In this document: piece by piece, positions 1 to 64,000 of the stretch
Layout of the letters: each line of letters starts with the position of its first letter
Position numbering within the stretch: the stretch's first letter is position 1
Source of the DNA: Candidatus Aminicenantes bacterium
GTDB taxonomy: Bacteria; Acidobacteriota; Aminicenantia; JAMOAD01
Direction: 5' to 3'
DNA: 64,000 nucleotides
NCBI GenBank assembly: GCA_027061995.1
Contig: JAMOUT010000100.1
Coordinates: forward strand, 2,211 to 66,210
Notes under the pieces: model-generated
Told to the model about the DNA's origin: nothing
Database searches by the model: none
What the model saw: the letters and a program-made list of their open reading frames with translations, nothing else
Position numbers and translations under genes: made by a program

Positions 1-2
1 AA

Positions 3-287
3 TTATTATCACCTTCGGATGAGTTTAAAACAAGAGATAAAACTCTTGTATTTCAATGGTCAAAATTATATTTAAAGAATGTGGTATATATTTTAAGGTT
101 ATCTTCAAGCATAGGCAAATTATTTGAAAAACCCGAGATTAAAAAAATAACTTCAGGGGATAAAATAAAACTTAATGAAAGCAGACTTGTTAAAGGTAAA
201 TGGTATTATTGGATTATTGAAGCAAAATTAAAAACGGGAAAAACATTAGCGGTAAGCGAAATTAGAAAGATTAAAATGATAGATTAG
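3..287 (+). CDS. 3' end of a CDS truncated by the window edge (hypothetical, beta-sandwich-like C-terminal module)
   Basis: This frame is open from nt 3 to the TAG at 285-287, so the GTG at 81 in the ORF track is probably an internal codon. The pattern LVFQWSK...KGKWYYWIIEAK..GK resembles the repeat module in the FecR-like protein at 49440..50576. Confidence 0.4.
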   Translation, partial: LLSPSDEFKTRDKTLVFQWSKLYLKNVVYILRLSSSIGKLFEKPEIKKITSGDKIKLNESRLVKGKWYYWIIEAKLKTGKTLAVSEIRKIKMID

Positions 288-2326
288 AAAATATAATTTA
301 TTCCGATAACAGAACTAAACCCCGGATACTTTAAAAGAGGGAGATTGTCGATACCGTTTTTAAGTAGAACGGGTGTTGAATTAAGGATGTTCTTTAATCC
401 GATAAAGAATTCCATTTTCCCCGTTTGATAATTTAATCCTACCGCCAATAGATTCAAACTTTTTGAATTAATTTCCAAGGAAACGGGAATAAGTGAAGTG
501 GAAGAATCCCCGATTTCATAATCGGTCATATTAATAGGAGGCATGTGGACAAAATATATATTTAAGTTAAGATTATCCATAATATCAATTTCAGAATACA
601 GGTAAAATTTTAACCCGTTTCCATATGCCAGTTTATAGTCCTCAGTAAATTTTTCCTGAATATTTTTATTCAGAAAAAGATTGGAATAGATATAACTTGA
701 TAATATTGAATTAAATTCATTATTATAATTACCTTTATTTATCATGTAGGTAATGCCGGAATAAAATAAACCATTATTAAAGGATTTATTTATTGATAAA
801 TTAAAGCCCGTATATTGTCTTTTGGGTGTAATAAGAATATTATCGGATTCTTTTATTTCTCCGATTATATAAGCTGTTTTATTTTTATTGTATCTTTTAT
901 CCCAAAAATATTGCATTGTTGAAAACAGAGCGGAAAATGTAATGGCGGAACTATCATTTACTTGATATTCTGTCTTGAATTTAATCCTGTTTATCCGGTT
1001 AAATTTTTTACTGTTATCATAATTATAAGTTAGAACCGAAATAGAATCGGTCTTTTCCCAATTATTATCCTGAAGTTGAAATAAAACATAGGGGGTGAAT
1101 TTATTTGAAAGATACATTAATTTAATTATATTCAGAGGTTTTGAAAAAGAGGAATAACCTATCGAAGATTTTATTAATTGACTATTATAAGAAATTTTAA
1201 AAAGATAATCGAAAGAGTTTAAACCTATTTTATCCGAAAAATTTTTAATATTATAGATATACATGTTATACGCCGTTCTTATTTCTGTTCTTATCTTTTT
1301 GGCTTTCCCGAAAATCAGACGAATCTCCGGGGATAAATTAAGTTCGGTTCCTTCAAAACCATAACCATAATTTGTGATTTTCAAATTATTATCATACACA
1401 ATACCGTCGGAGGGTAGCTTAAATGTTTCGGAGGCATTTGTATAGTTGGTTTTAAAAGAAAAAATTATTTTTAATGTATCCGAGCTATTTTGTGAGAAGA
1501 GCAGTGAGTTTTTTAAGGAAAGGAAACCATTGTCATGGAAACGGGGGTAATTATTGTCCCATAGAGTTTTGTCCGAATCAAAAAGGGAGGGGGATGAATT
1601 TTGCCCTTCTTGCGAAAAGGAACCATAGGATAGTGATGTTGAAATTTGATACTCCGAGTTCCCGTTTTTCTTTTTGTATTTTAAAAAAGCGCCTATGAAT
1701 TTTTTAGATGAAGATGCTTTTGCGCTATCCGAGAATTTAACAGGAGACGAGGGCTCTAATTCATTGATAGGGTAAATCGAATTATCACTATTCTTAAAAT
1801 TAAGATAAAAATCAAAAGTTAAATAATCAGATTTCCATTTTAAAAAAGTTTCTATCCCCGGTCCTATATAAAGGTCTTTAAAATGAGTGTAAGAGTTTCC
1901 GTAATTACTTATTATAAGAGAGGATGTAAAACTGTTATTATAATAGTTTAAATATAAAGAGTTTGTAATATTTGTTGTATTCTCGCTTTTCAATGAAAAT
2001 CCGTCTCTAAAAAAGCCTATTTTATTTTGTTTATCTATCTCTGAATTAATTTTATAAAGATTATAATAATCATCATTATACTGTAGGTCATCAAGAAGAG
2101 ATAAAGAGGGGGTAATGAATTTTTCCCCTGTAATAGGATTAATTATATCAATTTCATTAAACGAAAGATTAAAAGAGTTATTATTTCTCAATCCCTCAAT
2201 GGAAGAATAATGGGAAAAAGGGGTAAGAAACAGCATTTCATTAAAATTTAAAAACGGATACTCAAATGAGAATATAGGGGCTATGGCTAATAATATCAGT
2301 CCGACTACTCTTAATTTTTTTATCAT
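284..2326 (-). CDS. Putative outer-membrane beta-barrel protein (hypothetical)
   Basis: N-terminal signal-like hydrophobic segment (VVGLILLAIAPIFS). Long N/S/Y-rich sequence with alternating hydrophobicity. C-terminal ...GINYIF ends in an aromatic residue, as is typical of OMPs. GGAG SD lies upstream of the ATG. Confidence 0.55.
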   Translation of the reverse strand: MIKKLRVVGLILLAIAPIFSFEYPFLNFNEMLFLTPFSHYSSIEGLRNNNSFNLSFNEIDIINPITGEKFITPSLSLLDDLQYNDDYYNLYKINSEIDKQNKIGFFRDGFSLKSENTTNITNSLYLNYYNNSFTSSLIISNYGNSYTHFKDLYIGPGIETFLKWKSDYLTFDFYLNFKNSDNSIYPINELEPSSPVKFSDSAKASSSKKFIGAFLKYKKKNGNSEYQISTSLSYGSFSQEGQNSSPSLFDSDKTLWDNNYPRFHDNGFLSLKNSLLFSQNSSDTLKIIFSFKTNYTNASETFKLPSDGIVYDNNLKITNYGYGFEGTELNLSPEIRLIFGKAKKIRTEIRTAYNMYIYNIKNFSDKIGLNSFDYLFKISYNSQLIKSSIGYSSFSKPLNIIKLMYLSNKFTPYVLFQLQDNNWEKTDSISVLTYNYDNSKKFNRINRIKFKTEYQVNDSSAITFSALFSTMQYFWDKRYNKNKTAYIIGEIKESDNILITPKRQYTGFNLSINKSFNNGLFYSGITYMINKGNYNNEFNSILSSYIYSNLFLNKNIQEKFTEDYKLAYGNGLKFYLYSEIDIMDNLNLNIYFVHMPPINMTDYEIGDSSTSLIPVSLEINSKSLNLLAVGLNYQTGKMEFFIGLKNILNSTPVLLKNGIDNLPLLKYPGFSSVIGINYIF

Positions 2327-2706
2327 TTCACTCTCCTAATAATCCTCTAATAATACAATTTTCCCCGATTTTTGTCCACACTTTAAATCCTTGTTTCTCA
2401 ATATTTGACTGTAGCTAAAAAACAACTTTTTATAAGCTGATTAAGCGATGTAGGGGATTACACACACTGTCCATGGATTTTTAAGTAAGCAAATGATTGA
2501 TGCGCTTTTCATCGGTGTCATTTATTATTATTCTCTCGGATATAAAAATTTCCCGGTTTATTATGGGGTTTTACAGTTTCAATTATCATCTCATTATTTT
2601 GACTTTTGTCGTTTTCGCTATTCTTTGCCTGTCTTATTAAAATAAAGTATAGCTTTGCACAAAGCATGTTTAATGATGTTTTTTTTAACAAAATTGCTTA
2701 AACCCC

Positions 2707-2735
2707 TTGACAAACAGTAAAAAATAAAATAAATT
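2707..2735 (+). promoter_or_regulatory. Sigma70-like promoter for hup (TTGACA-N17-TAAATT)
   Basis: TTGACA at 2707-2712, 17-nt spacer, TAAATT at 2730-2735. GGAGG SD at 2754-2758 precedes the ATG at 2764. Confidence 0.45.
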
Positions 2736-2763
2736 TTAATATATCAAAAAAAAGGAGGAAAAG

Positions 2764-3057
2764 ATGACAAAAACTGAAATGGCAGAGAAATTAGCAAAAA
2801 AAACCGGCTTATCCAAAGCCAAAGCAATGGAAGTTGTTAATGAAATCTTCGGAGTTGCTCCGGGCAAAGGGATTATTGCGGTTGAACTTGATGCGGGAAG
2901 AAAAGTAACGATTCCCGGATTCGGAACTTTTGAAACAAAAAGAAGAGCAGCGAGAGAAGGAAGGAATCCTGCAACAGGAAAAACAATTAAAATAGCTGCC
3001 AAAAACTATCCTAAATTTAAACCTGGCAAAACTCTGAAAGAGAGAGTAGCCAAATAA
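2764..3057 (+). CDS. hup: HU-family nucleoid-associated DNA-binding protein
   Basis: Length is about 97 aa. Motifs are typical of HU/IHF: MTKTEMAEKLA...GFGTFETKRRAAREGRNPATGKTIKIAAKNYPKFKPGK. Strong AAGGAGG SD and tandem TAA TAA stops. Confidence 0.95.
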   Translation: MTKTEMAEKLAKKTGLSKAKAMEVVNEIFGVAPGKGIIAVELDAGRKVTIPGFGTFETKRRAAREGRNPATGKTIKIAAKNYPKFKPGKTLKERVAK

Positions 3058-3156
3058 TAATTATTAATAATAATAATAATTAAGTTTAGGGTGGAGCGGC
3101 GGGCATTTAATCGAAATAATATATAATTATTATAAATCCTTTATTCATAACTTTAA

Positions 3157-3744
3157 ATGGCAACCGAGCAAAGAATCAAGCGGATTAATACGGTTCTTAA
3201 TAATAGGCAAGCTGACTTGGTTGTGGTTTTGGAAAACATAAGAAACACCCATAATGCTAATGCTATTATAAGAACCATGGATTTAACGGGGGTTCAGTAT
3301 CTCTATATAATAAATACTCTTAATGAGCCTTTTCCTATAAATACCTCAATATCTACAGGTGCTGAAAAATGGATAGAGATAAAACAATTTTTTTCTGTGG
3401 AATCCTGCGTCAAAGAGCTAAAAGAAAAAGGGTTTAAAATATATGGAACACATCTTAAATCAGAGGCTAAAACCATTGATAGGATAAATTTTGCCGAAAA
3501 AATTGCAATAGTGTTCGGTAATGAGAAAAACGGGGTATCCGAAGAGATGCTGAAATATTGTGATGAGAATATATATATTCCTATGAAGGGGATGGTCAAA
3601 AGTTTTAATATATCTGTTTCGGTAGGTATAATATTATATGAAGCAATGAAACAAAGAATGGAGAAAAACTATTTTGAAAAAGGTAAACTTTCGGAAAAAG
3701 AGAAAACTTCTTTTTATAATCGTTGGATTATTAATAAGCCTTAA
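3157..3744 (+). CDS. trmH: SpoU/TrmH-family tRNA (Gm18) 2'-O-methyltransferase
   Basis: The N-terminus RIKRINTVLNNRQADLVVVLENIRNTHNANAIIRTMDLTGV parallels E. coli TrmH. SpoU motifs are present: FGNEKNGVS and IPMKGMVKSFNISVSVGIILYE. Confidence 0.85.
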   Translation: MATEQRIKRINTVLNNRQADLVVVLENIRNTHNANAIIRTMDLTGVQYLYIINTLNEPFPINTSISTGAEKWIEIKQFFSVESCVKELKEKGFKIYGTHLKSEAKTIDRINFAEKIAIVFGNEKNGVSEEMLKYCDENIYIPMKGMVKSFNISVSVGIILYEAMKQRMEKNYFEKGKLSEKEKTSFYNRWIINKP

Positions 3745-4657
3745 TTTCGCCTATCCTTTAAAACAAGTCTTTAGAAAACAAGTTCCCGAGATATATAGAT
3801 TAAGATTGAATTTTAGCGTGGGTTCTTGGGGAAAACTTATATTAATTATCCCCTACAGAGCCTATTGTGAAGTTAATGCTGACATCTATTTAAAACGGGT
3901 CAAACTTGAAGATGGTAATTATCTGTTTAAATTCCATAAAATAGCGACTCCGGTTTATTATGCTCAAACGATTGATTTTATTCCTAAGGAGATTCATATT
4001 AGAGTCGGAGATTTAACAATAAAAAAAGGATTTTACTATGGAAAACAAAAGCTTATTGATATTTGTTCACATAATAAATTCTATTGTGAAACAGTCCCAT
4101 TATCAAAAAGGAAAGCGCTTCCCTTTTTATTTCGGAAGATTAATGAAAATATCTTTAGCTTTATCATGAATAATAAAGGGCGAATTATTGAAAAAACAAT
4201 AACAAATAAAATAGACCTTTTTTACGCATGGCCGGCAAATTCAAAATTCGGGCTTCCCTCTTTTGATATGCTATCGGCATCCCTATGTTTTTTAAACATT
4301 CCTTATGAAAATTCTCCGGTTAATGAAAACAAATACAGGGTATTAAATATCAACCTTAACAGATGTTTAAACCAAGTTTTACATCAAACCATTCCGACTG
4401 TCAGAAAATTTGTTAAATTAAAACAAAGGAGATTGTTTCATCTCTATTATATAAAAGAAGAAAACAGTGAACAAACAACATATATAGGAGTTGCGACTCC
4501 GGATGTTAGAGTTTGGGATAAATTTCATATTAGAAAAGTTATCAGAGAGATAAGGTTTAAAAAAGATGAAATCGTTTTTAACAAATTTTATATAGAAGTT
4601 TATGATAAAAAAGGTAGAGGGGGGAAAGGTGAAGTTATTCTTAAGAAAGTTAATTGA
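3674..4657 (+). CDS. Secreted hypothetical protein
   Basis: TTG start with GGAG 10 nt upstream. N-terminal signal peptide (KKRKLLFIIVGLLISLNFAYP). No recognised catalytic motif. The first 71 nt overlap the 3' end of trmH out of frame. Confidence 0.5.
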   Translation: MKKVNFRKKRKLLFIIVGLLISLNFAYPLKQVFRKQVPEIYRLRLNFSVGSWGKLILIIPYRAYCEVNADIYLKRVKLEDGNYLFKFHKIATPVYYAQTIDFIPKEIHIRVGDLTIKKGFYYGKQKLIDICSHNKFYCETVPLSKRKALPFLFRKINENIFSFIMNNKGRIIEKTITNKIDLFYAWPANSKFGLPSFDMLSASLCFLNIPYENSPVNENKYRVLNINLNRCLNQVLHQTIPTVRKFVKLKQRRLFHLYYIKEENSEQTTYIGVATPDVRVWDKFHIRKVIREIRFKKDEIVFNKFYIEVYDKKGRGGKGEVILKKVN

Positions 4658-5060
4658 TATGCTTTTTTACTGTAACCTTAAACCCTGTTTCTAATTTTTT
4701 AAAATCCAAAAAGTCCATTTTATTTTGCACAATTATCCAACCTCTGCCTGAAAGTTCGGGAAATTCCCCACGCTTTAAAACTTCAGGTTTTCTTTCCTTA
4801 TAATTAAAACCGGCTCCTTCATCTTTTACGGAGATTGTAAAAAGATTATTATTCCATTCAAGTTTTATCAATACGGATTTACTGTTGTCTCTTTTATTAC
4901 CGTGTATTATTGAATTTGCAAGAATCTCTCTTAAGGAGATTTCAAGGGACCATAAAAAATCTTCTGCATAATTATTGATTTCCGCTATCGAATACAATAC
5001 ATTTATCACCGGATCTATCAATTTTGTATCGCTTTTTATCTTTATGCTTATTTGTTTCAT
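4650..5060 (-). CDS. Anti-sigma regulatory factor, RsbW/SpoIIAB-like Ser/Thr kinase (HATPase_c fold)
   Basis: N-box-like ILANSIIHGN and G1-box-like ISVKDEGAGFNY, followed by GRGWIIV. Size (136 aa) is typical of this family. Confidence 0.75.
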   Translation of the reverse strand: MKQISIKIKSDTKLIDPVINVLYSIAEINNYAEDFLWSLEISLREILANSIIHGNKRDNSKSVLIKLEWNNNLFTISVKDEGAGFNYKERKPEVLKRGEFPELSGRGWIIVQNKMDFLDFKKLETGFKVTVKKHIN

Positions 5061-5065
5061 AGGTA

Positions 5066-5094
5066 AATATAATTTAAATAAGTCATGTTGTCAA
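5066..5094 (-). promoter_or_regulatory. Sigma70-like promoter abutting the start codon of the anti-sigma kinase gene (predicted leaderless mRNA)
   Basis: On the minus strand: TTGACA (5094-5089), N17, TATATT (5071-5066), 5 nt, then ATG (5060-5058). There is no SD in between. Confidence 0.5.
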
Positions 5095-5112
5095 ATCAAA
5101 ATCATTTGACAA
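5088..5112. repeat. Perfect 9-bp inverted repeat TTGTCAAAT-N7-ATTTGACAA
   Basis: Read directly from the sequence. Each arm contains a TTGACA hexamer, and the two hexamers face opposite directions. Confidence 0.9.
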
Positions 5113-5285
5113 TATTTTGCGCTCCCGTGAATATAAGCGATTTGTTTATACTTTGAATTAACAATTTCTTAGGAAAATTGCAGAAATTTTGTTTTTCAAA
5201 TGAACTTGATTTTTATAATATATGGCATAAATAAAAGAGCAGGGGAATCGACCAATCCATATCCTTAAAATCGAGTAGTATGTTC

Positions 5286-5314
5286 TTGAAGAAAGAAAGA
5301 TAAACGGTTATACT
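5286..5314 (+). promoter_or_regulatory. Sigma70-like promoter abutting the ATG of the flavin reductase-like gene (predicted leaderless mRNA)
   Basis: TTGAAG (5286-5291), N17, TATACT (5309-5314), 5 nt, then ATG at 5320. No SD. Confidence 0.5.
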
Positions 5315-5319
5315 AATAT

Positions 5320-5883
5320 ATGGATAAAATAGATATCAAGACCGTAAGGCTTCCTCATCCCACTCCCCTTGTAGTGGCGGTTTCGGGAAATAATCCCCCC
5401 AACCCCTCGACATACATATACTTTAGCCAATTAAATGACCATCCCCCTATTGTAGGGATAGGGATAAAAAAGAAAAGATATACATATAAGCTTATTCGGG
5501 AATTCAGAGATTGGACAATCAATATAGTTAGCGAAAATATCTTAAAAGAGGCTGATAAAGCGGGAACCATAAGCGGTAATAAACAGAATAAATCAAAAAT
5601 TTTAGAGCTTGATTATATTTCTTCAAATAAAATAAAATCATTCGGAATTAAGGAATCGATTATTATTTATGAAGTTCAATATATGAATGAAGTGGAATTT
5701 CCAGATCATAATCTTGTTTACGGAGAGGTTGTCAATATTAAAATAGATAAATGTTATATGAATGAAAACAAAATAAATTTTGAAAAAGTCCCTTTTATTC
5801 TTTCTTCTTACTATAGTATGGATTATTATGGTATGGGAAAGTTTAAAAACCATTGGGGATTTGGTTTAAAGGGGGAAAAATGA
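5320..5883 (+). CDS. Flavin reductase-like (FMN-binding split-barrel) domain protein
   Basis: Size and pattern (PTPLVVAVSG....P.......PP.VGIGI......Y.LI......TINI) are typical of the flavin reductase/DIM6-NTAB family. Confidence 0.6.
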   Translation: MDKIDIKTVRLPHPTPLVVAVSGNNPPNPSTYIYFSQLNDHPPIVGIGIKKKRYTYKLIREFRDWTINIVSENILKEADKAGTISGNKQNKSKILELDYISSNKIKSFGIKESIIIYEVQYMNEVEFPDHNLVYGEVVNIKIDKCYMNENKINFEKVPFILSSYYSMDYYGMGKFKNHWGFGLKGEK

Positions 5884-6254
5884 AATTAAAAATGAGTTTT
5901 ATATCGATTATATTCGCCCTTCTTATTGTTTTTATCCTTTACAAACTTTATTTCAAACCGAGTAAAGAATCTGCCGGAGTTGCCCGAACATCCATTCATA
6001 AAGCTAAAACAGCTGTTCTTGACACTGACCTTGTATCTGTCAGACAAGCCGTATCAATGTTTTATAATGAAAAAGGGAGGCTTCCGGAATCATTAAAGGA
6101 GTTAACTCCTACCTATTTAAGATATATTCCTATTGATCCTTGGGGTCAAGAATACAGATATGAAAAAGGGGACAACTCCTATAAGATTATTTCAGCGGGA
6201 AAAGATAAATATTTTAATACAAGCGATGATATAATAAAGGAGTTTACCGAATAG
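5880..6254 (+). CDS. GspG-like (type II secretion pseudopilin C-terminal domain) protein without a canonical prepilin cleavage motif
   Basis: The preferred start is the ATG at 5880, which overlaps the upstream stop (ATGA) and has a GGGGG SD. N-terminal hydrophobic helix. The C-terminal segment LPESLKEL...YIPIDPWGQEYRYEKGDNSYKIISAGKDKYFNTSDDI matches the GspG C-domain pattern (P.DPWG..Y.Y......y.l.S.G.DG). Confidence 0.65.
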   Translation: MKLKMSFISIIFALLIVFILYKLYFKPSKESAGVARTSIHKAKTAVLDTDLVSVRQAVSMFYNEKGRLPESLKELTPTYLRYIPIDPWGQEYRYEKGDNSYKIISAGKDKYFNTSDDIIKEFTE

Positions 6255-9014
6255 ATGAAGAAAAAATATTTTGTTTTAATCATAATTCTGTTTTCTCACT
6301 TTTCCCTATTAAACGGACAACTTTTTGTTTTTAACCCTACCACGAAAATATTGCAGATAAACAGTGAACATTTTGAAGTCCTGTTTCCTGAAGGATATGA
6401 AAACCTTGCTTTTAAAACCATTAAAATCGGAGAGAACAGATACAAAGTTTTATCCGAAGCTTTTAATTGGCAACCGAAAAAAATAGTGATAGGAATTTTC
6501 CCGAATATCGATTATTCAAACGGTTTTACAATGGTTCCCTTTTATAATTATATAGCATTAAACCCTTTTCCGGCGACAAGTGATTCAGAGCTTAATAATT
6601 ATGATGAATGGTTAAATCTTTTTTTAACTCATGAGCTTACCCATGTTTTCCACCTTGATCAATCAAGGGATCTGGCGAAATTTTTCAGAGCGATTTTCGG
6701 CAATGCTCCGACTTCTCTTGTTTTTCCCCAACTCTCCAATTCAATAGCTTTTATGGAAGGGATAGCCGTTTATTCCGAGAGTAAAAACACGGCGGGGGGA
6801 AGACTTAATAGTTCCGATTATCTCGCATATATAAAAAACAATGTTTTATTTGATAATTTTCCCCCTTTTGACAGAGTTTACGGAGGAACTAACTTTTTCC
6901 CCGGGATGGGTTCTTCATATATTTACGGTTCATTTATGGTTGATTATATTGTAAAAACAAAAACATGGGAAAATATAAAAAAGTCTATCAATATCTCTTC
7001 AAAAGTTCCGATGATATACGGCCCCGAATTAGCTTTACTTGTTTTAACCGATCATATGCCGTGGACACATTATACCCTGATGAAAAATTATTATAAAGAA
7101 AAATTTAAAAATTTAAAATTGAATATAAGCGGAGTTTCAAAAGACAGATTCAGAAAAAGGTATTTGGAATCATTAAAAGATAAATTGTATTATATTGAAA
7201 GATCCCCCTTCATGATTTCCTCCATAGTGGAATATGATATTAAAACCGGAAAAAAGAGAAAACTTGTTAAAAGATATCAAATCAAAACACTTAATATTGA
7301 CAGAGAAAATAAAAAGATATATTTCAGTTCCATAAATCGGGTAAAAAACTACTATGTTTTCAGTGATATCTATTATTATGATATTAAAAAAGGTAAAACC
7401 AAAAGATTAAGCAAAGGTAAAAGGTTTTCTTTCCCTTGTTATTATAAAAGCGGTTTTGTTTTTGCGGTTAAAAGGGGAAAAATGAATTCCCGAATAGTTT
7501 TATATGATACTAATTCAAAAGAGATAACAAAAGAATATCAGAGATTTGATCAAATCTCATTCATAACAATTGATAATGATAAAAGAAACCTATATTTCAT
7601 AGGACATAAAGATCACCAATGGGATATATATTCTCTGAATTTGGAAACGGACAAACTTTTAAAGATAACTGATTCCCTTTCAATAGAAAAATATCTGAAA
7701 TACAAAGATGGCAAATTATATTTTGTTTCTCAAACAAAGGAGGAACAATCGGTTTTTTCTTATAATATTGAGAATAATGAGTTTTATAAACTTTTTACAT
7801 CACCTACCGATATAAGAGGATTTGCCTTTGAAAAAGACTCTTTGTTTCTTCTTTCCATATATAATAATGGTGTTGAGATAGTTAAACCTAATAAAACGGA
7901 AATAACTGAAATTAACAATTATGATGATTCGGAAGAAAAAAAAGTGGGAATTGAGGAAAAAGGGAAACAAAAAATAAAACAAAAAATAAAAAAAGCAAAT
8001 CTTTTAAAATATTTTATTCCGAAATTTTGGCTTCCCTCTTTTAAAGAAGTGGATAACAGATATCTATGGGGGCCTTCAACTTTCTCTTTTGACCCATACG
8101 GAAGATCTTTTTTATACGGGAGCACATATTTTAATCCTTCGGCAAGCAAACTGCCATCTTTTGAATTCGGTTTAACTCACTATTTTTGGTATCTTCCTCT
8201 TTCAATTAAATATGTTGACACTTCTTCGAAAAATAAAACTCTCGGTGATTACAGAGATATAAAGCTAAAGCTCGGAACATTTTATCAAACGGGGGATTAT
8301 TACAAGAGATTAATATTATCCGTAAATTATGTTTATGAAGCAAGAAAAAAAACAATATACAACAGATACACTCTATCTGGTTTTTCAGCTGATTTGAATT
8401 ATGATACGACCAAACAATTTCCCCTTTCGATAAGTAGAGAGGATGGTATTCTTTTTAGTGCGGGATACAGAAAAAATCTGAAAGCTCTCGGAAGTGATTT
8501 TGATCTTTCAGAGTTTTTTGTGGATTTCAGAGGTTATCTCAACGGAGCTTTTCTAAATCAGGTGCTTGCTTTTAAATTCGGTTATTATAACTCTTTTGGC
8601 GACGGGATAAAACTTGTGGGAGTTGGCGGAGATAAAAGCCAAGAGGAATATCCCTCTGTTTTTAATCCCTCTATTGGAAAGCAGAGAGCTTATAGCTCAT
8701 CCTCTTTTTACGGAAATAAGATATTTTCTTTTTCGGTTGAATTAAGAAACCCGATAGCAAGAATAGAAAGAGGTTTTAAATTTTATCCTATCTTTATTTC
8801 ACAAATATATTCATCAATATTCGTGGACTGGTCAAGGATTGAACGGGTGGGCAAAAAAACGAGGATTCCTCTTAGTATAGGTGCGGAAGTAAGTGTGGAT
8901 GTCAGAATCCAATATACTCTCAGCTTAACGATAACCGGTGGAATCGCTTTTCCCTCCTCCGGTAAAGAACCTGTAAAACCGAGATATTATTTTAGAATAG
9001 GAAAATCTTTTTAA
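6255..9014 (+). CDS. Outer-membrane fusion protein: HExxH metallopeptidase (MA-clan-like) + PD40/TolB-like repeats + Omp85-like C-terminal barrel
   Basis: Signal peptide present. HELTH at nt 6630-6644, followed by AFMEGIAVY (candidate third ligand). Three or more PD40-like units (IYFSS...DIYYYDIKKGKTKRLS; LYFIGHKD..WDIYSLNLETDKLLKIT; LYFVSQ...SVFSYNIENNEFYKL). K/E linker. Barrel-like C-terminus (GVGGD...FSVELRNPI...IFVDWS...YYFRIGKSF). Paralog of 58130..60979. Confidence 0.65.
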   Translation: MKKKYFVLIIILFSHFSLLNGQLFVFNPTTKILQINSEHFEVLFPEGYENLAFKTIKIGENRYKVLSEAFNWQPKKIVIGIFPNIDYSNGFTMVPFYNYIALNPFPATSDSELNNYDEWLNLFLTHELTHVFHLDQSRDLAKFFRAIFGNAPTSLVFPQLSNSIAFMEGIAVYSESKNTAGGRLNSSDYLAYIKNNVLFDNFPPFDRVYGGTNFFPGMGSSYIYGSFMVDYIVKTKTWENIKKSINISSKVPMIYGPELALLVLTDHMPWTHYTLMKNYYKEKFKNLKLNISGVSKDRFRKRYLESLKDKLYYIERSPFMISSIVEYDIKTGKKRKLVKRYQIKTLNIDRENKKIYFSSINRVKNYYVFSDIYYYDIKKGKTKRLSKGKRFSFPCYYKSGFVFAVKRGKMNSRIVLYDTNSKEITKEYQRFDQISFITIDNDKRNLYFIGHKDHQWDIYSLNLETDKLLKITDSLSIEKYLKYKDGKLYFVSQTKEEQSVFSYNIENNEFYKLFTSPTDIRGFAFEKDSLFLLSIYNNGVEIVKPNKTEITEINNYDDSEEKKVGIEEKGKQKIKQKIKKANLLKYFIPKFWLPSFKEVDNRYLWGPSTFSFDPYGRSFLYGSTYFNPSASKLPSFEFGLTHYFWYLPLSIKYVDTSSKNKTLGDYRDIKLKLGTFYQTGDYYKRLILSVNYVYEARKKTIYNRYTLSGFSADLNYDTTKQFPLSISREDGILFSAGYRKNLKALGSDFDLSEFFVDFRGYLNGAFLNQVLAFKFGYYNSFGDGIKLVGVGGDKSQEEYPSVFNPSIGKQRAYSSSSFYGNKIFSFSVELRNPIARIERGFKFYPIFISQIYSSIFVDWSRIERVGKKTRIPLSIGAEVSVDVRIQYTLSLTITGGIAFPSSGKEPVKPRYYFRIGKSF

Positions 9015-9922
9015 TGATTTCCATAATAATAGTAACATTTAACGGAGAAAGATTTATAAAAGAACTCCTGAATTCCATTAAATCTCAAACATATCAAGTT
9101 TTTGAAATAATAATAATAGATAATGATTCAAAAGATAAAACCATAAGAATAATAGAAGAATTCAAGGATGTAAAACTGATAAAATCATTTGAGAATATAG
9201 GTTATACGGGGGCATTAAACATAGGAATTACCGAAAGTAAAGGGGAATATATTCTGATTCTTAATCAGGATACAAAGTTGGACAGAGATTTTCTAAAAAA
9301 CGGATTAAAGGGATTTAAAGATAAAAAAACAGGTTTTGTTTCCGGGAAAATTTTAAGATTTGATGAAAAAACGATAGATTCCACAGGGCAGTATCTTTCT
9401 TTAGCTCTTTATCCGAAGGAGAGGGGATACAATAAATCCGATAACAAAAACAATTATAAAGAGGGTTATATCTTTTCAGTATGCGGTGCAATCGCTTTTT
9501 ACAAAAGGGAGATGCTTGAAGAATTAAAGATAGGAAACGAGATATTCGATAATGATTTTTTTATGTTTTTCGATGATGTGGATATATGTTGGAGAGCCAA
9601 CAACAAGGGGTGGAAAGGATATTATATTCCCGAAGCTGTGGGTTATCATTATAGATCGGGAACAATAAAATCACAAAAAAAGATATTTCTTTCTTTAAAA
9701 AGATCACCCTTTATCCAATATCATATAATAAAAAACAGATACCTGACTTTAATCAAAAATGTTAAACCCATCTCTCTCTTACTCCATCTCCCTTTTATCT
9801 TATTAAGAGATATTTTCTATTTTTTAATAATCCTTTTTTATCCCTCGGTATTGATTAAATTGATAAAAAATTATAAATTATTTATTAAAGCTTTCAAAAA
9901 AAGGAAAATTATATGGAAGTAA
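9014..9922 (+). CDS. Family 2 glycosyltransferase
   Basis: ISIIIVTFNG...IIIIDNDSKD...ILILNQD is typical of GT2 (GT-A fold, DxD-type). The start overlaps the upstream stop (TAATG). Confidence 0.85.
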   Translation: MISIIIVTFNGERFIKELLNSIKSQTYQVFEIIIIDNDSKDKTIRIIEEFKDVKLIKSFENIGYTGALNIGITESKGEYILILNQDTKLDRDFLKNGLKGFKDKKTGFVSGKILRFDEKTIDSTGQYLSLALYPKERGYNKSDNKNNYKEGYIFSVCGAIAFYKREMLEELKIGNEIFDNDFFMFFDDVDICWRANNKGWKGYYIPEAVGYHYRSGTIKSQKKIFLSLKRSPFIQYHIIKNRYLTLIKNVKPISLLLHLPFILLRDIFYFLIILFYPSVLIKLIKNYKLFIKAFKKRKIIWK

Positions 9923-10917
9923 AATTAATGATTGATATTCTCGGAATCTCTCTCTTATCATTTCTCTTAACTCTTTATCTTATCCCCCTTATGATTAAAG
10001 CGGCGAAAGAGATGAAAATCTTGGATATCCCCGACAATAACCTGAAAAAACATAAAGAGCCTACCCCTTATCTCGGAGGGCTTGCCATATATATGGCAAT
10101 TATTTTTTCGACAACCCTTATGATTCCTTTCAATAAATTTACTTCGGCGTTTTTTCTCGGTGCCACAATGATTGTTTTTCTCGGTTTCGTAGATGATTTA
10201 AAAGCACTTAAACCCGGTATTAAATTTTTGTTTCAGATAATAGTTGTTTTCATAATAATAAAGGGAGGGGTATATATTAAAATAGTTTTTTTCCCCCAAT
10301 GGTTTAACTATGTTCTCACTTGTTTATGGCTTCTGACAATAATAAATGCCATGAATTTTCTGGACATTATGAATGGTTTGGCTTCTTTTACAGGGCTTAT
10401 AATATTAATATTTTTCATCTTTTATGCTTCCCTTGATAATAATATCTCCCTTATGTTTATATCAACCTCAACTTTCGGAGCTGTTTTAGCTTTTTTTTAT
10501 CATAATTTTCCCGAAGCTATGATTTTTCTCGGAGATACGGGAAGTATGCTTTTGGGATATACTTTCGGAGTTCTCTCTTTTGCCATAGATTATTCCAATC
10601 TTACTAAAATAGGAATTATAAACCCTCTTATAATACTTTTTATCCCTCTTTTTGAGATAGTTTGGACAATCGTAAGAAGAGTGTATTTAAAAATCCCACC
10701 GTGGCAAGGATCACCACATCATTATTCCTACTATATCAGAGATATTCTCGGAGGAGAGAGAACTGTATATTTTCTCGGCTTTCTCTCATTTCTTGCGGGA
10801 ATAATTTCGATTTTCAATTATCTCGGCTTAATTGAGATTGAGATTATTCTCGGAATAATACTTATTATAGCTGCAATAGTTTTTCCTGTTTATAAAACAA
10901 AATATGAAAGAAAATAA
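9913..10917 (+). CDS. MraY/WecA-family polyprenyl-phosphate sugar-1-phosphate transferase (GT4)
   Basis: Polytopic membrane protein with family motifs GFVDDLKAL, NAMNFLDIMNGL and LGDTGSMLLGY. Confidence 0.85.
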   Translation: MEVKLMIDILGISLLSFLLTLYLIPLMIKAAKEMKILDIPDNNLKKHKEPTPYLGGLAIYMAIIFSTTLMIPFNKFTSAFFLGATMIVFLGFVDDLKALKPGIKFLFQIIVVFIIIKGGVYIKIVFFPQWFNYVLTCLWLLTIINAMNFLDIMNGLASFTGLIILIFFIFYASLDNNISLMFISTSTFGAVLAFFYHNFPEAMIFLGDTGSMLLGYTFGVLSFAIDYSNLTKIGIINPLIILFIPLFEIVWTIVRRVYLKIPPWQGSPHHYSYYIRDILGGERTVYFLGFLSFLAGIISIFNYLGLIEIEIILGIILIIAAIVFPVYKTKYERK

Positions 10918-11635
10918 TATAATAGCCGGATTTAACAGAATCAATGAATTGATAGAGAAAGATTCGGGAAAAATCCGGAAAATCATGATAAACAGGGGTA
11001 AACCTCTTCATCCGCGTGTATTAAAACTTATTAACAAGGCAAAAGAATGTAATGTAAATATTCAACGGGTTGAGGATCGATATTTTAAAAGGAACAGACT
11101 TCATAATGAAGTTTTGTGTGCGGAGATATCCCCTTTCTCTTTTAATGATGAGGAACTATTAAAACAGGAGATACCGGATACGGAATTGATAGTGGCGATA
11201 GACGGAATAAATGACCCTCATAATCTCGGTGCCATAATAAGAACAGCTTATTTTATGGGAGTCCGCCATATCGTTGTTCCGAAAAAGAGGGTATCACCTC
11301 TGTCACAGACTGTTTTTTCCTCCTCTGCCGGAGCTATTACATATATTCAACCTTACAGGGTGAAGAGTATCCCGGGATTTTTAAAATATGCAAAAGAAAA
11401 AGGTTTTACAATCATATGTGCGGATGCTCACGGAGATAAAGATTTAAAGGGGTATGAAAACAGGGGTAAAACAGTGCTATTATTCGGCTCTGAAGGAACG
11501 GGGATTTCATCGGAACCGAGAAAACTGTGTGATATCAGATATCATATTAAATCGCAAACAGGTTTTGAATCTTTGAATTTATCCAATTCTGTTGCAATCT
11601 TTTTATATAAAATGCTCTATGAAAGCGATTTATAA
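10904..11635 (+). CDS. rlmB: SpoU-family 23S rRNA (Gm2251) 2'-O-methyltransferase RlmB-like
   Basis: N-terminal substrate-binding-like region plus SpoU motifs (DGINDPHNLGAIIRTAYFMGV; LLFGSEGTGIS; SLNLSNSVAIFLY). Confidence 0.8.
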   Translation: MKENNIIAGFNRINELIEKDSGKIRKIMINRGKPLHPRVLKLINKAKECNVNIQRVEDRYFKRNRLHNEVLCAEISPFSFNDEELLKQEIPDTELIVAIDGINDPHNLGAIIRTAYFMGVRHIVVPKKRVSPLSQTVFSSSAGAITYIQPYRVKSIPGFLKYAKEKGFTIICADAHGDKDLKGYENRGKTVLLFGSEGTGISSEPRKLCDIRYHIKSQTGFESLNLSNSVAIFLYKMLYESDL

Positions 11636-12500
11636 GGCGGATAAGATCTTTATTATCATATATTTCGTAATAATATGCTCTGTCGGAATTTTTTTATTCT
11701 TTCTCTCGGATAATAATTATCGTATTTTAATTTTTACACTATTAACGGAAATCTTCTATCTTTTATTTTCCACGAGAAAATACCATAAAAGGTTAAAAGT
11801 GATAAATACCCCTTTTCCGCAAGATTGGGATAATTTTATTAAAACAAAATCAAAATTTTTTAATAATATAGATGATAAACATAAAAAAAGATTTATAAAT
11901 GATATAAAAATTTTTATGTCAGAATTTAATGTCGAGGGGATAAAAGGGAAAAAGATAGATGAGAAAACAAAACTTCTTATTGCAATGGGAATAGCGACCG
12001 TTCTTAACGGAAGACCCGATTGGGAACCACCCATAAGAGATAGTATAGTTGTTTATCCGGGAAGAAATTTCGATGAAAATTTTAAAATCGGAGAGGGGAA
12101 TTATGCGGGAATGGCACCTTTAAACGGGCCTATGATACTATCGAAAGACAGTTTAAAAGCAAGTTTTGAAAATCAAACCGACGGATACAATGTTCTTTTT
12201 CATGAGATTGCCCATTATTTTGATTGGGAGGACGGAGAAGCGGAGGGTGTTCCCGCTGTCAGAATGCTATCAAATACGATTATCCCTTGGAAAAAAGTTA
12301 TATATGATGAATGGGAAAAGGCTAACAAAGGGCAATCTTTTCTCGGTTCATACGCAGGGAAAAACCAAGCCGAGCTTTTTGCGGTTGCGACAGAATTCTT
12401 TTTTGAAAAACCGCACCTTCTCAGGGAAAAGAACCCCGAACTATATGAGCTTCTTAAGAATTTTTTTAACATGGATACGGAAAAACTGATACCTTATTGA
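11592..12500 (+). CDS. MtfA-like (M90 family) zinc metallopeptidase with N-terminal transmembrane segments
   Basis: HEIAHYFDWEDGEAEGVP followed by ...ELFAVATEFFFEKP, typical of the MtfA/M90 family. Two N-terminal hydrophobic helices. The exact start is uncertain (an alternative ATG lies at 11619). Confidence 0.65.
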   Translation: MQSFYIKCSMKAIYKADKIFIIIYFVIICSVGIFLFFLSDNNYRILIFTLLTEIFYLLFSTRKYHKRLKVINTPFPQDWDNFIKTKSKFFNNIDDKHKKRFINDIKIFMSEFNVEGIKGKKIDEKTKLLIAMGIATVLNGRPDWEPPIRDSIVVYPGRNFDENFKIGEGNYAGMAPLNGPMILSKDSLKASFENQTDGYNVLFHEIAHYFDWEDGEAEGVPAVRMLSNTIIPWKKVIYDEWEKANKGQSFLGSYAGKNQAELFAVATEFFFEKPHLLREKNPELYELLKNFFNMDTEKLIPY

Positions 12501-12728
12501 TTTTTATGGTTTTTTGACATCTGATAATCCGCAATATAAATCAATTCAAAAATAAAAAAAGATATTAAAAGCTCAATCATTTTATACTCCTTTTATTAAC
12601 AATATAATATTTTAACCTCTAACCTTTATCAAATAGTGATAAACACCCCGATTATGAATATGGTAATCTATCCATAATATTATTTATATGGTAAAATACA
12701 ATCTCAAATGAAGAAAGAGGAGGTTTTA

Positions 12729-13778
12729 ATGCCAAAAAAAGCTCTTATTACCGGAATTACCGGACAGGATGGTTCATATCTTGCGGAACTATTGCTTGAA
12801 AAAAATTATGAGGTTCACGGAATTGTCAGAAGAACAAGCTCCCTTGTAAACAGATTCAGAATTGACCCTATATATAAAAAGGCTAAGGAGGAGGGGAAAA
12901 AGATGTTTCTCCATTACGGAGATATGACCGATAGTTCATCAATTTATAAAATAATGGCAAAAGTTAAACCTGATGAGATATATAATCTTGCCGCGCAAAG
13001 TCATGTTAGAATCTCTTTTGATGCTCCCGAATACACTGCAAACTCTGATGCTGTGGGAACACTGAGAATCCTTGATACAATAAAAGAGTTGGGACTTGAG
13101 GAAAAAACAAAATTCTATCAGGCTTCAACAAGTGAACTCTTCGGGAATACAAATGAGTTTCCGCAAAAAGAAACTACCCCTTTTCACCCTTCAAGTCCTT
13201 ATGCGGTTGCAAAACTTTATGCGTATTGGATTACCGTTAATTACAGGGAATCTTATAATGTTTTTGCCTGTAACGGGATACTATTCAATCATGAGAGTCC
13301 TCGAAGGGGGGAGAATTTTGTTACAAGAAAAATCACTTTAAGCGCTGCAAAAATAAAACTCGGGATAGAGGATAAACTTTATCTCGGAAATCTTGATGCT
13401 AAAAGGGATTGGGGATTTGCAAAAGATTATGTAAAAGCTATGTGGCTTATGTTGCAGCAAAAAGAGCCTAAGGATTTTGTTATAGCTTCGGGAGAATCCC
13501 ATACTGTCAGAGAATTCGTAGAACTTGCTTTTAAAGAGGTTGGTATGGAAGTGGAATGGAAAGGTAAAGGGATAGATGAAAAAGGGATAGATAAAAGCAG
13601 CGGGAAAACCATTGTTGAGATAAATCCGAAGTATTACAGACCCCTTGATGTTAAATTTTTATGGGGAGATTATTCCAATGCTAAAAAAGAACTCGGTTGG
13701 GAGCCGGAAACATCTTTCAAAGAGCTTGTAAGTCTGATGGTTAAAGCTGACCTTGAATATTTCAAAGATAAGATATAG
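12729..13778 (+). CDS. gmd: GDP-mannose 4,6-dehydratase
   Basis: [36 protein letters not shown]... and [19 protein letters not shown] (YxxxK) are near-canonical Gmd. Start chosen at the ATG preceded by AGAGGAGG, rather than 12708. Confidence 0.93.
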
Positions 13779-13787
13779 ATAATCAAA

Positions 13788-15923
13788 TCATTTTTCCGTT
13801 TTTAAGATTAAAAAACCTGTTTCATTTTGTAAATTCTCTGTTTTAATAAACAAGGGGATAAATTTTTTGTTCTTGTATCTTCTTTTTGCTTTTATTTTTA
13901 AGGTAAAATTTTTCCCTTTTTCAGCAAAAATCTTTTGCAAATCATTGTAAGCTGATATCTTATATTCATAGTCTGAAAACAGGTGAATTTTAATCTCTTT
14001 CCCTTTTCTCAAATAAAAAGGTAAGAATTTTTCCCCTTCACCGTGAATTTCAATCTCCCCTTTTATGTTTTTTATAATATTTCCCGATGTTCTTAAAAGT
14101 ATCAGATTGTTAGATAATTTGTAATATTTATAATTGTTCGGTTTGAAAAAAGGGAAAAGCAGATAGATTAAAGTTATAAAAACAAGTGTGCCATAGGAAA
14201 AGACTACAATAATTTTGCTTTTTCTTTTAAGGATTAAAACTGTTCCAGATAAAATTAAGATAATCCATATAAGATTCGGTAGATAATTATAATTATTTAA
14301 TTTAAGATAGGATGAAGCAAAATTATAAGGTTTGAAAACACTGTTTGAAACAAAAGAAAAAAGATCCGAAGCTCTGTTTGTAATCTCGTGTGTTGTTGTT
14401 TGATACATCAAAAGTGGATATTTTATTAATATCCCGCTTAAAAAGAATGAAAAAGCGAGAAGAATGGAAAATATCCATTTTATATTATTATCCCAATTTT
14501 CAATTAAAAACAGAAGAATAATAAAAGACAGAAACCAGATAAACGGTGAGATCGGTCTTGCGGGAGGGCAATATCCCCCTCTGTGTGTATTAAAAGCATA
14601 ATTTAAAATATGGATTATAAAGGGGATGGATAAAAGCCAAAATTTTTTATACTTTTTCCCGAAAAAGAAGATTAAAGCGGGAAAAACAAAAAAGAAAAGG
14701 GGAAAATAATACAAAAGTCCGTCCCTTTGATCAAGAAAATAATTTAACAGAGAATCAAACCTCATACTGAAGGGAATCATCTTAAAACTTAAAATAAGAT
14801 GAATCACATATGCTTTTTTTTCAGGCGACATAACTCCGTTATATATGCTTAAAAGGGAGAAGGAGCCGTAAGCATGATAAAGATAATATAGAAAACCTGC
14901 AAAAGAGAGAGCGAGAGGGGTAAATTCAAGGATGAATTTCGGCTTGAAAATTTTCAGTTTTTCCTTTATAAGAATTATAAGTAAAAGAAGAAGGACTATA
15001 ATAATAGATTTGACTCCCGACCAAACCAGAACAGACATCGCAATCGAAACTTTAAGATAATTTTTTTTCTCAAAATAAAAATTATTTATCGAATAAAGGA
15101 TTAAAAATGATAAAAATATCGAAGGGTAAAGGTGAGTTGAGAAAAACAGATAGGGAGAAGCGATAAAAGAGAGAAAGGTTGCCCAAAAAGCTGTTTTATC
15201 ATCTGTATCCGATAAAATAAGAAATCGGTAAAATTGCAAAGCCGCAAGAATCGCCCAAAAAATTATTCCTATTCTTATGATGAAAAAAAACAGGATTTTG
15301 CTTTTTAACAATTCTCCGAGTATAAAGAAGGGGAGAATCATAATAGAGATTGCGGGCATATGGAAAGAATATATGTATTGTCTCCCTTTTATTCCGAAAT
15401 ATCCGTGAAAAGGGAGAGGTTTTTTAAGTGACCAAAAGTTTTTTGTTTGTTCAAGTGATTGATTATTCGCTATATTCAGATCTCCGTCATGCAGAATAGA
15501 GTGCGCTACTACAAGATAATGTGGTTCATCTCCCGAAAAGAATATTTTTCCTTTGTAAGACAAAAGGGTTAAAAGATAAATAATAGAAAGTAAGATTATT
15601 ATGATTAATTTCGGTTTTTTGATTTCATAAGATTGCTGCTGTTTTATGAAAAGATAGATAAAATAAAAAATTGCGGGTAATAATAAAACAAAAGATCTCC
15701 AAATTGAATCTCTGAAAAAAACAAAATTAATTAAAGTTAAAGGTAATAAAAGTATAAGCGGGGGCATCTTTTTCAGAAAAAAGAGAAAAAACTTCTCTCT
15801 TTTAATCAAAAAAAGAAAAAAAAGAACAAACAAAACGGAAAAAAGAATAAAATTGTCAAGGACAATAAAATAAAGTAATAGAAAAAAGTTTAGAATAAAG
15901 AACAGTTTTTCTTTTATATCCAT
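13788..15923 (-). CDS. Large polytopic membrane protein, probable GT-C-fold glycosyltransferase
   Basis: More than 12 predicted TM helices. First-loop motif SGDEPHYLVVAHSILHDGDLNI resembles the DE-containing loop of GT-C (ArnT/PMT-like) enzymes. C-terminal soluble domain. Start set at the second ATG (15923), which directly follows a promoter. Confidence 0.5.
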   Translation of the reverse strand: MDIKEKLFFILNFFLLLYFIVLDNFILFSVLFVLFFLFLIKREKFFLFFLKKMPPLILLLPLTLINFVFFRDSIWRSFVLLLPAIFYFIYLFIKQQQSYEIKKPKLIIIILLSIIYLLTLLSYKGKIFFSGDEPHYLVVAHSILHDGDLNIANNQSLEQTKNFWSLKKPLPFHGYFGIKGRQYIYSFHMPAISIMILPFFILGELLKSKILFFFIIRIGIIFWAILAALQFYRFLILSDTDDKTAFWATFLSFIASPYLFFSTHLYPSIFLSFLILYSINNFYFEKKNYLKVSIAMSVLVWSGVKSIIIVLLLLLIILIKEKLKIFKPKFILEFTPLALSFAGFLYYLYHAYGSFSLLSIYNGVMSPEKKAYVIHLILSFKMIPFSMRFDSLLNYFLDQRDGLLYYFPLFFFVFPALIFFFGKKYKKFWLLSIPFIIHILNYAFNTHRGGYCPPARPISPFIWFLSFIILLFLIENWDNNIKWIFSILLAFSFFLSGILIKYPLLMYQTTTHEITNRASDLFSFVSNSVFKPYNFASSYLKLNNYNYLPNLIWIILILSGTVLILKRKSKIIVVFSYGTLVFITLIYLLFPFFKPNNYKYYKLSNNLILLRTSGNIIKNIKGEIEIHGEGEKFLPFYLRKGKEIKIHLFSDYEYKISAYNDLQKIFAEKGKNFTLKIKAKRRYKNKKFIPLFIKTENLQNETGFLILKTEK

Positions 15924-15928
15924 GGGAT

Positions 15929-15957
15929 AATATATCATTTCATTTAAACAGTTTCAA
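15929..15957 (-). promoter_or_regulatory. Sigma70-like promoter abutting the ATG of the GT-C-like gene (predicted leaderless mRNA)
   Basis: On the minus strand: TTGAAA (15957-15952), N17, TATATT (15934-15929), 5 nt (ATCCC), then ATG (15923-15921). Confidence 0.45.
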
Positions 15958-16059
15958 TTTATTGATTGTATTGTGAAATAAAAACACGGAATTTAAAGAT
16001 GCAATAAATTATCTCATATTATTTATTTTAATTTTATCTTTTATTAATGAATAATCTAT

Positions 16060-16872
16060 TCAATAAGTAAGTTCGGTTTTAAAAAAGAAATTCTTTTCTC
16101 TTATCAAAAGTATAATTGCAAATATTAAGAGTATTACAGTTTGTATTATTTTGCTGTCGGGATGTGTTGCAAATATTTCATTGAAATATCCCGCGGTAAT
16201 ATGAAAGACAATCGGAACAAATATATTTCTGTTAGCTTTATAATAAAGCCAATTCATAATAATCACAAAAGGGAAGATGCTTACAAGAAAATTCAGGCTA
16301 TGTATCCAACCTGTTACGACCAAATTACTTTGATAATAACCTTTGATAGTTGAAAGCGGGATGTGCCAAATCCCCCAGTAAAAAGCGAAGATTACTGATG
16401 TATAAAAAAGATTAAATCTGTTTCTTAAAACATCGGTTCCGTATGTATGCCAACCCAGTTCTTCGATAAGCGGAGCCATAATAAGCAAAAACCAGACGGG
16501 AAAAACACCCGATGAAAAAGTGTAATGTCCGGTTATTGCAAATTGATTAGCACTGTATCCGAACAATAGTGAGATAACCTGTGCGAGCAAAATACTGGCA
16601 AGCATTAAAAAAATTGTCAGGAATAGGTAAATCGGTTTTATTGAGCAAAAATTAAAGATTCTACCGCCCAAATCTTTTTTCAAACCTGTTTCCTTATGAA
16701 TCATCCGAAAAGCTATTATCATGGGTGCCATAAGCCCGATAAATCCTAAAACTGACACCATAATCATATTTGGTTCCGGTTGATGACTGAGTTTTCCCGC
16801 TATAAGCCAGAATATCCAAGGTATAATTGTTACCAAGGCGTAAAAAAGAATAGGGTGTTTATAGTTTTTCAA
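16060..16872 (-). CDS. CPBP-family (CAAX/Abi) intramembrane metalloprotease
   Basis: Multi-TM protein with EELGWHTYG (EExxxR/H motif), FAFYWGIWH and a later HITAGYF histidine motif. TTG start. Confidence 0.75.
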   Translation of the reverse strand: MKNYKHPILFYALVTIIPWIFWLIAGKLSHQPEPNMIMVSVLGFIGLMAPMIIAFRMIHKETGLKKDLGGRIFNFCSIKPIYLFLTIFLMLASILLAQVISLLFGYSANQFAITGHYTFSSGVFPVWFLLIMAPLIEELGWHTYGTDVLRNRFNLFYTSVIFAFYWGIWHIPLSTIKGYYQSNLVVTGWIHSLNFLVSIFPFVIIMNWLYYKANRNIFVPIVFHITAGYFNEIFATHPDSKIIQTVILLIFAIILLIREKNFFFKTELTY

Positions 16873-16889
16873 TATTATTTAATTCTCCT

Positions 16890-17843
16890 TTACCTGTTTT
16901 TGATTTCACTTAAAAAAGCTCTGATCTCTTTGATATCCTGCTCGGGGTTATCTTGCATTGTCATGTGAGCGGCATTTTTTATTACGACAAATTTTGAACC
17001 GGGCACCAAACTCGCATAATATTCTGTTGTTTCGGGTCTTGCTTCATCATACTCCCCGCAAATAAATAAAGTGGGCACTTTAATATTTGGAAGTTTTTTT
17101 GTAGCATCATAATATTGCAAGGTGCCTGTAAATGTAAATTCACTCGGACCATTCATGTGGGTATAAACTCGTTCGCCCAAATGAGCGAATGTCTTCTTTA
17201 TATCTTCCGACCACGGCAATTTTCGTGCAATATGCTGTTTATAATAGACCATCATGGCTTTTTGATATTCGGGGGCCTTAAAATCTTTCAATTTTTCATA
17301 TTTACGAATTATCTTTTGTAAATTATCGGGAAGTCGGCTCAACAATAGTTGTGAATCTCTTATCCATAGTTTTCCGCTTAAAGCTGGACTTGCAAAAATA
17401 ATCGCTTTAATCCCCTCTGGATGGGCAAAATAATATTCAGCCGCCAAAATAGTTCCCCATGACTGACCATACAGATAAAAGTCTTTCAATCCCAAAGCTT
17501 TTTTTACCTGATAAACCTCGTCCACATAAAACTTGATATTCATCTGCGATGTATCCATCTTCAGAGTGGAACGACCGCAACCGATTTGATCAAAAAAGAT
17601 AACGGGTCTGTCTTTACTAAGAGCTTCAAGAGGCCTTAAATAATATGAAGTTGCTCCAGGACCTCCGTGTAAAATCAGAATAGGCGTTTTATCTCCCTCT
17701 CCTACGATTTTATACCATACTCTTCCCCCCGTAACATTAATATACCCTTCAACCGGTTCTATTTTCCGATTACTCTTACAGCTGATTAACATAAGTAATA
17801 TAACAGGCAATACTAATAATTTTAATATTTTACTGTTTTTCAT
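16890..17843 (-). CDS. Lipoprotein alpha/beta hydrolase, prolyl aminopeptidase (S33) family
   Basis: Lipobox LISC. HGGPG oxyanion motif. Nucleophile elbow GQSWG. C-terminal AAHM. Overall similarity to proline iminopeptidases. Confidence 0.8.
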   Translation of the reverse strand: MKNSKILKLLVLPVILLMLISCKSNRKIEPVEGYINVTGGRVWYKIVGEGDKTPILILHGGPGATSYYLRPLEALSKDRPVIFFDQIGCGRSTLKMDTSQMNIKFYVDEVYQVKKALGLKDFYLYGQSWGTILAAEYYFAHPEGIKAIIFASPALSGKLWIRDSQLLLSRLPDNLQKIIRKYEKLKDFKAPEYQKAMMVYYKQHIARKLPWSEDIKKTFAHLGERVYTHMNGPSEFTFTGTLQYYDATKKLPNIKVPTLFICGEYDEARPETTEYYASLVPGSKFVVIKNAAHMTMQDNPEQDIKEIRAFLSEIKNR

Positions 17844-18203
17844 AATTTTATTTTACCCCTTTTCAATAATAAAGTCATCCCGAGTGAATTATAAATTCAG
17901 ATTTCGAATTATGATGCACTCGCCGGACAGGTCACCGACAATGATTGGTAAAGGCTACCGAATGCCGGCAAAACTTTAAGCTCCTAAGATTGTCTTGCTT
18001 ATTTAAAAAAGATAATCTTGAATATGAAAGATATAGAGATAATATTCTCTTGATTCCCATATATTTGAATAATTTATCATATTTTCATATTTCCCCCTTT
18101 TTGATTTATTGACTAAATCTTTTTAAAGATATACATTATTAAATTAAAATGCTAAAAATAATTAAGAAAAAAAATATTTATATGATTTTGTATCGGGTGG
18201 TAG

Positions 18204-21200
18204 ATGAATAATTTTGTCCATTTGCACCTGCATAGTGAATATTCGATTCTTGACGGAGCCATCAGAACAGATGAGTTGGTTCAAAGGGTAAAAAAACTTG
18301 GGATGCCGGGAGTTGCCGTAACCGACCATGGCAATATTTTCGGTGCGGTTCAATTTTTTTTTAAAGCGAAAAAAGCGGGGATAAAACCTATAATAGGGGT
18401 TGAAACTTATGTTGCCAAAAAATCAAGACTTGAAAAAGATAAAGAGGGAAAAGGATATCACCATCTTACCCTTTTGGTGAAAAACAGGGTTGGTTATAAG
18501 AACCTGAATAAACTTCTTACCTCGGCTTATCTTGAGGGTTTTTATTGGAAACCGAGAATAGATAAGGAGATTCTTGAAAAACATTCGGAAGGACTTATCG
18601 GGATGTCCGCCTGTATTCAAGGGGAGATCCCCCAGCTCTTGTTAAAAGGGGAGATGGAAAAAGCTGTTGAAACAGCCCTTTGGTATCAAAAAACATTTAA
18701 CGGAGATTTTTATATAGAGCTTATGGATAATGGGTATGAGAGTCAGAAAAAAGTCGCTCCTCTCTTAATTGAGGTATCCGAGAAAACGGGAATCCCCCTT
18801 GTTGTTACAAATGATGCTCATTATCTTAAAAAAGAGGATGCTTTTCCGCATAAAATACTCTTGTATCTTCAAACTCAGAAAACGATAAGCGAGCCGAATC
18901 CCATGGAATTTAAAACAGAGGAATTTTATGTAAAATCTCCGGAGGAGATGTTCTCCCTTTTTCCCGACCACCCGGAAGCATATGAAAATACCGTTAAAAT
19001 TCTCGAATCCATTGATTTTGAATATACTACAGAAGATGAAACCGGGAATAGATTATATTATTTGCCGGAGTTTAAAATACCCGAAGGATTTACGGAAAAC
19101 AGCTTTTTTGAAAAAAAAGTGAGAGACGGTTTTTCGGAGATTGAAAAAAAACTTCACGAACTTAAAAATAAAGGTCTCCTTAAACATGAGATAAAAGACT
19201 ACTATGAGCGATTGGATTATGAGATCGGGGTTATTAAAAAGATGGGTTTTCCCGGGTATTTTCTTATTGTGCAAGATATAGTAAGTTCCGCAAAGGAGAT
19301 GGGGGTTAGAGTAGGTCCGGGAAGAGGCTCGGCTGTCGGTAGTCTTGTTTCCTATTCCCTCGGAATAACAGAGCTTGATCCTTTGAAATATGATTTGATT
19401 TTTGAGCGATTCTTAAATCCGGAAAGAATCTCCATGCCTGATATTGATATAGACATAGAGGGAAGAAGAAGAGATGAAGTGATAGAATATGTCCGAAAAG
19501 CTTATGGGGAGGAAAAAGTTGCTCAGATTATAACTTTCGGGACAATGTCGGCAAGGGCTGTTTTAAGGGATGTGGGAAGGGTGCTTGAAATCCCCCTTGC
19601 CGAAGTTGATAAACTCGCCAAACTTGTTCCAAACAGACCTAAAATAAAACTTGCCGACGGGATAAAAGAGGTGGGTGAACTTAAAGATGCGGCAACAAAA
19701 AACCCGAAATACAAACAACTCTTTGAAATAGCTCTAAAATTAGAGGGACTTTCGAGAAACACCTCAACCCATGCCGCAGGTGTGGTTATATCAAGAGAGG
19801 AATTAACCGAATATGTTCCCCTTTATAAAGGTGGTGGTAAGGATGATGTTTCCACTCAATTTCCTATGGAGGATGTTGAAAGACTCGGACTTTTGAAGAT
19901 GGATTTGCTCGGGCTTAGGAATCTTACCATTATCTCGGATACACTTGATTTAATCAGAGAAAAAGATGGTGTTGAAATTGATATATCGGATATCCCGCTT
20001 GATGAAAAAGATGTTTATAAAGTTTTTAAAAAAGGGTGGACGGACGGAGTATTTCAATTTGAAAGTAAAGGGATGAGAAAGCTTTTAAAGAAAGCGAAAC
20101 CCTCGTCTTTGGAAGATTTAATAGCTCTTAATGCTTTATACAGACCCGGACCTTTAAATTCGGGAATGGTAGATGATTATGTTGAAAGAAAATTTAATGC
20201 CAAAAAGATTAAATATGATCATCCTCTCCTTGAAGATATTTTGAAGGAGACTTACGGAGTAATCGTTTATCAGGAACAAGTTATGAGAATTGCAAATGTA
20301 ATAGGCGGTTTTTCAATGGCGGAAGCGGATAAATTAAGAAAAGCTATGGGTAAAAAGATAAAAAGCATAATGGAAACAAGTAAAGAGAAATTTATAAAAG
20401 GGGCTGTTGAAAAACAAATAGATAAAAAATTGGCGGAAAACATTTTTAGTAAGATGGAAAAATTCGCCGAATACGGATTTAATAAATCTCACTCTACCGC
20501 TTACGCTTTTCTTGCTTATCAAACAGCTTATTTAAAAGTGAAATATCCGGCTCATTTTATGACGGCATTATTGAGAAATGAGGCGGATAAAGGTTCGGCA
20601 GGTCAGAATGAGATGGTGAAATATATCAATGATTGCAAAAAAGAGGGGATAGAAGTTTTACCACCCGATATAAATGTCAGTGGTGTTACCTTTACAATGG
20701 TGGATAATAAAACGATAAGATTCGGTCTCTCGGCTTTAAAAAATGTGGGGGGGAAAGCGGTTGAATCCATTATTAAAACAAGGGAAAATCTCGGGAGTTT
20801 CAGGAATCTTTCCGAATTTTTGTTTGAAGTTGACTCAAAAGCAATAAATAAAAGAATCCTTGAATCACTCGCAAAAGCGGGGGCTCTTGATTCGATTCTC
20901 CCCTCGACAAGAAAAGATTTTATTGATGCACTGGATGATATTTTAAAAATGATTTCAAAATCAAAATCAATTAAAGGACCCACCCTTTTCAAACCTCAGT
21001 TCCCTGAAATCAAATACAGAATATCCGGAAGTGAATGGGAAGAGAGGGAATTATTGAGTAATGAAAAAGAGGTGCTCGGATATTTTCTCTCAAAAAGCCC
21101 TCTTGAAAAATATCAAAAAAAGATAGCTAAAATAATTAACACGAATATATCCGATCTTCTTGAAGATGACGGGGACAACATAAAGGAGATTGTCAAAATA

Positions 21201-21677
21201 GCGGGAATAATTATAAAAAGCACGAGCAGAAAAAGAAGGAATAGAGTGATTTATAATATAACAATCGAGGATTTGACGGGCAGAATGGAAGTTCTTGCGA
21301 TTGAGGAGAAGATAAAAGGCAAGGTTCATCTTCTTAAAGAGGATAATATAGTATGGATAAGAGGGAGATTCTCAGAGTTTAACAATAATAAGAATATATT
21401 TTTAGATGATATACTTTCCATTGATGAAGCATTGAATAAAAATATAAAACAACTTATCATAAACCTTGATTATGCTCTTTTACCAGTGGTTTCGGAAAAA
21501 TTGTTTAAAGCTCTGGATAATTGGAGAGGAAATACAGCGATAACCTTTAAAATAAACTCCCCTTCAAAACATATTTTTGTAAAATCATATGAAATCCCCG
21601 GAATAGACAGCTCAATCCAAACAATTGAAACCATTAAAAATATAATAGGTGAAAATAGTATTCAAATTATATATTAG
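18204..21677 (+). CDS. dnaE: DNA polymerase III alpha subunit
   Basis: PHP domain start FVHLHLHSEYSILDG, polymerase core motifs (PDIDIDI, GLLKMDLLGL, FNKSHSTAYA), 1157 aa. Confidence 0.97.
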   Translation: MNNFVHLHLHSEYSILDGAIRTDELVQRVKKLGMPGVAVTDHGNIFGAVQFFFKAKKAGIKPIIGVETYVAKKSRLEKDKEGKGYHHLTLLVKNRVGYKNLNKLLTSAYLEGFYWKPRIDKEILEKHSEGLIGMSACIQGEIPQLLLKGEMEKAVETALWYQKTFNGDFYIELMDNGYESQKKVAPLLIEVSEKTGIPLVVTNDAHYLKKEDAFPHKILLYLQTQKTISEPNPMEFKTEEFYVKSPEEMFSLFPDHPEAYENTVKILESIDFEYTTEDETGNRLYYLPEFKIPEGFTENSFFEKKVRDGFSEIEKKLHELKNKGLLKHEIKDYYERLDYEIGVIKKMGFPGYFLIVQDIVSSAKEMGVRVGPGRGSAVGSLVSYSLGITELDPLKYDLIFERFLNPERISMPDIDIDIEGRRRDEVIEYVRKAYGEEKVAQIITFGTMSARAVLRDVGRVLEIPLAEVDKLAKLVPNRPKIKLADGIKEVGELKDAATKNPKYKQLFEIALKLEGLSRNTSTHAAGVVISREELTEYVPLYKGGGKDDVSTQFPMEDVERLGLLKMDLLGLRNLTIISDTLDLIREKDGVEIDISDIPLDEKDVYKVFKKGWTDGVFQFESKGMRKLLKKAKPSSLEDLIALNALYRPGPLNSGMVDDYVERKFNAKKIKYDHPLLEDILKETYGVIVYQEQVMRIANVIGGFSMAEADKLRKAMGKKIKSIMETSKEKFIKGAVEKQIDKKLAENIFSKMEKFAEYGFNKSHSTAYAFLAYQTAYLKVKYPAHFMTALLRNEADKGSAGQNEMVKYINDCKKEGIEVLPPDINVSGVTFTMVDNKTIRFGLSALKNVGGKAVESIIKTRENLGSFRNLSEFLFEVDSKAINKRILESLAKAGALDSILPSTRKDFIDALDDILKMISKSKSIKGPTLFKPQFPEIKYRISGSEWEERELLSNEKEVLGYFLSKSPLEKYQKKIAKIINTNISDLLEDDGDNIKEIVKIAGIIIKSTSRKRRNRVIYNITIEDLTGRMEVLAIEEKIKGKVHLLKEDNIVWIRGRFSEFNNNKNIFLDDILSIDEALNKNIKQLIINLDYALLPVVSEKLFKALDNWRGNTAITFKINSPSKHIFVKSYEIPGIDSSIQTIETIKNIIGENSIQIIY

Positions 21678-21690
21678 TTTAGGAGGAATT

Positions 21691-22602
21691 ATGAAAAAAA
21701 ATAATATTTTGATTTTTTTGTTAATCGGACTGTTCTTTTATCCCCTTTCTCTCAAATCCACGGATAAGTTCAGCTTCTCAATAGCAGCTGACATGAGAAA
21801 TTTCTCGGGAAAAGGTAACTATGATACTGATCAGTATTTTGCGGGAGTTGTAAAATCAATTAAAAGAGTATCTGACTCGGTTTTTATGATTAGCCCCGGA
21901 GATATTGATCCCCCCTCTAAAATTTATTGGACAATTTCAAAATACCTTGGAAAAAATTATTTATGGTTTCCCGTTATAGGAAATCATGAGGCTGAGACTA
22001 TAAGTGATATGGAGTGGTTGTTGAATTATCATATTGATAAAAACGGCAAACTTCCACCTAATATTGTCAGATGGGGACCCGAGCAATGCAAAAAAACAAC
22101 ATATTCTTTTGATTATAAAAACAGTCATTTTATAGTTATTGATGAGTATTGCGAAGGTTATAATAAACTTAAAAGCTCCGGAGGAAACATAAGTAAGGAG
22201 TTATATGAATGGTTAAAAAAAGATATCGTGATAAATAGAAAACAAAATGTTTTTGTTATAGGTCATAGTCCCGCATATCCGATACCCGATTATGAAAGTG
22301 TCAGAATGAGGCACGAAAACTCAAGTCTAAATAATCATCCTAAAAACAGAACAAAGTTTTGGAAATTATTAAAAGAGAATAAAGTTATTGCATATATTTG
22401 CGGTCATACCCATAATTACAGTATTACGGATATAGCGGGGGTTTGGCAGATAGATGCCGGCCATTCAAGAGGAATTGCGGATACAGGCTCAAAGAGCACT
22501 TTTATTATTATTGATGTCAATGGAGCAAAAGTTGGTTATAGAACATACAGATTAAACAAAAACGGCAGATATGAACTTTCGTATAAAGGAGCATTAAGAT
22601 AA
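21691..22602 (+). CDS. Secreted calcineurin-like metallophosphoesterase
   Basis: AGGAGG SD at 21681-86. Signal peptide. Motifs SPGDID, GNHE, GHSP and GHTHNY. Confidence 0.8.
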   Translation: MKKNNILIFLLIGLFFYPLSLKSTDKFSFSIAADMRNFSGKGNYDTDQYFAGVVKSIKRVSDSVFMISPGDIDPPSKIYWTISKYLGKNYLWFPVIGNHEAETISDMEWLLNYHIDKNGKLPPNIVRWGPEQCKKTTYSFDYKNSHFIVIDEYCEGYNKLKSSGGNISKELYEWLKKDIVINRKQNVFVIGHSPAYPIPDYESVRMRHENSSLNNHPKNRTKFWKLLKENKVIAYICGHTHNYSITDIAGVWQIDAGHSRGIADTGSKSTFIIIDVNGAKVGYRTYRLNKNGRYELSYKGALR

Positions 22603-22617
22603 TTTAAGGAGGATACA

Positions 22618-23658
22618 ATATCTTATAAAGGATTTTCAGATTTTAGAAGTGATACTGTTACCAGACCTACGGAAGAGATGAGAAAAGCCATGTTTGAAGC
22701 TGAGGTGGGAGACGATGTTCTCGGGGATGACCCTACGGTTCAAAAACTTGAAGAACTTGCGGCTGAAATTATGGGAAAAGAAGCCGCCCTTTTTGTTCCT
22801 ACCGGAACTATGGGTAACACAATAGCCATAAAACTTGCCATAGGAGAAGGCAGGGAGATTATTCTTGAAGAGCATTCCCATATATATAATTATGAGGCGG
22901 GAAATGTTGCAAGGATAGCCGGAAGTTTGCCGAGAGTTTTATCTTCCGACTCGGGAATAATACCGATTGACAAAATAGAATCCAATATTCATAAAGGTTT
23001 AAGGGACCATATCCCGGAGACAAAGGGGATAGCTTTAGAAAACACCCATAATTTTTGGGGAGGGGTTCCGATTCCCGTCGATTATATTAAAAAAGTTTCG
23101 GAGATTGCAAAGGAAAACGAACTCCACTTTCATCTTGACGGAGCAAGGATATTTAATGCTGCGACAGCACTTAAAGTTGATGTAAAGGAGATTGCGAAAT
23201 ATTTTGATTCTATAATGTTTTGCCTTTCAAAGGGGCTTGCCGCCCCCATTGGCTCCATGCTTACGGGTGAAAAGGATTTTATTGAAGAGGCGAGAATAGT
23301 TAGAAAATATCTCGGCGGAGGAATGAGACAGGTGGGGATAGTAGCAGCTGCGGGCATCATATCGATAAACACCATGACAAAAAGATTGCACGAGGATCAT
23401 ATAAGAGCTAAAAAACTTGCGGAAGGGATTGTTGATATAAAAGAGATACGGGTTGACCTTGAAAAAGTTCAAACTAATTTTGTTATGATTCACTTAAAAA
23501 CAATGACCTCGAATGATTTTTTAAAAAAAATAAGAGAGAAAAAAGTGCTTGCCCTCCCTTTTAATGATAAATTGGTCAGATTCGTAACTCATAATGATAT
23601 AGATGATAATGATATTAATTTGGTGATTGATACGATAAGAGCGGTATTTAAGAATTAA
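22618..23658 (+). CDS. ltaE: Low-specificity L-threonine aldolase
   Basis: Strong similarity to LtaE (GDDVLGDDPTV..., ENTHN, HLDGARIFNA, CLSKGL with the PLP lysine, GGGMRQ). The conserved DFRSDTVTRP motif lies upstream of the first ATG (22678). The 5' end is set at the ATA at 22618, 5 nt after AAGGAGG. Confidence 0.85.
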   Translation: MSYKGFSDFRSDTVTRPTEEMRKAMFEAEVGDDVLGDDPTVQKLEELAAEIMGKEAALFVPTGTMGNTIAIKLAIGEGREIILEEHSHIYNYEAGNVARIAGSLPRVLSSDSGIIPIDKIESNIHKGLRDHIPETKGIALENTHNFWGGVPIPVDYIKKVSEIAKENELHFHLDGARIFNAATALKVDVKEIAKYFDSIMFCLSKGLAAPIGSMLTGEKDFIEEARIVRKYLGGGMRQVGIVAAAGIISINTMTKRLHEDHIRAKKLAEGIVDIKEIRVDLEKVQTNFVMIHLKTMTSNDFLKKIREKKVLALPFNDKLVRFVTHNDIDDNDINLVIDTIRAVFKN

Positions 23659-23725
23659 TCTTTTTATTAACATTTATATTCTTTAATCGTATATATTACA
23701 TGAATATTATATTCGGAGGTTTTAG

Positions 23726-26266
23726 ATGAAAAAAGGGATTTTAATATTATCTGTTTTATCACTGTTTATTTTTACAAGCATGTATGCTCAAAAAACAGAT
23801 GTAAAGAAATTGAGTATAGAGGATTTTTATAAAGTTCAATCACCTATCGGTAAAAAAGCGAGAAACATAAAATTTTCAGAAAACAACAGATATCTCTCTT
23901 ATCTATGGAATCCTTATGATAAATTTTCCTATGATTTATTTGTCTATGATTTAAAAACAGGGAGAAAAACAAGGGTAACTTCCCTTGAAATTATGAAAAA
24001 GTTTGAAACGCCGGAAAATTATAAAAAGTTCATTGAGAAAGAGAAACAAAAGAGGAAAGAGGATAAGATACAGCAGGAAAAATATTATCTGCAAAAAGAG
24101 TTTTTGGAAGGGAAAAAAGTTGATCTTTCGCAATTTGAAAGGAAAGAGATAGAGGAACTAAAAAAAGAATTGGAGAAAAAGGAGAAAGATATCGAAAAAA
24201 AAGGGGAAAGGAATAACAAGTGTAAAACTAAAAAAGATTTGAAAAAAATAAAAAAACAAAAGAAAGAGATTGAATTATGGGAGCTTAGGGATAAACTTAA
24301 AAAGAAAAAAGAGAAAGAAAAAATAAAAAGATCCGATCTTTATCCCGGGGTTTCAAATTATGTATGGTCTGAAAAATCTCCCGAGTTTATATTTGAGTAT
24401 AATGGAGATTTATACAGATATTTTCCCAAATCAAACAAAATCATAAGATTAACAATGACAGACGAAAGAGAAAGGGTTATCTCATACACAAAAACCGGAA
24501 AAGGTTATTATTATATGAAAGGAAATACCGTTTATAAAGTTCTTTTCGGTTCATCATATATTCAGCAGATAAACCGTAAAATAGAGAAAGGTAAAGATGA
24601 GAAAAAAGGTTTCAAAATCGAAGACACCGTCATCTCTCCCAATGATAAATGGATGATTGTAATTGCATCGGGAAAAAAGGGATCGTCGGCTTATAAGAAG
24701 GTTGAGATAATGAGCTTTAAGAAGAGATTCTCCACCGCTTTCAAAGTTAAAAGGCAAACAACGGAGATGAAAAGGAATCAACCTGAATATAGGTTTTATT
24801 TGAGAAGAATAGGAAAGATAAATTACGGAGAACAACCCGAGCCTATTTTTACAATCCCGGGTGGAGACATTTGGTATGAATTCAGCGAGATTCATTGGAG
24901 TAAAGACAGTAAATATTTTGCATTTATGACATGGGAAAGGGAGAAAGGGGATTTGAAAATCTGGGTCGGTAATACGGTTGATAAAAAACCGAAAATATTA
25001 TTTAAAACAAAAGAAACAATAGGATATAAATCAAACTATTATAATAATATAAGATTTACCCCCGACAGTAAAAAACTTATTGCAATCCTTTTTAATAAAG
25101 AGGGATTCAGACAACCTTTTATATTTGATATTAATACAAGGGTAAAAAAGGAATTGATAAAAGGTAAATTCGAGAGTTTCCCCATAATAGGGTTTTCGGA
25201 AAACGGCAGTTATTTTTATGTAATTTCAGACAAACGGAATCCCGCAATGTTTGGTGTATATAGGGTTGATATAAAATCGGGAAACATGAAAAACATAGGA
25301 TTATTAAACGGAACGCACAGAGCTTCGGCGGTCAGCAAGAATGGAAAATGGCTTGCCTCTGTTTTCGGGAATTGGAATAATCCTCCGGAACTTTATCTTA
25401 TAAGAACAAAAAATCAAAGAAAAAAGATTTTAACAAAAAGCCATAGTCCCGAACTTGCTAAAATCAATATTTTAAAGCCGGAACTCTTTACATACAAAAA
25501 CAGACACGGAGATACCATTCACGGGATGATTTTCAAACCTTTCGGTTGGAAACCTACCGATAAACGACCTGCAGTAATATATCTTTACGGGGGCCCCCTC
25601 GGAAGAAGACATACTGTTGAAGTTGACAACTTCAGCAGTTTATCCTATTTCTTTCAGATGTTTATGGCATTAAAATACGGATATGTTGCGATAGATATAG
25701 ACCCGAGAGGACAATCGGGATACGGAAAAAAATTTAATGAAGCCAATTGGCAACATCCGGGACAACCTCAAACAGAGGATCTTGAAGATCTTGTTAAATA
25801 TATAAAATCGGGGTTCGGTATTGATACACACAGATTAGGTCTTCATGGCTGGAGTTTCGGAGGATTTCAGACTCTTTATACGATGCTGACAAGCCCCGAT
25901 ACTTTTGCCTGCGGAATCTCGGCCGCCCCCCCCACCCAATGGGAAAACTATAACTCTTGGTACACGGGAGCCACCATAGGAAAATCGGTAAGAGGAAAGC
26001 TTACGATGAGAAAATACTCCTTGATTCCCCTTGCAAAAAACTTAAAAAAACCTCTTTTGATGGTTCACGGTATGGTTGATCCCAATGTTCTTTACCAGGA
26101 TACCGTTAATATGTATAGAGCTTTTCTTGAGGCTGGTAAAGAGAGTCTTGTGGATCTTTTCCTTGATCCCGAAGGTCAACACGGGTTAAGGGGGGTTGTG
26201 AAAAGCAAAAGCACTTTTAAGAAATTCTCAACATGGTTTGCAAAACATCTTGAGGTAGTAAATTAA
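23726..26266 (+). CDS. S9-family serine peptidase (DPP-IV/acylaminoacyl-peptidase-like) with a K/E-rich insertion
   Basis: Signal peptide. Beta-propeller-like N-terminal part. C-terminal alpha/beta hydrolase with GWSFGG nucleophile elbow, VHGMVDPNV and a terminal His region. Confidence 0.85.
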   Translation: MKKGILILSVLSLFIFTSMYAQKTDVKKLSIEDFYKVQSPIGKKARNIKFSENNRYLSYLWNPYDKFSYDLFVYDLKTGRKTRVTSLEIMKKFETPENYKKFIEKEKQKRKEDKIQQEKYYLQKEFLEGKKVDLSQFERKEIEELKKELEKKEKDIEKKGERNNKCKTKKDLKKIKKQKKEIELWELRDKLKKKKEKEKIKRSDLYPGVSNYVWSEKSPEFIFEYNGDLYRYFPKSNKIIRLTMTDERERVISYTKTGKGYYYMKGNTVYKVLFGSSYIQQINRKIEKGKDEKKGFKIEDTVISPNDKWMIVIASGKKGSSAYKKVEIMSFKKRFSTAFKVKRQTTEMKRNQPEYRFYLRRIGKINYGEQPEPIFTIPGGDIWYEFSEIHWSKDSKYFAFMTWEREKGDLKIWVGNTVDKKPKILFKTKETIGYKSNYYNNIRFTPDSKKLIAILFNKEGFRQPFIFDINTRVKKELIKGKFESFPIIGFSENGSYFYVISDKRNPAMFGVYRVDIKSGNMKNIGLLNGTHRASAVSKNGKWLASVFGNWNNPPELYLIRTKNQRKKILTKSHSPELAKINILKPELFTYKNRHGDTIHGMIFKPFGWKPTDKRPAVIYLYGGPLGRRHTVEVDNFSSLSYFFQMFMALKYGYVAIDIDPRGQSGYGKKFNEANWQHPGQPQTEDLEDLVKYIKSGFGIDTHRLGLHGWSFGGFQTLYTMLTSPDTFACGISAAPPTQWENYNSWYTGATIGKSVRGKLTMRKYSLIPLAKNLKKPLLMVHGMVDPNVLYQDTVNMYRAFLEAGKESLVDLFLDPEGQHGLRGVVKSKSTFKKFSTWFAKHLEVVN

Positions 26267-26466
26267 ATAGAATAACTTTCCGATAAGTTTATTTTTTTAC
26301 AGCTCGGGGAAAACCGGGCCTGGTGTTTTTTTGTAAAACAAACAGAATATTGCAGGTTTATATCAGTATCCTATTTCATATAATATTCTCCAAATAAATA
26401 ATTTTCTTCTATTTTCCATATAGATATTTTAAATCCGACTCTTCATTGTATTTTAATGAAAATTAG

Positions 26467-26495
26467 TTGAAAAATGGGATGTTTTTTGATAAAAT
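26467..26495 (+). promoter_or_regulatory. Sigma70-like promoter (TTGAAA-N17 with TGn-TAAAAT) for the COG2403-like/arcC operon
   Basis: TTGAAA at 26467-72, a 17-nt spacer ending in TGA, and TAAAAT at 26490-95. AAGGAGG SD precedes the ATG at 26561. Confidence 0.4.
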
Positions 26496-26560
26496 CATTT
26501 CTAATTAATTGGTTTGGAAGATTATTATTTTTATTAAAAATAAAAAAGGAGGAGTTTATA

Positions 26561-27868
26561 ATGAAAAGAAAAGTCTTAATAATGGGAGCTGCTGGAAGAG
26601 ATTTCCACAACTTTAATGTTATGTTCAGAGACAATGAAAACTATGAAGTAGTTGCCTTTACGGCAACACAAATTCCTGACATCGAAGGAAGAGTTTATCC
26701 CGCCGAGTTAGCCGGAAAACTTTATCCCGAAGGAATCCCCATTTATGCGGAAGAAGATCTTGAAAAGATAATAAAGGAAAAAAGCGTTGATGATGTTGTG
26801 TTCGCTTACTCCGATGTTCCTCATGAATATGTTATGCATAAAGCGTCCATAGTTCATAAAGTTGGTAAGAACTTTTGGCTTCTCGGTCCCGACGCAACAA
26901 TGGTAAAAAGCACGAAACCCGTTGTTTCCGTTTGTGCGATAAGGACGGGTTGTGGTAAAAGTCAGACCTCCAGAGCGGTGGTAACTGCCCTTAGAGAAAA
27001 AGGGAGAAAAGTTGCCGTTATCAGACATCCTATGCCTTACGGTGATCTTGTTAAACAAAAAGTTCAAAGATTCGCTACTCTTGAAGATTTGGATAAATAT
27101 GAATGCACAATTGAGGAGAGGGAAGAGTATGAACCTCATATTATGAATGGTGCCGTTGTGTTTGCCGGTGTTGATTATGAAGCGATTGTAAGAGAAGCGG
27201 AGAAAGAGGCTGATGTTATTCTTTGGGACGGAGGAAATAATGATTTTCCTTTCTATAAATCGGATCTTGAGATTGTTGTTGTTGATCCTCACAGACCCGG
27301 CCATGAGCTTAAATATCATCCGGGTGAAACAAATTTCAGAAGAGCAAAAGTTATAGTTATAAATAAGATAGATACCGCTGATATGGAAAATATTAATATT
27401 GTTAGAAACCATATCAGAGAGATTAATCCTGAAGCAGTAGTTATTGATGCGGCTTCACCTCTTACGGTTGAAAACGGTGATATGATAAGGGGCAAAAAAG
27501 TATTAGTGGTTGAAGATGGTCCTACCTTAACACACGGTGAAATGAAATATGGTGCCGGTGTTATGGCGGCTTACAAATACGGAGCATCAGAGTTGGTTGA
27601 CCCCAAACCTTATGCGGTTGGGAGCATTGTCGCTACTTTCAATAAATATACTCATGTTGAGAATCTTTTACCCGCTATGGGATACGGAGATAAACAGATT
27701 AAAGAGCTTGAAGAGACAATTAATAATTCTCATGCTGAACTCGTAATAGTTGCGACTCCTATTGATCTCGGGAAACTCATTAATATAAAGATTCCTTCTG
27801 TTAGAGTAAAATATGACCTTGAAGAGATTGGAACACCCACGATTAAGGATGTATTAAAGGATTTTTGA
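26561..27868 (+). CDS. P-loop NTPase of the cyclic 2,3-diphosphoglycerate synthetase-like family (COG2403-type 'predicted GTPase')
   Basis: MKRKVLIMGAAGRDFHNFN N-terminus and Walker A-like IRTGCGKSQTS. Start set at the SD-preceded ATG; the 29 extra N-terminal residues in the track are unlikely to be real. Confidence 0.6.
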   Translation: MKRKVLIMGAAGRDFHNFNVMFRDNENYEVVAFTATQIPDIEGRVYPAELAGKLYPEGIPIYAEEDLEKIIKEKSVDDVVFAYSDVPHEYVMHKASIVHKVGKNFWLLGPDATMVKSTKPVVSVCAIRTGCGKSQTSRAVVTALREKGRKVAVIRHPMPYGDLVKQKVQRFATLEDLDKYECTIEEREEYEPHIMNGAVVFAGVDYEAIVREAEKEADVILWDGGNNDFPFYKSDLEIVVVDPHRPGHELKYHPGETNFRRAKVIVINKIDTADMENINIVRNHIREINPEAVVIDAASPLTVENGDMIRGKKVLVVEDGPTLTHGEMKYGAGVMAAYKYGASELVDPKPYAVGSIVATFNKYTHVENLLPAMGYGDKQIKELEETINNSHAELVIVATPIDLGKLINIKIPSVRVKYDLEEIGTPTIKDVLKDF

Positions 27869-27874
27869 TAATAA

Positions 27875-28825
27875 ATGGTTAAAAAGAAGGCTGTCATTGC
27901 ATTTGGAGGAAATGTTCTTTTGCCCCATACTCAAAAAGGGCTTCAAAAAGAGCAGGAAAATAATGCCAAATTAGCTGCAAAAGATATGGTAAATATTATA
28001 GAGAAAGGATATGAATTACTCATAGTTCACGGAAACGGACCTCAGGTAGGTAATATTCTAATACAGATGGAAGAAGCTTCTCGAAAGATTCCCCCTTTTA
28101 CCATAGATGTTTGTGATGCAATGACAGAGGGTAGCATGGGATATATGATAGAAAAAGCGCTTCTCAATGAATTAAGAAAACATTCTATTGATAAGGCTGT
28201 TGCAACCGTTATTACGCAAGTTATTGTTGACAAGGATGATTCCGCTTTTCATAATCCCACAAAACCCATAGGTCCTTTTTACAATGAATTCAGAGCAGGT
28301 GAACTAAAAAAAGATAAAAAATGGATAATGATTGAAGATGCGGGAAGGGGATGGCGAAGAGTCGTCCCCTCTCCGAAACCTATTGATATAGTTCCTAAAA
28401 TTGCAATAAGAAGATTGATAGATACCGGAACGATAGTTATTGTTGCCGGAGGGGGCGGTGTTCCCGTTATTATCAATCAAGATGGTTTAATAGAGGGTGT
28501 GGAAGCTGTAATAGACAAAGATTTTGCGTCTTCACTTATAGCAAGAGAGATCGAAGCTGATCTATTTATTATTTTAACGGGAGTGGATAGGGTTGCAATA
28601 AATTTCGGTAAACCAAATCAAAAAGAGATAAAAAGGATGAGCGTGAGTGAAGCTGAGAGATACCTGGAAGAGGGACAATTTCCTGCCGGATCAATGGGAC
28701 CTAAAATCAGAGCAGCTATTGAATTTATAAAGAACGGAGGAAAAGAGGTTTTAATAACAACTCCGGGTAAAATCAGAGGAGCCTTTGCAAAAAGGACGGG
28801 GACAATAATATATAAGGAAGGATGA
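27875..28825 (+). CDS. arcC: Carbamate kinase
   Basis: AVIAFGGNVLL..., VHGNGPQVG, GGGGVPV and MGPKIRAAIEF are canonical amino-acid-kinase/carbamate kinase motifs. Confidence 0.9.
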   Translation: MVKKKAVIAFGGNVLLPHTQKGLQKEQENNAKLAAKDMVNIIEKGYELLIVHGNGPQVGNILIQMEEASRKIPPFTIDVCDAMTEGSMGYMIEKALLNELRKHSIDKAVATVITQVIVDKDDSAFHNPTKPIGPFYNEFRAGELKKDKKWIMIEDAGRGWRRVVPSPKPIDIVPKIAIRRLIDTGTIVIVAGGGGVPVIINQDGLIEGVEAVIDKDFASSLIAREIEADLFIILTGVDRVAINFGKPNQKEIKRMSVSEAERYLEEGQFPAGSMGPKIRAAIEFIKNGGKEVLITTPGKIRGAFAKRTGTIIYKEG

Positions 28826-31137
28826 CTATGAAAAAGATGAGTATTGATTTGAATGTAAGTAAAAGTGAGTTTAAATTATTAAAAGATAAGTTAATAGAGA
28901 TTGGAGCTCCCCTCCATATAGAACAATTAGCAAGCTTGGTAGGTCTTGAGAAAACAAAAGATCAACGAAATCAAAAGATTAAAGTGTATGATAGTAAATA
29001 CAGTTATGATATAAATGATTTGATATATCATGATATTGACAGAAAATACAGGTTATCGAAAAACAAATATTTGGAATTTAAAGGGGGGGTTGTTTTAAGG
29101 GTTGTTAAGAAACAGTTTTCCCCTGCACTTGGTAAAGTTTTACTTGGACTTGATTATGAAGGGGAAGGTGAATTTAAAAAAATCATAAATTTTTTGAAAA
29201 AGAAAAAAACACTGATAGAGCTTGAAGCCGAAAAAGATGAAATAGGGGAAAAAGCCCCGTTTTATGAGGGAAAAGATCCGAGAGAAGAGGAACCCCCTCT
29301 CGCACATAAATATCTTGATAAAATCAGAGAAAACCTTGAAAAACAACTTGATAAATCTGGAGATTTTTTAACTTGGGGGGATTATTGGATTCATAAAAAA
29401 CAACTTATAAAAATAAAGGACAAAGAGATTGTGTCAATCATTCGCGAATTGGAAAAAAGAGAGGAATCAATAAAAACCGGAGAGATTAAAGAGAAAATAA
29501 TAAAAATCGATAATAGTAAATATCCCGAAGAACTCATCCTTTTTTCAATTAATTATCATCTTTCAATTCATCAAAGTTTTGTATGCGTGGATTATGATGA
29601 TTGGGGGAAATGGAATTTAAAAGAGTTTTTTGATAAGCTTAAAAAAGCGGAGCCTATTTTTACAAAAGCTTATAAATTGAAGAAATTCGAGATAAAAGAG
29701 AAAGAACTTGTTAAAAGCGTAAAAGATTTTATAAAAGAATATAAAAGAGAGAAAAAAACAAATCAAAACATGACCACTGTAACCCTTAGAGAACTTGCAA
29801 GCGGTGCTTTGAAAATTCATAAAAAACAGCTTAATATCATAGGGAATAAAAGAGAGATAGATATTATTGACGGAGAATCATCGGATAAATATAAAGTTTT
29901 TGTTTTTCCGTATGAAAAATATTTAATCGGATTGAAAAAATATTATAAAAGTAAAAATATTGTTCCCGGAACCATAATCAATCTTGAAGAAGAAAACGGG
30001 GAGCTTATCATAACGGCTGCCAAATCAAAAAGGCCGAGTAAAATTCCCCTTTTTGATTTTGATATAAAAACCTCTACTTTTATAGAAAAAAACGCAACTA
30101 CAGTTTATTATGAATTTTTTAACCATTTTAAACTTGATACCGGTGATCTTGAACGATTGTATGCTCTTTCAGAGGGGAAAGAACCCCTTTCCATATTAAG
30201 ACATATTTTCATTGATTTTAGCGAGAGTCTCGAAGGTTATAAAAAACTCCATTTTTTAAAAGCACTCCATCTTATGGATATTCTTGTTAAAATTGAAAAA
30301 GAGGAACTATTAAAATTACTTTTGGGAAATCGTGAATTTTTCAGATCGGAAGAGGAGATCGGATATTTTTATCTAAATGAAGAGCTAATGCGGGAAAAAG
30401 AGGTGGTTGAACAACAAAAGCAACTTGAAAAAGAATTAAAAGAGAAAAAGAAAAAATTTGAGAAAGAACTTATTAAGCATAGAAAAGAAGTGGCGGAAGA
30501 GAGGAAAGAGCAGAAATTACCCCACGAAGTCGATGTTATTGAAAAACAGTTTGAAAAAATACGAAACAGATTGGAAAAACTTGTGGGGAAAACTAATATA
30601 GTGGAAGATGTTACTTCAAGACCCGCTCCCAAGAAAATAGTGAAAGCCGAAGAGAAAAAAATAAAATCGGTTGATGAGAAGCCAGAGACAACGAAAGAGA
30701 TAAATCTTAAAAAGGAAAAGAAAGCCGAAGAAATTAAGTTGTCATCAGAGAAAAACAGGGAAGTAAAGCCAAAAACCACCGAAAGAATTTCAAAGACTGA
30801 GAAAGGGAAAAAGCCTCCGAAAACAGTTAAGAAAAAGATAGTTGAGAAAATGCCGATAGAGATAAAACCCTCTAAAAAGAAGAAATCAAAAACCATATCT
30901 GATAAACACAGTGTTCCTAAGAAAAAAAGTGCGCGAAGGATTCTTGAGGAAGAGCTTGAGATTAAAGAGGCGGAAAGAGAAGCACTCGAAGCTTTGAAAG
31001 AGGTTGTTGAAATTAAAGAGGAGAAAAAGAAAGTTGAAACAAAAGAGGAGGCAAAAGTTGTTTATAGTGATAAAAAAGAGAAAGGAACCGGCATTCTCGG
31101 AGAAAAATTAAGTGAGCTTTTAAAAAAGAAAAAATGA
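28822..31137 (+). CDS. Large hypothetical protein with a ~250-aa lysine/glutamate-rich C-terminal tail
   Basis: Long uninterrupted ORF whose start overlaps the arcC stop (ATGA). I recognise no catalytic motif. The C-terminal third is K/E/P low-complexity sequence. Confidence 0.55.
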   Translation: MTMKKMSIDLNVSKSEFKLLKDKLIEIGAPLHIEQLASLVGLEKTKDQRNQKIKVYDSKYSYDINDLIYHDIDRKYRLSKNKYLEFKGGVVLRVVKKQFSPALGKVLLGLDYEGEGEFKKIINFLKKKKTLIELEAEKDEIGEKAPFYEGKDPREEEPPLAHKYLDKIRENLEKQLDKSGDFLTWGDYWIHKKQLIKIKDKEIVSIIRELEKREESIKTGEIKEKIIKIDNSKYPEELILFSINYHLSIHQSFVCVDYDDWGKWNLKEFFDKLKKAEPIFTKAYKLKKFEIKEKELVKSVKDFIKEYKREKKTNQNMTTVTLRELASGALKIHKKQLNIIGNKREIDIIDGESSDKYKVFVFPYEKYLIGLKKYYKSKNIVPGTIINLEEENGELIITAAKSKRPSKIPLFDFDIKTSTFIEKNATTVYYEFFNHFKLDTGDLERLYALSEGKEPLSILRHIFIDFSESLEGYKKLHFLKALHLMDILVKIEKEELLKLLLGNREFFRSEEEIGYFYLNEELMREKEVVEQQKQLEKELKEKKKKFEKELIKHRKEVAEERKEQKLPHEVDVIEKQFEKIRNRLEKLVGKTNIVEDVTSRPAPKKIVKAEEKKIKSVDEKPETTKEINLKKEKKAEEIKLSSEKNREVKPKTTERISKTEKGKKPPKTVKKKIVEKMPIEIKPSKKKKSKTISDKHSVPKKKSARRILEEELEIKEAEREALEALKEVVEIKEEKKKVETKEEAKVVYSDKKEKGTGILGEKLSELLKKKK

Positions 31138-31250
31138 TTTTTAATATACTGGCATAAATTCAAAATCATTTAACAAATCTCTAAACTTTGGGAAAAACTT
31201 TTTTATCTTTACTTCGTATTAAACATATCTAAAAGATATCGGAGGTTAAG

Positions 31251-31997
31251 ATGAAAAAATTATTCATTTTTGTGTTGATTATTTTAATAGGGGGCTTTGT
31301 TTATTCGGAAACTCTTGAAAGTATTCTTAATAAGAATTATGAAACGAGAGGGGGGCTTGAAAAATTAAAATCAATTAAAACAATGTATTCCGAAGGTAAG
31401 ATGGTTAATTCTCAACAAAATGCTGAAATAAGCATGAAGATGTGGTTTAAAGTCCCTAATAAATTTAGGACTGCGGTTAATTTTATGGGTAAAAAGATTG
31501 TTCAAGCTTATGACGGGGAAAAAGCGTGGTGGATTATGTCTTTTATAAGCCCGAAACCGCAACTTATGCCTGAGAAACAAGCTAAGGATTTGAAAGATAT
31601 GCAAAGTTCTTTTCTACCTCTTGTTGATTATAAAAAAGAGGGGAATAAACTTGAACTTGTAGGAAAAACCGATGTTGACGGAACTGAAGCTTATAAGCTT
31701 AAAATGACTAAAAAGGATGGAAAAGTTATATATTTTTATCTTGATGCTGATAGTGGAATTGAACTTAAAACAGAAATGTTTATTAACAGAGGTGGTGAAG
31801 AATTAAAAGTAGAAACTATTTTCAGTGATTATAAACAAGTGGATGGAATATATTTCCCTTTTTATATTGAAACAAAATCCGCCGGAATGAATTCGGGGAA
31901 AATTACTCTGACAAAAATTGAGCTAAATAAACAGATGAATGATTCTCTGTTTACAATGCCCGAAGAACCGAAAGAAACTACAAAAATTAAGAAATAG
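31251..31997 (+). CDS. LolA-like outer-membrane lipoprotein-sorting-fold protein (secreted)
   Basis: GGAGG SD and signal peptide. The pattern (GG.EKLKSIKT....GKM........I.MW.K.PNKFR......GK.I.QAYDG..AW; DG.EAYKLK; DY..VDGI.FP) is typical of this family. Confidence 0.6.
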   Translation: MKKLFIFVLIILIGGFVYSETLESILNKNYETRGGLEKLKSIKTMYSEGKMVNSQQNAEISMKMWFKVPNKFRTAVNFMGKKIVQAYDGEKAWWIMSFISPKPQLMPEKQAKDLKDMQSSFLPLVDYKKEGNKLELVGKTDVDGTEAYKLKMTKKDGKVIYFYLDADSGIELKTEMFINRGGEELKVETIFSDYKQVDGIYFPFYIETKSAGMNSGKITLTKIELNKQMNDSLFTMPEEPKETTKIKK

Positions 31998-32005
31998 TTA
32001 ATATC

Positions 32006-35000
32006 ATGAAAAAAAGATATCTGACTATTTTATTTTTAGTTTTATTGGTTGTTTTTACTTATGGTTCAAGCAAAAAGATTGTTTTGAATTCATCAGCTTT
32101 TAACGGACTGAAAGCAAGAGAGATAGGGCCTGCCGTAATGGGAGGAAGAATCACCGCAATTGCGGGAGTAAACGGAAACCCCGATACTTTATATGTTGGA
32201 GCCGCCGGAGGCGGTCTTTGGAAAACACTTAACGGAGGAACTTCGTTTACCCCTGTTTTTGACGAATGGACTATGTCCATTGGTAGTATTGCCATTGATC
32301 AGAAAAACCCGAAAACAGTTTGGGTGGGAACAGGAGAAACAAACATGAGAAATACTGTTTCTATAGGGACGGGACTATATAAAACCGAGGATGGTGGCAG
32401 AATATGGCAAAAGATAAAAGGGTTTGAAAATTCCGAAAGAATAGCTAAGATTATTGTCCACCCTGGAAATTCAAAGATAGTTTATGTAGCTGTTGCAGGA
32501 CACCTTTGGAATGATTCCAAAGACAGAGGACTTTATAAGACGGCAGACGGAGGAAAAACATGGAAAAAAATCCTTTATGTTGACGAAAAAACAGGCTGTA
32601 TAGATATGGATATTGACCCTCAAAGACCTTCTGTTATTTATGCGGCAATGTGGCAATTCAGAAGAAAACCTTATTTTTTCACTTCGGGTGGAAAAGGGAG
32701 TAATCTTTACAGAAGTGAGGATGGGGGAAAAACTTGGAAGATGATAAGAAAAGGTCTTCCGAAGGGGGAATTGGGAAGAATCTCCATAACCATAGCTCCT
32801 TCAAGGCCGGGAACAATATATGCCAATGTAGAGGCAAGTAAAAAATCGGGTCTCTATGTATCTTATGATATGGGAGAAAATTGGAAATTCAAAAATGATT
32901 CAATGTTTATAACAATGAGGCCATTTTATTTTTCCCGTTTTGTGGTGGATCCAAAAAATTTCAGAAGACTATATTTTACGGGATTAATGCTTTCAACCTC
33001 GACAAACGGAGGTAAAACACTCTCTTTTCCCTTTTCTTTTAAAGGGGGAATACATCCTGACATACATGCGATTTGGATTAATCCCAATAATACAAAACAG
33101 GTTTTTGTAGGTTGCGACGGAGGAGTTTATCGCTCGAATAATTATGGAAAACAGTTTGAATTTTTATCAAACCTGCCCGTATCTCAGTTTTATCATGTTG
33201 ATTATGATCTTGAATCCCCTTATAATGTTTACGGAGGATTACAGGATAATGGTTCGTGGTATGGTCCTTCAAAAAGTTATAATAGAGGTATTCAAAATAA
33301 AGAATGGATAAATGTGGGAGGTGGAGACGGTTTTTATGTTATTCCTCATCCTAAAGATTCGGATATTATATATTATAGTTGGCAGGGTGGAGAATTTATG
33401 AGATACAATAGAAGGACAAAAGAAACAAAATCAATAAAACCTTTACCTACAAAAAAAGGGGAGCCAAAATACAGGTTTAATTGGAATGCGGGAATAGCTC
33501 TCAGCCCTGGTGATTCCGATACCATATACATAGGAGCTCAATTTCTGTTTAAATCAACAAACAGAGGGGATAAATGGGTTAAAATATCACCGGATTTAAC
33601 AACAAATAATCCCGAAAAATTGCAGCAGGCAAGATCGGGCGGTTTAACGAAAGATAATACAACCGCTGAAAATCACTGCTCAATAGTAACAATCTCGGAA
33701 TCTCCTTTAAATAAAAATCTCATATGGGTCGGAACTGATGACGGAAATCTGCAAATTACAAGAGACGGGGGTGAAAATTGGGAAAATGTGGTAAAGAATA
33801 TCAAAGGACTTCCCCCAAATACATGGTGTTCTTCGGTTGAAACAAGCCGTTTTTCCGAGGGTAGAGCTTATGTAACATTTGACGGACACAGAACGGGAGA
33901 TATGAATACTTTCGTTTATACAACCGATGATTACGGAAAAACATGGAAATTTTTAACAACAGACAGTATAAAAGGTTATAGTCATATTATTCGTGAAGAC
34001 TTAAAAAATAAAAATCTATTATTTCTCGGAACAGAGTTCGGACTTTATATCTCCATAGACAGAGGTGAAAATTGGGCGAAAGTTAAATCAGTTCCCAATG
34101 TTGGTGTTCGAGACATTAAAATTCACCCGAAAACAAATGATATAATACTTGCAACTCACGGAAGAGGTATTATGATTATTGATGATATCACTCCGTTAAG
34201 AGCCTTAAACAGTGATATTCTTAATGCTGCAGCTTTTGTTCTCCCCTCAAGGGTTTCATATATGAGCACACCCACATCTTTTCAGGAATTTCCCGGTGAC
34301 GGTGAATTTTTCGGACAAAATCCGCCCGAAGGAGCTATGATTACATATTATTTGAAAAAAAGACATATTTTCGGAACCCTGAAAATTCAGGTTTTGGATA
34401 AAAACGGTAAAATAATTCAGGAATTTCCCGGAACAAAATCCAAAGGGATAAACAGGATATATTGGGGGATGAGATTAAAAGCTCCCAAAGCGGGAAATGC
34501 CCCCGGATTATCTCCCATGATTTCTCAAGGCCCAATGGTTGCCGAAGGGGAATATACTATCAAACTTATCAAAAACAAAAAAACATTTGAAGGCAAAATT
34601 AAGCTTTTACCCGACCCGAAAGAAGCTCATACAAAAGAGGAAAGAGCCGTAAGACATAAGGCTGTCATGAAACTTTACGGTATGCTTGAAAACCTCGGAT
34701 TTATAGCTGATAATACCGGCTCTTTAATCAAACAGATAAAAGAGATAGAGAAAAAGAAAAAATATAAAAAACTTGCTCAATATAAAAAAGAGCTTACAGG
34801 TTTTCATAAAAGCATGGTTCAATACGGCGGATTAATGACAGAGCCTAAATTAAGAGGAGAAGTTTTAGGTTTATACAGCTCTATTATGATGTATGGAGGA
34901 AAACCGACGGATTCTCAGCTTCATAATATTGATGTCTTAAAATTCAAAATCGATAATGCTAAAAAAAGATATAAAATGCTAATGAATAAACTTAACTCAA

Positions 35001-35077
35001 TCAATAATTATTTGAAGAAAAAACATATAAAAGAGTTAAAGATAATGGAGATTAAAAAATATAAAGAGAAAAAATAG
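32006..35077 (+). CDS. Sortilin/VPS10-type BNR/Asp-box repeat beta-propeller protein
   Basis: Repeated Asp-box-like units (TxDGGxTW: KTEDGGRIWQ, KTADGGKTWK, RSEDGGKTWK, TTDDYGKTWK, ITRDGGENWE, SIDRGENWA). Signal peptide. 1023 aa. Confidence 0.75.
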   Translation: MKKRYLTILFLVLLVVFTYGSSKKIVLNSSAFNGLKAREIGPAVMGGRITAIAGVNGNPDTLYVGAAGGGLWKTLNGGTSFTPVFDEWTMSIGSIAIDQKNPKTVWVGTGETNMRNTVSIGTGLYKTEDGGRIWQKIKGFENSERIAKIIVHPGNSKIVYVAVAGHLWNDSKDRGLYKTADGGKTWKKILYVDEKTGCIDMDIDPQRPSVIYAAMWQFRRKPYFFTSGGKGSNLYRSEDGGKTWKMIRKGLPKGELGRISITIAPSRPGTIYANVEASKKSGLYVSYDMGENWKFKNDSMFITMRPFYFSRFVVDPKNFRRLYFTGLMLSTSTNGGKTLSFPFSFKGGIHPDIHAIWINPNNTKQVFVGCDGGVYRSNNYGKQFEFLSNLPVSQFYHVDYDLESPYNVYGGLQDNGSWYGPSKSYNRGIQNKEWINVGGGDGFYVIPHPKDSDIIYYSWQGGEFMRYNRRTKETKSIKPLPTKKGEPKYRFNWNAGIALSPGDSDTIYIGAQFLFKSTNRGDKWVKISPDLTTNNPEKLQQARSGGLTKDNTTAENHCSIVTISESPLNKNLIWVGTDDGNLQITRDGGENWENVVKNIKGLPPNTWCSSVETSRFSEGRAYVTFDGHRTGDMNTFVYTTDDYGKTWKFLTTDSIKGYSHIIREDLKNKNLLFLGTEFGLYISIDRGENWAKVKSVPNVGVRDIKIHPKTNDIILATHGRGIMIIDDITPLRALNSDILNAAAFVLPSRVSYMSTPTSFQEFPGDGEFFGQNPPEGAMITYYLKKRHIFGTLKIQVLDKNGKIIQEFPGTKSKGINRIYWGMRLKAPKAGNAPGLSPMISQGPMVAEGEYTIKLIKNKKTFEGKIKLLPDPKEAHTKEERAVRHKAVMKLYGMLENLGFIADNTGSLIKQIKEIEKKKKYKKLAQYKKELTGFHKSMVQYGGLMTEPKLRGEVLGLYSSIMMYGGKPTDSQLHNIDVLKFKIDNAKKRYKMLMNKLNSINNYLKKKHIKELKIMEIKKYKEKK

Positions 35078-35162
35078 ATAGAGTATAAGTATTGTTTAGT
35101 GTTTTAATAGTGGTTTTACTGATAATAATTAATATCTTTTTTTAATCCGGCGGTGGTTCGGA

Positions 35163-35191
35163 TTTACTTAATCTGCTATTTTTGATATAAT
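35163..35191 (+). promoter_or_regulatory. Promoter of the SRP RNA gene (TTTACT-N17 with TGn-TATAAT)
   Basis: TTTACT at 35163-68. Extended -10 TGATATAAT ends at 35191, 7-10 nt before the first G of the RNA. Confidence 0.5.
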
Positions 35192-35200
35192 TTTTTAAAT

Positions 35201-35285
35201 GGGGACTGGCAATACACGCTTACGAACCTCGTCAGGCCTGAGAAGGAGCAGCGATAAGTAAGAGGGTGTATGTGTCAGTATCCCC
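35201..35285 (+). ncRNA. ffs: Small (4.5S-type) bacterial signal recognition particle RNA
   Basis: GUCAGGCCUGAGAAGGAGCAGC matches the conserved domain IV (E. coli GUCAGGUCCGGAAGGAAGCAGC) with a GNRA (GAGA) tetraloop. The 5' GGGGACUGGCAAUACAC pairs with the 3' GUGUAUGUGUCAGUAUCCCC to close a long hairpin. It sits in the classic position upstream of dnaX. Confidence 0.85.
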
Positions 35286-35295
35286 TTAATAGAAA

Positions 35296-36858
35296 TTGAT
35301 GATGGAGAAATCTAAATATATAGCAATAGCGAGAAAATATAGACCTCAAAAATTTTCGGAGGTTATATACCAACCACATATAGTTAAAATTCTGCAAAAT
35401 GGTCTTAAAACAGGAAATATCCATCACTCATATATATTTTCGGGAATGAGAGGGGTCGGCAAAACTTCTGTCGCAAGAATATTTGCCAAAGCTCTGAATT
35501 GCGAAAATCCTATGGATGGAGAACCTTGCGGTAAATGTTCCAGTTGTATTGAGATTACGGAGGGAAGATTTCCCGATGTTCTTGAAATTGACGGAGCATC
35601 CAACAGGGGGATAGATCAAGTCCGAGAATTAAGAGAAACAATAAAATATAAACCTTTAAAAGGCAAATATAAAGTGATTATTATAGATGAAGTTCACATG
35701 CTCACGAATGAAGCTTTTAACGCTTTACTTAAAACACTTGAAGAACCCCCGCCCAATACTGTTTTTATCCTCGCCACAACCGAATTTCACAAAGTCTTGC
35801 CAACCGTTGTTTCAAGATCAATAGCTCTTGATTTCCGGAGAATCCCTTTTTCAGAGATAAAAAATCAATTGAGAAATATATCGGATACAGAACAAATAGA
35901 GGTTTCCGATTGGGCTTTGAGCAGAATCGCGGAAGTATCGGAGGGAAGCTTAAGAGATTCTCTCAGTATTCTCGAGCAGATTTCTCTTTATGATGATAAA
36001 AAAATCAAGGATGAAACTCTTAATAATATATTGGGATTGATAGATGAAGAGGTGATAGGGGATATCTTCAGTTTTATTATGGATAAAGATAAAAAGAACA
36101 TATTTAATACCACCAAAGCCATATATGAAGCGGGGGAGGATTTTTTTATATTTTATAAACAATTGTTTGAATATTTCAGGAAATTTTTATACTATAAAGA
36201 GTTAAATGAGATTGAAGAAACATTTTCGAAAAATCAAACAGAGCTTTTTAAAAAACATAAAGATAAATTATCCGGTTTTACAATATTAAGGATGCTGAAT
36301 TTTCTGGAAAAGGGGGAATATTCTCTGAAAAAGAGTTTAAACAAAAGATATCTTCTTGATATAATGCTTTTAAATCTTATTTATATTCAAGATGCCTTAT
36401 CAATAGAAGATTTGAAAACAGGGGAAATCAAAAAGAATAGGGAACAGCCCCTAAAAAAAAATGAAAATTCAGCAAATGGAATCCCCGCGCAAGTAAAAAA
36501 AGCTGGCTATGATAACTCCTTTTTCGGTCAGATTAAAGAAAGAATCAGAGAGAAAAAAGAGTTTGTATCCTTTTCTCTGAATGATGTTGCGGATTTTATA
36601 GAAGAGGAAAACACTCTTGAATTCAGAATTTCAAGTAACAGGAAAACATCTCTTGAACTTTTGAAAAAAGAGAAAGATTTGATAGAAGGTATTGTTAAAG
36701 AGTTAAAAAATAAAAATTACAGGATTATTTTTTCCCTTGAAACAAATCATATAAAAAAAACAAGTGAAGAGGAGTTGTATGATGATGAAAACATCAAAAA
36801 TTTTCTTGATATTTTTAAAGGGGAAATTGTTAAAATCGAAAAAAAGGAGGAAAAATGA
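35296..36858 (+). CDS. dnaX: DNA polymerase III subunit gamma/tau
   Basis: ARKYRPQKFSEV, Walker A GMRGVGKTS, zinc module CENPMDGEPCGKCSSC, DEVHML, and SRS (sensor) TVVSRS. The start is TTG at 35296 or ATG at 35299/35302. Confidence 0.95.
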   Translation: MMMEKSKYIAIARKYRPQKFSEVIYQPHIVKILQNGLKTGNIHHSYIFSGMRGVGKTSVARIFAKALNCENPMDGEPCGKCSSCIEITEGRFPDVLEIDGASNRGIDQVRELRETIKYKPLKGKYKVIIIDEVHMLTNEAFNALLKTLEEPPPNTVFILATTEFHKVLPTVVSRSIALDFRRIPFSEIKNQLRNISDTEQIEVSDWALSRIAEVSEGSLRDSLSILEQISLYDDKKIKDETLNNILGLIDEEVIGDIFSFIMDKDKKNIFNTTKAIYEAGEDFFIFYKQLFEYFRKFLYYKELNEIEETFSKNQTELFKKHKDKLSGFTILRMLNFLEKGEYSLKKSLNKRYLLDIMLLNLIYIQDALSIEDLKTGEIKKNREQPLKKNENSANGIPAQVKKAGYDNSFFGQIKERIREKKEFVSFSLNDVADFIEEENTLEFRISSNRKTSLELLKKEKDLIEGIVKELKNKNYRIIFSLETNHIKKTSEEELYDDENIKNFLDIFKGEIVKIEKKEEK

Positions 36859-37160
36859 AAGGCGTTGATATTAATCAATTATTTAAAATCGTTAAGGATA
36901 CTCAGGACAAACTTCAAAGGGAGATGGAAGAACTTGTCGTTGAAGGAAGTTCGGGCGGAGATATGGTTAAAGTGAAGATGAACGGGAAAAAAGAGATTCT
37001 TTCTCTAAAAGTTGACAAGGAAATTGTAAATCCCGATGATACTGAAACTCTTGAAGATCTCATAATGTCAGCCATCAATTCCGCTATGGAAAAAGTGGAT
37101 GAAGCAATGCAATCCAAAATGCCTAATATTCCGGGAATGAATATCCCCGGATTATTTTAA
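36855..37160 (+). CDS. ybaB: YbaB/EbfC-family nucleoid-associated protein
   Basis: 101 aa with ...QDKLQREMEELVVEGSSGGDMVKVKMNGKKEILSLKVDKEIVNPDD.E.LEDLIMSAIN.A. Conserved dnaX-ybaB-recR order. Confidence 0.9.
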   Translation: MKGVDINQLFKIVKDTQDKLQREMEELVVEGSSGGDMVKVKMNGKKEILSLKVDKEIVNPDDTETLEDLIMSAINSAMEKVDEAMQSKMPNIPGMNIPGLF

Positions 37161-37165
37161 AAAGG

Positions 37166-37768
37166 ATGTATAATTATCCCGAATCATTACAAAGTGTTAT
37201 TGAGCTTTTAAAAAAAATTCCCGGTATCGGATTCAAATCAGCTCAAAGAATAGCTTTTCATCTTTTGAAGATGCCAACACAAGAGGTGGAAAAACTGGGG
37301 GAAAGTATCTCATCATTAAAAACCAAGCTGTTTTTTTGTAGCAGATGCAATAATATAACCGATGAGGAGATATGTCCCATATGTAATTCTTCGGTGCGGG
37401 AAAAAGAAAAACTTTGTATAGTGGAACAACCTTACAACTTGTATTCAATTGAAAAAACAGGGATATACAAAGGGAATTATTTTGTTCTTCTCGGTTCTCT
37501 TTCCCCTTTAAAAGGGATTGGACCCGATGATTTGCATCTTGATAAATTGGATATATTGATAAAGGAAAACGGGGTAAAAGAGATAATCATTGCAACAAAT
37601 CCTAATGTCGAAGGGGAAGCCACTTCCATGTTTTTAAAGAATTATCTGTCAAAATATCCTGAGGTTAAAATAACAAAACTCTCCGTAGGACTTCCCATAG
37701 GTTCTGACATTGATTATACTGATGAAATCACTTTATTAAAAGCTTTTGAAAAAAGATATGAAATGTGA
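37166..37768 (+). CDS. recR: Recombination protein RecR
   Basis: HhH motif LKKIPGIGFKSAQRIAFHLL, C4 zinc finger CSRCNNITDEEICPIC, and Toprim LCIVEQPYNL...ATNPNVEGEAT. Confidence 0.95.
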   Translation: MYNYPESLQSVIELLKKIPGIGFKSAQRIAFHLLKMPTQEVEKLGESISSLKTKLFFCSRCNNITDEEICPICNSSVREKEKLCIVEQPYNLYSIEKTGIYKGNYFVLLGSLSPLKGIGPDDLHLDKLDILIKENGVKEIIIATNPNVEGEATSMFLKNYLSKYPEVKITKLSVGLPIGSDIDYTDEITLLKAFEKRYEM

Positions 37769-37815
37769 GATAATAAATATTGACATAATAGAAAAAATAT
37801 TATAAAAGAATAGAT

Positions 37816-38313
37816 ATGGAACAAATATTATTATTATATGAAGAGGATTATAAAAAGATTAAGGATGTCTTACAACAACTGAAAGATGAGTGTAAGTCGG
37901 ATTTAACCTTTTTGGCTGATCAATCGGGGCAGGTTATCTCCTATATAGGAACATTTCCGAATATAGATTTACCAACACTTGCTTCCTTAACGGCGGGAAC
38001 AATATCGGCAAATGTTAGAATAGGTGAACTTCTCGGAGGGGAAAAATTCATCTCTCTTGTTACAGAAGGGCATAGACTTAATTTGCAAGTTAATTTGATA
38101 AGGGAAAGATTTATACTCGCTGTCATTTTTGATAAAAGCACCCCTCTCGGATTAATTCGACTTAAAATGTCGAAATCTGGTCGTTTGCTTGATCAAATTT
38201 TTGCTGAAATTCTCGAAAAGATTAATGAGGATAAAAAAACTTTCGGGGAACTTGAATCACCTTTTCCCGAAATTACCGAGGATGATATTGATAAACTTTT
38301 TGGAGATGACTAA
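37816..38313 (+). CDS. mglB: MglB, Roadblock/LC7-domain GTPase-activating protein
   Basis: Collinear similarity to Myxococcus MglB as I recall it (LYEEDYKKI...FLADQSGQVISYIG...LASLTAGTISA...ILAVIFDKSTPLGLIRLKM...PFPEITEDDIDKLFGDD). Confidence 0.85.
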   Translation: MEQILLLYEEDYKKIKDVLQQLKDECKSDLTFLADQSGQVISYIGTFPNIDLPTLASLTAGTISANVRIGELLGGEKFISLVTEGHRLNLQVNLIRERFILAVIFDKSTPLGLIRLKMSKSGRLLDQIFAEILEKINEDKKTFGELESPFPEITEDDIDKLFGDD

Positions 38314-38316
38314 CAG

Positions 38317-38910
38317 ATGGTTTTTATTAATTATCTTGAAAAACAAATAGAATTTAAAATTGTATATTACGGACCCGGTTTATCTGGTAAAACAACAAAT
38401 TTAAAATATATTTATGATAAACTTGATACAAAAACAAGGGGACCTTTTACAACCATCCCGACTCAAACCGAAAGAACACTATATTTTGATTTTCTTCCGA
38501 TGGGATTGGGTAAACTCGGGAACTATGATATAAAATTTTCTTTATACACTGTTCCGGGGCAGGTTTTTTATTCGGCAAGCAGAAAACTGATTTTAAAAGG
38601 GGTTGACGGTATAATTTTTGTTGCTGATTCTCAAGAGGATAGATTGGATGCTAATATTGAGAGTATCAATGATCTTATAGATAATCTGAATGATTATAAG
38701 ATAGATTTTCTCCAACTTCCCTATCTTCTTCAGCTTAATAAAAGAGATTTGAAAAACATTCTAACTGTTGACGAACTAAAAAAAGAGTTGCAGAAAAAGG
38801 GGGAACCGATTGTTGAAGCTGTTGCAATGAAAGGTGAAGGGGTGTTTAAATCTTTAAAACTGATAGCAAAACTTGTTTTGAGGAAAGTCGGAAATATTAA
38901 TTCAAAATGA
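38317..38910 (+). CDS. mglA: MglA, Ras-like polarity/motility GTPase
   Basis: KIVYYGPGLSGKTTNL, RTLYFDFLP, LYTVPGQVFY (MglA-specific PGQ switch II), LILKGVDGIIFVADSQ and LNKRDL. Very close to M. xanthus MglA. Confidence 0.92.
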   Translation: MVFINYLEKQIEFKIVYYGPGLSGKTTNLKYIYDKLDTKTRGPFTTIPTQTERTLYFDFLPMGLGKLGNYDIKFSLYTVPGQVFYSASRKLILKGVDGIIFVADSQEDRLDANIESINDLIDNLNDYKIDFLQLPYLLQLNKRDLKNILTVDELKKELQKKGEPIVEAVAMKGEGVFKSLKLIAKLVLRKVGNINSK

Positions 38911-39644
38911 GAAAAGTATTGTGGTTCGGGTATTCTACAACGGGAAATTATAGAAAAAGGAATGAAGATTATTTTAAATTCTATGAGTTTTCCGAGGATC
39001 ATTATTTTATAGCTATTGCAGACGGAATGGGGGGGCACTCCCACGGTGATATAGCCTCAAAATTAGCAACGGATTTTTGTTTTGAGTTTTACAGAAACAA
39101 CTATTTTAAAAAAGGGATTAAAACCATTGATGTTTTGGATAAGGCGGTTTTTTACTCCCATAATCAATTAAGAAATCTTACAAATAAGATAGATGAAAAA
39201 CTTATCGTGGGAACAACCTTATCGATTCTTATTATTAAAGATGGGAAAGCCTCCATTATTCATGTGGGAGACACGAGAATCTATCTTTTGAGGGAAGATA
39301 ATATTTTACAATTGACAACAGACCATAGTTTGGTTAATTCCCTTGTCAGACAAAAAGTCCTAACCTACAAAGAAGCTGACAATTATCCGAGAAAAAATGT
39401 GTTGGTGCAATCAATAGGGGTTAAAGTGAATATCTCACCGCAGAAATTACAAACTTTTAAAGTGGAGAAAGGGGATATATTTTTTTTAAGCACTGATGGT
39501 TTGCATGCAATGTTTAATAATAATGAGATTCATACCCATTTAAAAAAACTGCAGTTAAAAGAGGCTGTTTTAGCATTAACAGATATTGCTTTAAATAGAG
39601 GAAGTAAGGATAATGTTACAGGTCTCGCAGTTAAATTACTATGA
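38907..39644 (+). CDS. PP2C-family Ser/Thr protein phosphatase
   Basis: NEDYF..., AIADGMGGHSHGDIAS, VGDTRIYL, STDGL and GSKDNVTGL motifs. The start overlaps the mglA stop (ATGA). Confidence 0.85.
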   Translation: MRKVLWFGYSTTGNYRKRNEDYFKFYEFSEDHYFIAIADGMGGHSHGDIASKLATDFCFEFYRNNYFKKGIKTIDVLDKAVFYSHNQLRNLTNKIDEKLIVGTTLSILIIKDGKASIIHVGDTRIYLLREDNILQLTTDHSLVNSLVRQKVLTYKEADNYPRKNVLVQSIGVKVNISPQKLQTFKVEKGDIFFLSTDGLHAMFNNNEIHTHLKKLQLKEAVLALTDIALNRGSKDNVTGLAVKLL

Positions 39645-40378
39645 AAAAAACATTGATATACATAAGAAATTATATCGGTTTTCTCGTTTTTTTTATTTTT
39701 TTATTCATAGGAATTTTTCCAATATTTCTGTCTTTGATTTTTAAAGACAGAAAAATATTATCCTCCTATGTAAAATTTGTTATCCGTATTCTGATGATGA
39801 TCTTCGGATTAAAAACGGAAACAATAAACTTTAATAAAGAATTATACGGTTCAAAACAGTGGGTGGTTATAGGTAACCATGTAAGTTTTTTGGATCCTAT
39901 CATACTGTTCGCCATTTTTCCAGGGATATTAAGATTTATGTATAAATCGGGATTGGATAAATTACCTATTATATCCTCGGGTTTAAAAACAATAGGATTT
40001 GTTTCCGTGGATAGAAAAAATCCGAGAAAAGGGCAAAAAGCTATTAAAACCGCCATAGAGCTTATAAAAAAAGATAAAGACAGTATTGCGATTTTCCCGG
40101 AGGGGGGGAGAAGTATATCGGGGAAAATAAGAAATTTTAAAAGGGGAGCTTTTGTTCTGGCAAAAGAGAATAAAATCCCGATTTTACCTGTTTATCTTAA
40201 AGGTTTTTATCAAGCTATGCCTAAGGGGAGAAATATTATATATCCTGCAACACTCATATTTGAGTTTTTGTCTCCGATAGAAGTTTCAAAGATAGAGAAA
40301 TTAAGTTCCGAAGAACTTAGGGATTATGCCCACAATTTATTTTTAGAAAAGGAAAGAGAAAATGAAAGAGATAATTGA
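39641..40378 (+). CDS. plsC: 1-acyl-sn-glycerol-3-phosphate acyltransferase
   Basis: N-terminal TM helix. NHVSFLDP (HxxxxD), FPEGGRS and IPILPV motifs. Confidence 0.85.
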   Translation: MKKTLIYIRNYIGFLVFFIFLFIGIFPIFLSLIFKDRKILSSYVKFVIRILMMIFGLKTETINFNKELYGSKQWVVIGNHVSFLDPIILFAIFPGILRFMYKSGLDKLPIISSGLKTIGFVSVDRKNPRKGQKAIKTAIELIKKDKDSIAIFPEGGRSISGKIRNFKRGAFVLAKENKIPILPVYLKGFYQAMPKGRNIIYPATLIFEFLSPIEVSKIEKLSSEELRDYAHNLFLEKERENERDN

Positions 40379-40904
40379 ATTATGGGAAGACTTTTTAAAT
40401 TCTCAAAAAGAAAATACGGACAAAGGTTGTCAATTAATAGTTTCATCTTTAAAAAAGGGGAACAAACTACTTATAGCGGGCAATGGAGGAAGTTCGGCTC
40501 AAGCTTCCCATTTTGTAGCGGAAATTCTCGGGAGATTTGAGAAAAACATAGTTCCTTATCCCGCGGTAAGTTTAAGCGGCGATATCTCCACAATAACGGC
40601 TTTATCAAATGATTTCGGATATGAGAATATCTTTTCTTACCAAATCGAGGGATTAGGCAAAGAGGAAGATGTTTTTATAGGACTCAGCACAAGCGGAAAA
40701 TCAAAAAATATTATAAAAGCGCTGGAAAAAGCAAAGGAAAAAAAACTATATACAATTGCTCTTATCGGAAATGATTCAACCGCTTTAGAGGGGTTAAGCG
40801 ATATTATTATAAAGGTTCCCTCCTCAAGAACCGCAAGAATTCAGGAGCTTCATCTGTATGTTTTACACAGTTTTGCGGAAGCGGTTGACAGAGAATTAAG
40901 ATAA
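40362..40904 (+). CDS. gmhA: SIS-domain phosphoheptose isomerase (GmhA/DiaA family)
   Basis: LLIAGNGGSSAQASHFVAEILGRF, ALSNDFGYENIFSYQIE, FIGLSTSGKSKNI and ARIQELHLYVLH. Confidence 0.85.
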   Translation: MKEIIELWEDFLNSQKENTDKGCQLIVSSLKKGNKLLIAGNGGSSAQASHFVAEILGRFEKNIVPYPAVSLSGDISTITALSNDFGYENIFSYQIEGLGKEEDVFIGLSTSGKSKNIIKALEKAKEKKLYTIALIGNDSTALEGLSDIIIKVPSSRTARIQELHLYVLHSFAEAVDRELR

Positions 40905-43331
40905 ATTATCTTTTAATAACACCTTGAACTTGATTATATGTGAAGGGATATATTCTTTCATTATTAATTTAAATAGTTTATAAGGGTTGAAAGCTTTAGT
41001 AGGGTCATAGTTAAAATAAAAAAGAAAGATATCATCTTTAAAATCGAGTCTGTCAAACTCTTTAATATCAGCATGATTGATAATCTCTTTAAAATCATCC
41101 TTAAGATACTGTTTTCCTATCTTAAAACCTATGGCTTTTGTTAATTTTGAAAATTTTAAACTATTATCCGGTAATAGTATTGCTCTATTAAAGGATAATC
41201 CTTTTATCGAGACTTTATTCAGCTCCTTTAATAATTCATTATTAAAAAGCTTTCGCGAACGAATTTCAAAAACATCCTCTTCAAGAAATGCACCGAGAGG
41301 GTCCGAGTATAAAAAAGAGATTTTTATTTTAGGGTGATATCCTTGAGTAAATTCAAATTCCAAAGGGCTTCTCCTGATAATCCTTTCTATTACCCGAGAT
41401 ATCTCTATCCCCGAAAGAAAATTTGCGGGGAAAGTTTTACTGTAAAATATTAAATAGCGATATATTTTTCCCTCCTTTATCTCATCAACCGATTCAAGAT
41501 TAGGAATTGTAGTATCTTCGTGTTGATTTCTTATAATATTATTAACAGGGAATATACAACCTTTACACTCTGCACAATCTCTTTCAATACATGACTCTGT
41601 TCTTAATGCTTTTTTACTTTTTAAAAATTCTTCCAAAAGGAAACCGCTTTTTATCCCTGTGTCAATAACCTGAAAATGTAAAGGGGTGGCAATATCAATC
41701 TTATCCAAGAATATATCAGGGTCAATTTTGCTTTCTCTTATAGCTTTTTCCCAAGCATTAAAATCCAATTCATTGTCCCAAGCATCAAATCGTGCCCCTG
41801 ATTGAAAGGCTCTGTAAATTATATCAGAAACTCTGATATCCCCTCTTGAAAGCAATGATTCAAGATAAGCTGTTTTATAGGAATGAAATTTCAGAAAAAT
41901 CTCCTTTCTGTTTCTTATCTTATCAAGAATATAATTTTGCTTTTCTTGTATTTCCTTCTCTTTGGAAAAGCCGCACCATTGAAAAGGGGTGTGCGGTTTG
42001 GGAATAAATGTTGATATTGTAACGGAAATCCTTAACTTTCGTTTATATTTTCTCCCCAAGTTAGATGTTTTAATAAGTATATCGATTATACCGTCAATAT
42101 CCTCCATTGTTTCCGAGGGCAAGCCTATCATAAAATAGAATTTTATTGTTCTCCATCCGTAATTGTATGCAAGCTCCAATGAGTTAAATATCTCTTCGTC
42201 TGTTACATATTTATTGATAACTTTTCTTAATCTTTCTGTTCCTGCTTCGGGAACTATCGTGAATCCTGTTTTTCTAACTTTCTTAATTATCTCAAGCATT
42301 ATCTTTTTTATCTTGGTTGGTCTTAGAGAGGGTAAACCGATAGCGATTCTTTTATTTTTCAGATGATTAAAAATTGAAACCATTATTTTTTCCAAGAAAG
42401 GGTAATCGGCGGTGCTAAGTGAAGATAGGGAAAAATCCTCGAATCCGGTTGTTTGTGCTGTTCTTATAATATAATCTATCAGATAGTCGGGGTTTCTCCA
42501 CCTGAAAGGGTGATAAACAAATGAAGCCTGGCAGAATCTACATTTTTGAGGACAGCCTCTCGCAATCTCCACACTTAACCTATCAAAAACTATCTCCGTG
42601 TTAGGAACAATAGGATTTTCGGGAAGGGGATATTTATCAAGATTTTTAACATACCCTTTTTTAACTATTAATCTTTTATTTTTATCATAAGGGATTAAAA
42701 ATTTCCCCTCTTTTTTTCTATCATAATATTTAGGGATATAAACCCCTTTTTCCTCCGAAAGTGACTTTATAATCTCCTCTCTTTTAAACTTTTTCTCTTT
42801 TTTTCTCTTTATTTTTTCCAAAATATTGAAAAAATTCGCTTCCGCATCTCCTATATAAAAAACATCGATAAAAGGGGCAATCGGTTCAGGATTGAAAACA
42901 TTTACACCTCCGGCAAAAACTATCGGGTCATCTTCCGCTCTTTCTTTTGAGAAAACAGGTATATCAGAGAGTTCAAGTATATTCAAAAGATTTGTATAAT
43001 CAAGCTCGGAAAGAAGGGAAAAACCCAGGATATCAAATTCTTTAATTGGTTTTTTACTTTCAATAGAAAAAAGGGGAATATGATTTTTTCTTAATTTAAG
43101 CTCCAAATCTTTTGCGGGTGAAAAAACCCTTTCAGCGAGAATTCCCTGTATTGAATTTATGTAATGATACAATATTGGAATCCCCATATGAGACATCCCT
43201 ATTTCGTATAAATCGGGATAAGATAAAACGACTTTTAAAACTGTATTGTTCCAATTTTTAATTATGGAGTTTAATTCACCACCAAGGTATCTTGAAGGTT
43301 TTTCCAAATCTTGAAAAAAAGAGAGTTCCAT
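40896..43331 (-). CDS. Radical SAM protein (B12-binding-like N-domain + radical SAM core) fused to a DUF2344-type C-terminal domain
   Basis: N-terminus KPSRYLGGELNS. CxxxCxxC cluster ARGCPQKCRFCQASF. C-terminal FTQGYHPKIKISF is typical of the radical-SAM-linked DUF2344 family. Confidence 0.8.
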   Translation of the reverse strand: MELSFFQDLEKPSRYLGGELNSIIKNWNNTVLKVVLSYPDLYEIGMSHMGIPILYHYINSIQGILAERVFSPAKDLELKLRKNHIPLFSIESKKPIKEFDILGFSLLSELDYTNLLNILELSDIPVFSKERAEDDPIVFAGGVNVFNPEPIAPFIDVFYIGDAEANFFNILEKIKRKKEKKFKREEIIKSLSEEKGVYIPKYYDRKKEGKFLIPYDKNKRLIVKKGYVKNLDKYPLPENPIVPNTEIVFDRLSVEIARGCPQKCRFCQASFVYHPFRWRNPDYLIDYIIRTAQTTGFEDFSLSSLSTADYPFLEKIMVSIFNHLKNKRIAIGLPSLRPTKIKKIMLEIIKKVRKTGFTIVPEAGTERLRKVINKYVTDEEIFNSLELAYNYGWRTIKFYFMIGLPSETMEDIDGIIDILIKTSNLGRKYKRKLRISVTISTFIPKPHTPFQWCGFSKEKEIQEKQNYILDKIRNRKEIFLKFHSYKTAYLESLLSRGDIRVSDIIYRAFQSGARFDAWDNELDFNAWEKAIRESKIDPDIFLDKIDIATPLHFQVIDTGIKSGFLLEEFLKSKKALRTESCIERDCAECKGCIFPVNNIIRNQHEDTTIPNLESVDEIKEGKIYRYLIFYSKTFPANFLSGIEISRVIERIIRRSPLEFEFTQGYHPKIKISFLYSDPLGAFLEEDVFEIRSRKLFNNELLKELNKVSIKGLSFNRAILLPDNSLKFSKLTKAIGFKIGKQYLKDDFKEIINHADIKEFDRLDFKDDIFLFYFNYDPTKAFNPYKLFKLIMKEYIPSHIIKFKVLLKDNLS

Positions 43332-43333
43332 AT

Positions 43334-44419
43334 CTAACTCTTGATAAATCTGGAAAGATATACATTTTCCACGAGGCCAAGTAAAGAAAATATGGTGATA
43401 ATAGAGGAACCTCCGTAACTAAAAAGGGGAAAAGTTATTCCTGCAACAGGGAATTTACCTATACATACAAGAACATTAATTAAGAAATGAAAAAACAGAG
43501 TTCCCAAAACTAACCCTGATAACATAATATTTTCTATGGTTTCCGATGTAACTCCGATTTTATATATGATATAAAAAAGATACAAAAACAGCCATAGAAC
43601 AAAAGTGACACCGACAAACCCGAATTCCTCCGCAAAGACGGATAAAATAAAATCAGTGTGTTGTGCGGGCAAAAATCCCAACTTTTTCTGAGTTCCTTTC
43701 AAATATCCCTTACCTTTAAATCCTCCCGAGCCAATTGTGATTTTTGATTGTAGGGTATGATAACCATATCCGAGAGGGTCTTGTTCAGGGTGTAAAAAAT
43801 TGATTATCCTTTTTTTATGGTAATCCTTGAGAACATAATTCCAAGATACAACTGATAAAATTATGGCGAGAAATATAAAAAGTATAGCCAAATTTTTTTT
43901 AAGTCCGAATATTATTAAAAAAGTTAATATTATAAAGCCATATGTTAATACGGTCCCGAAATCTGGTTGTAAAAAAATCAAAAAGACGGGAATTCCCACA
44001 ATAACCGATATTTTAATAAAATCCATAAAATCAATGGGACCCTCAAAATGTTTCCTGAAAATTTTTACTATCATAAGAATAACAAATATTTTTCCTATTT
44101 CAGACGGCTGAATACCGAAGCCACCTATTTTTAACCATGATTTTGCTCCCGATACTTTTTCACCAAAGAAGATTAAATATATTAGTGAAATAATAATGAT
44201 GGAGTAAAACGGAGTGGAGAGATTAAGAAGTTTTTCCAAATTAATTACCGAGAAAAACAGAAAACAGATAGTGGCGAAAAACAGGAAAAAAAGTTGTTTT
44301 TCATAGAAAAAAGAGCCATTTGTTTTATGAATGGAATAAAGCGTGAGAATTCCGATTAATGATATGAGAAACGGAATAAAAAAAAGCTGATAATTAAAAT
44401 ACTTTACGAGATTTTTCAT
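43334..44419 (-). CDS. rodA: Rod shape-determining SEDS glycosyltransferase RodA
   Basis: FtsW/RodA/SpoVE family motifs (IQPSEIGKI, LQPDFGT, LPAQHTDFILSVFAEEFGF, PLFSYGGSS). Lies in the mre/mrdA operon. Confidence 0.92.
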   Translation of the reverse strand: MKNLVKYFNYQLFFIPFLISLIGILTLYSIHKTNGSFFYEKQLFFLFFATICFLFFSVINLEKLLNLSTPFYSIIIISLIYLIFFGEKVSGAKSWLKIGGFGIQPSEIGKIFVILMIVKIFRKHFEGPIDFMDFIKISVIVGIPVFLIFLQPDFGTVLTYGFIILTFLIIFGLKKNLAILFIFLAIILSVVSWNYVLKDYHKKRIINFLHPEQDPLGYGYHTLQSKITIGSGGFKGKGYLKGTQKKLGFLPAQHTDFILSVFAEEFGFVGVTFVLWLFLYLFYIIYKIGVTSETIENIMLSGLVLGTLFFHFLINVLVCIGKFPVAGITFPLFSYGGSSIITIFSLLGLVENVYLSRFIKS

Positions 44420-46233
44420 CTTAAATCCTTAAAATACATCTTTATTATTTTTCCTGCTATCGGTGCCGCAATCTCGCCACCGCCACCACTGTGTTCAATC
44501 ATTACAACCACAACAATCTCGGGGTTCTTTCTCGGAGCAAAAGCACCGAACCATGCATGATTACTCCATCTTTTTTCTTTTTTATTTTTTACCTTTGACT
44601 TTAGTGTTTCTTTACTAATAACTTGGACGGTGCTTGTTTTACCACATATATCAATTCCTTGGACCTGTGCAAGTTTCCCCGTTCCTTTCTCACCGTTTAC
44701 AACCCTCCACATCCCTTTAATGATTTTTTCAAAATTTTGTTTTTTTATAGGAACTTTTTTCATCTTATATTTTGGAAAAATCTTTTTTTTATCATTATTA
44801 TAATATTTTAGAAGGTGCGGGGTGATATAATAACCTCTGTTGGCTATTATTGAAAACATTTGCGCTATTTGCAACGGGGTAACCAAAATAGGTCCCTGCC
44901 CGATTGATACGGATATTGTTTCTCCCGGAAACCATATCAGATTATATATTTTTTTCTTCCATGTTCTTGAAGGAACAAGACCACTCTTCTCTCCAACAAG
45001 ATCAATTCCTGTTTTTTCTCCCAATCCCATCATTGTCGCATAATGTTTTATTACATCTATTTTCAATGATTTTCCGAGCATATAAAAATATACATCGCAA
45101 GATTGTTCTATCGCCGATATTAAATTCATAGGACCATGTCCGCTTGTCTTCCAGCAATGAAAAATCTTTTTGTATATCTCTTTATAGCCATAACAATTGA
45201 CAATGGATCTTTCACTAATCAACCTCTCCTCAAGACCTGCAAGTCCCACGACAAGTTTAAAAATAGAACCGGGAGAATAAAGCCCTTTTATCGTTTTATT
45301 TATTAAAGGCTTACCCTCTTTATTTATAAGAGCCTCCCATTCTTGTTGAGAGAAATAGGATGTGAAAATATTGGGATTAAAAAGAGGGGTTGAAACAAGG
45401 GACAAGATCTCACCGTTTTTCGGATTTAAAACAATCACGGAACCGATTCTCTTTTCATCAATCAAAAGTTTTTCTATTTTTCTCTGAAGAGTGGAATCAA
45501 TTGTTAAATTAAGTGTATATCCCTGTTTCGGGGGAATACTTTTGATGATTTTATTTAAAACACCGCGGCTGTTTACCACCTGTATTCTCTCCCCTTTTTC
45601 ACCTTTAATTAATTTTTCATAATATTTTTCAATCCCGGTTTTTCCTACGAAATCTCCTATGTTCAAATTATATTTTCTTATCTCTTTTTGATTAGCTTCC
45701 CCTACATAACCTATGAAACTTGAACCGGTTTCTCCTAATACATATAATCTTCTCGGTGAAATCCTTAGGGAGATATTGTTAAATTCCTCTTGATTAGAAT
45801 AAAAATAATTTACATCTTTAAAAGAAAGATCTTCGTCGGACAGATAATATGTTCCGAAGTTTCTTAATGAATTGATTGTTTTATTCTTTTTATTGTATAT
45901 ATTTAAAAATTTTTTTAGTTGCTTTATAGTCCTTATTTTTCGTTTTCCCATCAGATTTTCCCTTGGGATTATGAGATCAAAGGATAATCTGTTATCAGCA
46001 ATAATATTTCCTTCTCTGTCTTTTATCAAGCCTCTTAACGGAGTTAGCTTTTCTATCTTTTTTATGTTTCTTGTTGAAAGTCCTGAATAATAATCGTATT
46101 TGACGATTTGAATCTTACCGAAAAAAAGCAACAGAATGGTAAAAGTAAATATTATAAAAAGGAAAAAAATTTTAATATTTCTTTTCCTTTTCAAAAGATA
46201 AAGTCTTTTTCTATATACTGTTTTTTCAAACAT
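44416..46233 (-). CDS. mrdA: Penicillin-binding protein 2 (elongasome transpeptidase)
   Basis: N-terminal TM anchor and PBP dimerisation region. Transpeptidase SxxK (PGSIFKL). Later CGKTST and HAWFGAFAP motifs. Confidence 0.9.
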   Translation of the reverse strand: MFEKTVYRKRLYLLKRKRNIKIFFLFIIFTFTILLLFFGKIQIVKYDYYSGLSTRNIKKIEKLTPLRGLIKDREGNIIADNRLSFDLIIPRENLMGKRKIRTIKQLKKFLNIYNKKNKTINSLRNFGTYYLSDEDLSFKDVNYFYSNQEEFNNISLRISPRRLYVLGETGSSFIGYVGEANQKEIRKYNLNIGDFVGKTGIEKYYEKLIKGEKGERIQVVNSRGVLNKIIKSIPPKQGYTLNLTIDSTLQRKIEKLLIDEKRIGSVIVLNPKNGEILSLVSTPLFNPNIFTSYFSQQEWEALINKEGKPLINKTIKGLYSPGSIFKLVVGLAGLEERLISERSIVNCYGYKEIYKKIFHCWKTSGHGPMNLISAIEQSCDVYFYMLGKSLKIDVIKHYATMMGLGEKTGIDLVGEKSGLVPSRTWKKKIYNLIWFPGETISVSIGQGPILVTPLQIAQMFSIIANRGYYITPHLLKYYNNDKKKIFPKYKMKKVPIKKQNFEKIIKGMWRVVNGEKGTGKLAQVQGIDICGKTSTVQVISKETLKSKVKNKKEKRWSNHAWFGAFAPRKNPEIVVVVMIEHSGGGGEIAAPIAGKIIKMYFKDLR

Positions 46234-46711
46234 TACTCACTCTTTCATAAGGTAAGGCGAAAAAGAGTAAAATGGTTAATACTATTCCCATGATTAAGGG
46301 TTTTAATAATAGAAGGGATGTTATGGATAATATGGTATCAAATTCAAAGAATTTCAAAAGGAATATTTCTGCCAGAGATTTTAAAAACAGAGCGGAAACA
46401 ATTAAAAAAAAACGATCCATATGTTTCTTTAATACAAAATTATCTGTTATTTTTATAATATAAAAACTCATTATTAAATATGATAGCGAAGAAAGTCCGA
46501 GAGGTGTTATAGACAGAGCGTCTATCAATAACCCTATTAAAAAGGCCTCTATCAATAGAAGACTATGATCCTTATGTTGAAAATGCTCGAAAAATATTAT
46601 GAAAGGGAAAAGTTCAAAATAAAAAACAAAACTAAAAGAGGTTTTTTCAAGATAAAATTGGATTATTGCTATAACAAAAGTTAAAATAATAATTTTTATA
46701 AAATGTTTCAT
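46226..46711 (-). CDS. mreD: Rod shape-determining protein MreD
   Basis: 161-aa polytopic membrane protein between mreC and mrdA, overlapping both neighbours. Confidence 0.75.
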   Translation of the reverse strand: MKHFIKIIILTFVIAIIQFYLEKTSFSFVFYFELFPFIIFFEHFQHKDHSLLLIEAFLIGLLIDALSITPLGLSSLSYLIMSFYIIKITDNFVLKKHMDRFFLIVSALFLKSLAEIFLLKFFEFDTILSITSLLLLKPLIMGIVLTILLFFALPYERVSNV

Positions 46712-47487
46712 CTTTTTATAATTCCCACCACTCTTGCATTCTTTTTAAAAAAATTGATATCAACTGTAACCTTAAGGTAATAATAACTTTTCGATATTTT
46801 TTTTACTCTTCCTATAACAATATTTTCAGGAAAAAGATTATCAAGTCCGGATGTTTTAACAATGGAACTCTCACTTATTTTTGATGTCCTTTTAATATAT
46901 TTTACAATTCCCTCTTTTTTTCCGGTTCCGAAAAATATCCCCAACTCTTCATCCTTTCCTATTTTAACTCCTGCACCGAATTTACTACTGGAAACCAACA
47001 TAACTTTTGCGGTATGAGGTGATATAGGCCCTATTACTTTCCCTATTAAATTACCTTTTTCGTCAATAATCGTATCATCCTTTTTAACATCATCAATATA
47101 TCCTTTATTAATGATAAGAGTTTCGTATGGGGCATATATATCCCATGAAATTATTCTCGCTATTTTTTGCCCTTTTTTTATTGGTAATTGTAATCCTTTA
47201 TTAATAATAAAATTTTTTAAATAAAGATTTTCATTTCTCAGTTCTATTATCTCTTTTTTTAAACTTATGTTTTCCAAAAATGTTTTTTTATGGATTTTAG
47301 TGGATTGAAAAAGATGCTCAATCTTAGTTGTTTGATTTTCAAAGAGATTATAAGTCTCAGTATAAAGATGATATATAATATTCTTCAGATTTAAAATATT
47401 TTTATAACCTTGCGAACCAAGAGACAGAATTGTTAATGAAATTATTAATAATATGAAGAAAAATTTGTTTTCTTTATTTCCGAGCAT
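46708..47487 (-). CDS. mreC: Rod shape-determining protein MreC
   Basis: N-terminal TM helix, a coiled coil (ELRNENLYLKN), then a beta-rich domain with D.IIDEKGNLIGKV and SGLDNLFPENIVIGRV. Confidence 0.88.
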   Translation of the reverse strand: MLGNKENKFFFILLIISLTILSLGSQGYKNILNLKNIIYHLYTETYNLFENQTTKIEHLFQSTKIHKKTFLENISLKKEIIELRNENLYLKNFIINKGLQLPIKKGQKIARIISWDIYAPYETLIINKGYIDDVKKDDTIIDEKGNLIGKVIGPISPHTAKVMLVSSSKFGAGVKIGKDEELGIFFGTGKKEGIVKYIKRTSKISESSIVKTSGLDNLFPENIVIGRVKKISKSYYYLKVTVDINFFKKNARVVGIIKR

Positions 47488-47490
47488 TAG

Positions 47491-48519
47491 TTATGGAATG
47501 GTAACCTTTTTTAAGAGATCTATATCTTCTAATATTTTACCCGCTCCTATAACAACCGATGAAAGAGGTTCGTCGGTTGTGAAAATAGGAAGTTGGGTTT
47601 CCTCTCTTAATCTTATGTCAAGTGCTTTGAGCAGAGAACCTCCTCCCGTTAAAACAATCCCTCTATCAACAATATCTGCGGCTAATTCGGGAGGGGTATT
47701 TTCGAGTGTGCTTCTGACGACTTCTATTAAAGCCTCAATAGGATGCTTTAAAGCTTCTCTGATTTCAGCATCATTTATAACGATTGTTTTAGGTATCCCA
47801 TCTTTAAGGTCCCTTCCCTTTATCTCCATTGATAATGTTTCTTCAAGAGGAAAAGCTGTTCCTATCTTTATTTTAATTTGTTCGGCGGTTCTTTCACCGA
47901 TCAAAAGATTATACTTTTTCTTAATATAATGTATTATTGCGACATCCATCTCATTTCCGGCCACTTTGATAGAGCGAGAGTGGACAATTCCCGCAAGAGA
48001 GATAACCGCAACATCAGTTGTCCCTCCCCCTATATCAACAATCATGTTTCCCGCAGGCTCAACGATGGGAAGGTCGGCTCCTATTGAGGCAGCCATTGCT
48101 TGTTCCACAAGATATACTTCCCTTGCCCGAGCTCTAAATGCAGCATCTTTAACAGCTCTTTTTTCCACCTGAGTGATTCCGGAGGGAATCCCGATGACAA
48201 TACGAGGCCTTATGAGATGTTTTCTCTCCTTTGCCTTTTCTATAAAATACTCCAGCATTTTTTCAGTTACATCAAAGTCCGCAATAACACCGTCTTTCAT
48301 AGGGCGAATTGCTACAATATTTGCGGGGGTTTTCCCTAACATATTTTTTGCTTTTAAACCAACAGCTTCGGGTTTCCCTGTTAATTTATTTAAAGCAACA
48401 ATAGAAGGCTCTCTTATAACTATTCCTTTTCCGCGCATATAAACAAGGGTATTTGCCGTTCCAAGGTCAATCGCCAAATCACAAGAAAACTGATCAAAAA
48501 TCCAAGTTCCCAATCCCAT
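47491..48519 (-). CDS. mreB: Actin-like rod shape-determining protein MreB
   Basis: DLAIDLGTANTLVY, MKDGVIADF, IVDIGGGTTDVAVISL and GIVLTGGGSLL. Confidence 0.97.
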   Translation of the reverse strand: MGLGTWIFDQFSCDLAIDLGTANTLVYMRGKGIVIREPSIVALNKLTGKPEAVGLKAKNMLGKTPANIVAIRPMKDGVIADFDVTEKMLEYFIEKAKERKHLIRPRIVIGIPSGITQVEKRAVKDAAFRARAREVYLVEQAMAASIGADLPIVEPAGNMIVDIGGGTTDVAVISLAGIVHSRSIKVAGNEMDVAIIHYIKKKYNLLIGERTAEQIKIKIGTAFPLEETLSMEIKGRDLKDGIPKTIVINDAEIREALKHPIEALIEVVRSTLENTPPELAADIVDRGIVLTGGGSLLKALDIRLREETQLPIFTTDEPLSSVVIGAGKILEDIDLLKKVTIP

Positions 48520-49443
48520 TTATTCTTCCTCCTCATAACATTCTACCCCGTCTTTGCCCCTTTTTTTTACTTTATACATAGCCTTGTCCGCTTTAGAAAT
48601 AAGTTCTTCAACTTCATTAGAATCATCAGGGAAAGTTGAAATTCCCAAACTTGCGGTTATTTTTATATTCAAATTTTCATTTTTCAAAAATTCGAATGAT
48701 TTTATTTTTTTTCTTATTCTCTCCGCTATCACTTTTGTCTCTTTCTTTCTTGCTCCGAAAATAATTATAAGAAATTCATCTCCACCGAATCTACCGACAA
48801 TATCGGAATTCCTCGTATTTTTTCGCAGTAATCTTCCCACTTCCATAAGAAGTTTACCCCCGTAAAGATGACCGTAAGTATCATTTACTTTTTTCAGCCC
48901 GTCAAGATCAAGGAAAATTATGGAAAAGAAAGTATTGTATCTAAGCGCCCTTTCACTCTCTTTTTTCAAATATTCCCTGAGATATCTATTGTTGTAGAGT
49001 CCCGTAAATTCATCATGAAAAGACAATTTTCTAACTCTGTGTAATTTTATGAAATACAAAAACACATTTTTTACAAAAAGTTGCATCCTTTTTTCTTTTT
49101 CTTCGGTTAACCGTTTGTCTGTTCCTATCAGTATCCATCCGCTAATGGAATCTTGTTCCGATTCAAAACAAAAAGTGTATTCGAATCCGTTTTTGGTTTG
49201 CATTACCGAGTCTTTTGCAGGTAATAATAATTTATCCTGATGTTCTATCTCTTGCAGATATTTATCTGCGAACCTATATTCGCTTACTTTTTCCTGAGAT
49301 AAAAGAAATAGTATTATTGATTTTAATGAAAATCGTTCTTTTAAAATAATCATCAACATCTCAATAAGTTTTTTTAAATCATCCTCTATGTTTATGTTTT
49401 GGATAAGTTCATAGAAAGTTTCCAATTCTATTATTTTACTCAT
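48520..49443 (-). CDS. Diguanylate cyclase (GGDEF) with an N-terminal GAF-like sensor region
   Basis: DEFTGLYNNRYL, LDLDGLKKVNDTYGH, RNSD (RxxD I-site) five residues before GGDEF (RFGGDEFLII). The stop directly abuts the mreB ATG. Confidence 0.9.
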   Translation of the reverse strand: MSKIIELETFYELIQNINIEDDLKKLIEMLMIILKERFSLKSIILFLLSQEKVSEYRFADKYLQEIEHQDKLLLPAKDSVMQTKNGFEYTFCFESEQDSISGWILIGTDKRLTEEKEKRMQLFVKNVFLYFIKLHRVRKLSFHDEFTGLYNNRYLREYLKKESERALRYNTFFSIIFLDLDGLKKVNDTYGHLYGGKLLMEVGRLLRKNTRNSDIVGRFGGDEFLIIIFGARKKETKVIAERIRKKIKSFEFLKNENLNIKITASLGISTFPDDSNEVEELISKADKAMYKVKKRGKDGVECYEEEE

Positions 49444-50576
49444 TTCTCATAAATTATTACTTTTCGCATCAATCTTGTTTCAGCTCCCGATAAGTTTTTG
49501 GATATGATTATTATGTCGTGCTCTCCGATTGTTTTAAAACTTATTATATGCATAAAATTACCATTCGGATCAACGGTAACATGTTCCCCGTTTATTGTTA
49601 ATTTAACTCCCAAATCTGTTCTTCCTTTTATTATTAAAAGATTTCCGGTTGGGACAAGAGGTCCATTTAATGTTAGGTTAGGCGGGTTTTTCCATAATTG
49701 TAGAATCTGAATGAGATTCTTTATATAAAATCTGTTTGTCTTAGATAAGACCCCCGTAATCCCGTTTTTGTCTATGCTTGATACTCTCCAATAAACAGGA
49801 GAGTTCTTAAAATTAGTTATATTCAAAATGAAAAAATTTGTTTGTGTTTGATAGATTTTTTCTCCCGCAAAAACACTATTGTAAGCGATATGAATAGAGT
49901 ATCCCCTTGCATTGTTAACTTTATCCCATTTGAATAAAAGGTTTGAGCCATCCTCTATCCCTATGTTTTTTAAATCATCGGGAATCAGATTAACGGGAGC
50001 CGGAAGAAGTTTGATTGCAGTAATCTTTTTGTCTTTACTTATGTTATAATAGTAATCGGGTTGTAACAGTGTTTTTTCCCCCGAGGGCTCCGTTATCATC
50101 TTAACTCTACCATTATAATTCTTAAAAATAAGATATTCCCTGTTTCTATCTTTTATTACTTTTAATGAGGACTCACCGTTTATTAATAGTTTCCTCCTCA
50201 ACCATTTTACAGTGAATTTTTCATTATCGGTTTTTCTTGCAGCAAGCTCGCCGTCTATTAATTCAATGGAACTTGTATCATAGAAAATGATTTTTGCACT
50301 ATTTCTCAAACATAACTCTATCCCGTTTTGTAAAATTGCAAGTCCTCCCCCGTTGTCAATGGTTTCAATAATATCCCCCTTTGTGATTTTACGAGGAAGA
50401 ACACGAACTTTTTGTCCATTAACCAAAACTTCCCCGAAAACAGAGATTAAATAGGGGGAATCAGGATAATTTTTCATATTATTGATTTTTTGTTTGAAAA
50501 ATATTCCTGAAAAAGCAATGAATACGATGGTTAAAAAAAAACTTGTAAGTAAAAAGAGATTAATCCGCTTTTTCAT
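49440..50576 (-). CDS. Membrane-anchored FecR-domain protein with Ig/FN3-like C-terminal modules
   Basis: N-terminal TM helix. FecR-like segment (GDIIETIDNGGGLAILQNGIELCLRNSAKIIF...IELIDGELAA). FN3-like unit (LLFKWDKVNNARGYSIHIA...VYWRVSSIDKNG). Overlaps the GGDEF gene by 4 nt. Confidence 0.6.
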   Translation of the reverse strand: MKKRINLFLLTSFFLTIVFIAFSGIFFKQKINNMKNYPDSPYLISVFGEVLVNGQKVRVLPRKITKGDIIETIDNGGGLAILQNGIELCLRNSAKIIFYDTSSIELIDGELAARKTDNEKFTVKWLRRKLLINGESSLKVIKDRNREYLIFKNYNGRVKMITEPSGEKTLLQPDYYYNISKDKKITAIKLLPAPVNLIPDDLKNIGIEDGSNLLFKWDKVNNARGYSIHIAYNSVFAGEKIYQTQTNFFILNITNFKNSPVYWRVSSIDKNGITGVLSKTNRFYIKNLIQILQLWKNPPNLTLNGPLVPTGNLLIIKGRTDLGVKLTINGEHVTVDPNGNFMHIISFKTIGEHDIIIISKNLSGAETRLMRKVIIYEK

Positions 50577-50710
50577 ACTTTATAATAACAAAAAAACAAA
50601 TAAAAATGAATAGATATAATGTTTTTACGGATATATTAATAGATTTTAAACTTAAAATTACGAACAAATTTCAAAAAATTATACAAAATCGGAAAAATAT
50701 TACACATTGT

Positions 50711-51979
50711 TTAATATTTGAGTTCACATTTTTCCAAAATTATCTCTCCCTCCTTTATTATATATTCTATCGGATTTATTGCAGGCTCATAGAATATATC
50801 TATATACGAAGGGATATTTAAAATCAAAAGATCGGTTTTTTTACCGGGAGAAAGGGAACCCGTCTCTTTATCCAAACCTATGGCATAGGATGCATTTATA
50901 GTAGCCGCCGTTATAGCTTCTTCGATTTTAAAATCTTCCGTAAATACGGATAATCTCATAATAAAAAACATACTGTTTATATGGGAACTCCCCGGATTAT
51001 AATCAGAGCCGAGTGCAACTATTACCCCTTTTTCTATCATCTCTCTTACGGGTGGTTTATCTTTTCCTCTTAAAAAGAAAAGAACTCCGGGTAAAATTAC
51101 AGCTGCCGTGCTACTATTACCCATCTTTTCGATACCATCCTTTGATATTTTCACAAGATGCTCTGCACTTAAAGCGCCGTATTTAACAGCAAGTGCCGCT
51201 CCCCCTTTATCCGTAAATTCATCCGCATGAAGTTTTAATAAAAATCCGGCTTTTTTTGCCGCAATAAGCATTCTTTCAGTTTCTTCCCCGTTATATACAC
51301 CCTCTTCAATAAATGCATCGAAAAATTTTGCGAGTTTTTTATTTGCAATTTCGGGGATATAATTATTTATCAATTCATTCAGGTAAACCTCTTTATCTTT
51401 ATCGGGGGGAATGTCGTGTCCTCCGAGATAAGTTGAAACAATATCAACGGGATGAATCTCATTTAAAATCCTTAAAACTTCAAGTTGTTTAATCTCAGTG
51501 TCAAAATCAAGTCCGTATCCGCTTTTTGCTTCTATTGTTGTTGCCCCCCCTTTAACCATATTATCAAGCCTTTTTTGAGAAATGTTTAAAAGCTCCTTAA
51601 GCTCCACCTCTCTTGTAGCTTTAACAGTGCTTTTTATCCCCATACCTTTCTTTTGAAGTTCCATATAAGGGACTCCATCCAACTTCATCTTAAATTCCTC
51701 TTTTCTTTCACCCCCGAAAGGAAGGTGTGTGTGTGCATCTACAAGACCGGGCATACAAACTTTACCTTCCGCATCCATGATAACCGCCTCTTTTTCAATC
51801 TCAAAATTTCGTTCATTAAACATCTCTTCCGTTCCGATAAAAACAATTCTTCCTCTGTATGAGCCAAGCCACCCGTTTTTTATTATTTTAAGATCGCTCA
51901 TAGAGTTTCCCCTTCGCGGAGAATCTCCGTATAGAGTTATTAATTCATTACAATTTTTAACAAGAAAGTCTATTTTCAT
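50711..51979 (-). CDS. hutI: Imidazolonepropionase
   Basis: Collinear with B. subtilis HutI as I recall it: PGLVDAHTHLPFGGER, TTIEAKSGYGL, VSTYLGGHDIPP, KLHADEF, SAEHL and GSDYNPGSS. Confidence 0.88.
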   Translation of the reverse strand: MKIDFLVKNCNELITLYGDSPRRGNSMSDLKIIKNGWLGSYRGRIVFIGTEEMFNERNFEIEKEAVIMDAEGKVCMPGLVDAHTHLPFGGERKEEFKMKLDGVPYMELQKKGMGIKSTVKATREVELKELLNISQKRLDNMVKGGATTIEAKSGYGLDFDTEIKQLEVLRILNEIHPVDIVSTYLGGHDIPPDKDKEVYLNELINNYIPEIANKKLAKFFDAFIEEGVYNGEETERMLIAAKKAGFLLKLHADEFTDKGGAALAVKYGALSAEHLVKISKDGIEKMGNSSTAAVILPGVLFFLRGKDKPPVREMIEKGVIVALGSDYNPGSSHINSMFFIMRLSVFTEDFKIEEAITAATINASYAIGLDKETGSLSPGKKTDLLILNIPSYIDIFYEPAINPIEYIIKEGEIILEKCELKY

Positions 51980-51987
51980 CTTTCCTC

Positions 51988-53154
51988 CTATACTTTAATG
52001 TCAAGAGAAGAGTTTTCCGTTCCGAACCCTTCTTCAAAAAAATCGGTTAACTCTTTTTTGGAATATCTGAAATCAAAAAACAGATTATCAAAGTATCCCA
52101 ATATCTTTTTTTCAAGTTGCTCTTTATTTGTTTTTAAAATTTCCAATGTTTTCTCACTTTCCGAAACAAAATCAACCCTTAAAATTTTGCCCACTTTTTT
52201 AAGCTCTATTTTTATCTTGCCGAGTTTACTCATATTAAGCAGTAGTGAAACTGTTTTAAGCTTATAAGATTTTGACTTTTTACCCTTTTCATACTCCATT
52301 TTAAGATAATCGGGAGTGATTTTATTCTCCATGAACATGGGAACAATAAAGCTGACTAATGATAAATTCTGATTAACAATTCCATGCTCTTTAACCGATA
52401 TATTATGATTTTTTATATTTTCAGCCGCTTTAAAAAAATCGGTCAGAACTTTTTTTATCTGATCACTTCCTTTGTCGGTTTTTATCGATTCTAATATTCT
52501 GTTTTTGATAGATTCCATATCACTGTTTTGCTCTTTTATAATCTCTTTTAACCTGTTTTGTTGAGATTTAATCAATTCTTCCATTCGGTTAAACAGCTCG
52601 GGTTCAGGCAGATTTTCACTACCATGGGATATAAAGAATTTTAATATTTTACCTATTGCGGATTCTTTTACATCCTTGGTAAACATTGAGATATTTTGCT
52701 CCAATACTTTAACAATATCAGGATTATTAAGTTTTATTAAGAGCTCCTTTATAATACTGTTTTTAATATCTTCAGAGATTTTATTATTATTCAATAATTC
52801 GGTTAATTCTTTAAACACCGATTCAATCTTTGAAACCAATTCCCGATTTTTAATAACTATTTTACCTATCTCCACCTCGGTTTTATCCCCTGTTATATTT
52901 TGCTCAAGCTCGAACTTAATATTTTCTCCCACCTCTTTTACCGTAAGATTCAATTCCTCTCCTTCATTAACGGCAAATTTTATATTAGCTTTCATCCTAA
53001 AACCTTTAAAATCAAGAAGATACTCTTGCCCCTCTTTTCCGATCACCTTGGCTCTGACACTTTCCCCCACCCTTAAAGCTTTCATGTTCATTATAGTCTT
53101 TTCCAACTCGGAAAAACGGACTTTAAGTTCATAAGGGATATCTTTTATAATCAT
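51988..53154 (-). CDS. Hypothetical protein with a FliK-like (Flg_hook) C-terminal domain
   Basis: The C-terminus VSLLLNMSKLGKIKIELKKVGKILRVDFVSESEKTLEILKTNKEQLEKKI fits the hook-length-control C-domain pattern (L.L.P..LG.v.v.l....g.l.v.f........l......L). The N-terminus GESVRAKVIGKEGQEYLLDFKGFRMKA is also seen in FliK-like proteins. Confidence 0.55.
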   Translation of the reverse strand: MIIKDIPYELKVRFSELEKTIMNMKALRVGESVRAKVIGKEGQEYLLDFKGFRMKANIKFAVNEGEELNLTVKEVGENIKFELEQNITGDKTEVEIGKIVIKNRELVSKIESVFKELTELLNNNKISEDIKNSIIKELLIKLNNPDIVKVLEQNISMFTKDVKESAIGKILKFFISHGSENLPEPELFNRMEELIKSQQNRLKEIIKEQNSDMESIKNRILESIKTDKGSDQIKKVLTDFFKAAENIKNHNISVKEHGIVNQNLSLVSFIVPMFMENKITPDYLKMEYEKGKKSKSYKLKTVSLLLNMSKLGKIKIELKKVGKILRVDFVSESEKTLEILKTNKEQLEKKILGYFDNLFFDFRYSKKELTDFFEEGFGTENSSLDIKV

Positions 53155-54596
53155 CCTTTTATCACGAGAAAGGGTTTTAATTTTGCAACTTTTTTTGATA
53201 TACCGGCAAGTTCAATAGCATCAACAACCATGGAAACATCTTTATATGCTTCCGGCATCTCCTCTTTCACCGTTCTTGTTCCCGAAGCTTTAACAGAAAC
53301 TCCCATTTTTTTTAATTCCGATTCTATGGATCTCCCTTTTGCATTCTTTATCGCTTTGTGTCTTGAAAGAACTCTCCCCGCTCCATGACATGAAGAACCA
53401 AAACTTTCCTCCATCGCTTTTTCCGTTCCGACCAATACAAAAGAGTATCTTCCCATATCTCCGGGTATTAGAACAGGTTGACCTGTTTTTTTATATTGAG
53501 AAGGGATATCAGTATGTTCGGGAGGAAATGCTCTTGTAGCCCCTTTTCTATGAACAGCGAGGGTTTTCTCTTTTCCTTCCACAAGGTGTTTCTCTTTTTT
53601 AACAATATTATGCGCATGATCATATAAAAGTTTTAATCCGAGAGTATTGCCCGAAACTTTAAACAGATCAATAAAACTTTTTCTAACCCTGTGCATAATG
53701 ATTTGTCTGTTTACCCATGCGAAATTTGCCGCAGCTGCCATTGCTTCCAAATAATCTTTCCCCTCTTTTGATTGAATTGGAGCACAGGCAAGTTCTTTAT
53801 CCGGTAATTTTATATTATATTTTCGGACAGCTTTTTCCATAACTTCAAGATAATCGGAAGCTATCTGATGTCCGAATCCGCGAGAGCCCGTATGAATCAT
53901 TATGGTTATTTTCCCTTTTTCAAGTCCGAGTATTTCAGCTTTTTTATCATCAAAAATCTCTTCCACAATTTGAACTTCAATAAAATGATTTCCCGAACCA
54001 AGAGTGCCTATTTGCTTTCGCCCTCTCTCTCTTGCCCTGAAACCGACTTTATCGGGGTTTGCACCTTCATATTTTCCGTTTGATTCTGTTTTTTCAATAT
54101 CCTCATCTTCTCCATACCCTTTATTCACAGCCCATTTTGTTCCATTAATCATTAAATCATCAAATTCAGACTCGGAAAGATGAACATCCCCTGTCGAACC
54201 GACTCCCGACGGGATATTATTAAAAAGAGTATTTAAAAGTTTATCTTTTCTGCTTTCAATATCTTTTTTTTCGAGATTAGTGGTTATAAGGCGAACTCCG
54301 CAATTAATATCATAACCTACGCCCCCGGGGGAGATGATTCCCGTTTGCCAATCTGTGGCGATAACTCCCCCTATCGGCAAACCGTATCCATAATGGATAT
54401 CAGGCATTGCCATGGATGCTTTAACTATTCCGGGAAGAGTTGCGGCATTTGCCACCTGTTTTATGGCTCCCTCCTCGAAAGCTTTGTTAAAGATGGTTTT
54501 TGTCATAAAGATGATTCCGGGGACTCTCATATCGGGGAAACTGCCTATCGGTATTTCATATTTATAATCAGATATTTTTTTAAGATATTCGCTCAT
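53151..54596 (-). CDS. rtcB: RNA-splicing ligase RtcB
   Basis: MPDIHYGYGLPIGG, GYDINCG, GSGNHF, HTGSRG and the C-terminal CHGAGR. Start set at the ATG with AAGGA 8 nt upstream; the track's TTG at 54602 is too close to that SD. Confidence 0.95.
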   Translation of the reverse strand: MSEYLKKISDYKYEIPIGSFPDMRVPGIIFMTKTIFNKAFEEGAIKQVANAATLPGIVKASMAMPDIHYGYGLPIGGVIATDWQTGIISPGGVGYDINCGVRLITTNLEKKDIESRKDKLLNTLFNNIPSGVGSTGDVHLSESEFDDLMINGTKWAVNKGYGEDEDIEKTESNGKYEGANPDKVGFRARERGRKQIGTLGSGNHFIEVQIVEEIFDDKKAEILGLEKGKITIMIHTGSRGFGHQIASDYLEVMEKAVRKYNIKLPDKELACAPIQSKEGKDYLEAMAAAANFAWVNRQIIMHRVRKSFIDLFKVSGNTLGLKLLYDHAHNIVKKEKHLVEGKEKTLAVHRKGATRAFPPEHTDIPSQYKKTGQPVLIPGDMGRYSFVLVGTEKAMEESFGSSCHGAGRVLSRHKAIKNAKGRSIESELKKMGVSVKASGTRTVKEEMPEAYKDVSMVVDAIELAGISKKVAKLKPFLVIKG

Positions 54597-54617
54597 AATC
54601 AAAATCCTTACTTCTCT

Positions 54618-54646
54618 ATTTTAACTCAAAAAGATTTTATATTCAA
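54618..54646 (-). promoter_or_regulatory. Sigma70-like promoter for rtcB (TTGAAT-N17-TAAAAT)
   Basis: On the minus strand: TTGAAT (54646-41), N17, TAAAAT (54623-18), followed by a short leader containing AAGGA. Confidence 0.4.
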
Positions 54647-54834
54647 ACTTTGACATAAACCTGTAATAACCGAACAACGGCAAAACAGCGGAAAAGGGAT
54701 AAAATATTCTCTTTATTATTTTACTCCTGCGCTGAGCATCTTTAAGGTGTGTTCCGAATCATCTTCATTTTTAACAAAATCCAAAACTCTTCTTATCAAT
54801 CTTTTATTTTGTAATTTCAGGCAAAAATAAAATA

Positions 54835-54863
54835 TTGACTGTTTAATGGTTTTAATATATACT
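54835..54863 (+). promoter_or_regulatory. Sigma70-like promoter abutting the ATG of the GWxTD gene (predicted leaderless mRNA)
   Basis: TTGACT (54835-40), N17, TATACT (54858-63), 6 nt, then ATG at 54870. The track's start at 54846 falls inside this promoter. Confidence 0.5.
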
Positions 54864-54869
54864 TTTTTG

Positions 54870-56999
54870 ATGAAGAAAAGAATACTTATCATGGTTTTAT
54901 TAGTTTTTGTGTTTTCACTGTTTTCTTCCGTCCCTTTAACCGCAAAGAAGAAAGAAAAAGAGATATCCACGAAAGAACTTATAAAAAGATTACCTGACAA
55001 ATACAAAAAATGGCTTGATCTAGTTTATTATATTATAACACCCGTGGAAAAAAAGGTTTTTCTTCAATTGAAAAACAATAGGGACAGGGAAGTTTTTATA
55101 AAACTTTTTTGGAAACAAAGAGATCCGACCCCCGGAACTCCTGAAAATGAATTTAAAGAGGAACATATAAAAAGATTTAAGTATGCCAATAAACATTTTA
55201 AAACAACAAGACCCGGTTGGATGACTGATATGGGAAAAATCTATATAATTCTCGGTCCACCTAATACACATAATAATTATGATAATAAATACGGGTTATA
55301 TCCTCTGAAAATATGGGGATATTACGGGGACAAGAACCTCGGTCTTCCATCCTATTTTAGAGTGATGTTTTATAAGAGAGACGGAATAGGTGAATATATA
55401 ATATATGACCCCGCTTTTGATGGTCCCGCAGCTCTTTTAAGAGATTCTCAAGGGGTGGATTTGACAAATATAATGTCTATTTACAGAAGATTAAAAGAGG
55501 TTGCACCTACGATAGCAAAAGCAGCTCTTTCACTTATTCCGGGGGAAGAATCTTTTATTTCTCTTCCGACAACAAGAAGCACTGTTCTATTAAGTAAGAT
55601 TTTTGAAATTCCGAAAAGGAGAATAAAAGTTAATTATGCAAGACAATTTCTTGATTTTAAGGGATTGGTAAATGTGGATTATTCGATGAATTATATAGAG
55701 AACGACTTCTTTTACACTTTTGCCAATGATCCTGATACAGGGTTGAATTTTATCCATTTTTCAATAAAACCTCATAGAATTTCGGTGGGATATTCAAACG
55801 AAAAGGATAAATATTTTTTTGCATTTAAACTTGATGTAAGTTTAAAAAAAGATAATATAATTATCTATCATTATTCAAAAAATTACTCTTTTTATTTTAC
55901 GGAAAAACAATTGAATGAAAGGGTAAAACCTCTCGGTATTGCAGTTAACGATATGTTCCCCGTTGTTCCGGGAAATTATAAACTGGTTGTTTTATTACAG
56001 AATTCCGTAAAAAAAGAGTTTACCTATATTGAAAAAAAAATAAAGGTTTTGCCTACAAAAGGAACCCCTTATATTATAGGGCCTATCCCGACATATAAAA
56101 GCGAAAGACTGGGTTTTGATTTAGTCTATAGACCTTTTAAATTCGGTAAATATATTATAAATGTGGAGCCAAAAGGATTTTTCTCCCTTTCGGATAATAT
56201 TATGCTTTTTACCGGTGCGGGAAATCTTAATAATATAAAAGATGGGGAGTTAAAAGTTGTGGTAAAAACAAGGGAAGGTTATTCCGAATATTTTAAAGAA
56301 TACAGTTTTAAAATACCTGAAAACAGTAAATCTTTTTATAAAATAATATATCTCGGCAAGGAGTTACCGACAGCTGTTTTTGATGTTGATGTTCGATTAT
56401 ACAGATCCGGCATTCCTATTTATGTTAAAGAGGGGCATTTTACAATTTCACCTCTCGGAGGAGTTCCTCATCCTATGGAAGCATTCAAAGTTATGGACAA
56501 AAAGAACAAGGCTGTAAATTATTATAGAATTGCCAATGAATATGAGAAACTTGGTTTAATGAAAGAAGCGGAGAATTATTATGCAAAGGGATATAATCTT
56601 AATAAATCTTTTGTAGAGGGAATTCTAAGATATGCGAAAATGCTTTTTAGATTAAATAAATATGATAAGGTTCTCTCTGTTATTGAATCTTTTAAAGACA
56701 ATAAAAAGTATCGGTTTGAGTATTTTTCTCTGAAAGGAGAAGCTCTTTTTAATAAACAACAGTATGAAGAGGCACTTAAATCTTTATTAGCGGCTAATAA
56801 AATTTATGATAGTGATTACCATGTGATAAATCTTCTCGGGCTAACTTTCCTCAGGCTTAATGAAATGGAGCAAGCTCTTAAAGCTTTTAAAGCTTCTCTT
56901 AGTATAAACAGGGAACAATCAGAAGTAAAAAATCTGATAAAAAAGATAGAAAAAATTAAACAAAAACAAAATAAAATAGCAGCGAAAAAGGAAAAATAG
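54870..56999 (+). CDS. Secreted GWxTD-domain protein with C-terminal TPR repeats
   Basis: Signal peptide MKKRILIMVLLVFVFSLFSS. FWKQRDPTPGTPENEFKEEHIKRFKYANKHF...RPGWMTDMGKIYIILGPP (GWxTD at nt 55215-55229). TPR-like helices near the C-terminus (ANEYEKLGLMKEAENYYAKGY...). Confidence 0.8.
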   Translation: MKKRILIMVLLVFVFSLFSSVPLTAKKKEKEISTKELIKRLPDKYKKWLDLVYYIITPVEKKVFLQLKNNRDREVFIKLFWKQRDPTPGTPENEFKEEHIKRFKYANKHFKTTRPGWMTDMGKIYIILGPPNTHNNYDNKYGLYPLKIWGYYGDKNLGLPSYFRVMFYKRDGIGEYIIYDPAFDGPAALLRDSQGVDLTNIMSIYRRLKEVAPTIAKAALSLIPGEESFISLPTTRSTVLLSKIFEIPKRRIKVNYARQFLDFKGLVNVDYSMNYIENDFFYTFANDPDTGLNFIHFSIKPHRISVGYSNEKDKYFFAFKLDVSLKKDNIIIYHYSKNYSFYFTEKQLNERVKPLGIAVNDMFPVVPGNYKLVVLLQNSVKKEFTYIEKKIKVLPTKGTPYIIGPIPTYKSERLGFDLVYRPFKFGKYIINVEPKGFFSLSDNIMLFTGAGNLNNIKDGELKVVVKTREGYSEYFKEYSFKIPENSKSFYKIIYLGKELPTAVFDVDVRLYRSGIPIYVKEGHFTISPLGGVPHPMEAFKVMDKKNKAVNYYRIANEYEKLGLMKEAENYYAKGYNLNKSFVEGILRYAKMLFRLNKYDKVLSVIESFKDNKKYRFEYFSLKGEALFNKQQYEEALKSLLAANKIYDSDYHVINLLGLTFLRLNEMEQALKAFKASLSINREQSEVKNLIKKIEKIKQKQNKIAAKKEK

Positions 57000-57026
57000 T
57001 TTTATTTATAATATTATTATGTATCT

Positions 57027-57047
57027 CTTTATTATAGTATAATAAAG
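57027..57047. repeat. Perfect AT-rich palindrome CTTTATTATA-G-TATAATAAAG
   Basis: Read directly from the sequence. It lies between the GWxTD stop (56999) and the next promoter. It could be a weak hairpin/terminator or an operator. Confidence 0.85.
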
Positions 57048-57051
57048 GTGA

Positions 57052-57080
57052 TTGACAAATATTATTATTAGTTCTATCAT
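57052..57080 (+). promoter_or_regulatory. Sigma70-like promoter abutting the ATG of the TPR lipoprotein gene (predicted leaderless mRNA)
   Basis: TTGACA (57052-57), N17, TATCAT (57075-80), 5 nt, then ATG at 57086. No SD. Confidence 0.45.
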
Positions 57081-57085
57081 AAACC

Positions 57086-57490
57086 ATGAAGAATAAAATA
57101 ATAATTATCATTCTATTTATTGTTTTTTTCTCTTTTTGTTCAAACAACAGGTTTTCAATAATGGAAAATAGTGGTTATAAGTTAAAAATTAACAAAAAAC
57201 TCGGCTCATATGCTCAAAAACAAAGCCTTTGGAAGGAAGCTATATTCAGATGGAAAAATGTTATAAAATTGAATCCTGAAAACTTTAAAGCCCATAATAA
57301 TCTTGCGGTTGCTTATGAAGCGATAGGAGATTATAAAAAAGCTGAAAAAGAGTATGAAATAGCTTTGAAATTACAGAACAATAGTTATGTAAGAAAAAAT
57401 TATGAAGATTTTAAGTCTATGCTCAAAAACAAGAATAATAAAAAATTAAAGAGGGGAAAGAATGGGAGAAAGTCTGAAAAACAATTATAA
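57086..57490 (+). CDS. Small TPR-repeat protein, probable lipoprotein
   Basis: Signal sequence ending FSFC. One or two TPR units (AHNNLAVAYEAIGDYKKAEKEYEIALKL). Basic C-terminal tail. Confidence 0.65.
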   Translation: MKNKIIIIILFIVFFSFCSNNRFSIMENSGYKLKINKKLGSYAQKQSLWKEAIFRWKNVIKLNPENFKAHNNLAVAYEAIGDYKKAEKEYEIALKLQNNSYVRKNYEDFKSMLKNKNNKKLKRGKNGRKSEKQL

Positions 57491-58118
57491 ATTTCCATTA
57501 ATAATCATCATACTTTTTTTTCTTGCCTCCTGTTCCGAAGCAACTTATCAAAGAATATGGACAATGAGAAAACCACCCGTTGATATTATGAAGTTTGATA
57601 CAATATATATATCCAATTTCAAAATAGTATCTGACATTGATAAAAATTTATTAAATAAAACCATAACCAGAATAATAAAAGATGAAGTATCAATATATCA
57701 CAAAGACAATCTTTTTACGGGAGAAACGGTTAATTTATCGGAAAAAGGGATTTTTAACAATTATCTGTTTTGGAGAGAGTATGCTCCTTCGAGCGATATA
57801 ATAATAACAGGAGAAATCAATCTTGATAAAAAAGAGAGAGAACAAATCGTCAGCGAAAGGGAAACAGTTTTATCCTTTAAAAAAGTTAATCGATTAAAAA
57901 CAGTGAAAATTGTTATAACCACGATTAATTTTTATATTATAAACGGAAAAACAGGAAAAATTATTTACAAATATAAATTTCATAATAAAATAATAAATAA
58001 TCAAAATGATAGTGACATCGTTATCCTTAATAGGATTTGTAGTATAGCTGTTGAAAGATTATTAAATAGAATTGTCCGTAGGGAGCGGATAAGTTACAGA
58101 TATCTTTTTAATTATTAA
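57462..58118 (+). CDS. Hypothetical lipoprotein
   Basis: Canonical lipobox LASC after a hydrophobic stretch. No recognisable domain. Overlaps the upstream gene by 29 nt and ends 11 nt before the next gene. Confidence 0.6.
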   Translation: MGESLKNNYKFPLIIIILFFLASCSEATYQRIWTMRKPPVDIMKFDTIYISNFKIVSDIDKNLLNKTITRIIKDEVSIYHKDNLFTGETVNLSEKGIFNNYLFWREYAPSSDIIITGEINLDKKEREQIVSERETVLSFKKVNRLKTVKIVITTINFYIINGKTGKIIYKYKFHNKIINNQNDSDIVILNRICSIAVERLLNRIVRRERISYRYLFNY

Positions 58119-58129
58119 AGAGGGAAAAA

Positions 58130-60979
58130 ATGAATAAAAAGCCGAATATAAAAACATTGATAGTCATTATGATTATAGTTATATTCTACGGAGGAACTGC
58201 TTTTTCACAGTTTTTGCCTTATTATGGAAAGAATAAGGTGCATACAGGGAAAAAATGGTTTGTATATGAAACAGATCATTTCAAAATTAATTTTTATACT
58301 AAAAACAGAAGAATTTTGAATAATGCCTCTGTCTATGCCGAAGATGCATATAAAAAGATATCCGAGTTTTTGGGATATTCAATAGATCACAAGATTCCAC
58401 TTCTTCTTTATCAATCTCATAAGGATTTTGAGATGACAAATCTATACCCTTATCCTGTTCCCGAACCTGTAATGGGATTTTCAGAGCCGATGGGGGATAG
58501 AATTGTTATCCCTTCCGAATTTCCCGATCACTCTTTAAAGCATCTTATCACACATGAATTAACCCATATATTTCAATTTAATCTCCTTTATGGAAATCAT
58601 AGAATGAGCCTGAATTCTCTTACCCCCCTTCCATTATGGATAATGGAAGGGTTTGCGGAATATATTCCCGGTGATTGGGAGCCCGTATCCACAATGGTTG
58701 TCAGGGATGCTGTTATAACAAATAAAATCCCAGAATTAAATAAATTCGGAAACTTGGTTTATGGTAAAGGAAACTCAAGATCGCCCTATGATTTCGGCCA
58801 TCTTGTTTATGATTTTCTTGCCAAAGAATATGGTAAAACCGGGTTAAGAAAGTTTTGGTGGAATTTAAAAAGATTTTCTCTTTTCAGAGGAAGGAATATT
58901 ATGAAAGACACTTTTAATCTTGAATATCCTATGTTTAACAGTAAGTTTAAGAGATATTTAAGAAGAAGGTATAAGAAATATTTTTCAAAAAACATACCGG
59001 ATGATTATGGCTTGAAAATAAGTCCCGAATTTCCATATTCTCAAGTATTTTCTTATGATGTCTCTCCATCAATGGAAATTGCCGCTGTTGTAACTGTTAA
59101 TTACAGAAAATATGCCTTAACAATCTCTTTAATAAATTTAAAAACGGGAAAAATATTTAAAGATATCACCCCCGGATACAGTTCGAAATTCGAGCACCTT
59201 TACCTTAAATTTAATCCGGAAGAGGGAAAAAGTGTTATATGGGATAGAAAGGGGGAATTTATTGCATTTCTGGGAAGATACAACTATGATTATTATCTTA
59301 TCTTTTATTCTTCCATAGGAAAATTCCTCAGAAGGAAAAAATTAAAAGATTTAACTGACCCGACAGGACTTTCAATATCCCATGACAATAAATATATTGT
59401 ATTTACCGCTAATAAAAACGCTCAAAGGGATCTCTTTATATATGACATTAAGAGAAATAAAATATCAAAAATCACTAATGATGCCGAGTATGAGTATTCC
59501 CCCTCTTTTTCGAAAGATGGAAAAAATATTGTTTTTTCGCAAAAAAGAGGAAAGTATGATCAGCTATGTATATTGAATTTGTCCGATAAAAAGAAAAAAG
59601 AGATTACTCAAAATCCCACATACCATATTAACCCTGTGTTTCTTGACTCTAACAATATCCTATTTTCCTATTATACGGAAGAAGCGTATAATCTTGCAAC
59701 TATTAATTTGAAAACAAAACAAATTAAAATACTTACGGATGTTTCAACAGGAGTTTTTTACCCTAAGAAAATTAACAATAAACTTTTTTATCTCGGTTAT
59801 TCTGGGGGAGAGTTTAGTATCTTCAAATCCGATATTTTAAAACCGGTTAAAGAAAAAATCGAAACCGCTTATTATACCCCTGAAATAATAAAAGAAAACA
59901 TAAAAGAGTATAAAATCAGACCATATAAAAAATTTGAAGATATTGTTGTCAGTGGTTTACCGAGTATAGGTTTTGCGGTTGCAACCGATGGAACAACATA
60001 TGGTGGAGCTTATCTTAACTTTAGTGATACTTTGAATGATAACAGTGTTTCCTTTCTCGCATATTCCGTAATGGGTTTTAAAAATTATGAATTATCATAT
60101 CTAAACATTGGAAATAGATTGAATTATCAAATAAAACTATTTACAACAACCTATTTTTATTATCTTCCATTTCAATATTGGCAAGCACAGTATGAAGGGT
60201 ATTATTCCTACAAAGATGCAATAACAACAAGAAAAATGGAAGGGATATATATAAACGGAATCTATCCTTTAAATAAATTTCATCGTATATCATTATTTAC
60301 GGGATTACTTTACCAAAAAGAAAATTTATACTATTTCATGTATCCCGAAGATAAAAAAAGCCCTTTTTTCAATGGATACGAAGTTCCTCTTAATTTGTCT
60401 TTGACGGGAGAAACAACCCATTTTAGAAATTACGGGCCCTATGATGGTTATACCTATGATATCTCTTTTACAAAATATCTGAATTTAACGGGTAAAATGA
60501 GAAATGCTCAAGCAATTACAATTGATTTAAGGAAATATATCCCGATAGGATTTGATACACTGTTTGCATTCAGAGCTTACGGGGCGTTTAGTGGAGGGGA
60601 ATCCCCTTATATATTTTTCGGCGGGGGAAATAATGAAATCAGATCAACAAATTATTATAGTATGGTAGGTAATAATTTTTTTCATTTTAATGCGGAATTC
60701 AGGTTTCCCATTGTTCAAATAGCCTTAACTCCTCTCGGACTCATAGGGCCGGTAAGAGGTGTGTTTTTTGCTGATGCTGGAGGAGCTTGGTTTAATAATC
60801 AGAAGTTTGAGTTTATAGATAAAAACGATTGGAAATTGAAAAATGGTATAGGTTCAATCGGATACGGAATAGAATTTTCTCTCGGGGGTTATCCTCTGCA
60901 TATAGAGTGGGTTTATCAAACCGATTTTGCAAATTTTAATGATCATAAAGTCAGGTTTTGGATAGGTTTTGATTTTTAA
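58130..60979 (+). CDS. Outer-membrane fusion protein: HExxH metallopeptidase (MA-clan-like) + PD40/TolB-like repeats + Omp85-like C-terminal barrel (paralog of 6255..9014)
   Basis: Signal peptide. HELTH at nt 58553-58567, followed by WIMEGFAEY. PD40-like units (DLFIYDIKRNKISKITND.EYEYSPSFSKDGKNIVFS). Omp85-type C-terminus (FFGGGNNEIRSTNYY...FNAEFRFPI...GVFFADAGGAW...GYGIEF...RFWIGFDF). Confidence 0.7.
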   Translation: MNKKPNIKTLIVIMIIVIFYGGTAFSQFLPYYGKNKVHTGKKWFVYETDHFKINFYTKNRRILNNASVYAEDAYKKISEFLGYSIDHKIPLLLYQSHKDFEMTNLYPYPVPEPVMGFSEPMGDRIVIPSEFPDHSLKHLITHELTHIFQFNLLYGNHRMSLNSLTPLPLWIMEGFAEYIPGDWEPVSTMVVRDAVITNKIPELNKFGNLVYGKGNSRSPYDFGHLVYDFLAKEYGKTGLRKFWWNLKRFSLFRGRNIMKDTFNLEYPMFNSKFKRYLRRRYKKYFSKNIPDDYGLKISPEFPYSQVFSYDVSPSMEIAAVVTVNYRKYALTISLINLKTGKIFKDITPGYSSKFEHLYLKFNPEEGKSVIWDRKGEFIAFLGRYNYDYYLIFYSSIGKFLRRKKLKDLTDPTGLSISHDNKYIVFTANKNAQRDLFIYDIKRNKISKITNDAEYEYSPSFSKDGKNIVFSQKRGKYDQLCILNLSDKKKKEITQNPTYHINPVFLDSNNILFSYYTEEAYNLATINLKTKQIKILTDVSTGVFYPKKINNKLFYLGYSGGEFSIFKSDILKPVKEKIETAYYTPEIIKENIKEYKIRPYKKFEDIVVSGLPSIGFAVATDGTTYGGAYLNFSDTLNDNSVSFLAYSVMGFKNYELSYLNIGNRLNYQIKLFTTTYFYYLPFQYWQAQYEGYYSYKDAITTRKMEGIYINGIYPLNKFHRISLFTGLLYQKENLYYFMYPEDKKSPFFNGYEVPLNLSLTGETTHFRNYGPYDGYTYDISFTKYLNLTGKMRNAQAITIDLRKYIPIGFDTLFAFRAYGAFSGGESPYIFFGGGNNEIRSTNYYSMVGNNFFHFNAEFRFPIVQIALTPLGLIGPVRGVFFADAGGAWFNNQKFEFIDKNDWKLKNGIGSIGYGIEFSLGGYPLHIEWVYQTDFANFNDHKVRFWIGFDF

Positions 60980-61145
60980 TAACTAATGTTATTTAACCCT
61001 TTGATAGAGATCATTATATTAAAATTTTTGTCCGCTCCGAGGCTAAATAATGATGGTTTACGGGGATGGAGCAATCTGGCAATCCTCTCTAAAAAATAAA
61101 AAAACAGAAAATAACAGAGTTACTTTTTAAAATAAGATTAAAAAT

Positions 61146-61595
61146 TCATTTGATTTTTTTGCTCATTAAAAAAGCTTTTGTTCCGTCCGGATAATAATCC
61201 GGTATCTCATTTATTATTTCATAGTTCAACTCTTTATAAAACTTAATAGCCGTATTATTGCTTTCAGCTACCTGAAGAAAAATTGAATCAATCCCTTTTT
61301 CAAATGAGAACTCCTCAATAGTTTTCATTAATAAACTGCCATAACCTTTTTTTCTATATTCCGGTAAAATATCTATTGTTACTATCTCCGCAAGATTATC
61401 ATCATAAACAGCAAGTATGAAACCAATCATATCACCATCTTTTTCCACGGATAGACCTTCAATGTTTTCAACTCTTAACAAATCTTCAAAATACTCTTTC
61501 GAATAAGCGATTTCAGGAGGAAAACATACTTGATCTATAATATATAGAGATTCGATATCAGTTTTTTCGATTGGTCTGATTCGTATTTTTTTCAT
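61146..61595 (-). CDS. rimI: GNAT N-acetyltransferase, RimI (ribosomal-protein-alanine acetyltransferase) family
   Basis: IRPIEKTDIESLYIIDQVCF, TIDILPEYRKKGYGSLLM (acetyl-CoA motif A) and NNTAIKFYKELNYE. Confidence 0.75.
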   Translation of the reverse strand: MKKIRIRPIEKTDIESLYIIDQVCFPPEIAYSKEYFEDLLRVENIEGLSVEKDGDMIGFILAVYDDNLAEIVTIDILPEYRKKGYGSLLMKTIEEFSFEKGIDSIFLQVAESNNTAIKFYKELNYEIINEIPDYYPDGTKAFLMSKKIK

Positions 61596-61634
61596 AAATT
61601 AATATTATCATAAAAAAATTTATTATAAAAGAAT

Positions 61635-62774
61635 TCAGAATTTTATATTAGAGATAACATAAGATGGAATTTGATAGCCATTTCTTATAAATTGCCCTTT
61701 TTTACGGCAAACTCCTTCCCACCCGCCTACATAAATATTGTTTGATATCTCGGTTAATTTTTTTATAATATCAAAAGCACTCATCTTAATGGAAAAAGGT
61801 TTTATAGGGGTTGTTTTTCCCCCGTTCTTTATATAAAAGCTCTCTTTTATATAAAGAGTTATCTCAAGTGTATCATAATTTAATTCTCCGCTGTTAATAT
61901 CATCTATTAAAATTCCTCTACCAATATACTCTATGATTTCATCTTCCCCTTTTTCCCCTTTTTCCATGGATATAATGTTTTGCCTCGGAAGAATCGGAGA
62001 TTTATAATTTCCCTTCCTCCCCCTACCATTGGAATTATAACCGGCAAGATAATGGGTATAATCGGAAATAAAACTTTTTAAAACTCCGTTTTGAATAAGA
62101 ATCACTTTTTCCATCTCAATTCCCTCATCATCAATTGTATCCGTTGGAAGTGTATCATCGTATATTGTAATATATTCCGGTAATAGTTGTTTGTTGATGT
62201 TTTCTTTTTTAAAAGGGGTATTGGATTGAAGGGAGATGTCGGCTTCAAGAAGATGTCCGATTAGTTCATGAATCAAAATCCCCGCCGCCCTTTTCCTAAA
62301 AAAAAGTTTATATTCTCCGGATACTACATCCACCGCTCGTTCATTTCTGTTTATAACTCTTAAAAAATCTTCTTTTAACTTCTCATAATTAATATTATCC
62401 TGCTTAAAAGAATATCCCATTTTCGTAAGAATATTATTTGTCTTATTTTCAATTTTGATGGTTTCAATATACTCGTTCTTTTTCTCTGTTTTTTTGTAAG
62501 GGGAGAAGATCTCTTTTTCATTTTTGATTATATGAAAATCAATTTTTGCATCAGGAAAATAATTTTGAAGATGTCTTAAATTTTCAAAATTATAATTGGT
62601 TAAAACAATATCACTTTTTTCTTTTTTTTCCTTTAAAATTATGATATCGGATTTTTTTTTTTTATAGATTGTTTTTGCTTCACCGTATCCGCTATTTTTT
62701 TCCTCGATCCATGAACGATTATCTATTATGATACTAAGTTGATTATAATGCTCTTTTATATAAGAAAAAATCAT
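61635..62774 (-). CDS. TldD/PmbA-family metalloprotease (short form with a divergent N-terminus)
   Basis: HELIGHLLEAD (HExxxH), DDEG, and C-terminal ...GG.GVCRKKGQ..R.G...PS motifs typical of TldD/PmbA. At 379 aa it is shorter than the usual ~450-480 aa. Confidence 0.7.
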   Translation of the reverse strand: MIFSYIKEHYNQLSIIIDNRSWIEEKNSGYGEAKTIYKKKKSDIIILKEKKEKSDIVLTNYNFENLRHLQNYFPDAKIDFHIIKNEKEIFSPYKKTEKKNEYIETIKIENKTNNILTKMGYSFKQDNINYEKLKEDFLRVINRNERAVDVVSGEYKLFFRKRAAGILIHELIGHLLEADISLQSNTPFKKENINKQLLPEYITIYDDTLPTDTIDDEGIEMEKVILIQNGVLKSFISDYTHYLAGYNSNGRGRKGNYKSPILPRQNIISMEKGEKGEDEIIEYIGRGILIDDINSGELNYDTLEITLYIKESFYIKNGGKTTPIKPFSIKMSAFDIIKKLTEISNNIYVGGWEGVCRKKGQFIRNGYQIPSYVISNIKF

Positions 62775-62778
62775 TTAA

Positions 62779-63795
62779 CTATTCAATCCCCTCTATTATA
62801 ACCCTTTTTTCGTCGGAATCTTCTATGATTTCTCCGATTAAATAATAATTATCACCATATTCATCTGTAAATTCATTGAAAACACCCTTGCCTATTATCA
62901 CAATCATCCCTATCCCCATATTAAATGCCCTAAACCCCTCTTTAAGAGAGATTCCACTCTCTTTTACAAGAAATTCGAATATTTCGGGAATATCCCAATT
63001 AATTTTTATCTTGGCTGAATGATTTTTATTTAATATCCTCGGGATATTTTCATAAAAACCTCCACCCGTTATATGAGCCATACCATTTATCATACCTCTT
63101 AATGGGAATAATTTTTTATAATAACTTTTATGAATTGCCAAAAGTTCTTCCGCTATTGTTTTTCCTGTAGGGGAAAATATAGAATCGGTTTTCATTTTAA
63201 GCTTATCAAAGAATATCTTCCTTGCAAGAGAATAACCGTTTGTATGAAGGCCGGTCGAAGGAAGTCCTATTATCAAGTCTCCTGTTTTTATTTTTGACCC
63301 ATCTATAATCTCCTTTTCTTCGGCTATTCCGGTTATAAAACCCGCTATATCAAAATCTCCGGCGGAATAAAACCCGGGCATCTCCGCTGTTTCCCCTCCG
63401 AGAAGAATACAATCATTTTCATAACATGCTTTTGCAAATCCCTCTATCACCGAAGCGGCAATTTCGGCTTTTAATTTACCCGTTGCAAAATAATCCAGAA
63501 AATAGAGAGGTTTCGCTCCTTGGACAAGGATATCATCAACACAATGATTAACAAGGTCCTGTCCGACAGTATCATAAATCCCGGACATAATTGCCACTTT
63601 GAGTTTGGTCCCAACACCATCCGAACTTGAGATAAGATAAGGGGAGGTATATCCTTCGGGAAGTTTGAATGTCCCTCCGAATTTTCCGATTTCCCGAGAA
63701 GATTTGTATTTTTTTAATATCTCTTTTATTAGCCTGACTGTTTTGTTTCCTTCGTTTATATTAACTCCGGAATCCTCGTAAGTTATTTTTTTCAT
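62779..63795 (-). CDS. purM: Phosphoribosylformylglycinamidine cyclo-ligase (AIR synthetase)
   Basis: YEDSGVNINEGN, DGVGTKLK, VNHCVDDILVQGAKPLYFLDY, GGETAEMPG and GLHTNGYSL. Start set at the ATG preceded by GGAGA; the track's TTG at 63825 adds 10 unlikely residues. Confidence 0.93.
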   Translation of the reverse strand: MKKITYEDSGVNINEGNKTVRLIKEILKKYKSSREIGKFGGTFKLPEGYTSPYLISSSDGVGTKLKVAIMSGIYDTVGQDLVNHCVDDILVQGAKPLYFLDYFATGKLKAEIAASVIEGFAKACYENDCILLGGETAEMPGFYSAGDFDIAGFITGIAEEKEIIDGSKIKTGDLIIGLPSTGLHTNGYSLARKIFFDKLKMKTDSIFSPTGKTIAEELLAIHKSYYKKLFPLRGMINGMAHITGGGFYENIPRILNKNHSAKIKINWDIPEIFEFLVKESGISLKEGFRAFNMGIGMIVIIGKGVFNEFTDEYGDNYYLIGEIIEDSDEKRVIIEGIE

Positions 63796-63922
63796 CTTAC
63801 TCTCCAAATTTGTTTTATCATGCAATTTTAATATTTTTTTGCTTTCTTTTCAAACAACTCTATTTCTTTACAAATTCTCTTTTCCAATATCAAACGATTC
63901 TTTATTGATAATTCTATCAAAT

Positions 63923-64000
63923 TCAATACGGTAAAAGGATACTGACCATGGAAGCTGTCATAAGAGTCGCAAGAAGACCGGCGATAAGTGATTTAAATGC
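63923..64000 (-). CDS. Possible 3' end of a membrane-protein gene truncated by the window edge
   Basis: The minus-strand frame is open from nt 64000 and reads AFKSLIAGLLATLMTASMVSILLPY before a stop (TGA) at 63923-63925. It is too short to classify. Confidence 0.25.
   Translation of the reverse strand, partial: AFKSLIAGLLATLMTASMVSILLPY

Follow-up and report, generated by a model that had tools for sequence, protein, structure and literature searches.

Organization of the locus

Four open reading frames, designated G1 to G4, lie on the same strand of the window, by which is meant the whole 64,000-nucleotide stretch of Aminicenantes DNA that was analysed. All four were recovered in a check of the open reading frames, and a promoter-like element precedes the second.

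54870-56999, + strand: G1, 709 aa
57052-57080, + strand: promoter-like element TTGACA-17-TATCAT, with 5 nt between it and the G2 start codon
57086-57490, + strand: G2, 134 aa
57462-58118, + strand: G3, 218 aa
58130-60979, + strand: G4, 949 aa

The spacing agrees with that of an earlier, sequence-only reading: G1 and G2 are separated by 86 nt, G2 and G3 overlap by 29 nt, and G3 and G4 are 11 nt apart. The start previously given to G1, at position 54835, needs correction: no start codon is present there, a promoter-like hexamer, TTGACT, begins at that base, and the longest open reading frame over G1 starts at 54846. No terminator-like site was found in the 86-nt gap, and genes on the opposite strand flank the four-gene block on both sides. 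The export signals of all four proteins were judged by eye.

The element in front of G2 has 11 of 12 consensus matches and is joint best within 54-62 kb. The window and the related loci L081 and L139 agree exactly in ATTGACAAA and in GTTCTATCAT, though the flanks diverge; L139 keeps the element before G2 although it has no G1 upstream. At the sequence level it was not found in more distant loci. This element is likely the own promoter of the G2-G3-G4 trio, as predicted from its sequence, with a leader that would be absent or very short.

Conservation of the G2-G3-G4 trio

The comparison set consisted of about 90 related loci, including 80 species-representative loci (L001-L080). In all 76 species-representative loci with enough sequence, G2 is located directly upstream of G3-G4, and G3 was found between G2 and G4 by its family HMM in 78 of 78 loci with enough sequence. 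G4 identity drops to 33% across the species-representative loci that keep G2 and G3, where the G3-G4 gaps are mostly 9-15 nt and the G2/G3 overlaps mostly 4-14 nt. The adjacency greatly exceeds chance: wherever enough upstream sequence is available it persists, with flanking genes that vary from locus to locus. G2-G3-G4 is a three-gene operon, conserved and autonomous, of Aminicenantes (OP8; class Aminicenantia). The dnaA-dnaN pair adjoins the trio in 4 of 9 annotated contexts, and with this neighbourhood the trio has core-genome character. One locus out of the roughly ten annotated has a TonB-ExbB-ExbD set downstream of G4. No TamB/DUF490 gene was found in any annotated trio neighbourhood.

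The GWxTD neighbour

G1 is a secreted protein with the following features, between which its middle region has no assigned domain.

54999-55325, + strand: GWxTD domain, residues about 44-152 (TIGR04514, PF20094)
56481-56969, + strand: C-terminal TPRs, residues about 538-700 (HMM)

The two GWxTD models both score above their curated cut-offs (TIGR04514, 112 bits against 28, E 1.4e-32; PF20094, 45 bits against 26.9, E 1.1e-11), and the earlier assignment of a GWxTD domain plus TPRs is upheld. G1 is a clear member of a family without known function, which only neighbours the trio here; a full-text literature search for 'GWxTD' found no paper.

G1 adjoins the trio only in the window and in its 88%-identical relative L081, which keeps the G1-G4 block although both flanks differ from those of the window. 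It is absent beside the trio in L139, L082 and L140-L145, among them relatives of 81%, 66%, 60%, 51% and 40% identity, and not one of the 80 species-representative loci has it next to G4. The YYGKNK motif of G4 was found in 0 of 55 loci with G1 relatives. Elsewhere, G1 orthologues adjoin short GWxTD paralogues; their other neighbours are a sulfatase-TPR protein and an S9 peptidase, and they are also found near a TonB-dependent-receptor-like barrel protein with a CarboxypepD_reg domain. In 4 of the 80 loci G4 has a short GWxTD gene at a distance of about 8 kb, and so it does in L134, a G1-relative locus where the terminal part of a G4-like gene is present about 7.9 kb upstream.

The sequence-only reading had joined all four genes into one system, in which G1 would either be a working subunit of the G2-G3-G4 machine or help it to handle substrates. 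This proposal can draw on the same-strand position of G1 only 86 nt upstream, with no terminator-like site between and opposite-strand genes outside, on the survival of the block in the 88% relative despite its differing flanks, and on the short GWxTD genes at about 8 kb. Related genomes do not keep the association, and the sequence-only reading had itself named such a lack as refuting: G1 is gone at 81% identity and beyond, it adjoins G4 in none of the 80 loci, the G4 N-terminal motif occurs in none of the 55, G1 orthologues keep other neighbours, and G2 has its own conserved promoter-like element. These sequence comparisons largely refute the four-gene system, and a role for G1 in the machine is considered highly improbable. 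G1 is a recently juxtaposed, lineage-specific upstream neighbour, outside the conserved module.

Domain architecture of G4

G4 combines an export signal with three large domains.

Residues 1-26, + strand: signal peptide, judged by eye
58208-58240, + strand: conserved mature N-terminus QF-LPYYGKNKV, residues 27-37
58241-59014, + strand: MA-clan (gluzincin-type) zinc-peptidase domain, residues about 38-295
58553-58567, + strand: HELTH (HExxH), residues 142-146
58643-58663, + strand: MEGFAEY with putative third zinc ligand E173
59015-59863, + strand: six-bladed TolB/Tricorn-like beta-propeller, residues about 296-578
59945-60976, + strand: Omp85-type beta-barrel, residues about 606-949, about 16 strands in the model
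60623-60646, + strand: loop-6 motif GGGNNEIRS, residues about 831-839

For the peptidase domain, the Peptidase_MA_2 score of the window protein is below the cut-off (22 bits against 32.4, E 1.6e-4), the flagellinolysin HExxH model matches at E 1.5e-7, and no PDB relative was found by sequence. Among 18 homologues, Peptidase_MA_2 matches 9 (best E 4e-7) and Peptidase_M9 matches 3. Residues H142, E143, H146, E173, G174 and E177 do not vary across 13 family members with identities as low as 22%, and in the AlphaFold2 model helices 133-154 and 169-178 bear the HExxH and the downstream Glu. The N-terminal domain carries the gluzincin (MA(E)) sequence signature, HExxH with a downstream Glu ligand, and peptidase activity is predicted. 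The propeller is recognised by PD40 (32 bits, cut-off 20.9), which also matches 18 of 18 homologues, by the TolB model TIGR02800 (E 7e-16) and by profile against PDB TolB (E 4e-23). Tricorn_N and Tricorn_2nd appear among the precomputed Pfam matches of G4 homologues. Moreover, the modelled propeller contains 24 strands in six groups of four, and Foldseek also matches it to TolB propellers.

The barrel scores narrowly over the Omp85 cut-off (PF01103, 25.0 bits against 24), and 5 of 18 homologues match at E < 0.01. Foldseek aligns the AlphaFold2 model (pLDDT 79, pTM 0.75) with BamA barrels at E 4e-11 to 1e-9 and a TM of about 0.6 normalised to the barrel. No Pfam match to POTRA (PF07244) was obtained in G4, and the modelled linker between propeller and barrel spans only about 45 residues. 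The barrel has an FxDxG-like FADAG, and the protein ends in Phe; R838, D882 and G946 are invariant and the C-terminal F949 nearly so in the 13 family members. In loop 6, the Aminicenantes clade has IRS(T/A) against the canonical (V/L)RG(Y/F), and distant members keep LRGY. This change suggests that the barrel may behave differently from BamA. The marginal peptidase and Omp85 scores are rescued by the invariant residues, the matches of homologues and the AlphaFold2/Foldseek results, and all three domains formerly proposed for G4 are borne out, with the peptidase model itself sub-threshold in the window protein.

The two lipoproteins

Each of the small proteins has a candidate lipidation site.

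57137-57139, + strand: G2 Cys18, putative lipobox Cys, followed by about two TPR motifs and a Lys-rich tail
57531-57533, + strand: G3 Cys24 in an LASC lipobox, by eye and conservation

G2 matches TPR_2 (39.5 bits, E 3.9e-10) and has a mature form of about 115 aa with about 2 TPR repeats. Its lipobox reads FSFC, atypical at position -1; the Cys is present in 16 of 17 homologues, among which W49, E51, A52, N71 and N72 are invariant. In sub-threshold HMM matches, G2 weakly resembles PilW, Tgl and GltE, which are TPR lipoproteins; the NCBIfam matches listed for it include no BamD model. From its sequence, G2 is predicted to be a small outer-membrane TPR lipoprotein.

The lipobox Cys of G3 is invariant in 30 of 30 homologues, and an RYLL motif is conserved at the C-terminus. 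G3 had been described as having no recognisable domain, and indeed no HMM match in Pfam or NCBIfam was found. Its AlphaFold2 model, built on a 9-sequence alignment (pLDDT 78.7), is matched by Foldseek to FlgT, HpaA, PelC, CsgG, LptE and GNA1162 (E 1e-7 to 1e-4, modest TM 0.3-0.7). This new result predicts an alpha/beta lipoprotein fold of the LptE/PelC/CsgG/FlgT type.

Relation to known families and machines

A 'WD40-like' Omp85 subfamily was defined by Heinz and Lithgow in 2014 (Front Microbiol 5:370; PMC4104836), whose Table S3 records, for about 100 members, matches to BamA/TamA, to TolB and to aminopeptidase/collagenase; it is mentioned again in PMC11358297 as having 'WD40 and peptidase domains'. 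Its members, like G4, begin with a domain of aminopeptidase/collagenase type, continue with a TolB-like PD40 propeller and end in a 16-stranded BamA/TamA-like barrel, without POTRA, and share the Pfam signature PF01103 plus PF07676/PF00930. G4 is a member of this subfamily, and the three-domain fusion was already catalogued. Aminicenantes lay outside the 2014 survey, which describes no accessory genes. The Aminicenantes clade differs from the subfamily in its two dedicated lipoprotein genes, in the PYY extension of the GKNKV motif and in a loop-6 IRS in place of RG(Y/F). The family is large: a profile search with it returned 2,567 clusters at E <= 1e-30, and the top 150 are mostly full length. 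Three distant members are stand-alone genes with no adjoining G2 or G3, implying that the lipoproteins are not essential to the basic function of the family. New here are the pair of dedicated lipoprotein partners in the Aminicenantes clade and the stand-alone state of the three distant members.

The suggestion of an undescribed system is thus retained in part: no experimentally described machine matches the trio, and no experimental work on the subfamily was found in the literature, but the peptidase/propeller/Omp85 fusion itself has been on record since 2014. The broader idea of an envelope module of an Omp85-type barrel with lipoproteins is supported, and it holds for G2-G3-G4.

The BAM complex, made of BamA and the lipoproteins BamB, BamD and BamE, has in common with the trio an Omp85 barrel, a beta-propeller and lipoproteins of both the TPR and the small alpha/beta kind. 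However, BamA has five POTRA domains and G4 none; the BamB propeller is eight-bladed and separate, whereas that of G4 is six-bladed, TolB-like and fused; BamD is essential with about five TPR repeats, and G2 is far smaller; and G4 has an added zinc peptidase and a loop-6 motif that keeps the Arg of the BAM (V/I)RG(F/Y) but reads IRS(T/A) in the Aminicenantes clade. LptD-LptE and PelB-PelC resemble the trio in pairing a barrel with a lipoprotein of the fold predicted for G3, and PelB also has a TPR element. The LptD barrel has 26 strands, that of PelB has 16 and is not Omp85, neither system has sequence similarity to the trio, and both carry LPS or polysaccharide rather than protein. Tricorn with its interacting factor F3 (an M1 aminopeptidase), DPP-IV and the prolyl oligopeptidases, like G4, couple a propeller to a peptidase, and the propeller of Tricorn, DPP-IV and prolyl oligopeptidases limits access to unfolded peptides; unlike G4, these enzymes are cytosolic or soluble, serine-type and not membrane-anchored. 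PlpD of type Vd, like G4, has an enzyme domain N-terminal to a 16-stranded Omp85 barrel; its patatin lipase, a surface-exported passenger, is followed by one POTRA, in contrast to the peptidase and propeller of G4.

Several identities were rejected. Membership of G4 in type Vd fails on the missing patatin passenger and POTRA, and identity with TAM (TamA-TamB) on the lack of POTRA domains (TamA has three) and of a DUF490 gene in the annotated neighbourhoods. LptDE was dismissed as G3 shares only the predicted LptE fold and the G4 barrel is Omp85-type. A T9SS accessory module was rejected, with no recognisable Por/Spr/Gld component and only a weak, TPR-only match of G2 to PorE (18 bits against a cut-off of 600).

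Proposed function of the trio

On a moderately probable reading, the trio is an outer-membrane complex whose zinc peptidase, gated by the propeller and anchored by the 16-stranded barrel, clears unfolded envelope proteins or peptides on the periplasmic side. Complex formation, peptidase activity and topology are inferred. The G2, G3 and G4 proteins would assemble into one complex, with the barrel holding the enzyme in the outer membrane and the peptidase and propeller facing the periplasm. The N-terminal domains of Omp85 proteins are periplasmic in BamA, TamA and FhaC, and by analogy the same orientation is suggested for G4; against it, an enzyme N-terminal to an Omp85 barrel can reach the cell surface, as in PlpD. 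As in Tricorn, DPP-IV and prolyl oligopeptidase, the propeller would limit active-site access to unfolded chains or oligopeptides. The two lipoproteins would serve as assembly or stabilising partners, G2 as a BamD/PilW-like scaffold and G3 as an LptE/PelC-like partner at or under the barrel. The likely job of the complex would be to trim or clear unfolded envelope proteins and peptides at the inner face of the outer membrane.

Self-export in the manner of type Vd is a possible but unlikely alternative. Here the barrel would move its own peptidase and propeller to the surface to digest external proteins or peptides for a peptide-fermenting organism, with G2 and G3 assembling or gating the exporter. 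The phylum Aminicenantes is named for predicted amino-acid use, secreted peptidases are abundant in the window and related loci (for example an S9 peptidase at 23726-26266 in the window and an S46 peptidase in L081), and the enzyme-then-barrel order resembles the patatin PlpD, which is discussed in PMC4104836. Yet PlpD and TpsB proteins have one or two POTRA domains and G4 has none, and a 550-residue passenger with a closed six-bladed propeller would need to cross unfolded. TolB-type propellers are typically periplasmic, no recognisable cleavage or release motif was found in G4, and the core-genome position beside dnaA also speaks against export. Distinctly less credible is a BAM/TAM-like insertase paralogue for a special client set, in which the propeller replaces BamB, G2 replaces BamD and the peptidase is a proof-reading or processing add-on. 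The TPR lipoprotein G2, the small alpha/beta lipoprotein G3, BamA as best barrel match, and the retained loop-6 Arg and FxDxG-like motif are compatible with it. Against it stand the absence of POTRA domains and of a TamB/DUF490 gene near the trio, the IRS of loop 6 in the Aminicenantes clade, about 2 TPRs in G2 against the 5 of BamD with no BamD model among its listed NCBIfam matches, and distant G4 family members without lipoproteins.

In another view, the peptidase-like domain is catalytically dead and only binds peptides, lipoprotein tails or peptidoglycan stems, the trio forming a tether like TolB-Pal. The TolB-like propeller, the sub-threshold Pfam peptidase score and the TonB-ExbB-ExbD set downstream of G4 could be cited in its favour, but that neighbourhood occurs at a single locus of the roughly ten annotated. 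The catalytic Glu and each of the three predicted zinc ligands stay unchanged across the 13 members, down to 22% identity, so a dead enzyme is not expected, and there is very little to recommend this view. Finally, the trio might be a 'BAM in reverse', a lipoprotein-assisted barrel whose lateral gate extracts or captures misassembled outer-membrane proteins, or threads surface proteins inward, and feeds them through the propeller to the fused zinc peptidase. This reading is speculative and improbable; if true, it would be a dedicated outer-membrane protein-degradation machine of a type not described in any bacterium.

These findings remove a false lead, as the function-unknown GWxTD family has no link to the trio. 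Omp85 proteins are central to outer-membrane biogenesis, and a barrel fused to an apparently active protease therefore poses a functional question. The strictly conserved lipoprotein pair in Aminicenantes turns this into the concrete hypothesis of a three-protein complex.

Conserved gene unit

Four consecutive + strand ORFs are present in the window's ORF list, as the sequence-only reading held, and its spacing of 86 nt, then a 29-nt overlap, then 11 nt was reproduced. The start it gave for the first gene, 54835, is a TTG with a stop three codons on and falls on a promoter-like hexamer; the real 709-aa start is 54870. Opposite-strand genes flank the block: upstream lies RtcB, downstream a GNAT acetyltransferase and a TldD/PmbA-like gene.

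Gene block in the window
54846/54870-56999, +, G1, GWxTD/TPR protein; 709-aa form from the ATG at 54870, beginning MKKRIL
57086-57490, +, G2, TPR lipoprotein, 134 aa
57462-58118, +, G3, lipoprotein, 218 aa
58130-60979, +, G4, zinc-peptidase/propeller/Omp85-barrel protein, 949 aa

A protein search with G4 returned 396 relatives; nearly all of the 120 listed were from Aminicenantes or Acidobacteriota MAGs, frequently under the name 'BamA/TamA family outer membrane protein'. A one-genome-per-species scan gave 285 relatives, of which the best 80 were taken with 10-kb flanks and their ORFs searched with the window proteins and an iterated G3 HMM. Among these best 80 of 285 loci, G2 lies directly upstream in all 76 with enough sequence and G3 sits between G2 and G4 in 78/78; gaps between G3 and G4 are mainly 9-15 nt, and G2/G3 overlaps mainly 4-14 nt. 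G1 was adjacent to G4 in 0 of the 80. The genes before G2 in nine annotated contexts are listed below, and G1 stands beside the trio (G2-G3-G4) in the window and L081 only.

Gene preceding G2 in related loci (G4 identity in brackets)
L081 (88%): G1, order G1-G2-G3-G4
L139 (81%): divergent thiamine-binding gene
L082 (66%): cation-efflux gene, 8043-8948
L140 (60%): QueH
L141 (51%): chemoreceptor gene, opposite strand
L142 (40%): phosphomethylpyrimidine-kinase-family gene
L143, L144, L145, from homologues P0040, P0064, P0100 (37%, 38%, 36%): unrelated genes

A promoter-like element, TTGACA-17-TATCAT, lies in the G1-G2 gap and ends 5 nt before the G2 ATG. Its blocks ATTGACAAA and GTTCTATCAT show no difference between the window, L081 and L139 while the surrounding bases differ, and L139 keeps them though it has no G1; no sequence-level conservation was found beyond these two closest relatives. 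From the neighbourhood comparison and the element kept in L139, therefore, the conserved unit is G2-G3-G4, which probably has its own promoter. The proposed conserved envelope module stands, but with three genes instead of four. G1 is a recent neighbour of the trio, and transcriptional read-through from G1 is possible in this genome.

GWxTD genes

The GWxTD domain of G1 is clear (TIGR04514, 112 bits against 28; PF20094, 45 bits against 26.9), and its TPRs lie at residues ~540-700, as claimed. Starting from G1, 55 metagenomic loci with G1 relatives, among them full-length orthologues at 31-43% identity, were examined with degenerate DNA motifs: YYGKNK, which recovers 69/82 known G4 loci, and the C-terminal WxGFDF motif of G4, which recovers 66/82. 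YYGKNK occurred in none of the 55, and WxGFDF only in L134, ~7.9 kb from a GWxTD gene. On both the 80 G4 loci and these 55 loci, G1 was rejected as a member of the module.

GWxTD genes are paired, a long TPR-tailed form (~690 aa) beside a short one (297-336 aa). G1 orthologues adjoin short paralogues in L083 (7881-8774 and 8909-10990) and L098 (7917-9980 and 9977-10987), and GWxTD genes of L023, L056, L064 and L079 lie at ~20.8-21.8 kb or 13.0-14.0 kb. Genes found near those of L083 and L098 encode sulfatase-TPR and CarboxypepD_reg-TPR proteins, an S9 peptidase and a barrel protein that resembles TonB-dependent receptors and carries a CarboxypepD_reg domain. ORF sizes in L091 follow the same succession as in L083. 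The window carries the long form only (one RDPTP motif). No paper on 'GWxTD' was found in the literature.

Neighbours of the trio

The trio lies directly upstream of dnaA in 4 of the 9 annotated contexts (L141 8879-10183; L142 8892-10217; L144 9073-10425; L145 9340-10671), with dnaN following in L142, L144 and L145. At these loci the trio likely adjoins the replication origin; this common dnaA-dnaN adjacency is taken as synteny, not function. In the window the trio has moved, with GNAT and TldD downstream instead of dnaA.

In L140 (5393-9029) same-strand genes downstream of the trio encode a 563-aa protein without a Pfam match, a TonB_C protein, ExbB and ExbD. Taken with the TolB-like propeller and the disordered conserved N-terminus of G4, this one locus hints at an energised partner. 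A conserved TonB/ExbBD partner was rejected, the genes occurring in one locus only, and so was a conserved cation-efflux partner (L082 only). A zinc-transporter gene (L138 4366-4992) precedes a barrel-less peptidase-propeller homologue on a Salinibacter plasmid; this gene and the L082 cation-efflux gene may reflect a zinc-supply link or coincidence.

Domains and predicted structure of G4

Window proteins were compared with Pfam and NCBIfam. PD40 in G4 scored above the Pfam cut-off. The Omp85 barrel passed narrowly (25.0 against 24), and Peptidase_MA_2 fell short (22 bits against 32.4). With both scores marginal, both calls were therefore tested independently. The claimed HExxH peptidase held at its residues and not, for the window protein, at its domain model. 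Neither H142-E143-x-x-H146 nor E173-G174-x-x-E177 varies across an alignment of 18 sequences, or across one of 13 that extends down to 22% identity. Among the 18 homologues, 9 matched Peptidase_MA_2 (best E 4e-7) and 3 matched collagenase family M9. By sequence, the N-terminal domain gave only noise against the PDB.

In the AlphaFold2 model (pLDDT 79.2, pTM 0.75), a mixed alpha/beta domain bears the HExxH and EGxxE residues on helices 133-154 and 169-178. It is followed by a six-bladed propeller, its 24 strands arranged four to a blade, and by ~16 long strands at the C-terminus. BamA barrels were the top Foldseek matches in the PDB (E 4e-11 to 1e-9, TM ~0.6 barrel-normalised), interleaved with TolB, which the G4 sequence profile also matched (E 4e-23). 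These matches support the barrel call. No POTRA match was found in G4, and propeller and barrel are only ~45 residues apart. The mature N-terminus QF-LPYYGKNKV (residues 27-37, window 58208-58240) is nearly invariant; its GKNKV segment, with pLDDT < 50, looks like a binding epitope.

Lipoproteins G2 and G3

G2 is a TPR protein, and its signal sequence ends in a Cys kept in 16/17 homologues, both as read from the sequence. The 17 aligned homologues have about two TPR motifs, invariant W49, E51, A52, N71 and N72, and a Lys-rich tail. Its best NCBIfam likenesses are the TPR outer-membrane lipoproteins PilW, Tgl and GltE, all far below cut-off.

No Pfam or NCBIfam match was found for G3, in agreement with the earlier description. 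Sequence searches gave 4 and 11 proteins, and it took an HMM made from the ORFs of the loci to recover the family. Homologues outside the window genus share 14-26% identity with the window protein; across 30 aligned, the lipobox Cys is kept in all, with an ITG motif, two Arg residues and a C-terminal RYLL motif. The G3 AlphaFold2 model (pLDDT 78.7) should be taken cautiously because it comes from a 9-sequence alignment. Its Foldseek matches were FlgT, HpaA, PelC, CsgG, LptE and GNA1162 (E 1e-7 to 1e-4, TM 0.3-0.7), and an LptE/PelC-type fold is predicted. This is an alpha/beta fold, found in outer-membrane lipoproteins that lie within or under barrels and rings.

The G4 family

The architecture of G4 is that of a functionally uncharacterised family, known from a 2014 catalogue: Heinz and Lithgow already reported the three-domain fusion, with PF01103 plus PF07676/PF00930 architectures in their Table S2 (PMC4104836). 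Their Table S3 holds ~100 members, each with Phyre2 matches (PMC4104836). By their PDB codes these matches are BamA/TamA, TolB and an M1 aminopeptidase or collagenase peptidase domain; by their accessions the members belong to Bacteroidetes, Rhodothermus/Salinibacter, Ignavibacteria, Myxococcales, Gemmatimonas and others. A 2024 paper, in summary, credits the class with 'divergent WD40 and peptidase domains' (PMC11358297). No functional study of the WD40/peptidase-Omp85 class was found in the literature.

Searched with a profile, 1.84 billion cluster representatives yielded 2,567 proteins at E <= 1e-30, and the majority of the best 150 span the whole profile (920-1090 aa). The distant members P0255, P0177 and P0207 (22-26% identity) stand alone: neither a TPR gene nor a G3-like gene lies upstream. 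Family-wide features of the alignment are the GKNK(V) mature N-terminus, HExxH/EGxxE, a loop-6 Arg, an FxDxG-like motif and a C-terminal Phe; the loop-6 Arg/LRGY, FxDxG-like motif and Phe are taken here to be Omp85 hallmark motifs, as in BamA and FhaC. Compared with these three distant members, the PYY prefix to GKNKV is confined to the Aminicenantes clade. Loop 6 (window 60623-60646, residues ~832-839) reads IRS(T/A) in that clade versus the canonical Omp85 LRGY in distant members, a change that coincides with the presence of G2 and G3. The plasmid collection held only the Salinibacter 633-aa peptidase-plus-propeller protein, without a barrel, and its neighbours are unrelated to G3 or the barrel.

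Other features of the window

A bacterial small SRP RNA and a FliK-type protein were found; the latter lies between RtcB and amidohydrolase genes, with no other flagellar gene beside it. Between ~18 kb and 40.9 kb most large ORFs (180 aa or more) run on the + strand, and from 40.9 to 54.6 kb most run on the - strand; cumulative GC skew peaks at ~42 kb. The switch at ~40.9 kb resembles a point of convergence or a terminus, or may be no more than the boundary of an operon. No Pfam family was matched at E <= 1e-5 by five large ORFs (378-919 aa).

Further features
284-2326 (-), 6255-9014 (+), 13788-15938 (-), 28822-31137 (+), 49440-50576 (-), ORFs without Pfam match
18204-21677, DNA polymerase III alpha
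23726-26266, S9/DPP-IV peptidase
32006-35077, Sortilin/BNR protein
35198-35291 (+), small SRP RNA, RF00169, 61.5 bits
40896-43331, radical SAM protein
44416-46233, PBP2-type transpeptidase
51988-53154 (-), 388-aa protein, Flg_hook (FliK hook-length control), 35 bits against 29.8

Proposed function

In the main rival reading the peptidase would be exported to the cell surface, as in PlpD, and serve there in feeding. PlpD likewise has an enzyme joined to a barrel, and by analogy this reading is an unlikely though real contender. The others are each less likely. An insertase role like that of BAM, to which the barrel matches point and the missing POTRA does not, is quite improbable. A four-gene GWxTD system, seen in the gene order of the window and L081 and in none of the 80 compared loci, has very little in its favour; the same slight chance is given to a catalytically dead tether, with Peptidase_MA_2 below cut-off on one side and the invariant zinc-peptidase residues on the other.

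Somewhat probable, in our judgement, is an outer-membrane complex with a periplasmic, propeller-gated peptidase clearing unfolded envelope proteins or peptides. This reading draws on the conserved operon, the intact zinc-peptidase signature, the TolB/Tricorn-like six-bladed propeller, the Omp85-type barrel without POTRA and the pair of lipoproteins, G2 with TPRs and G3 with a predicted LptE/PelC fold. G2, G3 and G4 would form one complex, in which the barrel would anchor the enzyme in the outer membrane with the N-terminal domains facing the periplasm, the orientation that other Omp85 proteins have. The propeller may admit only unfolded chains or oligopeptides, and the lipoproteins may stabilise or assemble the barrel in the Aminicenantes clade.

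Three points are new: G4 is strictly accompanied by two lipoproteins in Aminicenantes, a fold is predicted for the orphan lipoprotein G3, and, as read from the alignments, G4 has clade-specific changes. The trio would trim or clear unfolded envelope proteins or peptides, a role that fits its core-genome character beside dnaA.
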